NCBI RefSeq assembly: GCF_044324875.1 | Contig: NZ_CP172185.1 | Reading direction: 5' to 3' (one strand) | DNA length: 64,000 nucleotides | Source: Escherichia coli | Lineage (GTDB): Bacteria; Pseudomonadota; Gammaproteobacteria; Enterobacterales; Enterobacteriaceae | Shown: positions 1-64,000 of the stretch, piece by piece | How the letters are laid out: each line of letters starts with the position of its first letter | How positions within the stretch are numbered: position 1 is the stretch's first letter | Made by a program: the position numbers and the translations under genes | The notes under the pieces: model-generated | Seen by the model: only the letters and a program-made list of their open reading frames with translations | Databases searched by the model: none | What the model was told of the DNA's origin: nothing

Positions 1-260
1 GTCATTGCGCACGGCAAATCAGCCGCCGTCTGTGTCGCAACTACGACCTGATTTTGACCATGGAAAAGCGCCATATCGAACGCTTATGCGAGATGGCACC
101 GGAGATGCGCGGCAAAGTGATGCTGTTTGGTCACTGGGATAACGAACGTGAAATCCCCGATCCGTATCGCAAAAGCCGGGAAACGTTTGTAGCGGTGTAC
201 ACATTACTTGAACGGTCTGCCCGCCAGTGGGCGCAGGCATTGAACGCAGAGCAGGTATAA
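1..260 (+). CDS. wzb: Low-molecular-weight protein-tyrosine phosphatase Wzb, C-terminal part (5' end outside window)
   Basis: Frame-3 translation from pos 3 reads ...HCARQISRRLCRNYDLILTMEKRHIERL...NAEQV*, matching the Wzb C-terminus; stop at 258-260; immediately upstream of wzc. Confidence 0.9.
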   Translation, partial: HCARQISRRLCRNYDLILTMEKRHIERLCEMAPEMRGKVMLFGHWDNEREIPDPYRKSRETFVAVYTLLERSARQWAQALNAEQV

Positions 261-262
261 GA

Positions 263-2425
263 ATGACAGAAAAAGTAAAACAACATGCCGCTCCGGTAAC
301 GGGCAGTGATGAAATCGATATTGGTCGCCTGGTCGGCACCGTCATTGAAGCGCGCTGGTGGGTGATTGGCATCACCGCCGTATTTGCCCTCTGTGCCGTG
401 GTTTACACCTTCTTCGCCACGCCGATTTATAGTGCCGACGCACTGGTACAAATCGAGCAAAACAGCGGCAATTCGTTAGTGCAGGACATTGGTTCGGCAT
501 TAGCCAACAAACCGCCAGCATCGGACGCCGAGATCCAGTTGATTCGTTCGCGCCTGGTGCTTGGTAAAACGGTGGACGATCTCGACCTCGATATTGCGGT
601 GAGCAAAAACACGTTCCCGATTTTCGGTGCGGGCTGGGATCGCCTGATGGGACGCCAGAACGAGACGGTAAAAGTGACCACCTTTAACCGCCCGAAAGAG
701 ATGGCGGATCAGGTGTTTACGCTTAATGTGCTGGACGATAAAAACTACACTCTGAGCAGCGATGGCGGCTTTAGCGCCCGTGGGCAAGCGGGCCAGATGC
801 TGAAAAAAGAAGGCGTCACACTGATGGTTGAAGCCATTCACGCCAGCCCGGGCAGTGAGTTTACCGTCACCAAATACTCCACGCTGGGGATGATCAACCA
901 ACTGCAAAACAGCCTGACGGTAACGGAGAACGGCAAAGATGCTGGCGTTTTGAGCCTGACTTATACTGGAGAAGATCGCGAACAGATCCGCGACATTCTT
1001 AACAGTATCGCTCGTAACTATCAGGAACAAAATATTGAGCGCAAATCGGCGGAAGCGTCGAAAAGCCTCGCTTTCCTCGCGCAACAGTTACCGGAAGTAC
1101 GTAGCCGCCTCGATGTTGCCGAAAACAAACTGAATGCCTTCCGTCAGGATAAAGATTCAGTTGATCTGCCGCTGGAAGCGAAAGCGGTGCTCGATTCGAT
1201 GGTGAACATCGACGCGCAGTTGAACGAACTGACCTTTAAAGAAGCGGAAATCTCCAAGCTGTACACCAAAGTTCACCCGGCGTATCGCACGCTGCTGGAG
1301 AAACGGCAGGCGCTGGAAGACGAAAAAGCCAAACTTAATGGTCGCGTAACGGCGATGCCGAAAACCCAGCAGGAAATTGTGCGCCTGACCCGCGATGTCG
1401 AGTCTGGGCAGCAGGTCTATATGCAACTGCTGAATAAAGAGCAGGAGCTGAAAATCACCGAAGCCAGCACCGTCGGTGATGTGCGCATTGTTGACCCGGC
1501 AATCACCCAGCCTGGTGTGCTAAAACCGAAGAAAGGGCTGATTATCCTTGGGGCGATTATCCTCGGCCTGATGCTCTCTATCGTGGGTGTGCTGCTGCGC
1601 TCGTTGTTTAATCGCGGTATCGAAAGCCCGCAGGTGCTGGAAGAACACGGTATCAGCGTCTATGCCAGCATCCCGCTGTCGGAATGGCAGAAAGCGCGCG
1701 ATAGCGTCAAAACCATCAAAGGGATTAAACGCTATAAACAGAGCCAGCTACTGGCGGTGGGGAATCCAAGCGATCTGGCGATTGAAGCCATTCGCAGTCT
1801 GCGTACCAGTCTGCACTTCGCGATGATGCAGGCACAGAACAATGTGTTGATGATGACAGGGGTTAGCCCGTCAATCGGTAAAACCTTTGTCTGCGCCAAC
1901 CTGGCGGCGGTGATCAGCCAGACCAATAAACGGGTGTTGTTGATCGACTGCGATATGCGCAAAGGCTACACCCACGAGCTGTTGGGCACCAATAACGTCA
2001 ATGGCCTGTCGGAAATTCTGATTGGTCAGGGCGATATTACTACCGCAGCTAAACCGACCTCTATTGCCAAATTTGACCTGATCCCGCGCGGTCAGGTGCC
2101 GCCAAATCCTTCTGAACTGTTGATGAGCGAACGCTTTGCCGAACTGGTGAACTGGGCGAGTAAAAACTATGACCTGGTGTTGATTGATACGCCGCCGATT
2201 CTGGCAGTGACCGATGCGGCAATTGTTGGTCGTCATGTCGGAACCACGTTAATGGTGGCGCGTTATGCGGTCAACACCTTGAAAGAAGTGGAAACCAGTC
2301 TGAGCCGCTTTGAGCAAAACGGTATTCCGGTGAAAGGGGTGATTTTGAACTCCATCTTCCGCCGCGCCAGCGCGTATCAGGATTATGGCTATTACGAATA
2401 CGAATATAAGTCGGACGCGAAATAA
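263..2425 (+). CDS. wzc: Tyrosine autokinase / polysaccharide co-polymerase Wzc (colanic acid export)
   Basis: ORF 227..2425; likely start is ATG at 263 (MTEKVKQHAAPVTG...). Walker-type motif (GVSPSIGKT) and Tyr-rich C-terminus (YQDYGYYEYEYKSDAK). Confidence 0.93.
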   Translation: MTEKVKQHAAPVTGSDEIDIGRLVGTVIEARWWVIGITAVFALCAVVYTFFATPIYSADALVQIEQNSGNSLVQDIGSALANKPPASDAEIQLIRSRLVLGKTVDDLDLDIAVSKNTFPIFGAGWDRLMGRQNETVKVTTFNRPKEMADQVFTLNVLDDKNYTLSSDGGFSARGQAGQMLKKEGVTLMVEAIHASPGSEFTVTKYSTLGMINQLQNSLTVTENGKDAGVLSLTYTGEDREQIRDILNSIARNYQEQNIERKSAEASKSLAFLAQQLPEVRSRLDVAENKLNAFRQDKDSVDLPLEAKAVLDSMVNIDAQLNELTFKEAEISKLYTKVHPAYRTLLEKRQALEDEKAKLNGRVTAMPKTQQEIVRLTRDVESGQQVYMQLLNKEQELKITEASTVGDVRIVDPAITQPGVLKPKKGLIILGAIILGLMLSIVGVLLRSLFNRGIESPQVLEEHGISVYASIPLSEWQKARDSVKTIKGIKRYKQSQLLAVGNPSDLAIEAIRSLRTSLHFAMMQAQNNVLMMTGVSPSIGKTFVCANLAAVISQTNKRVLLIDCDMRKGYTHELLGTNNVNGLSEILIGQGDITTAAKPTSIAKFDLIPRGQVPPNPSELLMSERFAELVNWASKNYDLVLIDTPPILAVTDAAIVGRHVGTTLMVARYAVNTLKEVETSLSRFEQNGIPVKGVILNSIFRRASAYQDYGYYEYEYKSDAK

Positions 2426-2436
2426 CGAGATCCGCT

Positions 2437-2470
2437 GTCGGATGCGATGCTGACGCATCTTATCCGACCT
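2437..2470. repeat. REP-type palindromic unit in wzc-wcaA intergenic region
   Basis: gtcggatgcgatgctgacgcatcttatccgac is an imperfect palindrome of the enterobacterial REP type. Confidence 0.55.
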
Positions 2471-2553
2471 CCGTTCACGCCGCATCCGGCAACAGAACCC
2501 GTAAACAAGCTTATAAACCGGCAGAACATCTCGACACTCCGGGAGAACAACCT

Positions 2554-3393
2554 ATGAAAGACAATCCGCTGATCTCAATCTATATGCCGACCTGGAATCG
2601 CCAACAACTGGCGATTCGGGCGATAAAATCGGTCCTGCGCCAGGACTATAACAACTGGGAGATGATCATCGTGGATGATTGCTCCACCTCCTGGGAACAA
2701 CTCCAACAGTACGTCACCGCCCTCAACGATCCGCGTATCACTTACATTCACAACGACATTAACAACGGGGCGTGCGCGGTACGTAACCAGGCGATTATGC
2801 TGGCGCAAGGGGAATATATCACCGGGATCGATGATGATGATGAATGGACCCCCAACCGTCTGAGCGTCTTCCTCGCCCATAAACAGCAACTGGTCACACA
2901 CGCCTTTTTGTACGCTAACGACTACGTTTGCCAGGGCGAAGTCTATTCCCAACCGGCAAGTTTGCCACTGTATCCCAAATCGCCGTATTCACGCCGCCTG
3001 TTCTACAAACGCAATATCATTGGCAATCAGGTCTTTACCTGGGCGTGGCGTTTCAAAGAGTGTTTGTTCGATACCGAACTGAAAGCGGCACAGGATTACG
3101 ACATTTTCCTGCGGATGGTGGTGGAGTATGGCGAACCGTGGAAAGTGGAAGAGGCGACGCAGATCCTGCATATCAATCACGGTGAAATGCAGATCACCTC
3201 GTCACCGAAAAAATTCTCCGGATACTTCCACTTTTACCGTAAGCACAAAGACAAATTTGACCGCGCCAGCAAAAAATATCAGCTGTTTACCCTCTACCAG
3301 ATCCGCAATAAACGCATGACCTGGCGCACTTTGCTGACGCTGCTGTCGGTGCGTAACGGCAAACGTCTGGCTGATGGTATTCGGGGGCGCTAA
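2554..3393 (+). CDS. wcaA: Colanic acid glycosyltransferase WcaA (GT2 family)
   Basis: 279-aa ORF; DxD-type GT2 signature (IIVDDCS, GIDDDDEW); position in conserved wca gene order. Confidence 0.88.
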   Translation: MKDNPLISIYMPTWNRQQLAIRAIKSVLRQDYNNWEMIIVDDCSTSWEQLQQYVTALNDPRITYIHNDINNGACAVRNQAIMLAQGEYITGIDDDDEWTPNRLSVFLAHKQQLVTHAFLYANDYVCQGEVYSQPASLPLYPKSPYSRRLFYKRNIIGNQVFTWAWRFKECLFDTELKAAQDYDIFLRMVVEYGEPWKVEEATQILHINHGEMQITSSPKKFSGYFHFYRKHKDKFDRASKKYQLFTLYQIRNKRMTWRTLLTLLSVRNGKRLADGIRGR

Positions 3394-3395
3394 AG

Positions 3396-3884
3396 ATGCT
3401 GGAAGATCTGCGCGCCAACAGCTGGAGTTTACGCCCGTGCTGCATGGTTCTTGCCTATCGCGTCGCTCATTTTTGTTCGGTGTGGCGCAAAAAGAACGTC
3501 CTCAACAATCTGTGGGCGGCCCCGCTGTTGGTGCTGTATCGCATTATTACCGAATGCTTTTTCGGTTATGAAATCCAGGCCGCCGCGACCATTGGCCGCC
3601 GCTTTACTATCCATCACGGTTACGCCGTAGTGATCAATAAAAACGTGGTAGCGGGGGATGATTTCACCATTCGCCACGGCGTCACTATCGGCAATCGTGG
3701 TGCCGATAACATGGCATGTCCACACATTGGCAACGGCGTCGAACTCGGTGCCAACGTCATTATTCTTGGTGATATCACGATTGGTAACAACGTCACCGTG
3801 GGCGCGGGCAGCGTGGTGCTCGACTCTGTCCCGGACAACGCGCTGGTGGTGGGAGAAAAAGCGCGAGTGAAGGTAATTAAATGA
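3396..3884 (+). CDS. wcaB: Colanic acid O-acetyltransferase WcaB (hexapeptide-repeat)
   Basis: 162-aa ORF with left-handed beta-helix hexapeptide repeats (IGNGVELGANVIILGDITIGNNVTVGAGSVV); conserved position. Confidence 0.88.
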   Translation: MLEDLRANSWSLRPCCMVLAYRVAHFCSVWRKKNVLNNLWAAPLLVLYRIITECFFGYEIQAAATIGRRFTIHHGYAVVINKNVVAGDDFTIRHGVTIGNRGADNMACPHIGNGVELGANVIILGDITIGNNVTVGAGSVVLDSVPDNALVVGEKARVKVIK

Positions 3885-5098
3885 ATATTCTGCAATTTAA
3901 TGTGCGACTGGCGGAAGGCGGGGCAGCAGGTGTGGCGTTAGATCTCCACCAGCGCGCGCTGCAACAGGGGCTGGCGTCACATTTTGTCTACGGCTACGGC
4001 AAAGGCGGCAAAGAGAGCGTCAGCCATCAGAACTATCCGCAGGTCATCAAACATACGCCGCGGATGACCGCGATGGCGAACATTGCGTTGTTTCGTCTGT
4101 TTAATCGCGATCTGTTTGGCAATTTCAATGAGTTATATCGCACTATTACCCGCACACCGGGTCCGGTGGTCCTGCATTTTCATGTGCTGCACAGCTACTG
4201 GTTGAATCTTAACAGCGTGGTGCGCTTTTGCGAAAAAGTGAAAAACCATAAACCGGATGTCACTCTGGTCTGGACGCTGCACGACCACTGGAGCGTTACC
4301 GGACGCTGCGCCTTTACCGACGGTTGCGAAGGCTGGAAAACGGGCTGCCAGAAATGCCCGACCTTAAATAATTATCCGCCGGTGAAGATTGATCGCGCAC
4401 ACCAACTGGTGGCGGGCAAACGGCAGTTATTCCGTGAGATGCTGGCACTGGGCTGTCAGTTTATTTCCCCCAGCCAGCATGTGGCTGACGCTTTCAATAA
4501 CCTGTACGGTCCAGGGCGTTGCCGGATTATCAATAACGGTATTGATATGGCAACCGAAGCGATTTTGGCGGACTTGCCTCCGGTACGCGAAACCCAGGGC
4601 AAGCCGAAAATCGCGGTGGTGGCGCATGATCTGCGTTACGACGGCAAAACTAACCAGCAACTGGTACGCGAGATGATGGCGCTGGGTGACAAAATCGAAC
4701 TGCATACTTTCGGTAAGTTCTCACCGTTCACCGCTGGTAATGTGGTCAATCACGGCTTTGAAACCGACAAACGTAAACTGATGAGCGCGCTCAACCAGAT
4801 GGATGCGCTGGTATTCAGTTCTCGCGTCGATAACTACCCGCTGATTTTGTGTGAGGCGTTATCGATTGGCGTGCCGGTGATTGCCACCCATAGCGATGCG
4901 GCGCGTGAAGTGCTGCAAAAATCCGGTGGTAAAACCGTCAGCGAAGAAGATGTGCTGCAGCTGGTGCAGTTAAGCAAACCGGAAATCGCACAGGCGATAT
5001 TTGGTACCACGCTGGCTGAGTTCAGCCAGCGCAGCCGCGCCGCCTACAGTGGACAACAGATGCTGGAGGAGTATGTCAACTTCTATCAGAATCTGTAG
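3881..5098 (+). CDS. wcaC: Colanic acid glycosyltransferase WcaC (GT4-like)
   Basis: 405-aa ORF; start overlaps wcaB stop (ATGA), implying translational coupling; conserved gene order. Confidence 0.88.
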   Translation: MNILQFNVRLAEGGAAGVALDLHQRALQQGLASHFVYGYGKGGKESVSHQNYPQVIKHTPRMTAMANIALFRLFNRDLFGNFNELYRTITRTPGPVVLHFHVLHSYWLNLNSVVRFCEKVKNHKPDVTLVWTLHDHWSVTGRCAFTDGCEGWKTGCQKCPTLNNYPPVKIDRAHQLVAGKRQLFREMLALGCQFISPSQHVADAFNNLYGPGRCRIINNGIDMATEAILADLPPVRETQGKPKIAVVAHDLRYDGKTNQQLVREMMALGDKIELHTFGKFSPFTAGNVVNHGFETDKRKLMSALNQMDALVFSSRVDNYPLILCEALSIGVPVIATHSDAAREVLQKSGGKTVSEEDVLQLVQLSKPEIAQAIFGTTLAEFSQRSRAAYSGQQMLEEYVNFYQNL

Positions 5099-6290
5099 CT
5101 ACCTGCTGCTGCCGCTGATTTACCTGTTGGTTAACGTCAAAATCGCCCAGCTTGGCGAAAGTTTCCCCATCACCATCGTCACTTTTTTACCTGTCTTGTT
5201 ACTGCTGTTTTTAGAACGCATCAGCGTTAAAAAATTGATGATTGCCTTAGGGATTGGTGCGGGACTCACGGCGTTTAACTATCTGTTTGGTCAGTCGTTG
5301 GATGCCAGTAAATACGTCACTTCAACCATGCTGTTTGTCTATATTGTGATCATTATTGGCATGGTGTGGAGTATTCGCTTTAAAACGATTTCGCCACACA
5401 ACCATCGCAAGATATTACGTTTCTTTTATCTGGTGGTCGGGTTGGTGGTGGCGCTGGCGGCGGTGGAGATGGCGCAAATTATCCTCACCGGCGGCAGCAG
5501 TATTATGGAATCGATTTCGAAATATCTGATTTACAGCAACAGCTATGTGCTGAATTTCATCAAATTCGGCGGCAAGCGCACGACAGCACTTTATTTCGAA
5601 CCGGCATTTTTCGCTCTGGCATTAATCTCAATTTGGCTCAGCATCAAACAGTTTGGTATCAAAACCCCTAAAACCGATGCTATGATTCTCGCAGGGATAA
5701 TATTATCCGGATCGTTTTCAGGGGTTATGACCTTTATCCTGTTTTATTTGCTGGAGTGGGCATTTCAATATCTGAATAAAGAGGCGATTAAGAAAAAGTT
5801 ACCGTTAGCATTGATTTCTCTGGCTGTATTCCTGGTTGGTGTGGTAATCGCGTTTCCTTATATTTCCACCCGTCTGGGCGATTTAGGTACGGAAGGATCG
5901 TCATCATATTATCGTATTGTCGGTCCGCTGGTGATGGTCGGTTATTCTTTGACCCATATTGACGGTGTAGTCAGATTTGGCTCACTTTATGAATATGTCG
6001 CATCATTCGGAATATTTAACGGTGCGGATGTCGGAAAAACCATAGACAATGGTTTGTATCTGCTGATTATTTATTTTTCCTGGTTCGCGGTGTTTTTATC
6101 ACTGTGGTACATGGGGAAAGTGATAAAAATGATGATCAACGCTTTTGGTGATAACCGCAATTTTCGCGTGCAATTATATCTTTTTACTCCGGTATCGCTG
6201 TTTTTTACCGGTTCGATATTTAGCCCGGAATATGCATTTTTAATCGTCTGTCCGTTTATTTTGCGAAAAGCGTTAAATATTACGAGGTAA
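5073..6290 (+). CDS. wcaD: Colanic acid polymerase WcaD (multi-pass membrane protein)
   Basis: ORF 5001..6290; an internal in-frame ATG at 5073 ([12 protein letters not shown]...) gives a 405-aa hydrophobic protein and avoids a 98-bp overlap with wcaC. Confidence 0.82.
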
Positions 6291-6300
6291 GAATAAGAAC

Positions 6301-7047
6301 ATGTTGCTTAGCATAATCACTGTCGCGTTTCGTAACCTCGAAGGGATAGTCAAAACACACGCCTCGCTGGCGCATCTGGCGCAGGCGGACGATATCAGCT
6401 TCGAATGGATTGTTGTCGATGGCGGTTCCAATGATGGCACCCGTGAGTATCTGGAAAATCTCAATGGTATCTTTAACCTACGCTTTGTCAGCGAGCCAGA
6501 TAATGGTATCTACGACGCCATGAACAAAGGCATTGCGATGGCACAAGGCAAGTTCGCGCTGTTTCTCAACTCGGGCGATATTTTTCATCAGGATGCCGCA
6601 AATTTTGTCCGTAAGTTAAAAATGCAAAAAGATAACGTGATGATCACCGGCGATGCGCTGCTGGATTTTGGCGACGGGCATAAAATTAAACGTAGCGCCA
6701 AACCGGGTTGGTATATTTATCACAGCCTGCCCGCCAGTCATCAGGCGATATTTTTTCCGGTATCCGGCTTGAAAAAATGGCGTTATGACCTGGAATATAA
6801 AGTTTCTTCCGACTACGCGCTGGCAGCCAAAATGTATAAAGCCGGTTATGCATTTAAAAAACTCAATGGCCTGGTGTCTGAATTTTCTATGGGTGGAGTA
6901 TCTACCACCAATAATATGGAATTATGTGCTGACGCCAAAAAAGTCCAACGGCAGATATTGCACGTGCCTGGCTTTTGGGCTGAATTATCCTGGCATTTAC
7001 GCCAACGTACTACCTCAAAGACGAAAGCCTTATATAACAAAAGCTGA
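6301..7047 (+). CDS. wcaE: Colanic acid glycosyltransferase WcaE (GT2 family)
   Basis: 248-aa ORF; GT2-like N-terminus (ITVAFRN...[10 protein letters not shown]); conserved order. Confidence 0.88.
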
Positions 7048-7062
7048 ATATAAGGGAAAACG

Positions 7063-7611
7063 ATGCAGGATTTAAGTGGTTTCTCGGTACCGAAAGGGTT
7101 CCGGGGCGGCAACGCTATTAAAGTGCAATTGTGGTGGGCAGTACAGGCAACATTATTTGCCTGGTCGCCGCAAGTATTGTATCGCTGGCGGGCTTTTTTA
7201 TTACGTTTATTCGGCGCAAAAATAGGAAAAAACGTAGTTATTCGTCCGTCAGTAAAAATTACCTATCCGTGGAAATTAACTTTAGGTGATTACGCGTGGG
7301 TCGGCGATGAGGTCAATTTATATACCCTCGGTGAAATAACCATTGGCGCACATTCTGTGATATCGCAAAAAAGTTATTTATGCACCGGTAGCCACGACCA
7401 TGCAAGTCAACATTTCACCATTAACGCCACGCCTATTGTGATTGGCGAGAAATGCTGGCTGGCGACAGATGTTTTTGTTGCCCCTGGCGTCACGATCGGC
7501 GACGGCACCGTCGTGGGTGCGCGAAGCAGTGTTTTTAAATCGCTTCCGGCAAATGTGGTTTGCCGGGGGAATCCCGCAGTGGTGATACGCGAACGCGTTG
7601 AAACTGAATAA
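7063..7611 (+). CDS. wcaF: Colanic acid acetyltransferase WcaF (hexapeptide-repeat)
   Basis: 182-aa ORF with hexapeptide-repeat region (VAPGVTIGDGTVVGARSSV). Confidence 0.88.
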   Translation: MQDLSGFSVPKGFRGGNAIKVQLWWAVQATLFAWSPQVLYRWRAFLLRLFGAKIGKNVVIRPSVKITYPWKLTLGDYAWVGDEVNLYTLGEITIGAHSVISQKSYLCTGSHDHASQHFTINATPIVIGEKCWLATDVFVAPGVTIGDGTVVGARSSVFKSLPANVVCRGNPAVVIRERVETE

Positions 7612-7637
7612 ATTCAAAAAATACAGAGGAATAAGAC

Positions 7638-8759
7638 ATGTCAAAAGTCGCTCTCATCACCGGTGTAACCGGACAAGACGGTTCTTACCTGGCAGAGTTT
7701 CTGCTGGAAAAAGGTTACGAGGTGCATGGTATTAAGCGTCGTGCATCGTCATTCAACACCGAGCGCGTGGATCACATTTATCAGGATCCGCACACCTGCA
7801 ACCCGAAATTCCATCTGCATTATGGCGACCTGAGTGATACCTCCAACCTGACGCGTATTTTGCGTGAAGTGCAGCCGGATGAAGTGTACAACCTGGGCGC
7901 AATGAGCCACGTTGCGGTTTCTTTTGAGTCACCGGAATATACCGCAGACGTCGATGCGATGGGTACGCTACGCCTGCTGGAGGCGATCCGCTTCCTCGGT
8001 CTGGAAAAGAAAACCCGTTTCTATCAGGCTTCCACCTCTGAACTGTACGGTCTGGTGCAGGAAATTCCGCAGAAAGAGACCACGCCGTTCTACCCGCGAT
8101 CTCCGTATGCGGTCGCCAAACTGTACGCCTACTGGATCACCGTTAACTACCGCGAATCCTACGGCATGTACGCCTGTAACGGTATTCTCTTCAACCATGA
8201 ATCCCCGCGCCGCGGCGAAACCTTCGTTACCCGCAAAATCACCCGCGCAATCGCCAACATCGCTCAGGGGCTGGAGTCGTGCCTGTACCTCGGCAATATG
8301 GATTCCCTGCGCGACTGGGGCCATGCCAAAGACTACGTAAAAATGCAGTGGATGATGCTGCAACAGGAACAGCCGGAAGATTTCGTTATCGCGACCGGCG
8401 TTCAGTACTCCGTGCGTCAGTTCGTGGAAATGGCGGCAGCACAGCTGGGTATCAAACTGCGCTTTGAGGGCACGGGCGTTGAAGAGAAGGGTATTGTGGT
8501 TTCCGTCACCGGGCATGACGCGCCGGGCGTGAAACCGGGTGATGTGATTATCGCCGTTGACCCGCGTTACTTCCGTCCGGCAGAAGTTGAAACGCTGCTC
8601 GGTGACCCGACCAAAGCGCACGAAAAACTGGGCTGGAAACCGGAAATCACCCTCAGAGAGATGGTGTCTGAAATGGTGGCTAATGACCTCGAAGCGGCGA
8701 AAAAACACTCTCTGCTGAAATCTCACGGCTACGACGTGGCGATCGCGCTGGAGTCATAA
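7638..8759 (+). CDS. gmd: GDP-mannose 4,6-dehydratase
   Basis: 373-aa ORF; Rossmann motif [15 protein letters not shown]; SDR catalytic YAVAK; conserved order before fcl. Confidence 0.95.
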
Positions 8760-8761
8760 GC

Positions 8762-9727
8762 ATGAGTAAACAACGCATTTTTATCGCTGGCCATCGCGGG
8801 ATGGTCGGTTCTGCCATCAGGCGGCAGCTCGAACAGCGCGGTGATGTGGAACTGGTATTACGCACCCGCGACGAGCTGAACCTGCTGGACAGCCGCGCCG
8901 TGCATGATTTCTTTGCCAGCGAACGTATTGACCAGGTCTATCTGGCGGCGGCGAAAGTGGGCGGCATTGTTGCCAACAACACGTATCCGGCGGATTTCAT
9001 CTACCAGAACATGATGATTGAGAGCAACATCATTCACGCCGCGCATCAGAACGACGTGAACAAACTGCTGTTTCTCGGATCGTCCTGTATCTACCCGAAA
9101 CTGGCAAAACAGCCGATGGCAGAAAGCGAGTTATTGCAGGGTACGCTGGAGCCGACCAACGAGCCTTACGCCATTGCCAAAATCGCCGGGATCAAACTGT
9201 GCGAATCTTACAATCGCCAGTACGGACGCGATTACCGCTCGGTCATGCCGACCAACCTGTACGGGCCGCACGACAACTTCCACCCGAGTAACTCGCATGT
9301 GATCCCTGCATTGCTGCGTCGCTTCCACGAGGCGACGGCACAGAATGCGCCGGACGTGGTGGTGTGGGGCAGCGGTACGCCGATGCGCGAATTTCTGCAT
9401 GTCGATGATATGGCGGCGGCGAGCATTCATGTCATGGAGCTGGCGCACGAAGTCTGGCTGGAGAACACCCAGCCGATGCTGTCGCACATTAACGTCGGCA
9501 CGGGCGTTGACTGCACTATCCGCGAGCTGGCGCAAACCATCGCCAAAGTGGTGGGTTACAAAGGTCGGGTGGTTTTTGATGCCAGTAAACCGGATGGTAC
9601 ACCGCGCAAACTGCTGGATGTGACGCGCCTGCATCAGCTTGGCTGGTATCACGAAATCTCACTGGAAGCGGGGCTTGCCAGCACTTACCAGTGGTTCCTT
9701 GAGAATCAAGACCGCTTTCGGGGGTAA
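8762..9727 (+). CDS. fcl: GDP-L-fucose synthase (GDP-4-keto-6-deoxymannose epimerase/reductase)
   Basis: 321-aa ORF; N-terminal [10 protein letters not shown] nucleotide-binding motif; YAIAK catalytic motif. Confidence 0.95.
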
Positions 9728-9729
9728 TG

Positions 9730-10209
9730 ATGTTTTTACGTCAGGAAGACTTTGCCACGGTAGTGCGCTCCACACCGCTTGTCTCTCTCGACTTTATTGT
9801 TGAGAACAGTCGCGGCGAGTTTCTGCTTGGCAAAAGAACCAACCGCCCGGCGCAGGGTTACTGGTTTGTGCCGGGAGGGCGCGTGCAGAAAGACGAAACG
9901 CTGGAAGCCGCATTTGAGCGGCTGACGATGGCGGAACTGGGGCTACGTCTGCCGATAACAGCAGGCCAGTTTTACGGTGTCTGGCAGCACTTTTATGACG
10001 ATAACTTCTCCGGCTCGGATTTTACCACTCACTATGTGGTGCTCGGTTTTCGCATCAGAGTCGCGGAAGATGAGCTGTTACTGCCGGATGAGCAGCATGA
10101 CGATTACCGCTGGCTGACGCCGGACGCGTTGCTCGCCAGTGACAATGTTCACGCTAACAGCCGCGCCTATTTTCTCGCTGAGAAGCGTGCCGGAGTACCC
10201 GGATTATGA
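9730..10209 (+). CDS. gmm: GDP-mannose mannosyl hydrolase (Nudix)
   Basis: ORF 9727..10209; second Met taken as start. Nudix-like segment ([23 protein letters not shown]); conserved position. Confidence 0.88.
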
Positions 10210-11429
10210 AAATACTGGTCTACGGCATTAACTACTCGCCGGAGTTAACCGGCACCGGCAAGTACACCGGCGAGATGGTGGAATGGCTGGCAGCACAAGG
10301 TCATGAGGTGCGGGTTATTACCGCGCCGCCTTACTACCCGCAGTGGCAGGTGGGCGAGAACTATTCCGCCTGGCGGTACAAACGGGAAGAGGGGGCCGCC
10401 ACGGTGTGGCGCTGCCCGCTGTACGTGCCAAAACAGCCGAGCACCCTGAAACGCCTGTTGCATCTCGGTAGTTTTGCCGCCAGCAGTTTCTTTCCTCTGA
10501 TGGCGCAACGTCGCTGGAAGCCGGATCGCATTATCGGCGTGGTGCCAACGCTGTTTTGCACGCCGGGAATGCGCCTGCTGGCGAAACTCTCTGGTGCGCG
10601 TACCGTGCTGCATATTCAGGATTACGAAGTGGACGCCATGCTGGGGCTGGGCCTTGCCGGAAAAGGCAAAGGCGGCAAAGTGGCACTGCTGGCGACGGCG
10701 TTCGAACGTAGCGGACTGCATAACGTCGATAACGTCTCCACGATTTCGCGCTCGATGATGAATAAAGCCATCGAAAAAGGCGTGGCGGCGGAAAACGTCA
10801 TCTTCTTCCCCAACTGGTCGGAAATTGCCCGTTTTCAGCATGTCGCAGAGGCCGATGTTGATGCCCTTCGTAACCAGCTTGGCCTGCCGGATAACAAAAA
10901 AATCATTCTTTACTCCGGCAATATTGGTGAAAAGCAGGGGCTGGAAAACGTTATTGAAGCTGCCGATCGCCTGCGTGATGAACCGCTGATTTTTGCCATT
11001 GTCGGGCAGGGCGGCGGCAAAGCGTGGCTGGAAAAAATGGCGCAGCAGCGTGGACTGCACAATATGCAATTTTTTCCGCTGCAATCGTATGACGCTTTAC
11101 CCGCACTGCTGAAGATGGGCGATTGCCATCTGGTGGTGCAAAAACGCGGCGCGGCAGATGCCGTATTACCGTCGAAACTAACCAATATTCTGGCAGTAGG
11201 CGGTAACGCGGTGATTACCGCAGAGGCCCACACAGAACTGGGGCAGCTTTGCGAAACCTTTCCGGGCATTGCGGTTTGCGTAGAACCGGAATCGGTCGAG
11301 GCGCTGGTGGCGGGGATCCGTCAGGCGCTCCTGCTGCCCAAACACAACACGGTGGCACGTGAATATGCCGAACGCACGCTCGATAAAGAGAACGTGTTAC
11401 GTCAATTTATAAATGATATTCGGGGATAA
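10206..11429 (+). CDS. wcaI: Colanic acid glycosyltransferase WcaI (GT4)
   Basis: 407-aa ORF overlapping gmm stop by 4 nt; conserved order. Confidence 0.88.
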
Positions 11430-11431
11430 TT

Positions 11432-23095: not shown

Positions 23096-24100
23096 ATGAA
23101 AGTAATTGTAAATAATTTTTTTGATGGTATTTTGAAAAGAGGAATACCGATCTATACTTCTGAACTTGTGCAAAAGTTAAGAGACAATAATGTTCAGGTT
23201 ATTTATGTTGCATGTCCAAAAGCATTCCATAAGCTGCCTTCATGGTTTCTGAATGTTCTTTTTATAATAGTAGAGCAGCTTTTAATACCAATTATGGGTA
23301 TATTTTATAGAACTAAGTATAATATATATCCCTATAATAGTAGTTCCATCATTGACTTGTTATTAGGTAAGGCAATTGTTATAATTCATGACTTCATTAG
23401 TCTTAAGAAAAATAAACGAAATCTTGCTGCCATTTATGTGAAAGTCTGTATTTATTTTTCATCTTTTTTAGCAAAGAAAGTAATATTTATTTCTCAAAGC
23501 ACTCAGCGAGTATCTAAGAGAATATCGCTATTTAAGTGTATAGAATCTATCCTGCTCCCAAATCCATTTTTCTCATTTGAGAAAATTGCTAATGTTACCG
23601 AAATAAAAGATCTTGGATATTTACTTCTAGTTTCAGGTTTAGGGGATAATAAGGATCTAGGCACAGCTCTGGACTATTATTTTTCAATCCCAAGGGAAGA
23701 AAGAATACCATTAAAAATATTAGGTTGTGGGAATGGTATTAGCAAGGTTAACGACTTAATTGATGGGCGGGATACAGATAAAGAAATTGAAATTATTGGT
23801 TTTGTTTCTTTAGAGGAAGTCGTCAAACTATATTGTAATTCTAAAATTGTTTGGGCTCATTCGCTTGCCGAGGGGTATGGAAGGACTTTAGCTGAAGCAA
23901 AACTCACATGCAAAAATGTTATATGCACACGGATCTCTGCTTTCCGCGAACAAAAGGATTCGAATATTTTCTTTTATACTTACTATTCTGAGTATTATGA
24001 AGTCTATTCATACTTGGTAGATAATTCACCCAGTGTCGAAAGGAAAGCTCTGCATGAACATATTTTATTTGAAAATGAATTGAGAAAGATTTATGAGTAA
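23096..24100 (+). CDS. O-antigen glycosyltransferase (GT4-like, probable mannosyltransferase)
   Basis: ORF 23063..24100; start taken at ATG 23096 (MKVIVNNFF...). AT-rich with Lys/Ile/Asn-rich codon usage; C-terminal EGYGRTLAEAKLTCKNVICT resembles the GT4 E-x7-E region. Confidence 0.7.
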   Translation: MKVIVNNFFDGILKRGIPIYTSELVQKLRDNNVQVIYVACPKAFHKLPSWFLNVLFIIVEQLLIPIMGIFYRTKYNIYPYNSSSIIDLLLGKAIVIIHDFISLKKNKRNLAAIYVKVCIYFSSFLAKKVIFISQSTQRVSKRISLFKCIESILLPNPFFSFEKIANVTEIKDLGYLLLVSGLGDNKDLGTALDYYFSIPREERIPLKILGCGNGISKVNDLIDGRDTDKEIEIIGFVSLEEVVKLYCNSKIVWAHSLAEGYGRTLAEAKLTCKNVICTRISAFREQKDSNIFFYTYYSEYYEVYSYLVDNSPSVERKALHEHILFENELRKIYE

Positions 24101-25295
24101 TATTGATATAAATAAGAAACAGATATTAGTTTTGACTCCACGGTTCCCGTTTCCTGTCATTGGTGGGGATCGATTACGTATCTATAAGATCTGTAAAGAA
24201 CTGTCTAAGCATTATGATCTTACGTTGCTGAGTCTGTGTGATAAACGCGAAGAGCTCAACTATGAATATGATCGTGAAGTTTTTAGTAGTGTTCACAGAG
24301 TATATCTTTCAAAGAAAAAATCTATTTTAAATGTCATATTCTCTTTGTTTTCAAATACTCCCCTACAGATTGGGTATTATAAATCTAAAGAATTTGAAGA
24401 TAAACTTAAGCAGTTATTACCTGAACATTCTGCAACTCTTTCACATTTGATAAGGGTTGGTGATTATGTGAAAGAGAATAAAGATATAAATTTTTTAGAG
24501 ATGACCGATGCCATTTCACTTAATTATAAACGAGTAAAGGAAAAAGCATCTTTATTGAGTTTAAAAACATTTGTATATTCTTTTGAACAAAAAAGACTCG
24601 AACGATATGAGCGAACTATAAATAACAAGTTCAGCTTGACTACTTTGGTATCACAGGTTGACTCCGATTATTTATATCCAGACCGTCCGAATAATGTATT
24701 AGTCTGTGGAAATGGTGTTGATGCCGTTAGCTTACCTTTTTCAGAACGAAAAATAGCTAAAGATAAAAAGATAACCCTTGTATTTATAGGTAATTTATAT
24801 TCTTTGCAAAATATGGATGGTGTGAGATGGTTCACCAAGGAAGTTTTACCATTTCTTAACAAGCATGGTAATTTTGAATTTAAGGTCATCGGACGTATTA
24901 CAGATAAAGATAAGAGTTGGTTAGAAAGCCAGCCTGGCGTTGTTGTCACAGGTGAAGTTGATAGCATAACTTATGCAGCAGCTGATGGGCATATTGGTGT
25001 ATGTCCTATTAGATTAGGGGCAGGTATCCAAAATAAGGTACTTGAATATATGGCGTTGGGATTACCTTGTATCTCTTCTACTGTAGGCTTTGAAGGCTTG
25101 GGAGCAGAGGAGGGTAAGGAGATTTATGTTGCCAATACAAAAGAAGAATATTTACGTGTATTAAATTATTTTATAACAAATCTGGATAAATATACCGAAA
25201 CAGCATTAGTTGCGAAAAAGTTTATCGGTGAGAATTTTTCATGGGAAGCTAAATTGAGCCCATATATCCAGAAAATTAAGGAGTCTGTTAAATAA
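24093..25295 (+). CDS. O-antigen glycosyltransferase (GT4 family)
   Basis: 400-aa ORF; GT4-like C-terminal region ([38 protein letters not shown]); low GC. Confidence 0.75.
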
Positions 25296-25296
25296 A

Positions 25297-26712
25297 ATGA
25301 TTATCCCAATTATTATGGCCGGTGGTTCTGGTACTCGCTTATGGCCTCTTTCGCGTTCGTTATACCCGAAACAATTTTTATCATTGATTAATGAAAATAG
25401 TTTGCTCCAGGAAACGTTGAAGAGACTTGATGGATTAAATTGTTTGCCTCCTGTCATTGTTAGCAATAATGAGCATAGATTTATTGTTGCTGAACAATTG
25501 CGACAGTTCGGTGTGGATGACTTCCAGATTATTCTAGAACCTGTAGGTAGAAATACTGCGCCCGCCGTTGCGCTGGCTGCTCTAAAGTCTCTAGAACTCC
25601 ATGGCGATCATCATATGCTGGTTCTTGCTGCTGACCATGCTATTCAGGATATTGAAGCCTTCCATGCAGCTGTTTTAGCTGCAGAACAAGAGTCCGTTGA
25701 CAATAAGTTAGTGACTTTTGGCATCGTCCCGACCAAACCTGAAACTGGGTATGGCTATATTAAAAAGGGCGAACAAGTTAAAAACTCTGTATTTAAAGTA
25801 AATTCTTTCGTCGAAAAACCTGATTTAGAAACGGCTAAAAATTATCTCGAACAAAAATGCTATTTGTGGAATAGTGGTATGTTCATGTTCAAGGCGAGCG
25901 TATATTTAGATGAATTGAAAAAATTTCGCCCTGATATTTTAGCAGCGTGTAAAGAGTCGCTTTCCAGTGCTAGTACTGATCTAGATTTTATCAGATTAAA
26001 TTCTGATGTCTTTGCAGAATGTCCCGATGAGTCAATTGATTATGCGGTAATGGAAAAAACTCAGGATTGTGTAGTTATTCCACTTGATGCTGACTGGAGT
26101 GACATCGGTTCATGGACATCACTTTGGGAAATATCAGAGAAAGATGAACATGAAAACGTATCGCATGGCGATGTAATTAACTATAACAGCAGGAACAACT
26201 ACATTTACTCTGAAGGTTCACTGATCAGCACTGTAGGAGTTAATAACCTTATTATAGTTCAAACTAAAGATGCGCTCCTGGTAGCACAGCAAGACAACGT
26301 ACAAGACATAAAGAAGATTGTCGAAATTCTTAAAAAGCAAAAACGTAGCGAACATATATCCCATCGCGAAGTCTATCGTCCTTGGGGACGTTATGATTCT
26401 GTAGAACGTGGCGACCGTTATCAGGTAAAGCGTATTACCGTTAAGCCTGGTGAATGTCTCTCAACACAAATGCATCATCATCGAGCTGAGCATTGGGTGG
26501 TTGTCGCTGGTACTGCAAAGGTGACTTGCGGCGAACGCACTTTTTTCGTCACTGAAAATGAGTCAACTTTCATACCAATTGGCACAGTTCATACCTTGGA
26601 AAATCCAGGAAAGATACCATTAGAAGTAATTGAGATTCAGTCGGGTGTATATCTAGGTGATGATGATATTGTGCGCCTAAGTGATAAATATGGTCGTGTT
26701 GAGGATAAATAA
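25297..26712 (+). CDS. manC: Mannose-1-phosphate guanylyltransferase (O-antigen copy)
   Basis: 471-aa ORF; [13 protein letters not shown] motif and cupin C-terminus, highly similar to cpsB in protein but AT-rich at the nucleotide level. Confidence 0.9.
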
Positions 26713-26716
26713 TTAT

Positions 26717-28138
26717 ATGAATATTACCAATGATGTAATTAAAAATAGCGGAATTGCATTTGGTACAAGTGGTGCTCGTGGATTAGTGAAAGATTTTACA
26801 CCCAACGTGTGTGCTGCATTCACTTATGCTTTTATCGATGTAATGATGAAGGATTTTTCTTTTAAAGAGGTTGCGCTCGCAATAGATAATCGCCCAAGCA
26901 GCTATGCTATGGCACAAGCTTGCGCAGCAGCATTGTTGGAATGTAGTATTAAACCTATTTACTACGGTGTAATTCCAACTCCAGCTTTGGCAAATCAAGC
27001 GATTGCCGATGGGATTCCTGCAATAATGGTTACTGGAAGTCATATTCCATTTGATAGAAATGGTTTGAAATTCTATCGTCCAGACGGGGAAATTTCAAAA
27101 GAAAATGAGAACAGCATTATACATGCTGAAAAAGAGTATCCTGATGTAACTGTATTGCCAGAATTACAATGTTCAAAGCGTGCCGCTGATACTTATATCG
27201 AGAGAAACACTTCAATTTTTTCAAATATATTTAAAGGTAAACGTATCGGGATTTATGAACATTCAAGTGCGGGACGGGATCTTTATTCAGAAATATTCAG
27301 TAAGCTTGGTGCTGAAGTTGTAAGTATTGGTAGAAGTGATGAGTTTGTGCCTATTGATACTGAAGCAGTATCAAAAGAAGATGAAGAAAAAGCTTTACAC
27401 TGGTCATCTGAGTATGACCTCGATATGATTTTTTCTACCGATGGTGATGGCGATCGTCCTTTGGTTGCTGACGAAAATGGCGTTTGGTTACGGGGTGATA
27501 TATTAGGACTATTTTGCTCAAAGGCAATGAATATTGAAGCGGTAGCTGTACCTGTAAGTTGTAATACGGTTATTCAGACTTGCGGGTGGTTTAATCATGT
27601 AACGCTGACTAAAATTGGTTCACCATACGTCATTTCAGCGTTTGATTCTCTGAATAATAGTTTTGATAGGGTTGCAGGGTTTGAGGCTAACGGTGGGTAT
27701 CTTTTAGGTAGCGATGTAAATTATAACAGCGGTATGATTAAAGCGCTTCCAACAAGAGATGCTGTTTTGCCTGCTTTAATGGTACTGGCACTGGCTATAA
27801 AAAATAATGTGACTATTTCAAAACTCTTGGCGGAGTTGCCACCACGATTTACCTACTCAAATAGAGTTCAAAATTTTGCAACAAGCAAAAGTAAAAGCAT
27901 TATCGCGTCAGCTCAAGAAAATCCTCAAGAATTTATCGAAAGAATAGGCTTTGTCGATCTTCATGTACAATCGGTGGATACAATTGACGGGTTAAGATTG
28001 ACACTAAGTGATGGTTCAATAATCCATTTGCGACCGTCAGGCAACGCACCTGAATTGCGATGCTATGCAGAAGCAGATAACATAATAAAAGCTGAAAAAT
28101 TAGTGTTAGAAGTTTTGCATAAAGTTACTCTTTTGTAA
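26717..28138 (+). CDS. manB: Phosphohexomutase of the PGM/PMM superfamily (O-antigen phosphomannomutase, ManB-type role)
   Basis: ORF 26681..28138; start taken at ATG ~26717 ([22 protein letters not shown]...). [11 protein letters not shown] phosphoserine-loop-like motif and DGDGDRP metal-binding motif. Start codon uncertain by a few codons. Confidence 0.75.
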
Positions 28139-28321
28139 AAAAATATAAACTTTTTTCTACTCTTGAGCGGTTTGTCATTTAACCGCTCAGTAATAGATTG
28201 TTTATAAATTGTTTATATTTAGCATTGGTGTTTTTATTTGCGTTCATCCCGAATAAGAGATTGTAAAATTAACTGTTTCTTATTTTTCAAATGAGTTACT
28301 TCACTAGTAAAGCTAATTACT

Positions 28322-29653
28322 ATGCATAAGCAATATTATTCATTATTGTGCAATAAAATACAGTTTAAACATCTGGCTATATATTTTTCTGTATTTCTTT
28401 CACTATCCTCATGTTTCTTGTGGGGAGGGGCGGATACATTTGTATCGCAAGTGTATATTGATATTTTAGCCACTATATCTACAGCGCTATTAGTTGTTTT
28501 GATGTTCTATTATTATATTAATAGAGTTCGCTATTTATCACTAACCTTACTTTTTGCATTCGTTTTTTCTTTGATTATTGGTTTGCCATCGATTTATCTT
28601 TACTATTTTAAAAACGCAAATCATGGGTTTGAAATAATTTGTATCTGGGGGATGTTGATCAATTCCATCCTTTACTTGCAAACAACAGAGACTGTCATAA
28701 AAGAAGAAAAAAGATATTTAACTAGTTTATTTTATATTTTGTTTTCTATTGTTGCACTGTGTCAATTATACAAAATATTAATTTATCTTATGTTTATATT
28801 GAATTCAGGAGAAGGGCATTTAGCAATTTATACTGAAAGCGAAGAATTGCTATCCCAAGTTCCATTTTTTATTCGTGCTATTAGTGGTTTTGCAGTTGTA
28901 ATGTCATTGTCCACTTTTTATTTTAAAACACCGACCTACATTAAAGTTATTGCATTTGTTTTACTTGCATCTGATTTAGCTATTGGAATACGTAATAAGT
29001 TTTTCTTTTCAGTGATTTGTATTTTTATACTATATATGTACTCTAATGAGTATAGAGTAAGAAATTTATTTAAGCAACTCTCAAAACCAATATTTCTCAT
29101 CGCCGGTTTTTTATGCTTCTCGATGGTATCGTATTTCCGTGAAGGGTACCAAATCGATTTTATGATTTATATTGGCATTGTTTTAGATTCGCTATCCTCT
29201 ACTCTTGGGGGGATGCAGAATTTGTTTGATATGCAATCATCAGGATGGGATCAACTTCATCCCGCTGTGGTATTCACACAAGTATTACCGCTAAGCGGTC
29301 TTGGTTTTCTTGATGATCAACAAATCGCAAAAGATTTTTCAATAATTGTTTTAGGTGATGTATCCTCTGGTATTGCGTTGTCATCTTCAGGATTGTTAGA
29401 GTCATCGTTGCTGAGTCTAAACTTGGGAGTGATTATTTATTTACTGTATTTATCAGGGGTGATGCTTTTTATTAAATGGGGACTAAATAATCAACGGATA
29501 ATAATAAACTTTGTTGCCATCTCCATGATATCTGGATTTTTTTATGCTGTTCGTGGTGAACTGATTTTGCCATTGGCTTTTCTTCTAAAATCATTGCCGA
29601 TTGTTCTTATATCTCCATTACTTGTTAAAAATAAAATTTATCATGGTCAGTAA
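28322..29653 (+). CDS. wzy: O-antigen polymerase Wzy (polytopic membrane protein)
   Basis: 443-aa very hydrophobic, low-GC ORF with many predicted TM segments; location in O-antigen cluster. Assignment is by context. Confidence 0.65.
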   Translation: MHKQYYSLLCNKIQFKHLAIYFSVFLSLSSCFLWGGADTFVSQVYIDILATISTALLVVLMFYYYINRVRYLSLTLLFAFVFSLIIGLPSIYLYYFKNANHGFEIICIWGMLINSILYLQTTETVIKEEKRYLTSLFYILFSIVALCQLYKILIYLMFILNSGEGHLAIYTESEELLSQVPFFIRAISGFAVVMSLSTFYFKTPTYIKVIAFVLLASDLAIGIRNKFFFSVICIFILYMYSNEYRVRNLFKQLSKPIFLIAGFLCFSMVSYFREGYQIDFMIYIGIVLDSLSSTLGGMQNLFDMQSSGWDQLHPAVVFTQVLPLSGLGFLDDQQIAKDFSIIVLGDVSSGIALSSSGLLESSLLSLNLGVIIYLLYLSGVMLFIKWGLNNQRIIINFVAISMISGFFYAVRGELILPLAFLLKSLPIVLISPLLVKNKIYHGQ

Positions 29654-29694
29654 GTGGTTTATTTTTCGACCAGGATCTCACCAGTAGGCATGAC

Positions 29695-30930
29695 ATGATC
29701 AAAGAAATTTTCTCCGATGGCATTTTTTCGCTATTTAATAAAATATGTTACTTCGGTTTTAAAACACTTGCAATAATTCTGATTACTCGTTCCTTAGGAG
29801 AAGATGTAGGCGGAGAGTTCATTTTTTTAGTTGGTTTTCTCGAAGTCCTTCGGGTGGTTACTGATTTTGGTGTGGATCTGTTTGTTATAAAAAAATATAA
29901 TGATTCTACAGATAAAATAAAACTATTAAATGTAACGTTTGCACAAAAAATTCTTTCTGGAGTAATTGTTTTACTACTGTTTTGTTTGTATTCTTTTGTT
30001 CAGGGTTATCAATATAATGTCTATATTCCTATTGTGTTAGCCTTACCTGTTGCTTTATTTTTTAATTTCTCAAATAGCTATTTTCAATCTCTCAATTCCA
30101 ATAAATCTCTCACGTTTCCGATCGCAATTGCATCTATTGCAACGTGTACGATCTTCGCTATTCAGTATTTTTTAAACGTTAAATTTAACGCATGGGATTA
30201 CCTGTGTGTTGAACTATTATTCGTATCGCTGGTTACACTAAAACTATTCGTTAGTGTCAAGTTTAGGTTTATTAGAACGTCAGCTTTTGATGTGCTAATG
30301 TCAATTCTTTCTTTATATAAATATACATTAAGTATAGGTCTTACAGCTGTTGTTGTAATTATTTATAGCCGTATAGATAATTTTTATCTCAAGACATTTG
30401 CCCCAGGGGATCTTGCAGCATATGGCCAGATATTTAGGATGGTTGATCCACTGGTTATGGTTTCTTCTGTATTTTCTACAGTTGCCTATGCAAGATTTTG
30501 CCGAATTAACTTACAAGAAAAAAATGCTTTTACTAAGGTGTTTCAGTTCCTGTTATGTATTGTGGCATATGGCGTGCTGAGTTCATTAGTTTATTTCTTT
30601 ATAATAAAATACCTGGGTCATTTTGTATTGATTTCTAATGTTAATAATGATTTCTTGATAATGATGTTCTTGATTGTTGCATGTGTGAAATGTATCAATG
30701 GTGGTACAACTGCAATAATTCAGTCACAGGGGTTTTATAAAGTGGGTTTGTATGTTTCGTATGTTTGCATTTTGACATCGATACCAACTATGTATTTCTT
30801 AATAATGAAGTACGGTGTTAAAGGTGCTGCTATGACGATTCTGCTTGTAGAGTGTATTAGTTTCATATTACTTCTCTGCAGCTTTTTTATGATAAAAAAG
30901 ATGCGTCCTAAAAAAACATTCGAAATGTAA
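29695..30930 (+). CDS. wzx: O-antigen flippase Wzx
   Basis: 411-aa polytopic membrane ORF with the N-terminal pattern typical of polysaccharide-biosynthesis flippases; last gene before gnd. Confidence 0.7.
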   Translation: MIKEIFSDGIFSLFNKICYFGFKTLAIILITRSLGEDVGGEFIFLVGFLEVLRVVTDFGVDLFVIKKYNDSTDKIKLLNVTFAQKILSGVIVLLLFCLYSFVQGYQYNVYIPIVLALPVALFFNFSNSYFQSLNSNKSLTFPIAIASIATCTIFAIQYFLNVKFNAWDYLCVELLFVSLVTLKLFVSVKFRFIRTSAFDVLMSILSLYKYTLSIGLTAVVVIIYSRIDNFYLKTFAPGDLAAYGQIFRMVDPLVMVSSVFSTVAYARFCRINLQEKNAFTKVFQFLLCIVAYGVLSSLVYFFIIKYLGHFVLISNVNNDFLIMMFLIVACVKCINGGTTAIIQSQGFYKVGLYVSYVCILTSIPTMYFLIMKYGVKGAAMTILLVECISFILLLCSFFMIKKMRPKKTFEM

Positions 30931-31082
30931 TCAATGAGTCCTCTTTGAATAGAATTAGTTTGTTCTATTTATGAACACTTAGCTTGAGTAAGTTCTAACA
31001 TAGATTACTAATTGTTTGATACTATCTGCTTTACAAGCATAACCGCGTATGTCGCGGTGACCACACCTGACAGGAGTATGTA

Positions 31083-32489
31083 ATGTCCAAGCAACAGATC
31101 GGCGTCGTCGGTATGGCAGTGATGGGGCGCAACCTGGCGCTCAACATCGAAAGCCGTGGTTATACCGTCTCCGTCTTCAACCGCTCCCGCGAAAAAACTG
31201 AAGAAGTTGTTGCCGAGAACCCGGGTAAGAAACTGGTTCCTTATTACACGGTGAAAGAGTTTGTCGAGTCTCTTGAAACCCCTCGTCGCATCCTGTTAAT
31301 GGTGAAAGCAGGTGCAGGCACGGATGCTGCTATTGATTCCCTCAAACCATATCTCGATAAAGGTGACATCATCATTGATGGTGGTAACACCTTCTTCCAG
31401 GACACTATTCGTCGTAATCGTGAGCTTTCAGCAGAGGGCTTTAACTTCATCGGTACCGGTGTTTCCGGCGGTGAAGAGGGGGCGTTGAAAGGACCTTCCA
31501 TCATGCCTGGTGGGCAGAAAGAAGCCTATGAACTGGTTGCACCAATTCTGACCAAAATCGCCGCAGTAGCTGAAGACGGTGAGCCATGCGTTACCTATAT
31601 TGGTGCCGATGGCGCAGGTCACTATGTGAAGATGGTTCACAACGGTATTGAATACGGCGATATGCAGCTGATTGCTGAAGCCTATTCTCTGCTAAAAGGT
31701 GGCCTGAACCTCACCAACGAAGAACTGGCGCAGACTTTTACCGAGTGGAATAACGGTGAACTGAGCAGCTACCTGATCGACATCACCAAAGATATCTTCA
31801 CCAAAAAAGATGAAGACGGTAACTACCTGGTTGATGTGATTCTGGATGAAGCAGCAAACAAAGGTACGGGCAAATGGACCAGCCAGAGTGCGCTGGATCT
31901 CGGCGAACCGCTGTCGCTGATAACCGAGTCTGTGTTTGCACGTTATATCTCTTCTCTGAAAGATCAGCGCGTTGCCGCGTCTAAAGTTCTCTCTGGCCCG
32001 CAAGCGCAGCCAGCAGGCGACAAGGCTGAGTTCATCGAAAAAGTTCGCCGTGCGCTGTATCTGGGCAAAATCGTTTCTTACGCTCAGGGCTTCTCTCAGC
32101 TACGCGCCGCGTCTGAAGAGTACAACTGGGATCTGAACTACGGCGAAATCGCGAAGATTTTCCGTGCTGGCTGCATCATCCGTGCGCAGTTCCTGCAGAA
32201 AATCACCGATGCTTATGCCGAAGATCCGCAGATCGCTAACCTGCTGCTGGCTCCGTACTTCAAGCAAATTGCTGATGACTACCAGCAGGCGCTGCGTGAT
32301 GTCGTTGCTTATGCAGTACAAAACGGTATCCCGGTTCCGACCTTCGCCGCTGCGGTTGCCTATTACGATAGCTACCGTGCCGCTGTTCTGCCTGCGAACC
32401 TGATCCAGGCACAGCGTGACTATTTCGGTGCACATACTTATAAGCGCATTGATAAAGAAGGTGTGTTCCATACTGAATGGCTGGATTAA
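31083..32489 (+). CDS. gnd: 6-phosphogluconate dehydrogenase, decarboxylating
   Basis: 468-aa ORF; N-terminal [19 protein letters not shown]-binding motif; higher GC than the flanking O-antigen genes. Confidence 0.97.
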
Positions 32490-32515
32490 TCTGATTTAAC
32501 CAACAATAAAATTGA

Positions 32516-32548
32516 GGCCCGGCGTATATTGCACCGGGCTTTTTTTTG
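32516..32548 (+). terminator. Rho-independent terminator downstream of gnd
   Basis: GC stem ggcccgg...ccgggc followed by a run of 8 T. Confidence 0.7.
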
Positions 32549-32728
32549 CCAATTATCTTATAGACTAAATTTCACTGCTTAATATTAACTTAATAAATAT
32601 CAGCTATTCTTATAAAGAAATTCTGAATTGTTTTTCGTTGCGTTGACCATCTTACAACGTAGCGTTAAAACTTTTAACTCTTATCAGGATGCTAAAAACA
32701 TCATGATTCACAGTTAAGTTAATTCTGA

Positions 32729-33904
<1,176 letters not shown>

Positions 33905-34049
33905 CATCTTGTTATCAGGGCTATTTACGCCCTGATTGTCTTTTGTTACTTCCTCAATAATTCATTATTTTTATCACTTATCCTATAGCATTCACGAGGA
34001 TTATCGCTAAACTATGCGGACTTGGAAATTTCCGTCAGTTAGGGTAATG

Positions 34050-35027
34050 ATGAGAGTAGAAAATAATAATGTTTCTGGGCAAAACCATGACCCGGAACAG
34101 ATTGATTTGATTGATTTACTAATGCAGTTGTGGCGTGGCAAGATGACAATCATCATCTCTGTCATTGTTGCTATTGCCCTGGCTATAGGGTATCTGGCCG
34201 TTGCCAAAGAAAAGTGGACTTCCACAGCTATCGTTACTCAACCTGATGTGGGGCAAATCGCTGGCTATAACAATGCCATGAATGTTATCTATGGTCAGGC
34301 TGCACCGAAAGTGTCAGATTTGCAGGAGACGTTGATTGGTCGCTTCAGTTCTGCCTTCTCTGCATTAGCAGAAACGCTGGATAATCAGGAAGAACCAGAA
34401 AAACTTACCATCGAACCTTCTGTTAAGAACCAGCAATTACCATTGACTGTTTCTTATGTTGGGCAAACTGCAGAGGGCGCACAAATGAAGTTGGCCCAAT
34501 ACATTCAGCAAGTTGACGATAAAGTGAATCAAGAGCTAGAAAAGGATCTCAAAGACAACATTGCTCTGGGACGGAAAAACTTGCAGGACTCTTTAAGAAC
34601 GCAGGAAGTGGTCGCGCAGGAGCAGAAAGATCTGCGTATCCGTCAGATTCAGGAAGCATTGCAGTATGCGAATCAGGCGCAGGTGACAAAACCACAGGTT
34701 CAGCAGACTGAAGATGTGACGCAAGATACGTTGTTCCTTCTTGGGAGCGAAGCACTGGAGTCGATGATTAAGCATGAGGCGACCCGTCCGTTGGTGTTCT
34801 CACCAAACTACTATCAGACTCGTCAAAACCTGCTGGATATCGAAAGCTTAAAGGTTGATGATCTTGATATTCATGCTTACCGTTATGTGATGAAACCGAC
34901 GTTACCTATTCGTCGCGATAGCCCGAAAAAGGCAATTACCTTGATTCTGGCAGTGCTACTGGGTGGCATGGTTGGCGCGGGGATTGTGCTGGGGCGTAAC
35001 GCTCTACGCAATTACAACGCGAAATAA
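34050..35027 (+). CDS. wzzB: O-antigen chain-length determinant (polysaccharide co-polymerase Wzz)
   Basis: ORF 34014..35027; internal Met at ~34050 gives MRVENNNVSGQNHDPEQIDLIDLL... (~325 aa) with N- and C-terminal TM segments flanking a coiled-coil periplasmic domain. Confidence 0.9.
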   Translation: MRVENNNVSGQNHDPEQIDLIDLLMQLWRGKMTIIISVIVAIALAIGYLAVAKEKWTSTAIVTQPDVGQIAGYNNAMNVIYGQAAPKVSDLQETLIGRFSSAFSALAETLDNQEEPEKLTIEPSVKNQQLPLTVSYVGQTAEGAQMKLAQYIQQVDDKVNQELEKDLKDNIALGRKNLQDSLRTQEVVAQEQKDLRIRQIQEALQYANQAQVTKPQVQQTEDVTQDTLFLLGSEALESMIKHEATRPLVFSPNYYQTRQNLLDIESLKVDDLDIHAYRYVMKPTLPIRRDSPKKAITLILAVLLGGMVGAGIVLGRNALRNYNAK

Positions 35028-35049
35028 TCTTTGCAGTTTTAAAGAAAAT

Positions 35050-35082
35050 GGGCAGGGTGGTGACACCTTGCCCGTTTTTTTT
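35050..35082 (+). terminator. Rho-independent terminator downstream of wzzB
   Basis: gggcagggtg-gtga-caccttgccc hairpin followed by T8. Confidence 0.7.
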
Positions 35083-35115
35083 GCCGGATGCGATGCTGGC
35101 GCATCTTATCCAGCC
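35083..35115. repeat. REP-type palindromic unit adjacent to the IS insertion site
   Basis: gccggatgcgatgctggcgcatcttatccagcc is an imperfect palindrome, the same REP subtype as at 2437-2470. Confidence 0.55.
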
Positions 35116-35134
35116 AAAATGTGCAGAGCGAATA

Positions 35135-36421
<1,287 letters not shown>

Positions 36422-36489
36422 CGATAAGCTTGCGCATCGGGCAATGGCTACGGATGCGACTACAACATCGCATCCGGTCAGTCCGCAAC

Positions 36490-37094
36490 TCACTGATGCC
36501 GTTTGCGCAGGTTCTCAATCACCGTCGTTAAATCCAGCCCCTGATCCTGCAACAGCACCAGCAGGTGATACATCAAGTCAGATGCCTCGTTGGTCAGCTC
36601 AAAGCGGTCATGTACCGTTGCTGCCAGCGCAGTTTCCACCCCTTCTTCGCCCACTTTCTGCGCGATGCGTTTGGTGCCGCTGGCATACAGTTTGGCTGTG
36701 TAAGAGGTTTCCGGGTCGGCAGATTTACGTTCGGCGAGCAGTTGTTCCAGTTGATACAGGAACAGCCACTGGTGAGCGGTGTTGCCGAAGCAACTGCTGG
36801 TGCCTTTGTGGCAGGTCGGGCCGATGGGATTCGCCAGCACTAATAAAGTGTCGTTGTCGCAGTCCGACGCAATACTCACTACGTTGAGGAAATTACCCGA
36901 CGTTTCGCCTTTGGTCCACAGTCGCTGTTTAGTGCGCGAGAAGAAGGTAACTTTGCCACTTTCGATGGTTTTGTCCAGAGCTTCCGGGTTCATGTAGCCC
37001 AGCATTAACACTTCACCGGATACCGCGTGTTGCACAATCACCGGCATCAGTCCGTCGGTTTTTTCCCAGTCCAGTTCGCGACGTAGTTGTTCTG

Positions 37095-37101
<7 letters not shown>
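36490..37101 (-). CDS. hisI: Bifunctional phosphoribosyl-AMP cyclohydrolase / phosphoribosyl-ATP pyrophosphatase
   Basis: 203-aa ORF; last gene of the his operon; overlaps hisF start. Confidence 0.95.
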
Positions 37102-39179
<2,078 letters not shown>

Positions 39180-39180
<1 letters not shown>

Positions 39181-40246
39181 TACAGCACTCCTTTCGACGA
39201 GGGCAGGGTGTCGCCTTCCACGCGGATGGCCTGGCGCAGGGTGCGGCCAAACGCTTTGAACAGGCTCTCTACACGGTGGTGATCGTTTTTACCTTTGGTT
39301 TTCAGGTGCAGGGTCACGCCCATGGTGTATGAGAGCGAACGGAAGAAGTGCTCGATCATTTCAGTGCTGAGATCGCCCACGCGCTGGTAGGTAAACTCGG
39401 CTTTATATTCCAGGTGCGGGCGACCAGAGATATCCAGCGCGCAGCGGGCAAGGCATTCGTCCATCGGCAGCACAAAACCGAAGCGGCAAATACCGCGTTT
39501 GTCGCCAAGAGCAATTTTTAATGCTTCGCCCAGCGCCAGGCCGGTATCTTCGACGGTGTGATGATCGTCGATATAGAGGTCGCCTTTAACGTTGATTTCC
39601 ATACGGAAACCACCGTGGGTAGCGATCTGATCCAGCATGTGATCAAAGAAGCCAACGCCGGTGTTAATCTTGCTGCCACCTTCGCGATCCAGCCACACCT
39701 GGACGTCAATTTGCGTCTCTTTGGTGTTACGCACTACATGGGCGTAACGGTCTCGTTTAGTGAGTTGCTCGCCAATCATTGGCCAGTTCAGAGTTTCGCG
39801 GTCGTAGCGTAAACCATTAATGCCCATGTTTTCCGCCAGTTGAATGTCGGTCGCGCGATCGCCAATTACATAACTGTTAGCGCGATCCATCGCTTGCTCA
39901 GCCAGATAACGCTCCACCAGTTTTACTTTCGGCTTACGGCAGTCACACTCATCGGCGGGCAGGTGTGGGCAAATCAGCACTTCATCAAACTGCACGCCTT
40001 GCGAGGTGAAGATCTGCATCATCAGGTTGTGCGGGCCATCGAAATCCGCCTGCGGGAAACTTTGTGTTCCCAGACCATCCTGATTAGTGATCATCACCAG
40101 CTTGTAGCCCGCTTTTTGCAGCTTCAGCAGCTCCGGGATCACGCCAGGTTCAAAGGCGAGTTTGTCAAAACGGTCCACCTGAAAATCACTTGGCGGTTCG
40201 CTAATCAGGGTTCCATCGCGATCGATAAAAAGATACTTCTGACTCA

Positions 40247-40247
<1 letters not shown>
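39180..40247 (-). CDS. hisB: Bifunctional histidinol-phosphatase / imidazoleglycerol-phosphate dehydratase
   Basis: ORF 39180..40250; second Met taken as start ([14 protein letters not shown]..., HAD-type DxD motif); C-terminal IGPD domain. Confidence 0.93.
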
Positions 40248-42618
<2,371 letters not shown>

Positions 42619-42623
42619 GGCGA

Positions 42624-43523
42624 TCACTCCATCATCTTCTCAATCGGCAGGACCAGAATTGAACTGGCACCCAGCGCTTTCAGTTTTTCCATCGTTTCCC
42701 AGAACAGGGTTTCGCTGCTGACCATGTGCATCGCTACGCGCTGTTGGTCACCTGCCAGCGGTAGAATGGTTGGGCGTTCGGCACCTGGCAGCAGGGCGAT
42801 GACTTCATCCAGACGTTCGGTCGGTGCGTGCATCATGATGTATTTTGATTCGCGCGCCTGGATCACGCCCTGAATACGCGTCAGCAGTTTGTCGATCAGT
42901 TGCTGTTTGGATTCTTCCATTTCGCCATCGCGTTGGATCAGGCAGGCTTTCGAGCGGTAGATAACTTCGACTTCGCGCAGGCCGTTAGCTTCAAGCGTGG
43001 CACCGGTGGAAACCAGATCGCAAATCGCATCCGCCAGTCCGGCACGCGGGGCGACTTCAACAGAACCGTTCAGTAAGCAGGATTTAAAAGAGATGCCTTT
43101 CTGGTCGAGATAACGCTTGAGCAGGTGAGGATAAGAGGTGGCGATACGTTTACCGTTTAAGGAGAGCGGGCCGTCCCAGGCTTCATCAACCGGCGTTGCC
43201 AGCGAAAGGCGGCAGCCGCCGAAATCCAGACGACGCAGGGTAAAGTAGCGCGGATCTTCACCCTGGGCGCGGCGGTTAAGCAGCTCTTCTTCCAGCACGT
43301 TTTCGCCGATAATCCCAAGGTCAACCACGCCGTCCATTACCAGACCGGGAATGTCGTCGTCACGCACGCGCAGAATATCAATCGGCATGTTTTCTGCCAT
43401 CGCGATCAGGCGCTGGGTGTGAAGATTAATTTTAATGCCGCAGCGCGCCAGTAATTCGCGTGAGTCATCACTTAAACGGCCGGATTTCTGCATAGCTATG
43501 CGTAAACGAGAGTTGTCTGTCAT
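42624..43523 (-). CDS. hisG: ATP phosphoribosyltransferase
   Basis: ORF 42624..43562; start taken at the Met giving [20 protein letters not shown]... (299 aa). Confidence 0.93.
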
Positions 43524-43571
43524 TTTCTTATTCCTCTTTAAACCTGTCTGAACCGTTATCAACCGCGCAAT

Positions 43572-43606
43572 AAAAAAGCCCCCGGAAGGTGATCTTCCGG
43601 GGGCTT
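43572..43606 (-). terminator. his operon attenuator terminator
   Basis: Minus strand reads agaaagcccccggaagatcaccttccgggggcttttttatt: a GC-rich hairpin plus U-run between hisL and hisG. Confidence 0.85.
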
Positions 43607-43667
43607 TCTCATGCGTTCATGCACCACTGGAAGATCTGAATGTCTTCCAGCACACATCGCCTGAAAG

Positions 43668-43718
43668 ACTAGTCAGGATGATGGTGATGATGGTGGTGTT
43701 TAAATTGAACGCGTGTCA
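43668..43718 (-). CDS. hisL: his operon leader peptide
   Basis: Minus-strand ORF ATGACACGCGTTCAATTTAAACACCACCATCATCACCATCATCCTGACTAG encodes MTRVQFKHHHHHHHPD with seven consecutive His codons. Confidence 0.92.
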
Positions 43719-44001
43719 TAAAAGTCTCTGTGAATGTTTATTCAACTGATGTCTTTTAACCTAAACCACTTTCACGTTAGAAAGCAAGGGCTTTTTTATA
43801 TATTTTATGGCGATGGATTTGTTTAATGAATGAGCGGGGAAAGGAGGGGGCTAAGAGGACTGACCTCTAAGCTGACGGCACCAAAAATAGCGAAGCCTGG
43901 ATTTTCGTCTCACTGACAATATCTTGATCTACAAACTAATTAATAAATAGTTAATTAACGCCCATCATTGTACAATGAGCTGTACAAAAGAGGAGATTGA
44001 C

Positions 44002-44253
44002 ATGCGTACAATTAGCTACAGCGAAGCGCGTCAGAATTTGTCGGCAACAATGATGAAAGCCGTTGAAGATCATGCCCCGATCCTTATTACTCGTCAGAAT
44101 GGAGAGGCTTGTGTTCTGATGTCACTCGAAGAATACAACTCGCTGGAAGAGACGGCTTATCTGCTGCGCTCCCCCGCTAACGCCCGGAGATTGATGGACT
44201 CAATCGATAGCCTGAAATCAGGCAAAGGAACAGAAAAGGACATTATTGAGTGA
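44002..44253 (+). CDS. yefM: Type II antitoxin YefM (Phd family)
   Basis: 83-aa product [58 protein letters not shown]...; immediately followed by yoeB with a 4-nt overlap. Confidence 0.9.
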
Positions 44254-44504
44254 AACTAATCTGGTCTGAGGAATCATGGGATGATTATCTGTACTGGCAG
44301 GAAACAGATAAGCGAATTGTTAAAAAGATCAATGAACTTATCAAAGATACCCGCAGAACGCCATTTGAAGGTAAGGGGAAGCCAGAACCCCTGAAACATA
44401 ATTTGTCAGGCTTCTGGTCCCGACGCATTACAGAGGAGCACCGTCTGGTATACGCGGTTACCGACGATTCACTGCTCATTGCAGCATGTCGTTATCATTA
44501 TTGA
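44250..44504 (+). CDS. yoeB: Type II toxin YoeB (RelE-family mRNA interferase)
   Basis: 84-aa [36 protein letters not shown]...; RelE/YoeB fold signature; paired with yefM. Confidence 0.9.
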
Positions 44505-44586
44505 ACAGATTCATTCATAGAATGAATTGTCAGTTTTGATACGCTAGCGTAGCCTTATAGATCTAAGGTGTATCAGGAGATAACGG

Positions 44587-45411
44587 ATGAAAAAGGTCGC
44601 AATTGTCGGGTTAGGGTGGTTAGGCATGCCGCTGGCGATGTCACTTTCAGCGCGAGGCTGGCAAGTTACCGGGAGTAAAACCACACAAGATGGTGTCGAA
44701 GCGGCCCGAATGAGTGGGATTGATAGCTATCTGCTTCGCATGGAGCCTGAGTTAGTTTGCGATTCTGACGATCTGGATGCCCTGATGGATGCCGATGCGC
44801 TGGTCATTACGCTTCCGGCACGTCGTAGCGGCCCCGGCGATGAGTTCTATTTACAAGCGGTACAAGAGTTAGTAGATAGCGCGCTGGCCCATCGTATTCC
44901 CCGCATTATTTTTACCAGCTCAACATCTGTCTATGGCGACGCGCAAGGCACGGTGAAAGAAACCACCCCGCGTAATCCGGTAACCAACAGTGGACGAGTA
45001 TTAGAAGAACTCGAAGACTGGCTGCACAATTTACCCGGAACTTCGGTCGATATTCTACGTCTTGCGGGTCTGGTCGGACCGGGACGTCATCCCGGACGTT
45101 TCTTTGCCGGAAAAACCGCCCCTGATGGTGAACATGGTGTTAATTTAGTCCATTTAGAAGATGTTATTGGCGCTATCACTCTGTTGTTACAGGCACCTAA
45201 AGGCGGACACATCTATAATATATGTGCGCCAGCTCACCCTGCGCGTAATGTTTTCTATCCGCAGATGGCCCGTTTACTGGGGCTGGAACCTCCGCAGTTC
45301 AGAAATAGTCTGGACAGCGGCAAAGGTAAGATTATTGATGGCAGTCGGATTTGTAATGAACTGGGATTTGAATACCAGTATCCCGATCCGCTGGTAATGC
45401 CGCTGGAGTAA
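44587..45411 (+). CDS. yeeZ: NAD(P)-binding Rossmann-fold protein YeeZ (epimerase/dehydratase-like)
   Basis: 274-aa ORF; N-terminal MKKVAIVGLGWLGMPLA glycine-rich motif. Confidence 0.85.
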   Translation: MKKVAIVGLGWLGMPLAMSLSARGWQVTGSKTTQDGVEAARMSGIDSYLLRMEPELVCDSDDLDALMDADALVITLPARRSGPGDEFYLQAVQELVDSALAHRIPRIIFTSSTSVYGDAQGTVKETTPRNPVTNSGRVLEELEDWLHNLPGTSVDILRLAGLVGPGRHPGRFFAGKTAPDGEHGVNLVHLEDVIGAITLLLQAPKGGHIYNICAPAHPARNVFYPQMARLLGLEPPQFRNSLDSGKGKIIDGSRICNELGFEYQYPDPLVMPLE

Positions 45412-45456
45412 ACGATCACGCCAGCAGGACGCCGCATGCACTGCAAGGGGGCGTGT

Positions 45457-46386
45457 ATGAAACCACTGCTGGATGTGTTGATGATCCTCGATGCCTTAGA
45501 AAAAGAGGGCAGTTTTGCGGCGGCGTCGGCCAAACTCTACAAGACGCCGTCCGCTCTGAGTTACACCGTTCACAAGCTGGAAAGCGACCTTAATATTCAA
45601 TTGCTTGATCGTAGCGGACACCGCGCTAAATTCACCCGCACCGGAAAAATGTTATTAGAGAAAGGGAGGGAAGTTCTGCATACCGTGCGAGAACTGGAAA
45701 AGCAGGCGATCAAACTGCATGAAGGCTGGGAAAACGAGCTGGTGATTGGCGTGGACGACACCTTCCCTTTTTCTCTGCTTGCGCCACTCATTGAAGCTTT
45801 TTATCAACATCATAGCGTGACGCGCCTGAAGTTTATCAATGGCGTACTCGGTGGTTCCTGGGATGCCCTGACTCAGGGGCGAGCGGATATTATTGTTGGC
45901 GCGATGCATGAGCCACCATCTTCCAGTGAGTTTGGTTTCTCGCGGTTGGGCGATCTTGAACAAGTCTTTGCGGTCGCGCCCCATCATCCGTTAGCCCAGG
46001 AAGAAGAACCGTTAAACCGTCGTATCATTAAGCAATATAGGGCGATTGTGGTAGGGGATACTGCGCAGGCCGGCGCTTCTACGGCCTCGCAACTTCTCGA
46101 CGAACAAGAAGCCATTACCGTTTTCGATTTTAAAACCAAGCTGGAGCTGCAAATTAGCGGCCTCGGCTGCGGCTATTTACCCCGTTATCTGGCGCAACGT
46201 TTTCTCGATAGTGGCGCGTTAATCGAGAAGAAAGTGGTCGCCCAAACTCTCTTTGAACCTGTCTGGATTGGCTGGAACGAACAGACCGCAGGACTTGCCA
46301 GCGCCTGGTGGCGAGACGAGATTTTAGCAAATAGTGCGATCGCCGGTGTTTATGCAAAATCTGATGACGGAAAATCAGCCATTTAA
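45457..46386 (+). CDS. yeeY: LysR-family transcriptional regulator YeeY
   Basis: ORF 45436..46386; start taken at MKPLLDV...; N-terminal HTH (FAAASAKLYKTPSALSYTVHKLESDL) and C-terminal LysR substrate-binding domain. Confidence 0.85.
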   Translation: MKPLLDVLMILDALEKEGSFAAASAKLYKTPSALSYTVHKLESDLNIQLLDRSGHRAKFTRTGKMLLEKGREVLHTVRELEKQAIKLHEGWENELVIGVDDTFPFSLLAPLIEAFYQHHSVTRLKFINGVLGGSWDALTQGRADIIVGAMHEPPSSSEFGFSRLGDLEQVFAVAPHHPLAQEEEPLNRRIIKQYRAIVVGDTAQAGASTASQLLDEQEAITVFDFKTKLELQISGLGCGYLPRYLAQRFLDSGALIEKKVVAQTLFEPVWIGWNEQTAGLASAWWRDEILANSAIAGVYAKSDDGKSAI

Positions 46387-46473
46387 AGAAAAATTATTAT
46401 GACAAGCCTCTCATTCTCTTGTCATTTCCCCCCCATTTAGGCACAATGCGCCGCTGTCAAAAAATGACTAAAA

Positions 46474-46505
46474 ACCGACGTTTCATCAGCGTCGGTTATT
46501 TTTTG
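46474..46505 (+). terminator. Rho-independent terminator downstream of yeeY
   Basis: accgacg-tttcatcag-cgtcggt hairpin followed by a T-run. Confidence 0.6.
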
Positions 46506-46652
46506 CTTCAAACCAATCATTCATACCAAGAGGCCGGGCTTCGTACCGGATAGATATTTACTAAAAATCGACAGTTGTTGTCGCTGAGGAATCCAAAAAA
46601 ATGGGGCAATTTTTTGCTTACGCGACGGTTATCACCGTAAAGGAGAATGACC

Positions 46653-48011
46653 ATGTCGCATAACGTTACTCCAAACACCTCTCGCGTGGAATTGCGTAAA
46701 ACGCTTACGTTAGTTCCGGTTGTAATGATGGGTCTTGCCTATATGCAGCCGATGACGCTGTTTGATACATTTGGTATCGTTTCAGGCCTCACGGATGGTC
46801 ATGTGCCGACAGCCTATGCGTTCGCATTGATTGCGATCCTGTTTACGGCTCTGAGCTACGGGAAGCTGGTTCGCCGCTATCCTTCTGCTGGCTCTGCATA
46901 CACTTACGCCCAGAAATCCATTAGCCCGACTGTCGGCTTTATGGTGGGTTGGTCTTCTCTGCTCGACTATCTGTTCGCGCCGATGATCAACATTCTGCTG
47001 GCGAAAATCTATTTTGAAGCTCTGGTGCCTTCCATCCCATCGTGGATGTTTGTGGTGGCGCTGGTGGCCTTTATGACCGCCTTTAACCTGCGTAGTCTGA
47101 AATCCGTAGCGAACTTCAACACTGTAATCGTCGTGTTGCAGGTAGTGCTGATCGCGGTGATTCTGGGCATGGTTGTTTATGGCGTATTTGAAGGTGAAGG
47201 CGCGGGTACGCTGGCGAGCACTCGTCCGTTCTGGTCTGGCGATGCGCATGTTATCCCGATGATTACCGGGGCGACAATCCTGTGCTTCTCCTTTACCGGC
47301 TTTGACGGCATCAGCAACCTGTCGGAAGAAACCAAAGATGCAGAGCGCGTGATCCCGCGTGCGATTTTCCTGACCGCGCTGATTGGCGGCATGATCTTCA
47401 TCTTTGCAACTTACTTCCTGCAGCTGTACTTCCCGGATATCTCTCGCTTTAAAGATCCGGATGCGTCACAGCCTGAAATCATGCTGTACGTTGCGGGTAA
47501 AGCGTTCCAGGTTGGCGCGCTGATCTTCTCCACCATTACCGTACTGGCGTCCGGTATGGCGGCGCACGCAGGCGTAGCGCGTCTGATGTACGTAATGGGT
47601 CGTGACGGCGTGTTCCCGAAAAGCTTCTTCGGTTATGTACACCCGAAATGGCGTACTCCGGCGATGAACATCATCCTGGTTGGCGCGATTGCCCTGCTGG
47701 CAATCAACTTCGACCTGGTAATGGCTACGGCGCTGATTAACTTTGGTGCGTTGGTGGCGTTCACCTTCGTTAACCTGTCGGTCATCTCGCAGTTCTGGAT
47801 CCGTGAGAAGCGTAACAAGACGCTGAAAGATCACTTCCAGTATCTGTTCCTGCCGATGTGTGGTGCGCTGACCGTTGGTGCGCTGTGGGTTAACCTGGAA
47901 GAAAGCTCAATGGTTCTGGGTCTGATCTGGGCTGCTATCGGTCTGATTTACCTGGCATGCGTAACCAAGAGCTTCCGTAACCCGGTTCCGCAGTACGAAG
48001 ACGTAGCATAA
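46653..48011 (+). CDS. plaP: APC-family amino acid/polyamine permease (putrescine importer PlaP/YeeF)
   Basis: 452-aa polytopic membrane ORF ([31 protein letters not shown]...). Confidence 0.88.
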
Positions 48012-48030
48012 TCATCTTTTCTAATAATCA

Positions 48031-48067
48031 ACCGGAGTCGAATGAATATTTGGCTCCGGTTTTTTTA
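48031..48067 (+). terminator. Rho-independent terminator downstream of plaP
   Basis: accggagtcgaatgaatatttggctccggt hairpin followed by T7. Confidence 0.65.
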
Positions 48068-48189
48068 TTCTTTTTTATCGAAATCCTCATTAATAACCAT
48101 TTGTTCTAATTTAGAGAATTTGGTTATTGGTCTGCATTCCACCAGTCATGAATAATTTCCCCATTAACATTCATCTGGTTAATTAATTT

Positions 48190-49248
48190 ATGTTTTCAAT
48201 GATATTAAGCGGGCTAATTTGTGGTGCTCTGCTGGGATTTGTCATGCAGCGTGGGCGTTTTTGCCTGACAGGTGGTTTTCGCGATATGTATATCGCGAAA
48301 AATAATCGCATGTTTTACGCCTTGCTGATTGCAATTTCGGTACAAAGCGTGGGGGTTTTTGCGTTAATTCAGGCGGGCCTACTGACTTACGAAGCCGGGG
48401 CGTTCCCGTGGCTTGGTACTGTTATAGGTGGGTATCTTTTCGGGCTGGGAATTGTTCTGGCGGGTGGATGTGCCACCGGGACCTGGTATCGCGCGGGTGA
48501 GGGATTGATCGGCAGTTGGATCGCGCTTTTCACTTATATGGTGATGAGTGCGGTGATGCGTTCTCCACACGCCAGTGGTTTAAATCAAACCTTGCAGCAC
48601 TACAGTACTGAACATAACTCTATTGCTGAGACTTTTAATTTGTCTGTGTGGCCGTTGGTTACCGTTTTGCTGGTGATAACGCTCTGGGTGGTGATGAAAG
48701 AGTTGAAGAAGCCAAAACTCAAAGTCGCGACCTTACCGCCGCGCCGAACCGGGATCGCTCATATTCTGTTTGAAAAACGCTGGCATCCCTTTGTCACTGC
48801 TGTACTCATCGGTTTGATTGCGCTTTTAGCCTGGCCCCTGAGTGAAGCAACCGGACGCATGTTTGGGTTAGGAATCACTTCCCCAACGGCCAATATTCTG
48901 CAATTTCTGGTCGCGGGTGACGTGAAATACATTAACTGGGGCGTTTTCCTGGTGTTAGGGATCTTCGTGGGGTCATTTATTGCAGCCAAAGCGAGCCGTG
49001 AGTTCCGCGTTCGCGCTGCTGATGCACAAACAACATTACGTAGCGGGTTAGGTGGTGTACTGATGGGCTTCGGTGCCAGCATTGCAGGTGGTTGCTCTAT
49101 CGGTAATGGACTGGTCATGACTGCAATGATGACCTGGCAGGGCTGGATTGGCCTTGTATTTATGATTCTCGGAGTCTGGACTGCGTCCTGGCTTGTGTAT
49201 GTTCGACCGCAGCGTAAGGCGCGACTGGCAACTGCTGCGGCAAATTAA
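48190..49248 (+). CDS. yeeE: YeeE/YedE-family inner membrane transporter (thiosulfate uptake, TsuA-like)
   Basis: 352-aa polytopic ORF with repeated Cys-containing motifs (GRFCLTGGFRD, GGCATGTWYRAGEG, GGCSIGNG). Confidence 0.88.
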   Translation: MFSMILSGLICGALLGFVMQRGRFCLTGGFRDMYIAKNNRMFYALLIAISVQSVGVFALIQAGLLTYEAGAFPWLGTVIGGYLFGLGIVLAGGCATGTWYRAGEGLIGSWIALFTYMVMSAVMRSPHASGLNQTLQHYSTEHNSIAETFNLSVWPLVTVLLVITLWVVMKELKKPKLKVATLPPRRTGIAHILFEKRWHPFVTAVLIGLIALLAWPLSEATGRMFGLGITSPTANILQFLVAGDVKYINWGVFLVLGIFVGSFIAAKASREFRVRAADAQTTLRSGLGGVLMGFGASIAGGCSIGNGLVMTAMMTWQGWIGLVFMILGVWTASWLVYVRPQRKARLATAAAN

Positions 49249-49261
49249 GTAAGGTGTAAAG

Positions 49262-49489
49262 ATGGCGATTAAAAAGCTGGATGTGGTGACGCAGGTCTGT
49301 CCGTTTCCACTCATAGAAGCAAAAGCAGCACTGGCAGAAATGGCCAGCGGCGATGAGTTGGTAATTGAGTTTGATTGCACCCAGGCAACTGAAGCAATCC
49401 CACAGTGGGCGGCAGAAGAAGGGCATGCCATCACCGATTATCAGCAGATTGGCGATGCAGCGTGGAGCATCACCGTTCAAAAAGCCTGA
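49262..49489 (+). CDS. yeeD: TusA-like sulfurtransferase YeeD (TsuB)
   Basis: 75-aa ORF with the TusA CPxP motif (VCPFPLIEAKAALAEM). Confidence 0.9.
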   Translation: MAIKKLDVVTQVCPFPLIEAKAALAEMASGDELVIEFDCTQATEAIPQWAAEEGHAITDYQQIGDAAWSITVQKA

Positions 49490-49500
49490 CTCAAAATTGT

Positions 49501-49524
49501 CCTCCGCCGTACCAGCGGCGGAGG
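49501..49524. terminator. Probable bidirectional terminator hairpin between convergent yeeD and sbcB
   Basis: cctccgccg-taccag-cggcggagg perfect 9-bp stem; no strong T-run on either side. Confidence 0.45.
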
Positions 49525-49531
49525 CTTCACA

Positions 49532-50959
49532 TTAGACAATCTCTTCCGCGTACTGCCAAAGCGCTTTTAACAGCGCCACTTTTTCTTTATCGTCGGCATA
49601 CTGCTGCGCCAGCATCTGAATCTCTTCTGCATAACCCTGCAAAAACTCTGGCGCGAAGACCTGGCGGCGGTGCTCCAGCCAGCGTTGCTGCTCGGCATAA
49701 TCCAGCGTCCCCGGGAAGTTGCGCGCCCGATAATTGAACAACAGCTTTTCAATTCGTTTATCAACAAAAGTGATATCCAGTGCCGGTAAATTACGCGGCT
49801 CGGTTTCAAGCACAATTTTCATTGCTGCGCGATCGGCGTCACTGAAAAAGCCATTATAAAGCTGTGCATCCACGTTATCTGAAGGCGTAAACGGTTCGGC
49901 TTCCGCGAATATCGCCACCACTTTTTCACGCACTTGCGGATTTTCACGCAGAATTTTCAGGTTATCGAGGCAATGCTGACGATTAATTCCCAGTCGGTCG
50001 GCATCTTCCGGGCGTAGCGTATTCGCCTGGGCCAGCACCGGACATTTATTGATATGCACCAGTTTAACCGGAACGGCGGCGTTATCGCCAAGATCGGCTT
50101 TTGCGGTATATAGACGCTCGCGCAATGTGTCGCTATCCAGTTCCAGTAATGGCGAAATGTCTCCTGCCAAATCCACCATAATTACGGCATTGCGATTTTC
50201 AGGATGCCACGCCAGCGGTGCCACCCAGCTGGTATTGCCGCGCCATGCCCCAAACATTCCGGAAACGTGAACCAGGGGTTTCATCTGCGGAACATCAATC
50301 AACGCCATCAGTTTGTGTTTATTACGATGGGTAAAGAGATAATCAAACAGGCGTGGCTGACGCGTTTTTACCAGTTTCGCCATCGCAATAGTGGCGTACA
50401 CATCAGCCATCGCATCGTGGGCGTTGCTATGTTCAATACCATTCGCTTTGGTTAAATGCTCAAGGCGAAAGCTCGGTAGACCGTCATCATTTTCAGGCCA
50501 GTTTATTCCTTCCGGGCGCAGGGCATAACAGGCACGCATAACATCCAGTAAATCCCAGCGCGAGTTATCATGCTGCCAGCTCCAGGCGTAAGGATCGTAG
50601 AAATTACGATAAAAAACGTTGCGTGTGACTTCGTCGTCGAAACGCACATTGTTGTAGCCCAGAATACAGGTCTTCGGTACGGTAAAAAGCGAGTGAATAC
50701 GGGCGGCAAATGCGGCTTCGTTTTCTCCTTTCGCCCGAGCTTCCTGCGGGGTAATACCGGTAATTAATACTGCTCCAGGCAGGGGTAAATAGTCATCCGC
50801 GGGCTTGCAGTAAAAGACTTCGGGTTCGCCGATGACATTGAATTCGTCATCGGTGCGAATGGCTGCGAACTGTGCAGGGCGATCTAACGCGGGGTGCGTG
50901 CCAAAGGTTTCGTAATCGTGAAACAAAAAGGTAGATTGTTGCTTACCGTCATTCATCAT
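49532..50959 (-). CDS. sbcB: Exodeoxyribonuclease I
   Basis: ORF 49532..51007; start taken at the Met giving MMNDGKQQSTFLFHDYETFGT... (475 aa); DnaQ-like exonuclease motif DYETFG. Confidence 0.93.
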   Translation of the reverse strand: MMNDGKQQSTFLFHDYETFGTHPALDRPAQFAAIRTDDEFNVIGEPEVFYCKPADDYLPLPGAVLITGITPQEARAKGENEAAFAARIHSLFTVPKTCILGYNNVRFDDEVTRNVFYRNFYDPYAWSWQHDNSRWDLLDVMRACYALRPEGINWPENDDGLPSFRLEHLTKANGIEHSNAHDAMADVYATIAMAKLVKTRQPRLFDYLFTHRNKHKLMALIDVPQMKPLVHVSGMFGAWRGNTSWVAPLAWHPENRNAVIMVDLAGDISPLLELDSDTLRERLYTAKADLGDNAAVPVKLVHINKCPVLAQANTLRPEDADRLGINRQHCLDNLKILRENPQVREKVVAIFAEAEPFTPSDNVDAQLYNGFFSDADRAAMKIVLETEPRNLPALDITFVDKRIEKLLFNYRARNFPGTLDYAEQQRWLEHRRQVFAPEFLQGYAEEIQMLAQQYADDKEKVALLKALWQYAEEIV

Positions 50960-51167
50960 TAGGTTAAATCCGTTGTTTCTGCTGTCTGCCAGAGTATCAA
51001 ATATCACCGTGCTAATCAGCTTTAGCGCGACAATTTGACAGCGAGTGGCAACAGATCATGTCAGATAAAAATGAGAGGGTAGTCACATTTTCTTGCACTT
51101 TATTCCAGCCAGTTCATAAGTATTTCCGTAAAAAGAACAGCTATTTGAAACTCCTGAGGGTTTGCTG

Positions 51168-52334
51168 TTGAAACGCCGTCTTATTATTGCTGCTTCTTTG
51201 TTCGTTTTTAACTTATCGTCTGGTTTTGCGGCGGAAAACATTCCTTTTTCACCTCAGCCTCCTGAGATTCATGCCGGCTCCTGGGTATTGATGGATTACA
51301 CCACCGGTCAGATCCTCACCGCGGGTAATGAGCATCAACAGCGCAATCCCGCCAGCCTGACAAAGCTGATGACGGGCTATGTCGTGGATCGTGCTATCGA
51401 TAGTCATCGCATTACGCCAGACGATATTGTCACCGTGGGGCGTGATGCGTGGGCGAAAGATAATCCGGTGTTTGTCGGTTCTTCACTGATGTTTTTGAAA
51501 GAGGGCGATCGCGTATCGGTACGTGATTTAAGCCGTGGTTTAATTGTGGATTCCGGAAATGACGCTTGTGTTGCACTGGCTGACTATATTGCCGGTGGGC
51601 AACGGCAGTTTGTTGAAATGATGAACAACTATGCCGAGAAGCTGCATCTCAAGGATACGCATTTTGAAACAGTGCATGGTCTGGATGCACCAGGCCAGCA
51701 TAGCTCGGCTTATGATTTAGCTGTGCTTTCTCGCGCTATCATCCACGGCGAGCCCGAGTTTTATCATATGTACAGTGAGAAAAGTCTCACCTGGAACGGT
51801 ATCACCCAGCAAAACCGTAACGGGTTATTGTGGGATAAAACCATGAATGTTGACGGCCTGAAAACGGGTCATACTTCTGGTGCCGGGTTTAATCTCATTG
51901 CTTCGGCTGTCGATGGGCAGCGTCGTCTCATTGCAGTGGTAATGGGAGCTGACAGTGCAAAAGGTCGTGAGGAAGAGGCAAGAAAATTACTGCGTTGGGG
52001 GCAACAAAACTTTACTACGGTGCAAATTTTGCACCGTGGGAAAAAGGTCGGTACGGAACGCATCTGGTATGGCGATAAAGAAAATATCGCCCTGGGAACG
52101 GAACAAGAGTTCTGGATGGTGCTACCGAAAGCCGAAATTCCACATATCAAAGCCAAATATACCCTTGATGGTAAAGAGCTCACCGCGCCAATTAGCGCCC
52201 ATCAGCGGGTAGGGGAAATTGAACTTTACGACCGTGATAAACAGGTGGCGCACTGGCCGCTGGTTACCCTGGAATCTGTCGGGGAAGGCAGCATGTTTTC
52301 TCGCCTGAGTGATTATTTCCACCATAAGGCCTGA
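51168..52334 (+). CDS. dacD: D-alanyl-D-alanine carboxypeptidase (PBP6b)
   Basis: ORF from TTG 51162; probable start is codon 3 (MKRRLIIAASLF... signal peptide). SxxK active site (PASLTKLM), SGN and KTG motifs. Confidence 0.9.
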   Translation: MKRRLIIAASLFVFNLSSGFAAENIPFSPQPPEIHAGSWVLMDYTTGQILTAGNEHQQRNPASLTKLMTGYVVDRAIDSHRITPDDIVTVGRDAWAKDNPVFVGSSLMFLKEGDRVSVRDLSRGLIVDSGNDACVALADYIAGGQRQFVEMMNNYAEKLHLKDTHFETVHGLDAPGQHSSAYDLAVLSRAIIHGEPEFYHMYSEKSLTWNGITQQNRNGLLWDKTMNVDGLKTGHTSGAGFNLIASAVDGQRRLIAVVMGADSAKGREEEARKLLRWGQQNFTTVQILHRGKKVGTERIWYGDKENIALGTEQEFWMVLPKAEIPHIKAKYTLDGKELTAPISAHQRVGEIELYDRDKQVAHWPLVTLESVGEGSMFSRLSDYFHHKA

Positions 52335-52452
52335 CCTTTCTTTTGCAGCAGACTGGCAGGAGTGCGAGTCTGCTCGCATAATCAACACTCATTCCTTGTG
52401 GTTTTAATATTGCAACCACACTGTATATAAAAACAGTAATAATGGAGGCGTC

Positions 52453-52926
52453 ATGAACTACGAGATTAAGCAGGAAGATAAACGTACCGTTGCAGGTTTC
52501 CATCTCGTTGGCCCGTGGGAACAGACGGTAAAGAAAGGTTTTGAGCAGTTGATGATGTGGGTAGATAGCAAAAATATTGTGCCGAAGGAGTGGGTTGCTG
52601 TCTATTACGACAATCCGGATGAAACACCCGCCGAAAAATTACGCTGCGACACCGTCGTGACGGTACCGAATAACTTTACGCTCCCCGAAAACAGTGAGGG
52701 CGTCATTCTGACAGAAATTTCAGGTGGTCAATATGCGGTGGCGGTGGCTCGTGTAGTCGGTGATGATTTTGCTAAACCCTGGTATCAGTTCTTTAATAGC
52801 CTCTTGCAGGACAGTGCTTATGAAATGTTACCAAAGCCCTGCTTCGAGGTTTACTTGAACAATGGCGCGGAAGAGGGGTACTGGGATATCGAAATGTATG
52901 TTGCGGTGCAGCCAAAACATCACTAA
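52453..52926 (+). CDS. sbmC: DNA gyrase inhibitor SbmC (GyrI)
   Basis: 157-aa [40 protein letters not shown]... Confidence 0.9.
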
Positions 52927-53123
52927 TTCATCTCAGGGCGGTGTGTTGACGCGAAGACCTCTCTTTTTTTGAAAGCGAAAAGAGTAAGATGCGCCTTTCA
53001 ATTTTTTCGCTCCTGCCGGGAAATTACACTGTTCCCGGTTTGTCCGTCGGATAATTCAGAGGCGCGCCTTCTGGCCGACAGATGAGTTATGAGCGCTTTT
53101 AATCTTCATTACGGAGTTTCTGC

Positions 53124-54182
53124 GTGCGTGCCGATAAGTCATTAAGCCCGTTTGAAATCCGGGTATACCGCCATTACCGCATTGTGCATGGTACTCGGGT
53201 CGCGCTGGCATTCCTGCTCACTTTTCTCATTATCCGCCTGTTTACTATCCCGGAAAGCACCTGGCCGCTGGTCACCATGGTGGTGATTATGGGGCCAATC
53301 TCGTTCTGGGGGAACGTTGTCCCTCGTGCCTTCGAACGTATTGGCGGTACGGTGTTGGGGTCGATTTTAGGTCTTATCGCTTTGCAACTGGAGTTAATCT
53401 CGTTACCGCTGATGTTAGTCTGGTGCGCGGCGGCCATGTTCCTTTGCGGTTGGCTGGCGCTGGGCAAGAAACCGTATCAAGGATTATTGATTGGGGTGAC
53501 GCTGGCAATTGTTGTTGGTTCCCCGACAGGTGAAATTGATACGGCGTTATGGCGAAGCGGCGATGTGATCCTCGGCTCTTTACTGGCAATGTTGTTTACC
53601 GGTATCTGGCCACAACGAGCGTTCATCCACTGGCGCATTCAACTGGCAAAAAGTCTGACCGAGTATAATCGGGTCTATCAATCTGCATTCTCACCGAACT
53701 TACTCGAACGCCCGCGTCTGGAAAGCCATCTACAAAAACTCCTGACCGATGCCGTGAAAATGCGTGGGCTGATTGCGCCCGCCAGCAAAGAAACCCGTAT
53801 TCCAAAATCGATATATGAAGGTATCCAGACCATTAATCGCAATCTGGTTTGTATGCTGGAGTTGCAAATCAATGCATACTGGGCCACGCGCCCCAGCCAT
53901 TTCGTGTTATTGAACGCGCAAAAACTTCGTGATACCCAGCACATGATGCAGCAAATACTGCTGAGCCTTGTTCATGCGCTGTACGAAGGTAATCCGCAGC
54001 CGGTTTTTGCCAATACGGAAAAATTGAACGATGCTGTGGAAGAGCTGCGTCTGTTGCTTAATAACCACCATGACCTGAAGGTTGTGGAAACACCAATCTA
54101 TGGTTATGTGTGGCTGAACATGGAAACGGCACATCAGCTTGAGTTGCTATCGAATCTGATTTGCCGGGCCTTGCGCAAATAA
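53124..54182 (+). CDS. yeeA: Inner membrane protein YeeA (FUSC/ArAE-like putative exporter)
   Basis: 352-aa ORF with N-terminal TM segments and a C-terminal soluble region. Confidence 0.82.
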   Translation: MRADKSLSPFEIRVYRHYRIVHGTRVALAFLLTFLIIRLFTIPESTWPLVTMVVIMGPISFWGNVVPRAFERIGGTVLGSILGLIALQLELISLPLMLVWCAAAMFLCGWLALGKKPYQGLLIGVTLAIVVGSPTGEIDTALWRSGDVILGSLLAMLFTGIWPQRAFIHWRIQLAKSLTEYNRVYQSAFSPNLLERPRLESHLQKLLTDAVKMRGLIAPASKETRIPKSIYEGIQTINRNLVCMLELQINAYWATRPSHFVLLNAQKLRDTQHMMQQILLSLVHALYEGNPQPVFANTEKLNDAVEELRLLLNNHHDLKVVETPIYGYVWLNMETAHQLELLSNLICRALRK

Positions 54183-54353
54183 TTCCTGAACTTCAGAATC
54201 ATCTTGCTGCTGCTTCGATTCAGCAAGGATAAAGGGTATGATAGTGAAAAGGGATAAAAGCATTGTCATCTGCGGCAGCTATGAGTAATGTTGGCCCTAA
54301 CGAATAGCGGTTGCTTAAACGAATCCGACTCTCACATTATCAGGGGTATAAAA

Positions 54354-54683
54354 ATGGAAACTACCAAGCCTTCATTCCAGGACGTACTGGAATTTGTTCG
54401 TCTGTTCCGTCGTAAGAACAAACTGCAACGTGAAATTCAGGACGTTGAGAAAAAGATCCGTGACAACCAGAAGCGCGTCCTGCTGCTGGACAACCTGAGC
54501 GATTACATCAAGCCGGGGATGAGCGTTGAAGCAATCCAGGGCATCATCGCCAGCATGAAAGGTGACTATGAAGATCGTGTTGACGATTACATCATCAAAA
54601 ATGCCGAGCTCTCCAAAGAACGCCGCGATATCTCCAAAAAGCTGAAAGCTATGGGCGAAATGAAAAACGGCGAAGCGAAGTAA
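54354..54683 (+). CDS. yeeX: UPF0265 family protein YeeX
   Basis: ORF 54288..54683; start taken at [30 protein letters not shown]... (109 aa, charged/coiled-coil). Confidence 0.85.
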
Positions 54684-54696
54684 TTCCTGTTTTATT

Positions 54697-54724
54697 CAAT
54701 GAGGGTTGCCCGGCAACCCTCATT
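54697..54724. terminator. Bidirectional terminator hairpin between convergent yeeX and pduV
   Basis: aatgagggttgc-ccgg-gcaaccctcatt perfect 12-bp palindrome, flanked by T-rich sequence on the plus side. Confidence 0.55.
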
Positions 54725-54783
54725 GCTCATTGATTCTTTTCTGTGTATCAAAGTCATCATTCCCATCTGATAACCTATCGAAA

Positions 54784-55227
54784 TTAGCGACAGACATCTT
54801 CTGTATGCAGCAAGGCAAAAAGTTCTGTAACTCCATTGTTATTAACCGCACTGGTTACTAACACGTTGTGCGCTCCAGCTTCCCGTAACCAACATTTCAC
54901 CAAAGATATTTGTTCCATGCTGGCTAAATCTGCTTTGGTTACTACTCCAATGACCGGGCGATTCATTGACGAGGTAAAGCCTGGCGAAAAAGGGGACCAC
55001 GGTGCGTCCGCATTAAGCATCAGGGCGATAATGTCCGCTTCGCAGGCGCTGACCAACAATGCTCTGTAGAGGCTGCGGTTTTCGAGGTATTCGCCTGGTG
55101 TATCAATGGTGGTCGGGGACCAGACGATTGCCTGCGTTTTCTGATAATGAATATTTTCGCCACGCAGACATTGCGTGAGCGACGTTTTTCCGCACTGGCT
55201 GGGGCCGATGAGCATCATACGTTGCAT
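54784..55227 (-). CDS. pduV: EutP/PduV-family small GTPase (microcompartment-associated)
   Basis: 147-aa ORF with P-loop [10 protein letters not shown] and DTPGE switch motif; last gene of the pdu operon in this window. Confidence 0.85.
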
Positions 55228-55231
55228 AACG

Positions 55232-55582
55232 TCAGGTCCGCGTAATGGGGCAGGCGGTAAAGCGCATCATTTCACCCAGCGTACGGGTAACCTGGCTAAG
55301 TGCATATTCAATCGCAGAAACATCACCAGTCAGCACTACGGCACCGGTAAAACGATCAAGAAAACCGATCTCTACAGCGCCTGATTTTGTGGCGATATCA
55401 CATGCGATGATAGATGCTTCGCTGGGGGTAATTGTCAGAATGCCAATAGCAGAAACGGTGTCTGGTAAACCCAATTTCTTAAACAGATCCTTCCCTGGAT
55501 TGGCGATGACATGTGCCAGCGTGACCTGCTTACCAGGGACATATTCCTGAATCATCCGTTCAGTTGTGTGCTGAGTTGTCAT
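55232..55582 (-). CDS. pduU: BMC shell protein PduU (circularly permuted BMC domain)
   Basis: ORF 55232..55606; start taken at the Met overlapping the pduT stop (TAATG), giving 116 aa ...[32 protein letters not shown]... Confidence 0.85.
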
Positions 55583-56136
55583 TATCCCTCCACCATCTGA
55601 CGCCACATGGCTTCATGTGGACGGGCAATCACCGACCGATAGACCAACAAACCTTTTTCTCCCGCACGCTCGCTGGCGACAGAGACCGCGTTATTAACAT
55701 CTGAAATATCGCCAGCAACCACCATGTAGCATTTACCGCCAATGCCAAAAGCCATATGCACGCGAACAAGAATGACATTCGCAGCTTTGACAGCACAATC
55801 GGCAGCGTCAATGCAGGCGGCGACACTCCAGGTTTCGACTACGCCGACAGCCCGGTGCTGTTCAACTTGGTTCAGTCCGCTGATTGCAGAAAGGATGCTG
55901 GGATGAATATTCGGCAGGACAAGACTGTCGACCAGCATTTCACCAGCAAGGGAAGCACCGCTGTTGATGGCCTGTTGCACCGCGCCCACATCGCCACCGA
56001 GCATCAGCAGAAATTTTCCGGGGCATAGCGTTTTGCTGACCAGTAACTCAACGTTGGCGCTTTTCAGCATGGCGTCGCCGGTTTCCATCCCTTTCGCGAT
56101 ACTGCTAAGTTCTAAAATACCTACCGCTTTCGACAT
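55582..56136 (-). CDS. pduT: BMC shell protein PduT (tandem BMC domains)
   Basis: 184-aa ORF with two BMC-like repeats. Confidence 0.85.
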
Positions 56137-56138
56137 CG

Positions 56139-57482
56139 TTAACCTCTCACAAGCGTAATCGCGTTTTCTGTCACATCGCTGACCATGCCATCAATACTGG
56201 CATGAATGGGGGCACCTAATGTGCCGTGTGGAATTTGACCTACACATTGCCCATGAACGACGCGATCGCCTTTTTGTACACACGCAATTGCGCTGGCACC
56301 GATGTGCTGGCGTAACAATAACGTCACTTTTTCGGTCTGAGGCACCTGTTCAGACAATGGCGCATCCTGATACCACGGGGTTAAGCCCAGTCTGGTTACC
56401 AGCCGTTTTACGGGAATCAGTCGATAATTTGCCATGGGATCTGCAGGATTTAAGGTACCTTCGTAACGGAGATTTTGTGCGCGTAATTCCTGCTTAAGCA
56501 GGCGGTTTATGCGCATTGGTGAAATTCCTACCGGACAGGCGACGCTGGCGCAGACGTTGCACTCCGAACAGGTGAGCGCCGTCAGTAACAGTTGTGGCGT
56601 AGCGAGCTGTTGGTAGTTAACCGCACGTACTAATAAATGGGGTGCCAGTTCGTGACCGATTAAATGACGTGGGCAGAGATCGGTACACAAGCGGCATTGC
56701 TCACAAACAGTTTTCGCGACGGCAAGTACGCTGCGGTCATTCTGCATTCGACATTGGATCAGTGAATGAGAGTTGGGTAAAACCAGCAAGCCGCCAGTGG
56801 TTTTGCTGACTGGTGTGTCGAGCGATGTGATCAAACTGCCCATCATCGGTCCGCCATTGATAAAACCAGGAGCATCCACTGTTGCGCCGCCCGCCAGCGC
56901 CAGGACTTCACGTAAAGACATGCCGATGGGGACGGTTACCGTTATTGGTTTCGCCACTGCACCATTAACGGTGAGTGTGCGGCGCGTCACTGGATACTGT
57001 TGCTCGACGGCTCTGGCAATATTAAGTACGGTTTGAACATTATTGACCACCACACCGACGCTAACGGGTAATGCAGCGGGTGGAACGCGGCGACCAGTTG
57101 CCATCCAGATGGTCAGCACTTCGTCTCCTGCGGGGTAAACATCGGGCAAAATATGCAGGCGGATATCCGGTGGTAACAGTGGTGTGAGTGCGTTTATTGC
57201 CAGTTGATATTTCTCTTTCAGCGCGATGATTCCGCTGCTGGCCCCGGTGGCTTTCATCGCATAGTGAACACCGCGAAGCAGGCGGCTGGCTTGCTGCGCC
57301 ATTAACTGTTGATCCACTTTCAACATGGGTTCGCATTCCGCCGCATTCACCAGGAAAGTGTCAACACGCGCTTGTAGCTTAATATGGGTTGGAAAACCTG
57401 CGCCGCCAGCACCCACGACACCAGCTGCCTGTACTCGCTCGCGGATGGTCTGGTCGTCGCAGGAGGTTAACTCGACGTTCAT
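56139..57482 (-). CDS. pduS: Cobalamin reductase PduS (RnfC-like flavoprotein with two 4Fe-4S motifs)
   Basis: 447-aa ORF; Cys clusters [12 protein letters not shown] and [13 protein letters not shown]; NADH/FMN-binding region. Confidence 0.88.
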
Positions 57483-58591
57483 AACAACTCCTCGAGCAGT
57501 TCTGCAATAGCGGTGGCATCAGCCGCACGCGGGTTGGTACGCAACGTTGCATCCGCCAGTGCCGCCTGAACCATATCTGGTATGCGTATTGACCATTCTG
57601 CTTTTTTTTCTTTCAGCACATTGGTAAGAGTCGGTAGCTTACAGGTTGTTTTAAGCTGTTCAATATGTTGAATAAGTGTATTCAGGCTGGCGGTGTCATT
57701 GGCGTTGTCCGGGCATAAATGGCACGTTTTCGCCAGCCGGGCGTAGCGTTTGGCAGCGCGCGGATCGCCAGCATTAAAGCGGATAACCGCCGTGAGCAGG
57801 AGCGCATTCGCCAGGCCGTGTGGCAGATGAAACTGTCCGCCGAGTTGATGAGCAATTGCATGGTTTAATCCCAGTCCAGCCTGGCTAAAGGCCATTCCTG
57901 CAAGTGTCGATGCATTATGCATTTTGCCACGGGTAGCGAGACAATCGCCTTTCTTCACTGCAGTGGGCAGGTATTGAAAAACAATTTGCACGGCTTTTTC
58001 GACCAGTGCATCCGTGAAGTCGCTGGCGCGGGGAGAAACATAAGCTTCAAGCGCATGGGTTAAAACATCCATCCCGGTATTGGCCGTTATCGCCGGTGGC
58101 ACGCTGACGACCAAAGATGGATCAAGGATCGCGATATCCGGATAAAGTGCATTATCGAAAAGGGGATATTTAATCCCTTTCTCAGGATCGCTGATGACAC
58201 AAGCACTGGTCACTTCGGAACCGGTACCGCTGGTGGTGGGAATGGCTACGCAGGTTTCAATTTCAATGCCACACTGGCGACCGAACCAGACAATTGCTTT
58301 TGCGGCGTCCAGGGCAGAACCGCCGCCAAAACCGATAACTACATCCGGGCGTAAAGTCTGCATTTGCGCAATGCCTTTCACCACGGTCTGGATAGTTGGG
58401 TCGGGCGTTATTTCGCTAAAAATACTGAGACGATTACTGTCGGGCAGCGCCTGATGCAACGTGTCAATAAGTGGTGAGCGTGCCAGAAAGGCATCGCAAA
58501 TAATCCAGATGTGTCTATGAGAGAAACGGCTAAGTACCTTGAGACTTCCTGGTCCGCTGTATAAACGCGTCTGCAGTGAAAAAGTATTCAT
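57479..58591 (-). CDS. pduQ: 1-propanol dehydrogenase PduQ (iron-containing alcohol dehydrogenase)
   Basis: 370-aa ORF; Fe-ADH family motifs (GGGSALDAAKA, His-rich metal site). Confidence 0.88.
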   Translation of the reverse strand: MNTFSLQTRLYSGPGSLKVLSRFSHRHIWIICDAFLARSPLIDTLHQALPDSNRLSIFSEITPDPTIQTVVKGIAQMQTLRPDVVIGFGGGSALDAAKAIVWFGRQCGIEIETCVAIPTTSGTGSEVTSACVISDPEKGIKYPLFDNALYPDIAILDPSLVVSVPPAITANTGMDVLTHALEAYVSPRASDFTDALVEKAVQIVFQYLPTAVKKGDCLATRGKMHNASTLAGMAFSQAGLGLNHAIAHQLGGQFHLPHGLANALLLTAVIRFNAGDPRAAKRYARLAKTCHLCPDNANDTASLNTLIQHIEQLKTTCKLPTLTNVLKEKKAEWSIRIPDMVQAALADATLRTNPRAADATAIAELLEELL

Positions 58592-58601
58592 TTCCGTTTC
58601 T

Positions 58602-59987
58602 CTAGCGAATTGAAAAGCCGCTGGTTAACACGCAGCGTCGTGAGCGGGCAAAAGTCCGTGCTGACGTTGTCCCTTCTCCGGTCGGTGTTGCAATGGTAAA
58701 GGTCGTAAAGCCTTCGCCGCCGACGCCAATACCCGCCCAGGAGGGGCCGTTTTTGACAAAGATTGAGGTTTGCATAACGCGTGCGGCAAGGTTGAGCCGT
58801 GAGACGTTCTGCGAGTGCATAATTGCCGTGTGGTGCAAGCCGTCTTCCACTTTCAGCGCCAGGGTGAGAGCGCTATCAAAATCGTTGACCTTCACAATGG
58901 GCAGCATTGGCATCAGTTGTTCACAAGTAACCCAACTATCATTGGCGTCGACAACAGCAATCAGTAGGCGCGGCGCTTTTGCGGGCAAAGGGAGGCCTGC
59001 CGCTTCCAGCAAGGCTGATGGGCTTTTCCCAACCAGTTTTTTGTTGGCGCTACCGTCTGGCAGGCAAATTGCACGCAATTTCTCCGTTTGCTCATAGTTA
59101 AGAAGAAGCGCGCCAAAACTTTGCATCTGCTGAATTAAATAATCTGCCACTGATGCCACGACAATCAGGCTTTTTTCAGCAATACACGGCAGGTTGTAAT
59201 CAAATGAAGCGCCGTTGATGATGTCCTCGGCGGCTTTCACAATATCCGCCGTTTCATCGACGATGCACGGAGGGTTACCCGCTCCGGCACCAATCACTTT
59301 CTTGCCACTTTTCATTCCCATGGCGACGATCCCCGGACCGCCGGTAATCGCCAGAACGCTGATTTTAGGGTGCGCCATCATCTGTTCGGTAGCAGCAAAG
59401 GTCGGTTCAGATACGGTAACGATCAGGTTATGAATGCCACTACAACGAAACGCGATGTCTTCGATTGTGGTAATCAGTTTTAACGAAACGTATTTGGCTC
59501 CCGGGTGTGGACTGAAGTAGACGCTATTACCTGCTGCCAGCATGCTGATGCTGTTGTTAATGATGGTTTCCGTGGGGTTGGTGCTTGGCGTGACCGAGCC
59601 AATAACCCCAAACGGGGAGTATTCAAACAAAACCATGCCACCATCACCGGTTAGTGCAGTGGTGGTTAAATCTTCAATTCCTGGCGTGTTATCGAGTGCC
59701 GCTTTGTTTTTTAGGTACTTATCTTCTTTATTTCCCATCCCCGTTTCTTTGGCGCTTTCTTCTGCCAGTTCGGTCAGGCGGGGTATTAATTCTTCGCGAA
59801 TGGCGCTGATAATGGCGCTACGGGTTTTAAGCGGGCACTGTTGAAAGCGTAAAAAGGCCTGGTGTGCTGCGCAGACCGCTTCATCAACAGTCTGGAAAAT
59901 AGCGTTTCTTTGCGCTCGTTGCGTAGCGGGGGCAAGCTGCTCACGCAGAATATTGCGGATCAGTGTTTCTAATTCAGAGTTATTCAT
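58602..59987 (-). CDS. pduP: CoA-acylating propionaldehyde dehydrogenase PduP
   Basis: 461-aa ORF of the aldehyde dehydrogenase superfamily with catalytic Cys region (DYNLPCIAEK). Confidence 0.88.
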   Translation of the reverse strand: MNNSELETLIRNILREQLAPATQRAQRNAIFQTVDEAVCAAHQAFLRFQQCPLKTRSAIISAIREELIPRLTELAEESAKETGMGNKEDKYLKNKAALDNTPGIEDLTTTALTGDGGMVLFEYSPFGVIGSVTPSTNPTETIINNSISMLAAGNSVYFSPHPGAKYVSLKLITTIEDIAFRCSGIHNLIVTVSEPTFAATEQMMAHPKISVLAITGGPGIVAMGMKSGKKVIGAGAGNPPCIVDETADIVKAAEDIINGASFDYNLPCIAEKSLIVVASVADYLIQQMQSFGALLLNYEQTEKLRAICLPDGSANKKLVGKSPSALLEAAGLPLPAKAPRLLIAVVDANDSWVTCEQLMPMLPIVKVNDFDSALTLALKVEDGLHHTAIMHSQNVSRLNLAARVMQTSIFVKNGPSWAGIGVGGEGFTTFTIATPTGEGTTSARTFARSRRCVLTSGFSIR

Positions 59988-60991
59988 TGGTTTACTCCCA
60001 CGTTAATTGCCGCCATTGCGCTTTGGGCAATATCCATGTCTTGTTCAACGCTACCACCGCTGATGCCAAGCCCCCCGAGCAATATTCCGTCACGCCAGAG
60101 GGGGAAGCCGCCACCAAAGGTGACGACTTTGCCTTGCATATGGCTTTCGAGCCCATAAAGCGGCGCGCCGGGTTGCACGGTATCAGCAAGCTTGTGGGTT
60201 GCTGTTTTCATCGCCACGGCGGTCCAGGCTTTTTTCGGTGCCAGTTCACTGCTGACCAACAGGGCATCAGGCATCCGCCAGGTAACACTTTCTGTTCCGT
60301 TGGCATCAACAATGCTGATGACAACGGGAATATGCAGTTCATCCGCGCGCATTGCCGCACTACGAATGAGCTGGTGAAGATCCTGAAATGTGAGCGGCAT
60401 TGTGCGTTCCTTCAATGCTGGTGTGTGGTTGGCTTCGTGATAACGTTTTGTGATTTCCTGAATCATCAGGTTTTGATGAGCAACGTTGTCTTCCACTCGG
60501 GCGAGGGCATACAGGCAATCGGAAAGTCGGTTGATATAGTGCAGCAAAACATTCCGGACGTTGGTTTCCGTTGTCAGTTCAACCAGACGTCTTTCAGCCC
60601 GTCGAGCCACTGTGCGGGCGAAATGCATGTGGCTTGCGGCTTCAGATCGACCAGGCAGAATGAAGCTGTGAACTGGGGGGACGGCGTTCATTGCGCTATC
60701 GATCGCGTTTTCCAGCGCAGCAATTTCTTCCGTACTGATGTAACGCTGCTTCGCTGACGGCTGTTCGCTTTCACTCGCGAGTTCGGCGCTAAACCAAAAT
60801 ATCTGTTGTTGAATGGCTTCCAGTAAGATGCGATGGCTTTCGATGGCGGTGGCGCAATAACACAGACTGAGTGTCGCGTTCAGTTCATCCAGCGTGCCAT
60901 AGGTTTCGACACGTAGATGAGTTTTGCTGACGCGCTGTCCGGTAAATAAAGACGTACTTCCTGAATCACCTGTTCGGGTATAAATTGCCAT
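59984..60991 (-). CDS. pduO: ATP:cob(I)alamin adenosyltransferase PduO (N-terminal PduO-type ATR fused to C-terminal DUF336-like domain)
   Basis: 335-aa ORF; N-terminus MAIYTRTGDSGSTSLFTGQRVSKTHLRVETYGTLDELNA matches PduO-type adenosyltransferases. Confidence 0.88.
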   Translation of the reverse strand: MAIYTRTGDSGSTSLFTGQRVSKTHLRVETYGTLDELNATLSLCYCATAIESHRILLEAIQQQIFWFSAELASESEQPSAKQRYISTEEIAALENAIDSAMNAVPPVHSFILPGRSEAASHMHFARTVARRAERRLVELTTETNVRNVLLHYINRLSDCLYALARVEDNVAHQNLMIQEITKRYHEANHTPALKERTMPLTFQDLHQLIRSAAMRADELHIPVVISIVDANGTESVTWRMPDALLVSSELAPKKAWTAVAMKTATHKLADTVQPGAPLYGLESHMQGKVVTFGGGFPLWRDGILLGGLGISGGSVEQDMDIAQSAMAAINVGVNQ

Positions 60992-61002
60992 CTTTCAGCT
61001 CC

Positions 61003-61278
61003 TTAGCGCGAAAGCGTATCGACAATGCCGACCACTGCCAGGTCGATGGCCTCATTAGGGCCGGAAAACACATGTCTGGCGCTGGAACCACTGCTGAGGA
61101 GTACCAACTCACCAACGCCTGCGCCGACTGAATCAACGGCAACTTCGTCGCCGGTTAATGGCGTGAGAGGCAGTTCGCCGTCAGCACTGACCCGGCGAAC
61201 CAGCAGCAGTTTTTTCCCGATCAGAGATGGTGATTTTTGCGTGGATACTACCGCGCCAGTGACTCGAGCCAGATGCAT
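61003..61278 (-). CDS. pduN: BMC vertex (pentamer) protein PduN (EutN/CcmL family)
   Basis: 91-aa [20 protein letters not shown]... Confidence 0.85.
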
Positions 61279-61281
61279 AGG

Positions 61282-61773
61282 TTACTCCTGCCTGATTAAC
61301 TGAATATTTCGGGTAATTGCCGCTTCACGAGCCAGTGCGGTCACACAACATTTCCGCTGTAACACCAATATTCCCGAGCTTAACTGTGCGATATCGACAT
61401 AACTTAAAAGTCGATCATGATGTAGGTAGATCGGTTGCCCTTGTTCGTCGCACCAGCTTAGCGGTAGACGGGCGAGAGTCTTCAATTCAATGGCGTTCAG
61501 GAAATGACGCTGCAACGACAATTGAATGTGCATTCCCCAGGCTAACGCTTCGTGTATCTGGATTGCTGCTCGATCTGACGTTTCGTTCTCCGCAAGTTGT
61601 CGCAGCAGCGGCAGATCGACATATCGGATTTGTAATGACGCATACTGATGAACGCTCTCTTGAACACTGGCGTCTCGCAGTTGAAAAACAGTCAGCACGA
61701 GTGTTTTTCCCGCACGTTGTTTAAGGCGAAAAACCACTTCGTCAACAATACGTTGCATCAGTATGTTATTCAT
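61282..61773 (-). CDS. pduM: Microcompartment protein PduM
   Basis: 163-aa ORF in the canonical position between pduL and pduN. Confidence 0.78.
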   Translation of the reverse strand: MNNILMQRIVDEVVFRLKQRAGKTLVLTVFQLRDASVQESVHQYASLQIRYVDLPLLRQLAENETSDRAAIQIHEALAWGMHIQLSLQRHFLNAIELKTLARLPLSWCDEQGQPIYLHHDRLLSYVDIAQLSSGILVLQRKCCVTALAREAAITRNIQLIRQE

Positions 61774-62402
61774 GGCATTGACACCAGTGTGGCAAAAACG
61801 TCAGGGCTATCAGCCCCTGCGGCGTTGGCCTCATCGGTATCAATATGCATTTCAAGACGCATATCCGGAGAGACGCGAACAGCGACGTTTTCGAATATCA
61901 GTCGTCGCTCATCACCTTCAATGGCAACCGCCACTTTATCGCCATGCGTAACGCCATAAATCAGGGCATCCAGCGGAGACATATGAATATGCCGTTGCGC
62001 GACAATGACGCCAGATGTGATCTCCAGTTCCGCAAATGGACTTATCAAACGAATCCCCGGAGTGCCGCTGAGATCGCCTGACATGCGTAGCGGGGCGGTG
62101 ATCCCTAACGTTCTGGCGTCCGTCCGGGAAATTTCCACCTGACTTGCATTGCGTAGCGGCCCCAACAAGCGAACGTTGTGCAATTTACCTTTTGGTCCCT
62201 CCAGCGTAACAACCTGTTCAGCAGCGAATTGGCCAGGTTGCATTAACGGCTTTTTCTCGCTAATCGGTTGTTCAGGAAAAAGACGCAAATAATCCGCTGT
62301 TGAAAGATGAATATGACGACTGGAAACACCCAGAGGGATAGGGCGCTCACGCATCTCATCCAGAATCTGGCTCACTGTTTCCTGCAAGGTTTGTTTATCC
62401 AC
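61770..62402 (-). CDS. pduL: Phosphate propanoyltransferase PduL
   Basis: 210-aa ORF; PduL/EutD-type phosphotransacylase repeats. Confidence 0.85.
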   Translation of the reverse strand: MDKQTLQETVSQILDEMRERPIPLGVSSRHIHLSTADYLRLFPEQPISEKKPLMQPGQFAAEQVVTLEGPKGKLHNVRLLGPLRNASQVEISRTDARTLGITAPLRMSGDLSGTPGIRLISPFAELEITSGVIVAQRHIHMSPLDALIYGVTHGDKVAVAIEGDERRLIFENVAVRVSPDMRLEMHIDTDEANAAGADSPDVFATLVSMP

Positions 62403-62404
62403 TG

Positions 62405-62827
62405 CTACTCCCCTCGCTTATTGGTGTGCAGGCAAAGTGAGCGGGGCTCACCTTTTTGCCGCTGACATGCCGGGTCAAGACACAAATTACAACTGATAAT
62501 CTCTGAGGTGACGGTTGTTGCTGGTGTTTCGCTTGTTTCAACCGTCCCAGTCAATGCTTCAGTTGTGTGGGGCAGAATGCCGTCTCCCGGGCGGGCAATT
62601 ACTTTGTGTGCGACAAGGCCATTTCGCTGTCCGGCGAAACTGGCTCCCGTCGCGATCGCCGCATTAACCGAGGCGACGTCACCGGTGATTTTGATGAGCG
62701 TCCAGCCTGAGCCATTGGTCTTCTCAAGGCCAACCAGCATGATAGACGCGGCTTTTGCCATAGCGTCTGCGCAACTGATAGCGAGTGCCAGACCACTGAC
62801 TTCAAGTAATCCCAGTGATTGCTTCAC
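62405..62827 (-). CDS. pduK: BMC shell protein PduK (BMC domain with Cys-rich C-terminal extension)
   Basis: 140-aa ORF; N-terminal BMC domain; C-terminal CNLCLDPAC...C motif. Confidence 0.8.
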   Translation of the reverse strand: MKQSLGLLEVSGLALAISCADAMAKAASIMLVGLEKTNGSGWTLIKITGDVASVNAAIATGASFAGQRNGLVAHKVIARPGDGILPHTTEALTGTVETSETPATTVTSEIISCNLCLDPACQRQKGEPRSLCLHTNKRGE

Positions 62828-62850
62828 GCTGTGCTCCTTAGCGAATGGGG

Positions 62851-63126
62851 TTATGCCGATTTAGGTAAAATAGCCTCAACATCACTGTGTGGGCGTGGGA
62901 TGACATGGCAGGATTTAACTTCGCCAACGGCGCTTGCCGCAGCGCTCCCCGCATCAACGGCGGCCTTTACTGCGCCAACATCACCGCGGACCATCACCGT
63001 AATCAGACCCGAACCAATCTTTTCATAGCCAACCAGCTGCACGTTGGCGGATTTAACCATGGCATCTGCAGCTTCAATTGCGCCAACTAACCCTTTTGTT
63101 TCAACCAGTCCTAGTGCGTTGTTCAT
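62851..63126 (-). CDS. pduJ: Major BMC hexamer shell protein PduJ
   Basis: 91-aa [63 protein letters not shown]...; canonical BMC-H. Confidence 0.9.
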
Positions 63127-63145
63127 ACTGCGTTTCTCCTGTGGA

Positions 63146-63496
63146 TTATGAGTGGAATTCCCGGAAGGGAATTCCTTTTACCAGGCGGGCAGCGTTAGTG
63201 CCGATGCTGCGCCGGGCATGGTTATCTTGTTGATACATCAGCGTAAACAGTGGCGCTGATGCTGGTAAGTTTTTGTAATGCACAATCAGTTTTTCCTGAT
63301 CGCAGGCAATGCCAACCAACAGGGGAGATTGACGAGCAGCCAGCCAGGCGCTATCGATAACTTCACCTGACGGAATGTGTTGAATGCGAAAGGGAATACC
63401 TTCCTCTTCAATGCCAAGAAGCACCTCATCCCATGTAGTGATACAGTCACCGATCTCCATGACGACGATGGCTGGTGCACGCTCTTTACCTTCCAT
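63146..63496 (-). CDS. pduH: Diol dehydratase reactivase small (beta) subunit PduH
   Basis: 116-aa ORF in the conserved position after pduG. Confidence 0.82.

Positions 63497-64000: not shown

Follow-up and report, generated by a model that had tools for sequence, protein, structure and literature searches.

Why does one stretch of the E. coli chromosome hold two gene pairs for making GDP-mannose, and is the second a copy of the first or an arrival from elsewhere? The window analysed here, a stretch of 64,000 nucleotides that covers the wca-galF-(O-antigen)-gnd-ugd-wzzB-his region, contains two such pairs, cpsB/cpsG in the colanic acid cluster and manC/manB in a low-GC O-antigen cluster, with all four genes on the plus strand and both routes inside a single 17-kb stretch. 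A preliminary description had read each pair as a guanylyltransferase plus a phosphomutase, and the open reading frames, family models and domains found at these positions agree with it. We put the probability at about 0.93 that the window encodes two separately transcribed routes from Man-6-P to GDP-mannose, the O-antigen pair being horizontally acquired and its ManB belonging to the RfbK lineage. The observations that carry this reading are gene content, homology, motif conservation, composition and synteny.

The colanic acid pair is readily classified. cpsB (positions 11432–12868, plus strand; 478 aa; GC 55.4%), the manC of this cluster, encodes a predicted mannose-1-phosphate guanylyltransferase that scores 1114 bits on NCBIfam NF012004 (cut-off 859) and 810.9 bits on TIGR01479 (cut-off 372.95), with NTP_transferase, beta-helix and MannoseP_isomer domains by Pfam. 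cpsG (13058–14431, plus strand; about 456 aa; GC 55.1%), the manB of this cluster, encodes a XanA/AlgC-type phosphomannomutase by its score on NF011943, "phosphomannomutase CpsG" (1051.5 bits, cut-off 801). Its top PDB matches are XanA (5bmn/6nn2, E = 3e-170) and AlgC (1k35, E = 2e-56), and entry 4hjh is absent among its 24 PDB matches at E ≤ 1e-10. CpsG carries the FKAYDIRG motif, a phosphoserine loop TASHNP from about residue 97 (S98), a metal-binding loop DGDFDR at 246 and a phosphate-binding loop RSSNTEP at 423.

The second pair lies in a cluster bounded by galF and gnd with the gene order GT-GT-manC-manB-wzy-wzx, which identifies it as that of the O17/O44/O73/O77/O106 group ("O77g", hereafter the O77 group). 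The DNA of the locus is 99.9–100% identical to that of E. coli 042 and A10, in which wzy and wzx are named after this family; a single serogroup within the group is not distinguishable at the O-antigen locus (PMC7685785). Upstream of the operon stands a JUMPstart element (22958–22996, plus strand), which contains GGCGGTAG and matches Rfam RF01707 with 59.2 bits (gathering score 35, E = 1e-11). It is followed on the same strand by genes for a glycosyltransferase (23096–24100, GC 31%) and a GT4-family glycosyltransferase (24093–25295, GC 34%), both mannosyltransferase candidates by the RefSeq annotation of these open reading frames in 042 and A10. Next come manC (25297–26712; 471 aa; GC 40.0%), which encodes a predicted mannose-1-phosphate guanylyltransferase/type II PMI (754.6 bits on TIGR01479, cut-off 372.95), and manB (26717–28138; 473 aa; GC 38.1%). 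The cluster continues on the plus strand with the O-antigen polymerase gene wzy (28322–29653) and the flippase gene wzx (29695–30930), assigned to the O77-group family by the RefSeq names and annotation in 042 and A10. For manB, the GTG at 26681 called by the ORF finder was rejected, and the RefSeq annotation and the N-termini of homologues make the ATG at 26717 the most likely start. No minus-strand open reading frame of at least 100 aa overlaps 24000–29500. Promoter and terminator consensus scans of 22600–31200 were uninformative, with 37 and 6 hits, about as many as shuffled sequence gave (37.2 and 4.5).

The two guanylyltransferases are clearly homologous, as had been proposed: CpsB and ManC are identical at 285 of 473 residues (60%, E = 0) and share MAGGSGxRLWPLS, and the GC contents of their genes differ as described (55.4% for cpsB, 40.0% for manC). 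Their cupin/PMI C-termini are the best-conserved part, but at 69.6% identity they fall short of the near-identity ascribed to them, and ManC stays under the cut-off of the CpsB-specific model NF012004 (706.9 bits against 859). In a sample of seven sequences, the ManC proteins appear to form one orthologous family, with about 52–66% identity between clusters. A search for partner-specific ManC clades in this small sample revealed no pattern, the identities spanning 52–66% whichever type of ManB was encoded.

The phosphomutases present a different picture. The alignment that the preliminary description had suggested as a check gave 24% identity between CpsG and ManB over 378 aa (E = 1e-7), and close paralogy was not seen. 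The claim that the two differ in family holds at the level of subfamilies, for they are not orthologues, but not above it: both contain the four Pfam domains PGM_PMM_I to IV above gathering score and are distant members of one superfamily. The phosphoserine, metal-binding and phosphate-binding loops of the alpha-D-phosphohexomutase superfamily, searched for as [TS]-[AG]-S-H-[NI]-P in domain I, D-G-D-x-D-R in domain II and R-x-S-x-x-x-P in domain IV, were found in both proteins. In ManB, the loops TGS108HIP, D242GDGDR, GFE323ANGG and R439PSGNAPE are invariant across 123 RfbK-type relatives. The third of these is the sugar-binding loop of domain III, which in AlgC-type PMM/PGM enzymes has a GEMSGH-type consensus with Glu and Ser; ManB retains the Glu and has Asn in place of Ser, so its range may be that of a PMM only or of a PMM/PGM.

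On the CpsG model NF011943, ManB reaches 22 bits against a cut-off of 801 and is therefore not placed in the CpsG/ManB (XanA/AlgC-type) subfamily. It passes none of the NCBIfam models, the best being Arch_GlmM (170 bits, cut-off 439), and it is also under the cut-off of the GlmM model TIGR01455 (109.4 bits, cut-off 447.55). Each mutase is nearer to E. coli GlmM (E = 2e-22 for CpsG; E = 5e-20 with 24.5% identity for ManB) than to its counterpart in the window. Among PDB entries, ManB matches 4hjh with E = 1e-95; GlmM-type mutases follow, none better than E = 1e-23, and the alignment with AlgC spans some 210 residues at only E = 2e-5. The label "PGM-like" given earlier to the O-antigen ManB had to be abandoned: there is no NCBIfam match to the Pgm model NF005737, E. 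coli K-12 Pgm yields only a local match of 61 aa (E = 3e-4), and the RfbK-like ManB is more remote from Pgm than from GlmM-type mutases. The sequence neighbourhoods of CpsG and ManB are reciprocal and do not overlap. Many relatives of ManB occur in Vibrionaceae and Aeromonas, and RfbK-type proteins are also widespread in alpha-proteobacteria; the closest relatives outside Enterobacteriaceae are only about 62–66% identical. Taken from the PDB and protein-database matches, the classification of the two mutases can be regarded as settled.

The positive assignment of ManB comes from its similarity to Salmonella proteins and from its neighbours. In a full-length alignment of 474 aa it shows 61% identity to a protein that carries the annotation "O-antigen biosynthesis phosphomannomutase RfbK" in a Salmonella locus with a group-D-type rfb cluster (L012), and manB adjoins manC in an O-antigen cluster; on this identity and gene context, we infer that ManB is an RfbK-type phosphomannomutase. 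Could it instead act on a different hexose phosphate (that of GlcN, GlcNAc or Glc) and leave the supply of Man-1-P to cpsG? Its best curated HMM matches are indeed GlmM-type, if all under cut-off, and its FEANGG loop is unlike the GEMSGH type of AlgC-type PMM/PGM enzymes. This is nevertheless very unlikely. An RfbK-type manB accompanies manC in 5 out of 5 O-antigen loci examined, adjacent or one gene apart, including the E. coli O84 and O126 clusters, which also carry gmd and fcl, and one untyped E. coli locus. The depositors of 4hjh named it a phosphomannomutase. A purified recombinant phosphomannomutase of S. enterica group B is, we presume, the rfbK product. That enzyme was characterised by Elling (1996), as cited in PMC5765510. 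The backbone of the O77 group contains three mannoses, and GDP-Man is the sole precursor that its repeat unit requires in addition to housekeeping UDP-GlcNAc (PMC7685785). As for cpsG as the supplier, the cps genes are under RcsA/RcsB control (PMC13139461). The match to RfbK itself speaks for a mannose substrate as well. At 37 °C, moreover, cps is poorly expressed.

An origin of manC/manB as a tandem or segmental copy of the resident cpsB/cpsG that later diverged would fit the distance of only about 11 kb between the pairs, their like orientation and gene order, and the plain homology of ManC and CpsB; in other serogroups a cpsG-copy manB does exist, as in O157 Sakai, where ManB is 97% identical to CpsG through gene conversion or replacement (PMC3158064). 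The composition and the distribution of the genes point the other way. GC is 38–40% in manC/manB against 55% in cpsB/cpsG, and GC3 is 26–32% against 61–64%; the longest exact DNA run common to both modules is 12 nt; and the six-gene arrangement recurs in a Salmonella locus (L006), where the encoded proteins show 70–83% amino-acid identity and the flanking galF and gnd are 94–96% identical to those of the window. ManB, more distant from CpsG than from GlmM, also has its RfbK-type relatives spread over Vibrionaceae, Aeromonas and alpha-proteobacteria. The GC gap, the Salmonella synteny and the 12-nt maximum run, together with the non-overlapping mutase neighbourhoods, thus support a separate origin of the O-antigen pair, as the preliminary description had it, and a local duplication, the least probable of the alternatives, appears effectively refuted. 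Two routes to one metabolite within so short a distance might also suggest that the second is a decaying, redundant remnant made dispensable by cpsB/cpsG. We find this highly improbable, somewhat more so than another substrate for ManB, given two intact open reading frames, invariant catalytic loops, full-length conservation of the module at 99–100% identity in 93 complete genomes, and a Salmonella counterpart in which it is maintained. Among complete E. coli genomes, RfbK-type manB has a frequency of about 6%. In 60 E. coli genomes the module found a match at 90–95% identity; these were suspected of combining a near-identical manC with a different manB, but the match proved to cover only 53 bp of cpsB.

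Under the preferred reading of two separate routes with a horizontally acquired O-antigen pair, cpsB/cpsG in the colanic acid operon would feed GDP-fucose synthesis for colanic acid, and manC/manB, in the low-GC operon downstream of JUMPstart, would supply the mannosyltransferases for assembly of the Man3-GlcNAc repeat unit. Regulation of the O-antigen module as a separately expressed unit is suggested by the JUMPstart element. By the mechanism of its family, ManB would act as an alpha-D-phosphohexomutase in which phospho-Ser108 of TGSHIP phosphorylates C1 of Man-6-P, with Mg2+ held by D242/D244/D246; the bisphosphate intermediate would then reorient and return its C6 phosphate, leaving Man-1-P, which ManC is predicted to convert with GTP to GDP-mannose. 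The module probably arrived horizontally, together with the remainder of the cluster.

What does the locus add? The finding of two modules is correct but ordinary: it is already known, and textbook for enterobacterial O-antigen clusters, and the locus raises no new question for specialists. The O77-group cluster itself is already in print (Wang et al. 2007, as cited in PMC4732683 and PMC7685785). Its practical use lies chiefly in annotation: the O-antigen manB is best labelled an RfbK-type phosphomannomutase, neither a CpsG orthologue nor Pgm-like. The locus also illustrates how one step can be filled by two lineages while the partner ManC stays orthologous: judging from the sequences, the enzyme that acts as ManB comes from one of two subfamilies that separated long ago, the CpsG/XanA/AlgC type and the RfbK type. 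We consider it doubtful that the presence of the RfbK type rather than the CpsG type in the O77 group is more than historical accident. If it were, the two lineages might differ in substrate range or activator dependence, or the O-antigen locus might gain in structural stability, because O77-group strains, in which the longest exact run shared with cpsG is 12 nt, lack a manB-cpsG direct repeat.

Comparable arrangements are well documented. Stevenson et al. (1991) reported that Salmonella LT2 has two mannose pathways, in cps and rfb clusters that lie next to each other, and in Salmonella enterica of groups B and D, rfbM/rfbK stand beside the colanic acid cpsB/cpsG in neighbouring clusters as the O-antigen pair does in the window. 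Salmonella RfbK, only 25% identical to CpsG, is of the same lineage as the window ManB, and the GC of rfbM/rfbK in L012 (40–41%) is intermediate to low, as in the window; Salmonella manBC genes range from 36 to 41% (PMC3715488). The differences are that the group B/D clusters are galactose-initiated whereas the O77 group is GlcNAc-initiated, and that RfbM is only 58% identical to the window ManC. In E. coli, rfbM/rfbK were reportedly described in O9:K30 by Jayaratne et al. in 1994. Closer to the window is Salmonella L006 (Logan SRR1384994), presumably of the type described as O:6,14, with the window's gene order between galF and gnd, ManB 75% and ManC 83% identical; the divergence is of species level, and gnd in L006 is preceded by additional transposase-like genes (DDE_3 and DUF4096 domains) that the window lacks. 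S. enterica O:6,14 has the O77-group backbone according to Wang et al. 2007, as cited in PMC4732683 and PMC7685785.

In E. coli O157 (Sakai ECs_2836 and ECs_2835), too, the O-antigen cluster beside the colanic acid cluster contains a second pair of GDP-mannose genes, and its ManC shows about 56–61% identity to CpsB and to the window ManC alike. Its ManB, however, is CpsG-type, whereas that of the window is RfbK-type; replacement or gene conversion has been held responsible (PMC3158064). Repeats of manB and cpsG with 96% identity cause the O-antigen region to be deleted (PMC4173774; for O14, PMC7685785). Such a repeat, absent from the window, is behind this loss in O14 and in the long-term evolution experiment with E. 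coli B, and behind the homogenisation of manB in O157. Further afield, the best solved relative of ManB is the Brucella melitensis phosphomannomutase 4HJH (aligned over residues 10–463), which shares the loops TGSHIP, DGDxDR, FEANGG and RxSGNAPE. This alpha-proteobacterial protein, whose structure is unpublished, is visibly more divergent from ManB than the enterobacterial relatives, and it has been termed a phosphoglucomutase paralogue of ManBcore (PMC7762576). P. aeruginosa AlgC and Xanthomonas XanA, the PMM/PGM lineage to which CpsG belongs, belong to the same superfamily as ManB, with a common four-domain fold and reaction chemistry, although the match of AlgC to ManB is as short and weak as given above.

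The window is a chromosomal segment of E. coli that, by near-identity to annotated genomes, extends from wzb/wzc to pdu genes at its end and takes in, in this order, the colanic acid (wca) cluster, galF, the O-antigen cluster, gnd, ugd, wzzB and the his operon. One GDP-mannose pair, cpsB (11432-12868) and cpsG (13058-14431), lies in the colanic acid cluster. The other, manC (25297-26712) and manB, lies in the O-antigen cluster, together with two glycosyltransferase genes, wzy and wzx, between galF (21809-22702) on the left border and gnd (31083-32489) on the right. We correct the start of manB to the RefSeq start, most likely the true one, at ATG 26717 (473 aa), which fits the N-termini of homologues; these do not fit a start at GTG 26681. 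A cpsG start at TTG 13013, proposed by an ORF finder, is an upstream extension. No minus-strand ORF of at least 100 aa overlapping window positions 24000-29500 was found.

Of 5426 complete E. coli genomes, 93 carry identical or 99.9% identical DNA, strain 042 and one called O17_K12a among them, and PGAP labels wzy and wzx in those genomes as 'O17/O44/O73/O77/O106 family'. The repeat unit of this O77 group has the backbone Man-Man-Man-GlcNAc (PMC7685785), which explains why manC and manB are the only sugar-precursor genes of the cluster. Only two glycosyltransferase genes (23096-25295) stand against the three mannosyl linkages of the backbone, and the addition of two mannoses by one of the enzymes has been proposed (PMC7685785). 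The second glycosyltransferase has as its best curated match a PEP-CTERM/XrtA-system model (TIGR03087, 209 bits, below the model cut-off). The serogroup within the O77 group is not distinguishable from the O-antigen locus; in published work, these serogroups are set apart by side-branch glucosylation, credited to prophage-borne gtr genes at other sites of the genome.

The two mutases are as divergent as the preliminary description held: pairwise alignment of CpsG and ManB gives 24% identity over 378 residues (E 1e-7), far from close paralogy. Their assignment to different families stands insofar as their sequence neighbourhoods are reciprocal and without overlap, but not beyond that, as each protein carries four PGM_PMM Pfam domains along with the loops for the catalytic serine, the metal (DGDxDR) and the phosphate (RxSxxxP). 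Thus, CpsG and ManB are remotely related within one superfamily rather than unrelated analogues. CpsG passes the NCBIfam CpsG model at 1051 bits, and ManB scores 22 bits. The best solved relatives of CpsG are Xanthomonas XanA (E 3e-170) and Pseudomonas aeruginosa AlgC (E 2e-56), the latter matching ManB only at E 2e-5; that of ManB is the Brucella phosphomannomutase 4HJH (E 1e-95), followed by GlmM-type and archaeal phosphosugar mutases (E 1e-23 to 1e-14). Compared with the E. coli K-12 paralogues GlmM and Pgm, ManB is 24.5% (E 5e-20) and CpsG 26.5% (E 2e-22) identical to GlmM, against 24% (E about 1e-7) between each other; therefore, the two phosphomannomutases diverged from each other at least as deeply as either did from GlmM. 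The label 'PGM-like' for ManB is not apt, the alignment with Pgm being a 61-residue local match (E 3e-4).

ManB belongs to the RfbK lineage. When plasmid records were searched by tblastn, one match was a Salmonella record filed as a plasmid and containing the rfb-gnd-ugd-wzzB-his region, whose group-D-type rfb cluster encodes CDP-paratose synthase, CDP-paratose 2-epimerase, rfbN, manC, rfbK and an undecaprenyl-phosphate galactose phosphotransferase. Its phosphomannomutase, annotated 'O-antigen biosynthesis phosphomannomutase RfbK', is 61% identical to ManB and 25% to CpsG. This 473-kb record (NZ_CP022016.1, 'plasmid unnamed1', serovar India) looks like a misassigned chromosome segment; its paratose/tyvelose O-antigen type seems odd for that serovar. 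The phosphomannomutase and GDP-mannose pyrophosphorylase of Salmonella group B were expressed, purified and characterized by Elling et al. 1996, as cited in PMC5765510. The RfbK-type lineage is large: a protein database search with ManB gave at least 8000 scored candidates, all at E <= 1e-20, which will take in more distant superfamily members. The enzymes of Elling and colleagues are presumably the rfbK and rfbM products. Among the 120 matches listed are one Salmonella protein (75% identity) and many from Photobacterium, Aeromonas, Vibrio, Aliivibrio, Moritella and Citrobacter (62-68%), the source name always being phosphomannomutase; relatives at about 45% identity occur on alpha-proteobacterial plasmids. 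Across 123 aligned members of the lineage, TGS108HIP, D242GDGDR, GFE323ANGG and R439-x-SGNAPE are invariant.

The guanylyltransferases are clearly homologous, as originally noted: CpsB and ManC align at 60% identity over 473 residues and both pass TIGR01479. Their C-termini fall short of the 'near-identical' first claimed, the PMI/cupin domains being 70% and the nucleotidyltransferase domains 58% identical; all motifs quoted in the preliminary description are present in the proteins. Identities among seven ManC sequences are 52-66% whichever ManB type accompanies them, so that, in this small sample, the ManC proteins would seem to form one orthologous family, its mutase partner having been exchanged.

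A local duplication of cpsB/cpsG, for which the guanylyltransferase homology might speak, can be excluded for practical purposes, and the independent origin proposed for the O-antigen module is upheld, because the ManB/CpsG split is deep, the modules contrast in composition and share no DNA, and a Salmonella locus is syntenic. The GC contents are 55.4% (cpsB) and 55.1% (cpsG) versus 40.0% (manC) and 38.1% (manB), a difference already noticed for the two guanylyltransferase genes, with GC3 of 61-64% and 26-32%, respectively, and 31-34% GC in the remaining O-antigen cluster; low GC of manBC is a recognized sign of horizontal origin (PMC3715488). The longest exact DNA run common to both modules is 12 nt, and the best local match, within manC/cpsB, is 73% over 164 nt. 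The six genes recur in unchanged order in the Salmonella locus, at 70-83% amino-acid identity, with flanking galF and gnd at 94-96%, in agreement with the published sharing of the O77 group backbone with S. enterica O:6,14 (PMC4732683, PMC7685785). Outside Enterobacteriaceae, the nearest ManB relatives among the matches listed reach only about 62-66% identity, which would be too distant to identify the ultimate donor of the module.

Within E. coli, a sensitive DNA search recovered RfbK-type manB in 332 of the 5426 complete genomes, 93 of the O77 group and 239 matching at 60-80% DNA identity. In all three clusters inspected (O84, O126 and one untyped), it lies inside the O-antigen locus with manC; gmd and fcl are also present in O84 and O126, and a GT2 gene separates manC from manB in O84. 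By megablast, cpsG matched 5710 places in 4691 genomes, hence roughly a thousand extra cpsG-like copies in the collection. An E. coli IncF NDM-5 resistance plasmid (NZ_CP048012.1, positions 1-9569) carries a polysaccharide-cluster fragment ending at IS26, with genes for Stealth, EpsG, GT4, gmd, fcl, gmm, manC, GT2 and RfbK-type manB; its ManC is 87% and its ManB 73% identical to the counterpart in the E. coli O84 cluster, and related copies reside on Citrobacter portucalensis plasmids.

ManB, by analogy with the superfamily mechanism, would act through a phosphoserine, Mg2+ and a bisphosphate intermediate that is reoriented; ManC would then make GDP-mannose, to be consumed by the two glycosyltransferases. 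Upstream of the first glycosyltransferase gene, at a distance of about 100 nt, lies a JUMPstart element (22958-22996, containing GGCGGTAG), the mark of RfaH-dependent O-antigen operons. RcsA/RcsB control the cps operon (PMC13139461), and the two modules would therefore differ in how their expression is governed, which, on the standard explanation, may be why both are kept.

Elsewhere, the window differs from strain A10 at several sites. An IS621 copy (IS110 family; 1272 bp, 35139-36410), absent from A10, occupies the wzzB-hisIE intergenic region; it encodes a 326-aa transposase on the minus strand (35244-36224; NCBIfam NF033542, 256 bits), is 99.8% identical to annotated IS621 copies, and its non-coding end (about 36225-36410) is a candidate site for a guide ('bridge') RNA of the kind described in this IS family. 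IS621 matches occur in 2244 of the 5426 genomes (median 5 places per genome having any). Also absent from A10 is a 1.5-kb segment between plaP and sbcB (48014-49533), with ORFs of 352 aa (48190-49248) and 75 aa (49262-49489) that are probably yeeE and yeeD, by position as in O157 Sakai. Length polymorphisms lie at about 2428-2540 (wzc-wcaA) and 17388-17575 (wzxC-wcaK, a repeated unit of about 91-96 bp), intergenic regions that, around O157 clusters, are reported sites of REP-associated indels (PMC3158064). From about 52000 to 64000, identity to A10 is 98.7%; if collinearity holds, the window ends in the minus-strand propanediol-utilization (pdu) microcompartment operon, which is not in all E. 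coli.

The presence of two GDP-mannose modules is correct but already known: two mannose pathways in neighboring cps and rfb clusters were reported for Salmonella LT2 in 1991, and the O77-group cluster was published in 2007, as cited in PMC7685785 and PMC4732683. The sole, mildly fresh angle is that an RfbK-type manB removes the cpsG/manB repeat. O157 Sakai has the alternative arrangement, its O-antigen ManB being 97% identical to CpsG and its ManC only 61% to CpsB, and the CpsG-like manB has been credited to replacement or gene conversion by cpsG (PMC3158064). The cpsG/manB repeat makes the O-antigen region prone to repeated deletion: in the long-term evolution experiment, manB-cpsG recombination (96% identity) produced 7 rearrangements, and 10 of 12 populations lost what lies between the two genes (PMC4173774). 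In the O14 type strain, the O-antigen cluster disappeared by the same manB-cpsG route (PMC7685785).

Follow-up and report, generated by a model that had tools for sequence, protein, structure and literature searches.

A position-conserved stem-loop downstream of manB in the O17/O44/O73/O77/O106 O-antigen cluster of Escherichia coli: a candidate RNA boundary ahead of wzy and wzx

[quoted passage not shown] A hairpin occupies this position in every related manB-wzy junction that we have compared; its pairing has been kept through pair-preserving substitutions, its variable positions favour the sense strand, and it lies at the boundary of an exchangeable gene cassette in an operon that begins with an ops element. 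We consider stem-loop 1 most likely to be a decayed terminator-type hairpin that forms the RNA end of the mannose-precursor gene block. With regard to its workings, we infer read-through by the transcribing polymerase, protection of RNA 3' ends, and a step-down in expression; the specific proposal that it marks the 3' end of the manB-cistron RNA and acts as a stabilising or step-down element ahead of wzy-wzx has, in our estimate, about an even chance of being correct.

The window, by which we mean the entire 64-kb stretch of E. coli chromosome that was analysed, comprises the colanic-acid cluster, galF, the O-antigen cluster, gnd, ugd, wzzB and his. A segment of 901 bp around the manB-wzy gap is 99.9% identical to the corresponding DNA of E. 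coli 042 and of 92 more complete genomes, in which the NCBI annotation places a phosphomannomutase and an 'O17/O44/O73/O77/O106 family O-antigen polymerase' on the two sides of the gap; the cluster is thus of the E. coli O17/O44/O73/O77/O106 type. These serogroups have one cluster in common that is more than 99% identical among them, and its product is a Man-Man-Man-GlcNAc backbone (PMC7685785). The features on which the following account relies are:

22985-22996, + strand: ops element GGCGGTAGCGTG in the JUMPStart leader, within the interval from galF to the first glycosyltransferase gene; RfaH loading site
23096-24100: first glycosyltransferase (GT1)
24093-25295: GT4 glycosyltransferase (GT2)
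25297-26712, + strand: manC, left half of the manC-manB cassette
26717-28138, + strand: manB, phosphomannomutase of the 473-aa type, about 23% identical to CpsG; TAA stop at 28136-28138
28139-28321, + strand: manB-wzy spacer, untranslated, 183 bp, 26.8% GC
28163-28190, + strand: stem-loop 1, nine Watson-Crick pairs plus one U·G pair, 8-nt loop, no U-tract; starts about 25 nt past the manB stop
28251-28285, + strand: stem-loop 2, AU-rich and weaker (-9 kcal/mol)
28322-29653, + strand: wzy, polymerase of the O17/O44/O73/O77/O106 family, ATG at 28322
29695-30930, + strand: wzx flippase, forming a conserved module together with wzy
31083-32489: gnd

The initial annotation had singled out an AT-rich gap of 183 bp in a cluster whose genes are otherwise tightly packed or overlapping, and both parts of that description hold. 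The gap extends from the manB TAA codon to the wzy ATG and has a GC content of 26.8%, compared with 38% for manB and 32% for wzy. From GT1 through manB the genes either overlap (GT1/GT2) or are separated by 1 bp (GT2-manC) or 4 bp (manC-manB), while further downstream 41 bp lie between wzy and wzx and 152 bp between wzx and gnd. No Shine-Dalgarno sequence is visible upstream of the wzy ATG, as is usual for wzy genes, and the start codon is conserved in the two relatives L002 and L003 introduced below. The O-antigen ManB protein (26717-28138) is itself an unusual, 473-aa phosphomannomutase; CpsG, with which it shares about 23% identity, is encoded 13 kb upstream.

A perfect 8-bp stem had been noted in this gap (gagcggtt at 28165-28172, aaccgctc at 28181-28188, with the loop tgtcattt), and it is present exactly so, but the helix is longer than first described: T28164-A28189 adds a ninth perfect pair and U28163·G28190 a tenth. 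A 39-nt segment containing stem-loop 1 folds with a minimum free energy of -15.1 kcal/mol (z = -6.1), a stability that none of 200 shuffled sequences attained. With its five G-C pairs the hairpin has the stable stem required of an intrinsic terminator. The U-tract, taken as at least five T among the eight nucleotides directly 3' of the stem, is missing from the tail in the window (GTAATAGATT) and likewise from those of L002 and L003; the site was not called by a terminator scan, and the earlier remark that no T-run follows the stem was accurate. Without a U-tract, stem-loop 1 is not an efficient intrinsic terminator.

Such a hairpin is not rare in itself. About 25 distinct perfect hairpins whose stem measures at least 8 bp and whose loop spans 3-10 nt occur in the window, so that the chance of finding one in a given 183-bp gap is about 7%. 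Within the 8.4-kb cluster stem-loop 1 ranks third by local energy, and several imperfect folds that lie in coding sequence there attain -14 to -15.7 kcal/mol. Considered within this window alone, the hairpin is not significant; its weight comes from related loci. The gap as a whole is more stably folded than its shuffled versions (z = -4.3), and it includes, besides stem-loop 1, the weaker stem-loop 2, which is retained in L002 through four one-sided changes of the G·U type. An outer helix pairing 28219-28230 with 28302-28316 is also predicted near stem-loop 2 and would end 6 nt short of the wzy ATG.

A search with Wzy yielded graded homologues of between 88% and 32% identity, and the DNA around thirteen of these was examined. 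It provided, together with the window, ten distinct manB-wzy junctions (the window, L002, L003, L004, L006, L007, L008, L009, L012 and L026); L005, a near-identical second contig of L004, stands outside this count. The gene order manC-manB-gap-wzy-wzx is retained in all ten loci, with gaps of 112-262 bp. At every one of the ten junctions the strongest 40-nt hairpin of the gap starts only 2-24 nt past the manB stop codon, with energies from -13.8 to -19.1 kcal/mol, and at each of the eight junctions that were shuffled it was better than all 100 gap shuffles. The manC-manB and wzy-wzx gaps of the same clusters, used for comparison, reach merely -2.7 to -7.3 kcal/mol. The post-manB hairpins belong to at least five sequence types with no relation to one another. 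In L006 (Ewingella-type), L008 (Salmonella Cerro) and L012 they satisfy terminator criteria inclusive of a T-rich tail, and in L026 (Citrobacter freundii) the hairpin ends in TTTT. Given these T-tailed members and the conservation of position, a terminator-type hairpin occupies the post-manB site across this cluster family, and the window carries a version of it that lacks the U-tract.

The association extends in part to other genomes that encode a ManB protein of the 473-aa type. A GTDB scan found eight such loci; a terminator-like hairpin follows manB in four of them (L014, L015, L019, L020), and in two others (L016, L017) it is weak or absent. A long downstream gap is usual with this ManB type, and a terminator-like hairpin occurs sometimes. 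The nearest relatives among GTDB species representatives (54-64% identity) come from marine Pseudoalteromonas, Motilimonas and Alishewanella, and from Buttiauxella and an uncultured Enterobacterales MAG. The hairpin after manB is not universal, as E. coli O157 provides a partial counter-example: its manB lacks a short-loop hairpin downstream and is followed instead by a 10-bp inverted repeat whose loop is long, and then by an IS remnant. In the O157:H7 strain F3113 (L027, 3400-4618) this region consists of a 287-bp gap with the inverted repeat TTGCGGTATA...TATACCGCAA, an ISAs1 (H-repeat) pseudogene and perB; the 3' side of manB is again a junction there.

How stem-loop 1 has evolved can be followed in five distinct sequences with a homologous stem, from the window, the E. 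coli strains MS20675 and WL297, and the loci L002 and L003, over 11 aligned pairs. The Wzy proteins of L002 and L003 are 88% and 70% identical to that of the window. L003 is assigned to Salmonella because its gnd is nearly identical, at 98.9% of the DNA sequence, to the gnd of Salmonella Cerro, and it is very probably the S. enterica O:6,14 counterpart of the E. coli O77 group; Wang et al. are said to have reported in 2007 that the S. enterica O:6,14 cluster matches this E. coli group. Clusters of the L003 and L004 types had no match among complete E. coli genomes.

In the five-sequence alignment 96.4% of the cells are paired, as compared with 27-49% in controls in which the partner was slid. 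All ten core pairs are kept through approximately nine substitutions over the distance from E. coli to Salmonella: in two pairs both partners have changed (U-A to G·U in L002, G-C to A-U in L003), four show one-sided changes that preserve pairing, and none of the ten is broken. Pairing is also kept in all the E. coli variants; a C-to-T change in MS20675 gives a G·U pair, and none of the six SNPs in the WL297 gap falls into the stem. Outside the stem the gap is only about 80% identical in L002 and about 51% identical in L003, below the values of the flanking genes, and, the stems excepted, it evolves about four times faster than these genes. The evidence for covariation is suggestive rather than conclusive, since there are only five distinct sequences and the observed covariation score was reached by 25 of 500 shuffles.

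The substitutions also bear on the strand. In the sense RNA the variable positions pair as G·U, which on the other strand gives C·A mismatches, and the window-type helix, when read antisense, is 81.8% paired. The strand comparison was carried out on twelve post-manB hairpins, eleven from manB-wzy junctions and one from the colanic-acid cluster; in eight of them the sense fold is more stable than the antisense fold by at least 3 kcal/mol. This sense bias in G·U pairs points to folding of the operon mRNA more than to a cruciform in the DNA or a palindrome bound by a protein. Taken together with the substitutions that preserve or restore pairing, it supports an element at the RNA level; this may be a processing site, as suggested in the initial annotation, a barrier at 3' ends or an attenuator.

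Several other identities were considered for the gap or its hairpin. In blastn searches of 5426 E. coli genomes it matched 93, in a single place each and always at this cluster; a single-copy, cluster-specific sequence of this kind is no dispersed repeat (REP/BIME, ERIC or MITE) and no IS remnant. An Rfam scan of 27900-28600 gave best scores of 13-15 bits against gathering thresholds of 44-175. A second ops/JUMPStart copy was looked for with GGCGGTAGnnTG and has no match in the gap at up to one mismatch; the hairpin arm AGCGGTTTGTCA has nothing but GCGGT in common with ops. The two small ORFs of 22 aa each (28198-28266 on the + strand, 28179-28247 on the - strand) are not conserved, and L002 carries an indel and a lost start codon in this region. 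The string TGAGCGG resembles a LacI-type operator, but its half-sites lie 12 nt apart and the sequence varies while the pairing stays. Finally, the composition of 28190-28321 (10.6% C, 14.4% G, a C/G ratio of 0.74) lacks the C-rich, G-poor bias of a canonical rut site and so speaks against one immediately after the hairpin.

The gap is an old border between gene modules. Compared with L006-L009, L012 and L026, whose hosts are Ewingella, Enterobacter, Citrobacter and Salmonella Cerro, the window proteins show identities of 51-59% for Wzy, 49-52% for Wzx and 32-36% for GT1, as against only about 23% for ManB. The ManC value of 58-60% is at background level, given that the O-antigen ManC and the colanic-acid CpsB of the window are themselves 60% identical. 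The ManC and ManB proteins of those loci are instead 73-84% identical to the colanic-acid CpsB and CpsG of the window. This split homology, in which wzy-wzx has been kept while manC-manB is of the colanic-acid type, places the edge of a cassette switch in the manB-wzy gap, between a manCB cassette that is swapped in relatives and the wzy-wzx module; one lineage has thus replaced its entire manC-manB cassette, with the right-hand edge of the replacement in the gap. The initial annotation had mentioned a recombination junction and proposed to look for a breakpoint in related O-antigen clusters. That suggestion is supported for the deep history of the locus, in the old switch relative to the L006-type loci, and does not extend to recent events within the lineage. 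The divergence of WL297 amounts to 0.7-0.9% left of the gap and 0.4-0.75% right of it, and L002, L003 and L004 diverge evenly over manC, manB, wzy and wzx; a recent breakpoint in the gap was rejected on this evenness of SNP density and identity on both sides.

Some loci of the comparison have peculiarities of their own. In Salmonella Cerro (L008, 6434-6519) the interval from wzx to the acyltransferase gene downstream is taken up by a (GCAGATA)n tandem repeat, and in Yersinia pseudotuberculosis (L010, 2924-4000) a non-coding stretch of 1077 bp precedes a Wzy homologue of 47% identity and contains, around 3010-3105, tandem copies of (TATCGTA)n, as well as an apparent transposase remnant on the opposite strand. 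The Salmonella locus L003, which is O77-like, has between wzx and gnd (6625-6894) an ORF of 89 aa with an HTH_29 domain, likely an IS remnant, that is missing in the E. coli version. In an O17/O77-type cluster from the Logan assembly ERR10430876 (L025, 5001-6572) a deletion of 2784 bp, equivalent to window positions 26296-29079 and with a microhomology of at most 1 bp, has taken out manB together with the gap and the 5' portion of wzy, so that manC runs in frame into the remaining 3' portion of wzy; it represents either a rough mutant of natural origin or an artefact of the assembly.

A second manB-type gene in the window offers a parallel. The colanic-acid cpsG (manB) gene stops at 14431, and 11 nt further on, at 14443-14466, comes a hairpin with a perfect stem of 9 bp that no T-run follows (CCCTTACCC-CACTGC-GGGTAAGGG); wcaJ starts at 14486. 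Like stem-loop 1, this hairpin has nine perfect pairs and no T-run, comes after the stop codon of a manB-type gene and ahead of a gene for a membrane protein, and belongs to a JUMPStart/RfaH-type polysaccharide operon. Unlike stem-loop 1, it has a GC-rich stem of unrelated sequence and lies in a far shorter spacer of 54 bp. MG1655 carries it unchanged, and strain 317 has one additional nucleotide in its loop; in a minority allele, exemplified by Ec1119, it is replaced by a GC-rich structured repeat of 135 nt (-59 kcal/mol), and a split match of the Ec1119 type was present in at least three genomes among the matches listed. Elsewhere in the colanic-acid cluster, the 192-bp cpsB-cpsG gap (12869-13060) contains a REP-like hairpin, GCCTGATAAGACGCGGCAGCGTCGCATCAGGC, of -22 kcal/mol.

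Intercistronic stabiliser hairpins of the REP/BIME and boxC types, such as that between malE and malF, block 3'-5' exonucleases and give unequal expression within an operon. By analogy, stem-loop 1, as an intercistronic hairpin, may be able to do the same; it differs from REP/BIME elements in being single-copy and cluster-specific. With the canonical intrinsic terminator it shares the stem with five G-C pairs, the short loop and the position after a stop codon, and its counterparts in L006, L008 and L012 qualify as such; the versions in the window, L002 and L003 differ in having no U-tract. Like the protective 3' stem-loops of Dar & Sorek, it is stable, devoid of a U-rich tract, located soon after a stop codon, and followed by untranslated RNA. 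It deviates from the rut-associated type of these authors in the composition of the spacer downstream, and also in lying inside an operon that is expected to be shielded from Rho by RfaH. [quoted passage not shown] Common to these attenuators and stem-loop 1 are the intergenic location in a long JUMPStart/ops (RfaH) polysaccharide operon and the position at the border of two functional gene blocks, directly ahead of genes that encode integral-membrane assembly proteins. The differences are that stem-loop 1 sits at a manB-wzy junction of an O-antigen cluster instead of a capsule cluster and that it lacks the T-run of a Rho-independent attenuator. The JUMPStart leader with the ops motif GGCGGTAG is present upstream of the operon.

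Four other explanations have to be weighed against an RNA boundary after manB. Stem-loop 1 could be a neutral leftover with no present function that persists only because the E. coli and Salmonella clusters have not yet diverged far enough; it would then be either a palindrome due to chance or a terminator in decay that arrived long ago with an imported manCB cassette. The abundance of perfect hairpins in the window, the third rank of stem-loop 1 by local energy, the missing U-tract, the small covariation sample and the fast drift of the gap as a whole would all suit this explanation; we nevertheless consider it unlikely, as all ten core pairs, two of them by compensatory change, have been kept between E. 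coli and Salmonella while identity over the remainder of the gap is down to about 51%, and as unrelated hairpins stand at the same place in ten of ten junctions. A classical partial intrinsic terminator or pause site, that is, an attenuator at which the hairpin itself stops or pauses some polymerases and RfaH sets the passage, seems likewise unlikely to us. It would agree with the hairpins of L006, L008 and L012 that satisfy the terminator scan, with the T tail of L026, with the upstream ops element, with the suppression of hairpin pauses and intrinsic terminators by RfaH (PMC2871177), and with the wzc-wbaP precedent in cps clusters (PMC3438125). Yet the stem has been maintained in the window, L002 and L003 with no U-run in the 3' tail, and selection in this lineage was thus independent of a U-tract. 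The attenuator overlaps with the explanation that we prefer; the sole difference is whether the hairpin produces the RNA ends or is the point to which they are trimmed back.

An internal promoter, suggested in the initial annotation, would place a sigma-70 site in the AT-rich gap from which wzy-wzx are driven independently of JUMPStart, with the hairpin as an insulator, and terminator-like hairpins as found in some relatives would indeed require either read-through or re-initiation. There is one match of 9/12 in the gap (TTGTCA-16-TAGATT, 28172-28199), and strings resembling a TGn-type extended -10 can be read near 28262. We judge such a promoter quite unlikely: AT-rich DNA gives matches of this kind by chance, promoter-like sites are not enriched (38, versus 36.8 in shuffled sequences), the lone match at 28172 is not conserved in L002 and L003, and the relatives have either no match, as on the + strand of the L004, L006 and L012 gaps, or non-homologous ones only. 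Very improbable, finally, is a site that acts at the level of DNA, be it a palindromic operator for a dimeric protein or a cruciform hotspot for recombination or insertion during cassette exchange. The position of a perfect inverted repeat of 9 bp at an ancient cassette border would be in keeping with it, as would the IS remnants beside manB or wzy in O157 and Yersinia; however, the half-site sequence varies while pairing stays, the variant G·U pairs correspond to C·A mismatches on the other strand and, in DNA, to G·T mismatches, the two sides have diverged uniformly in four relatives (WL297, L002, L003, L004), and in the 5426 E. coli genomes the sequence occurs as a single copy and at this cluster only.

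The reading that we prefer, that of stem-loop 1 as a boundary element at the 3' end of the manB RNA, draws on three lines of published work. Hairpin-dependent pausing and termination, whether intrinsic or Rho-dependent, are reduced by RfaH (PMC2871177); ops/RfaH polysaccharide (capsule) clusters are known to have stem-loop attenuators between their modules (PMC3438125); and steady-state mRNA 3' ends of E. coli are marked and protected by stable stem-loops without a U-tract (PMC6061677). Stem-loop 1 would form in the sense operon mRNA just past the footprint of a ribosome terminating at the manB stop codon, and would represent the local version of the terminator-type hairpin found after manB in related clusters. 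RNA polymerase modified by RfaH, as is to be expected in an operon with a JUMPStart/ops start, would pass the hairpin. Some transcripts may end in the untranslated AU-rich spacer, through residual termination or endonuclease cleavage, and these may be shortened as far as the hairpin, which would stabilise them. The net effect would be a message for the glycosyltransferases and manCB that is more stable or more abundant than that for wzy-wzx.

A broader generalization can be put forward tentatively, although we find it doubtful: a stem-loop after manB that is conserved in position, free of any fixed sequence, and tunable by RfaH as a step-down point might be a selected feature of mannose-polysaccharide operons in Enterobacterales. 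The data hint at such a feature in both O-antigen and colanic-acid clusters without establishing it. If it were true, the message for toxic membrane proteins (Wzy, Wzx, WcaJ) would be kept below that for the soluble precursor enzymes, and a swapped manCB cassette would recruit a hairpin or bring its own.

Stem-loop 1 does not constitute a new type of system, as stem-loops inside RfaH-controlled polysaccharide operons and protective hairpins without a U-tract have both been described already; it is ordinary operon punctuation. If our reading is right, however, it would provide a mutable handle on the expression of precursor enzymes relative to that of polymerase and flippase within an O-antigen operon, and would thus bear on the production of O-antigen chains, on the engineering of strains for glycoconjugate vaccines, and on the way in which sugar-pathway cassettes can be exchanged without breaking the expression of the operon.

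Follow-up and report, generated by a model that had tools for sequence, protein, structure and literature searches.

The histidine operon and its neighbours

The window analysed here, i.e. the whole stretch of 64,000 nucleotides taken from Escherichia coli (assembly GCF_044324875.1, contig NZ_CP172185.1), carries the histidine operon on its minus strand, where hisG, D, C, B, H, A, F and IE run from 43523 to 36490 in the order and with the lengths of their K-12 counterparts, all eight genes being full length. The first structural gene under the attenuator considered below is hisG (42624–43523, minus strand; NCBIfam TIGR00070). At the other end, hisIE was identified by PRK02759 and terminates with the stop codon at 36492–36490. 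On the opposite side of the leader, the yefM-yoeB type II toxin-antitoxin pair (43975–44504, plus strand) is divergent from hisL, as it is in K-12. Further Rfam matches in the window with scores above the gathering score (22958–22996, 13007–13056 and 46432–46506 on the plus strand; 17445–17612 on the minus strand) concern a JUMPstart element, an algC RNA, two REP-derived naRNA4 copies and STnc240. The JUMPstart element probably marks where the O-antigen cluster begins, the other end of which is formed by gnd, ugd and wzzB at about 31083–35027.

The leader peptide gene and the terminator hairpin

On the minus strand ahead of hisG, an open reading frame of 16 codons starts with the ATG at 43719 and ends with a TAG stop codon at 43671–43669 (43669–43719 in total). 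Its translation yields MTRVQFKHHHHHHHPD and identifies it as hisL, the name under which it is annotated in E. coli genomes (b2018 in K-12). It includes seven consecutive histidine codons (CAC CAC CAU CAU CAC CAU CAU; 43678–43698, minus strand), which would serve as the sensor for charged tRNA-His. Between hisL and hisG, the same strand contains a GC-rich terminator hairpin of 14 bp (43607–43575), in which AAAGCCCCCGGAAG (43607–43594) pairs with CUUCCGGGGGCUUU (43588–43575) across a 5-nt loop, AUCAC. The first three residues of the six-U run (43577–43572) are located inside the 3' arm of this hairpin, and a distance of 49 nt separates the U-run from the hisG ATG (43523).

A covariance-model search assigned this region to the Rfam family RF00514, His_leader, with 131.6 bits (gathering score 49; E = 1.4e-21), and the match (43693–43570, minus strand) covers the model at full length, i.e. 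positions 1–126 of 126. Moreover, the leader of 158 nt is exceptionally stable, with a minimum free energy of -68.4 kcal/mol as compared with -38.2 +/- 3.5 kcal/mol for 200 dinucleotide shuffles, none of which was as stable as the real leader (z = -8.63). The claim of the earlier note that the his attenuator is intact, with a seven-histidine leader peptide and a terminator, is thus borne out by translation, hairpin, Rfam match and fold z-score, and the span it had proposed, 43563–43720, correctly encloses both parts, beginning a single base ahead of the ATG and extending slightly (a few bases) beyond the U-run. At the gathering threshold, the Rfam models of the leuL, pheL, thrL and ilvL leaders gave no match in the element.

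A scan of 43300–44100 for consensus promoters and terminators reported neither hisLp nor the attenuator hairpin. The hairpin is missed because A-U and G-U pairs carry its stem into the U-run, such that no T-rich tail is left to be scored, and hisLp is missed because its -10 hexamer, TAGGTT, fails the 4-of-6 rule of the scan. We therefore regard this silence as a tool artefact and reject it as evidence that an attenuator is absent.

Could the hairpin and U-run simply be the ordinary terminator of a neighbouring gene, with the histidine-rich reading frame having arisen by chance and the two lacking any regulatory link? The one point in favour of such a reading is that every GC-rich hairpin with a U-run behind it is a potential terminator. 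The sole upstream neighbours, however, are yefM and yoeB, which are encoded by the other strand and point away from the leader, and thus nothing upstream on the minus strand needs a terminator here. A chance frame would also have to account for seven consecutive histidine codons in an open reading frame of 16 codons directly upstream of the histidine operon, and for a full-length covariance-model match and a conservation that extends to 76 loci in the Enterobacteriaceae (see below). With the Rfam match, this conservation and the identity to K-12 all speaking against it, we consider this explanation refuted, its probability being negligible.

Putative promoter, pause site and leader RNA

Upstream of hisL, within the stretch that is identical to K-12, the sequences TTGCTT (43787–43782) and TAGGTT (43763–43758) can be read on the minus strand, which are the putative -35 and -10 hexamers of hisLp. 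The E. coli leader RNA has been described as extending over 180 nt from hisLp to the attenuator and as encoding a peptide of 16 residues with seven contiguous histidines (PMC10989985). Counting back this length from the U-run, where the leader RNA would end (43572–43570), places the putative transcription start near 43750, a position that fits the two hexamers and gives a leader RNA of approximately 180 nt.

Within the leader, the sequence GAUGUGUGCU, followed by G, agrees with the consensus for transcriptional pausing, i.e. G-10 Y-1 G+1, where G43658 corresponds to position -10, U43649 to -1 and G43648 to +1. We assume that the his pause is located exactly at U43649/G43648 (43648–43649, minus strand), the position reportedly given by Chan and Landick 1993. 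The hisL pause with its G-10 Y-1 G+1 consensus depends on an upstream hairpin, which has been tested by mutation, as well as on NusA (PMC9291695).

Six segments and five alternative helices

The leader RNA can be divided into six segments, A to F, which engage in five helices on the minus strand (energies were computed for each helix in isolation). Three of these belong to both the Rfam consensus structure and the minimum free energy fold. Helix A:B (arms 43686–43673 and 43664–43651) has 12 bp and -12.2 kcal/mol, and its inner stem of 5 bp is the his pause hairpin; helix C:D (43650–43643 and 43634–43627) has 8 bp and -11.0 kcal/mol; helix E:F, the intrinsic terminator or attenuator (43572–43607 including the U-run), is the hairpin of 14 bp described above (arms 43607–43594 and 43588–43575), with -27.6 kcal/mol. 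The other two are the alternatives, i.e. helix B:C (43669–43661 and 43650–43642; 9 bp, -11.8 kcal/mol), which excludes both A:B and C:D, and the antiterminator helix D:E (43636–43629 and 43598–43591; 8 bp, -9.9 kcal/mol), which takes up GGAAG of the 5' terminator arm together with the first three bases of the terminator loop. Segments B, C, D and E each use the same nucleotides in two helices, and therefore neighbouring helices are mutually exclusive. The same set, i.e. AB, CD and EF stem-loops with BC and DE as alternatives, has been described for the E. coli leader (PMC10989985).

The earlier note had expected mutually exclusive pairings of the type 1:2, 2:3 and 3:4. Exclusive pairings are indeed present, but the scheme is A:B, B:C, C:D, D:E and E:F; a trp-type architecture of four segments and three helices was not found in this leader.

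Ribosome position and the choice of conformer

Folding of 43563–43720, which had been suggested as a way to reveal alternative antiterminator and terminator structures, produced the terminator conformer, but the antiterminator appeared only in nascent folds without the F arm. When the ribosome footprint was masked at codons 8–16 in the full-length leader, equilibrium folding kept the E:F terminator in every case. Since the energy of E:F (-27.6 kcal/mol) amounts to almost three times that of D:E (-9.9 kcal/mol), antitermination is not demonstrable on thermodynamic grounds and must be kinetic. Equilibrium folding of the full leader, being the wrong approach to a kinetic switch, was therefore set aside as a test of switching, and 3'-truncated nascent folds were used instead.

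In these folds, the transcript lacking the F arm responds to the ribosome. Without a ribosome it adopts A:B and C:D and leaves E unpaired; when the A site of the ribosome is on histidine codon 9, 11 or 13, it adopts B:C and D:E. In stepwise folding, the first of the competing helices to form in the stalled state is B:C, at an emerged length of 82–90 nt, and with the ribosome at the stop codon it is C:D, with 97–125 nt emerged. Forcing B:C and D:E in the full-length RNA leaves zero E:F pairs. The four helices upstream of the terminator are nearly equal in energy, and for this reason the predicted equilibrium fold switches at certain lengths: in the stalled state it changes to C:D at 97–125 nt, and in the stop-codon state with 133 nt emerged, D:E beats C:D by about 2.4 kcal/mol. 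Thus, the classical outcomes would rely on persistence of the helix that forms first, which is consistent with a kinetic switch.

Conservation of the leader in E. coli and the Enterobacteriaceae

Alignment to K-12 MG1655 showed 100% identity over 43811–43528, a stretch that includes hisL with its presumed promoter, every pairing segment and the terminator. The first difference on the minus strand is found at 43527, with G in the window and C in K-12. Being located 4 nt ahead of the hisG start codon, it lies in the ribosome-binding region and outside of the attenuator, and it is the sole change from the promoter to hisG. The element of 158 nt is present in 5,423 of the 5,426 complete E. coli genomes, with an identity of at least 99% in 4,887 of the 5,426. 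The annotation of these genomes lists it as 'His leader region' and hisL, with hisL in 5,423 of 5,426 genomes.

Beyond the species, searching one genome per species for the pattern His7-Pro-Asp-stop yielded 76 Enterobacteriaceae loci, which correspond to 57 distinct leaders. As the pattern demanded at least seven histidines followed by Pro-Asp-stop, this set is confined to the Enterobacteriaceae and biased to close relatives, and the histidine codon counts, i.e. seven in 56 of the 57 distinct leaders and ten in the remaining one, have to be read with this lower limit in mind. The exception, from Trabulsiella odontotermitis (L058:1190-1348), has ten consecutive histidines owing to a 9-nt insertion in the histidine run and is otherwise unchanged.

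Across the 57 leaders, paired cells amount to 100% for A:B, B:C and C:D, 98.9% for D:E and 99.6% for E:F, and both conformations are pairable in 99.5–99.8% of the cells. Compensatory covariation could not be used as an argument in either direction: among these 57 near-invariant leaders, no pair in either conformation showed a two-sided change, and 500 of 500 shuffles reached the observed values. Since the stems are nearly invariant, covariation is uninformative, being compatible with the model but no proof of it. An indirect signal comes from the distribution of invariant positions. In the non-coding part of the 57 leaders, 53 of 66 columns within helices are invariant, as against 10 of 30 columns outside of any helix (Fisher p = 1.6e-5). 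The sole frequent substitution in a stem, an A-to-G change at alignment column 86 that is seen in 17 leaders, keeps pairing in both conformations, turning a U-A pair of B:C into U-G and an A-U pair of C:D into G-U. Likewise, changes in the first three bases of the terminator loop, which are part of D:E, are mostly to wobble-compatible bases.

Conservation also bears on a proposal made for the K-12 leader (PMC10989985), which is base-for-base the same as that in the window. According to this proposal, the leader is a DnaA-dependent RNA switch, in which DnaA at 'rDnaA boxes' in front of the histidine codons and between C:D and E:F (PMC10989985) blocks the ribosome as well as D:E and favours termination, such that DnaA, and not the charging of tRNA-His alone, sets attenuation. 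In favour of it, the linker that joins D to E, GUGGUGCAUGAACGCA, shows more conservation than a purely passive spacer requires; extended D:E pairing in the nascent folds, however, can explain part of this conservation. The proposal comes from a single study, each box deviates from the DnaA consensus by two mismatches (PMC10989985), and it invokes the same AB, CD and EF helices and the same BC and DE alternatives, so that DnaA would add an extra layer to classical attenuation and not replace it. That DnaA governs attenuation at this leader seems unlikely to us.

An IS621-family element downstream of hisIE

At the distal end of the operon, an IS621-family (IS110) element of 1,280 bp occupies 36416–35137 on the minus strand, i.e. 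the strand of the his genes. Its recombinase gene (36224–35244, minus strand; 326 amino acids) matches NCBIfam NF033542 with E = 6e-76, and related genomes have it annotated as IS621 family. A guess from length that this reading frame might encode InsH of IS5 was rejected on the basis of this match to an IS110-family transposase and the IS621 annotation. The flanks read ATCGGGC-CT/TGTATTATCC ... ACAGTAT-CT/ACTATTCG, and removal of the element in silico, keeping one CT core, leaves 291 nt that match the hisIE-wzzB spacer of many strains, E. coli 042 among them, with 100% identity, from which it follows that the boundaries are precise. The element has a REP-type hairpin as its target, and an insertion at this site occurs in only 3 of the 5,426 complete genomes.

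The insertion separates hisIE from the convergent hisI/wzzB terminator (about 35073–35030). In the spacer of 73 nt that remains between hisIE and the element (36417–36489, minus strand), there are two REP-type hairpins (about 36477–36450 and 36442–36419), and neither a canonical terminator nor a U-run was found; the T-rich tail of one weak terminator-like match at this spacer consists of the first bases of the element. With REP hairpins but no U-run between hisIE and the insertion, it is plausible, as judged from this arrangement, that his transcripts read into the element.

The earlier note had regarded the attenuator as relevant to such read-through. This holds for transcripts that start at hisLp, which the attenuator would gate: with an intact attenuator, read-through of this origin would be low under ample histidine and increase in starvation. 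It does not extend to other transcripts, as internal his promoters in E. coli and Salmonella would feed the distal operon independently of the attenuator. A further step, i.e. that his transcripts released by the attenuator enter the element and make expression of bridge RNA and recombinase, and hence mobility, responsive to histidine starvation, appears quite improbable. The orientation of IS621-type insertions is set by the target sequence, and the strand shared by the element and the his genes therefore need not reflect selection.

Discussion

Overall, our data show that the element upstream of hisG in the window comprises a histidine-rich leader peptide gene and an RNA whose segments can pair in two mutually exclusive conformations, with the nascent transcript folding differently according to the position of the ribosome. 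It is almost certainly the classical ribosome-mediated transcription attenuator of the E. coli hisLGDCBHAFI operon. The reading as classical attenuation control, which had originally been offered on the basis of the leader peptide and terminator, is the right one, since the window has the leader peptide, the terminator and the alternative pairings, and since its leader does not differ in sequence from the experimentally characterised one of K-12, for which attenuation has been documented (PMC10989985, PMC9291695). From this identity we infer that the operon in the window is under the same control, and the 100% match of the leader also leads us to expect that read-through would rise when charged tRNA-His drops.

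Along the lines of the classical model, RNA polymerase would start at hisLp near 43750, transcribe hisL and, after formation of the A:B hairpin, pause at U43649 until a ribosome begins to translate the leader. With plentiful charged tRNA-His, this ribosome would cross the seven histidine codons and reach the stop codon. In this situation, or if no ribosome is present at all, C:D would pair and leave E free, E:F would form and transcription would end in the U-run, with release of a leader RNA of about 180 nt. With charged tRNA-His being scarce, the ribosome would stall on the histidine codons (43698–43678) and cover segment A, upon which B:C and D:E would form, the 5' terminator arm would be held while the polymerase crosses the U-run, and transcription would proceed into hisG. 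The his operon is not known to have a dedicated repressor.

This attenuator has long been described and is not a new finding; it counts among the founding examples of transcription attenuation, and as it is the same here as in the reference strain, its presence matters little as a discovery. Its practical value lies in providing an annotation anchor, which fixes the strand, the start and the regulation of the his operon in the window.

Comparison with known attenuators

The closest known systems are the his leaders of E. coli K-12 and Salmonella Typhimurium, which have the same peptide with its run of seven histidines, the same pause hairpin and pause consensus, the same five helices and terminator, and the same site upstream of hisG; between the K-12 leader and the window there are zero differences inside the element. 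With the trp attenuator (trpL), the his leader shares the principle that the position of a ribosome on tandem regulatory codons decides whether an antiterminator or an intrinsic terminator forms, and also the use of a pause hairpin that couples transcription to translation. The two differ in architecture, with trp having four segments, three pairings (1:2, 2:3, 3:4) and two Trp codons, whereas his uses six segments in five pairings and carries seven histidine codons. The leuL, pheL, thrL and ilvL leaders follow the same logic of ribosome-mediated attenuation as his, with other regulatory codons and other helices, and these enterobacterial amino-acid leaders also have pause sites (PMC9291695).

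Follow-up and report, generated by a model that had tools for sequence, protein, structure and literature searches.

Beside the his operon, the window (the whole stretch of Escherichia coli DNA analysed here, 64,000 nucleotides in length) carries two small genes on the + strand that encode the antitoxin YefM and the toxin YoeB. The yefM gene occupies 44002-44253, has an ATG start and encodes 83 amino acids plus a stop, its product being an antitoxin of the Phd/YefM family and an autorepressor, while yoeB occupies 44250-44504, has a GTG start and encodes 84 amino acids plus a stop, its product being a ribosome-dependent mRNA endonuclease. Direct reading of the junction (...ATT GAG TGA over GTG AAA) showed that the genes share the four nucleotides GTGA, with the yefM stop codon TGA at 44251-44253 and the yoeB start codon GTG at 44250-44252. 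The antitoxin gene thus comes first and the toxin gene is adjacent, co-oriented and overlapping, the gene order of a toxin-antitoxin (TA) module, and the sizes and 4-nt overlap that an earlier sequence-only reading had given for the pair were confirmed at these coordinates.

Comparison of the two products with known structures showed that YefM was 100% identical over its full length to chain A of PDB 2A6Q (E = 2e-49) and YoeB 100% identical over its full length to chain E of the same entry (E = 1e-56), which are the crystallised E. coli proteins. No frameshift or truncation was present in either gene in these full-length alignments, and both are whole. Profile searches scored YefM at 96.8 bits against PF02604 PhdYeFM_antitox (E = 6e-28; profile positions 1-73 of 74; curated cut-off 29.8 bits) and YoeB at 146.3 bits against PF06769 YoeB_toxin (E = 3e-43; profile positions 1-80 of 80; cut-off 27), and the NCBIfam equivalogs NF008499 for YefM (186.6 bits; cut-off 121 bits) and TIGR02116 (Txe/YoeB) for YoeB (132.8 bits; cut-off 51.8 bits) were likewise exceeded. 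A second Pfam match of YoeB, to ParE_toxin, reflects the RelE/ParE superfamily. The YoeB residues Glu46, Arg65, His83 and Tyr84 were all present and were invariant in an alignment of five homologues. The pair therefore combines an antitoxin of the Phd/YefM family with a toxin of the YoeB/Txe family that has the RelE/ParE-superfamily fold and its catalytic residues, and its earlier description as a canonical type II module with a Phd-family antitoxin and a RelE-family toxin was borne out.

The segment 43660-44600 was colinear with yeeZ-yoeB(b4539)-yefM(b2017)-hisL of K-12 MG1655, the window being in the opposite orientation to the K-12 map, and differed from it by 12 substitutions in 941 nt with no indels; the five changes that fell in coding sequence were all synonymous. 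We are thus close to certain that the locus is an intact chromosomal yefM-yoeB type II TA operon of E. coli, located where it normally lies, between yeeZ and hisL. As the earlier reading also held, the system is well known rather than novel: the proteins are the crystallised YefM and YoeB, the region is colinear with b2017/b4539, and this is among the best-characterised type II TA systems, its promoter and operator having been mapped and both crystal structures and complexes with the ribosome being available.

Promoter, operator and start codon of yefM

The operon promoter, pyy, has been described as a TAGTTA box and a TACAAT box joined by a 17-bp linker (PMC7730913). In the window, the same −35 hexamer TAGTTA was read at 43948-43953 (+) and the −10 hexamer TACAAT at 43971-43976 (+), the latter (PMC7730913) inside a perfect 7+7 inverted repeat, TCATTGTACAATGA, at 43965-43978. 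This long palindrome (L) is the primary YefM binding site, and a short palindrome (S), TGTACA at 43981-43986, lies 12 bp from it, centre to centre, around the transcription start; neither palindrome was assigned a strand. Based on the in vivo transcription start of yefM mapped by Kedzierska et al. 2007 (PMC1802561), we inferred that +1 is the G at 43982 (+) by placing the published map, in which the yefM ATG is +21, on the window (PMC1802561, PMC7730913), where the sequence matches that of K-12 save for one base in the L-S spacer.

The palindromic operator anticipated within 43940-44000 was therefore present as L and S, and these are exactly the repeats footprinted in PMC1802561. Although the 64-kb window contains 10 TGTACA hexamers, the only pair spaced 12 bp apart is that of the 43965-43986 operator, so that the locus has the arrangement of an autoregulatory operator, namely a pair of palindromes with TGTACA cores, 12 bp between their centres, overlapping the promoter. 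In an alignment of five cassettes (that of the window and four plasmid-borne copies at 74-86% nucleotide identity), the L core TTGTACAAT was invariant, whereas its flanks diverged, and the S repeat was partly conserved. Two of the changes relative to K-12 fall in the promoter region, at 43962 in the spacer between the −35 and −10 boxes and at 43979 within the 2 bp separating L from S; they leave the hexamers and palindromes untouched and could slightly shift promoter strength or repression. Owing to the weak −35 box (TAGTTA), a simple sigma-70 scan did not pick up pyy; the only matches it gave, on the minus strand within yoeB, occurred at about the chance rate and were disregarded.

The pair had been placed at 43975-44504, of which the end stands, since it is the end of yoeB, and the start does not. 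The codon at 43975 is an in-frame ATG that precedes the true gene start by 27 nt, and an interval beginning there takes in part of the operator. The reading frame is open from this codon and gives a 92-aa product in the list of open reading frames, with the internal ATG at 44002 giving the 83-aa product, and the Pfam score is the same for both forms. We nevertheless give the 92-aa antitoxin virtually no credence. Placed on the window, the published map identifies the ATG at 43975 with the “−7” codon of Kedzierska et al. 2007, which lies upstream of the mapped transcription start at 43982 (PMC1802561), and it was on this ground that the longer form was rejected. The same work found that the yefM start codon is +21, not −7, that the overexpressed protein begins at +21, and that a ribosome binding site lies 6 bp from the ATG (PMC1802561); the window carries the Shine-Dalgarno sequence GAGGAG at 43990-43995 (+), 6 nt ahead of 44002. 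Moreover, the first residue of the Pfam domain is residue 10 of the long version, and yefM genes annotated by RefSeq are 252 nt long. The true start codon of yefM is therefore that at 44002, not 43975.

Presence and absence of the cassette between yeeZ and hisL

The operon is divergent from hisL, as had been claimed, with the pair on the + strand and hisL (MTRVQFKHHHHHHHPD) at 43669-43719 on the − strand; the His leader RF00514 was detected by Rfam at 43570-43693 (−; 131.6 bits), and hisG is also on the − strand. Alignment with the corresponding locus of O157:H7 (L001) showed that the homologous sequence on the left extends to 43857 and that on the right begins at 44510, which delimits a TA-specific cassette of 652 bp at 43858-44509 (+) whose last position is 5 nt after the yoeB stop. 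The TA-less counterpart is a 210-bp filler (L001 1799-2008) with a REP-like element, GCCGGATGCGGCGTGAATGCCTTATCTGGTCTACA. The cassette had a GC content of 44.3%, lower than that of the his operon (55.2%) and that of yeeZ-yeeY (51.6%). Among 5426 complete E. coli genomes, the TA allele was present in 4209 (about 78%) and the filler allele in 1197 (22%), each at a coverage of at least 80%, and hisL, hisG and yeeZ were intact beside the filler. In the passage of PMC7167474 that cites Fiedoruk 2015 and Ramisetty 2016, TA distribution is described as uneven across E. coli phylogroups. One atypical record labelled E. coli, SY3626 (about 90% identity), has neither cassette nor filler and lacks yeeY.

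Homologous cassettes were found on Salmonella IncFII, Citrobacter, E. marmotae, Enterobacter (E. cloacae) and Pantoea plasmids, and the Salmonella, Citrobacter and E. marmotae matches span only 43938-44505 of the window, that is, the promoter, the operator and both genes. Identical (100%) proteins occur in Escherichia whittamii in the same yeeZ/hisL slot, and Pectobacterium has a yefM-yoeB pair at an unrelated chromosomal site. When species-representative genomes were scanned with the operator pattern TCATTGTACAATGANNNGTACA, five loci were returned, of which one was from E. whittamii, three were from Pectobacterium and one was from a Rhodobacteraceae MAG; this set is too small to trace a phylogenetic distribution properly, and the representative of E. 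coli was not among the matches. Given the sharp breakpoints, the low GC content, the allele counts and the homologues on plasmids and at another site, we infer that the cassette is a compact, self-contained, horizontally acquired unit that is mobile and polymorphic in E. coli. Target-site duplications and repeats were sought at the cassette breakpoints and none was evident, and we therefore claim no mechanism of transposition.

To the right of the cassette, no intrinsic terminator downstream of yoeB was detected on the + strand by a terminator scan. When 44490-44590 was folded (z = −2.8), an AU-rich hairpin formed at about 44510-44528 with a short run of U behind it, and 44510-44528 is a near-perfect palindrome, ATTCATTC-ATA-GAATGAAT, just upstream of yeeZ. 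This palindrome occurs in TA-positive and TA-less alleles alike, and the divergent record SY3626 retains it in part; because the TA-less alleles share its DNA, we assigned it to the upstream region of yeeZ and not to the cassette. It may act as a weak terminator hairpin or bind a regulator, for example the adjacent LysR-type YeeY.

Several other features of the window were recorded. An IS110-family element lies at 35105-36445 between wzzB and hisIE, within REP-like DNA, with its transposase open reading frame at 35244-36224 (−), which RefSeq names “IS621 family transposase” and which matches NCBIfam NF033542 (“RNA-guided transposase”) with E = 6e-76; an IS621 copy at exactly the same site was found in only 3 of the 5426 complete genomes, at no more than 98.4% identity. 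We take IS621 to be a REP-targeting bridge-RNA recombinase. The O-antigen cluster at 23063-30930 contains manC, manB-like genes, wzy (28322-29653) and wzx (29695-30930), with a JUMPstart element at 22958-22996. Its wzy-wzx segment was 100% identical to genes annotated as “O17/O44/O73/O77/O106 family” in the best-matching genomes and had matches in 93 complete genomes, of which 92 showed at least 99% identity. Genes of a pdu (propanediol-utilisation) microcompartment would occupy about 55582-62402 (−), downstream of yeeA/tmaR, judging from the colinear annotation of CFSAN061771. Rfam matches above the gathering score were an algC RNA at 13007-13056, upstream of the open reading frame at 13013-14431, two copies of the REP-derived naRNA4 at 17445-17612 in the colanic-acid region, and STnc240 at 46432-46506 between yeeY and plaP.

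Mechanism and biological role of the module

In the mechanism that we extend to this operon from published work, the weak sigma-70 promoter (TAGTTA, 17 bp, TACAAT) would give rise to a bicistronic mRNA, and YefM dimers would first occupy L, over the −10 box, and then S, over the start site. YoeB would act as co-repressor, such that YefM together with YoeB shuts RNA polymerase out of pyy and the operon represses itself; binding of YefM to L and then S, strengthening of repression by YoeB and occlusion of RNA polymerase at pyy have been reported (PMC1802561, PMC7730913). The C-terminus of YefM would wrap YoeB in a YefM2-YoeB complex and keep it inactive, whereas depletion of YefM would free YoeB to enter the ribosomal A site, cut the mRNA after the second nucleotide of the A-site codon and stop translation. 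In this reaction Glu46 would serve as general base and His83 as general acid, and Arg65 and Tyr84 would stabilise the transition state, in line with the A-site cleavage and the roles of these four residues described in PMC3814384. Release of YoeB has been reported upon Lon overproduction and, in a lon-dependent manner, at 42 °C (PMC7167474). The cited papers established this mechanism by experiment with proteins of the same sequence, and we apply it to the present strain, in which toxicity, neutralisation, lability to Lon and expression would by extrapolation be as for the identical K-12 proteins (PMC7167474, PMC1802561).

The physiological role of chromosomal yefM-yoeB is still disputed, and the operon had no effect on growth or fitness under conditions in which it was activated (PMC7167474). 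The sequence-only reading had considered the pair relevant as a stabilising addiction module next to a region with an IS insertion and a swapped O-antigen cassette. On such an account, loss of the TA together with the his, IS or O-antigen neighbourhood would let persisting YoeB kill the cell, and the region would thereby be kept in place. Type II modules do stabilise plasmids and some genomic islands, reportedly including SGI1, and close homologues of yefM-yoeB reside on large plasmids; activation of YoeB driven by Lon can, in addition, be lethal (PMC7167474). Such a role would, however, entail tight linkage of the TA to the region it protects and few or no TA-less alleles, whereas 1197 of the 5426 genomes are without the cassette, having lost it or never had it, and retain intact his and yeeZ flanks. 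Strain 3347558 carries the TA-less allele, yet its wzx/wzy genes are 100% identical to those of the window, and CFSAN061771, whose TA locus matches that of the window at 99.9% identity, carries an O83 cluster and lacks an IS between wzzB and hisIE, so that TA and O-antigen are not co-inherited. The IS621 copy is about 7.5 kb and the O-antigen genes about 13 kb from the TA, with the whole his operon, itself under selection, in between. Since post-segregational killing acts only on loss of the TA, the module would, from this established mechanism, counter-select only those deletions that remove the TA itself and would not prevent homologous replacement of a neighbour, and O-antigen swaps, being replacements of that kind, escape counter-selection by a TA 13 kb away. 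The report of no fitness effect (PMC7167474) also speaks against stabilisation. We regard this role as very improbable; it is not supported by the allele distribution, and the module should not be taken to protect the O-antigen genes, the IS or the his region nearby.

A different account of the role, compatible with the proposed molecular mechanism, is that the module is a purely selfish and functionless passenger, maintained only by addiction and horizontal transfer, with no benefit to the host and no effect on its neighbours. A GC content below that of the flanks, the presence/absence polymorphism with sharp breakpoints, relatives on plasmids and at another chromosomal site in Pectobacterium, and the finding of neither fitness advantage nor disadvantage (PMC7167474) would all fit this account. 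Both proteins are fully conserved, however, with only synonymous changes relative to K-12, and their 100% identity in a separate species, E. whittamii, in the same slot is better explained by purifying selection or by very recent transfer than by neutral decay; heat stress, moreover, activates YoeB (PMC7167474). A passenger without function is hence possible, and we lean against it. If the chromosomal operon brings any benefit, we would expect it to be a conditional, stress-linked arrest of translation, not the guarding of neighbours.

We also considered the yeeZ-hisL slot as a long-lived two-allele polymorphism (652-bp TA or 210-bp REP filler) in which the allele could alter expression of the neighbouring genes, a proposal that we hold to be unlikely. 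The TA allele sets an autorepressed promoter about 160 bp from, and back-to-back with, the his promoter, and the 82-nt gap between yoeB and yeeZ is without a convincing terminator, for which reason read-through from pyy into yeeZ-yeeY, or coupling to his by supercoiling, is possible. Were the proposal true, pyy transcription could enter yeeZ-yeeY or couple to his via local supercoiling. Returning to the locus as an intact and standard yefM-yoeB operon, the outcome of the analysis is a set of exact promoter and operator coordinates and a corrected start codon, and little beyond correct annotation, and the split of about 78% TA-positive to 22% REP filler is a handy natural control for tests of chromosomal TA function.

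Comparison with known systems

The closest known system is yefM-yoeB of K-12 (b2017/b4539; PDB 2A6Q, 4V8X), which has the same proteins, gene order, 4-nt overlap and GTG start of yoeB, as well as identical promoter hexamers, L and S palindromes and position between yeeZ and hisL, and from which the window operon differs by nucleotide substitutions only (12 in 941 nt). Four plasmid cassettes (Salmonella pIncFII.1, E. marmotae pEM148, E. cloacae pM12X01451 and Pantoea pEuc2) share the 252-nt and 255-nt genes and their overlap, with 80-95% protein identity, a conserved L core and invariant catalytic residues. They differ in having 74-86% nucleotide identity, in an S repeat that is degenerate in some of them (TGAACA, AGTACA, TGTATT), and in sitting on replicons, where a role in post-segregational killing is obvious. 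On pM12X01451, a conjugative IncF plasmid, an IS110-family transposase gene is followed after 97 bp by the yefM-yoeB homologue (region L007 1966-3542); the presence of an IS110-family neighbour both there and near the TA of the window may be a coincidence.

Axe-Txe of the Enterococcus faecium plasmid pRUM is a homologous Phd/YefM-YoeB/Txe pair with the same −10 box and the same logic of L and S repeats with TGTACA cores (PMC7730913). It is plasmid-borne in a Gram-positive host, and the L repeat of its pat promoter lies in the promoter spacer instead of over the −10 box, which is why repression of pat is weaker (PMC7730913). More distantly, RelBE and the RelE-fold toxins YafQ and HigB have in common with YoeB the microbial RNase fold and cleavage of mRNA in the A site (PMC3814384, PMC6821326). 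YoeB and RelE nevertheless share only about 15% identity, YoeB retains the full Glu/His acid-base pair and, unlike RelE, sits on the ribosome as a dimer that touches both ribosomal subunits (PMC3814384), and its antitoxin has the Phd/YefM fold, not that of RelB.
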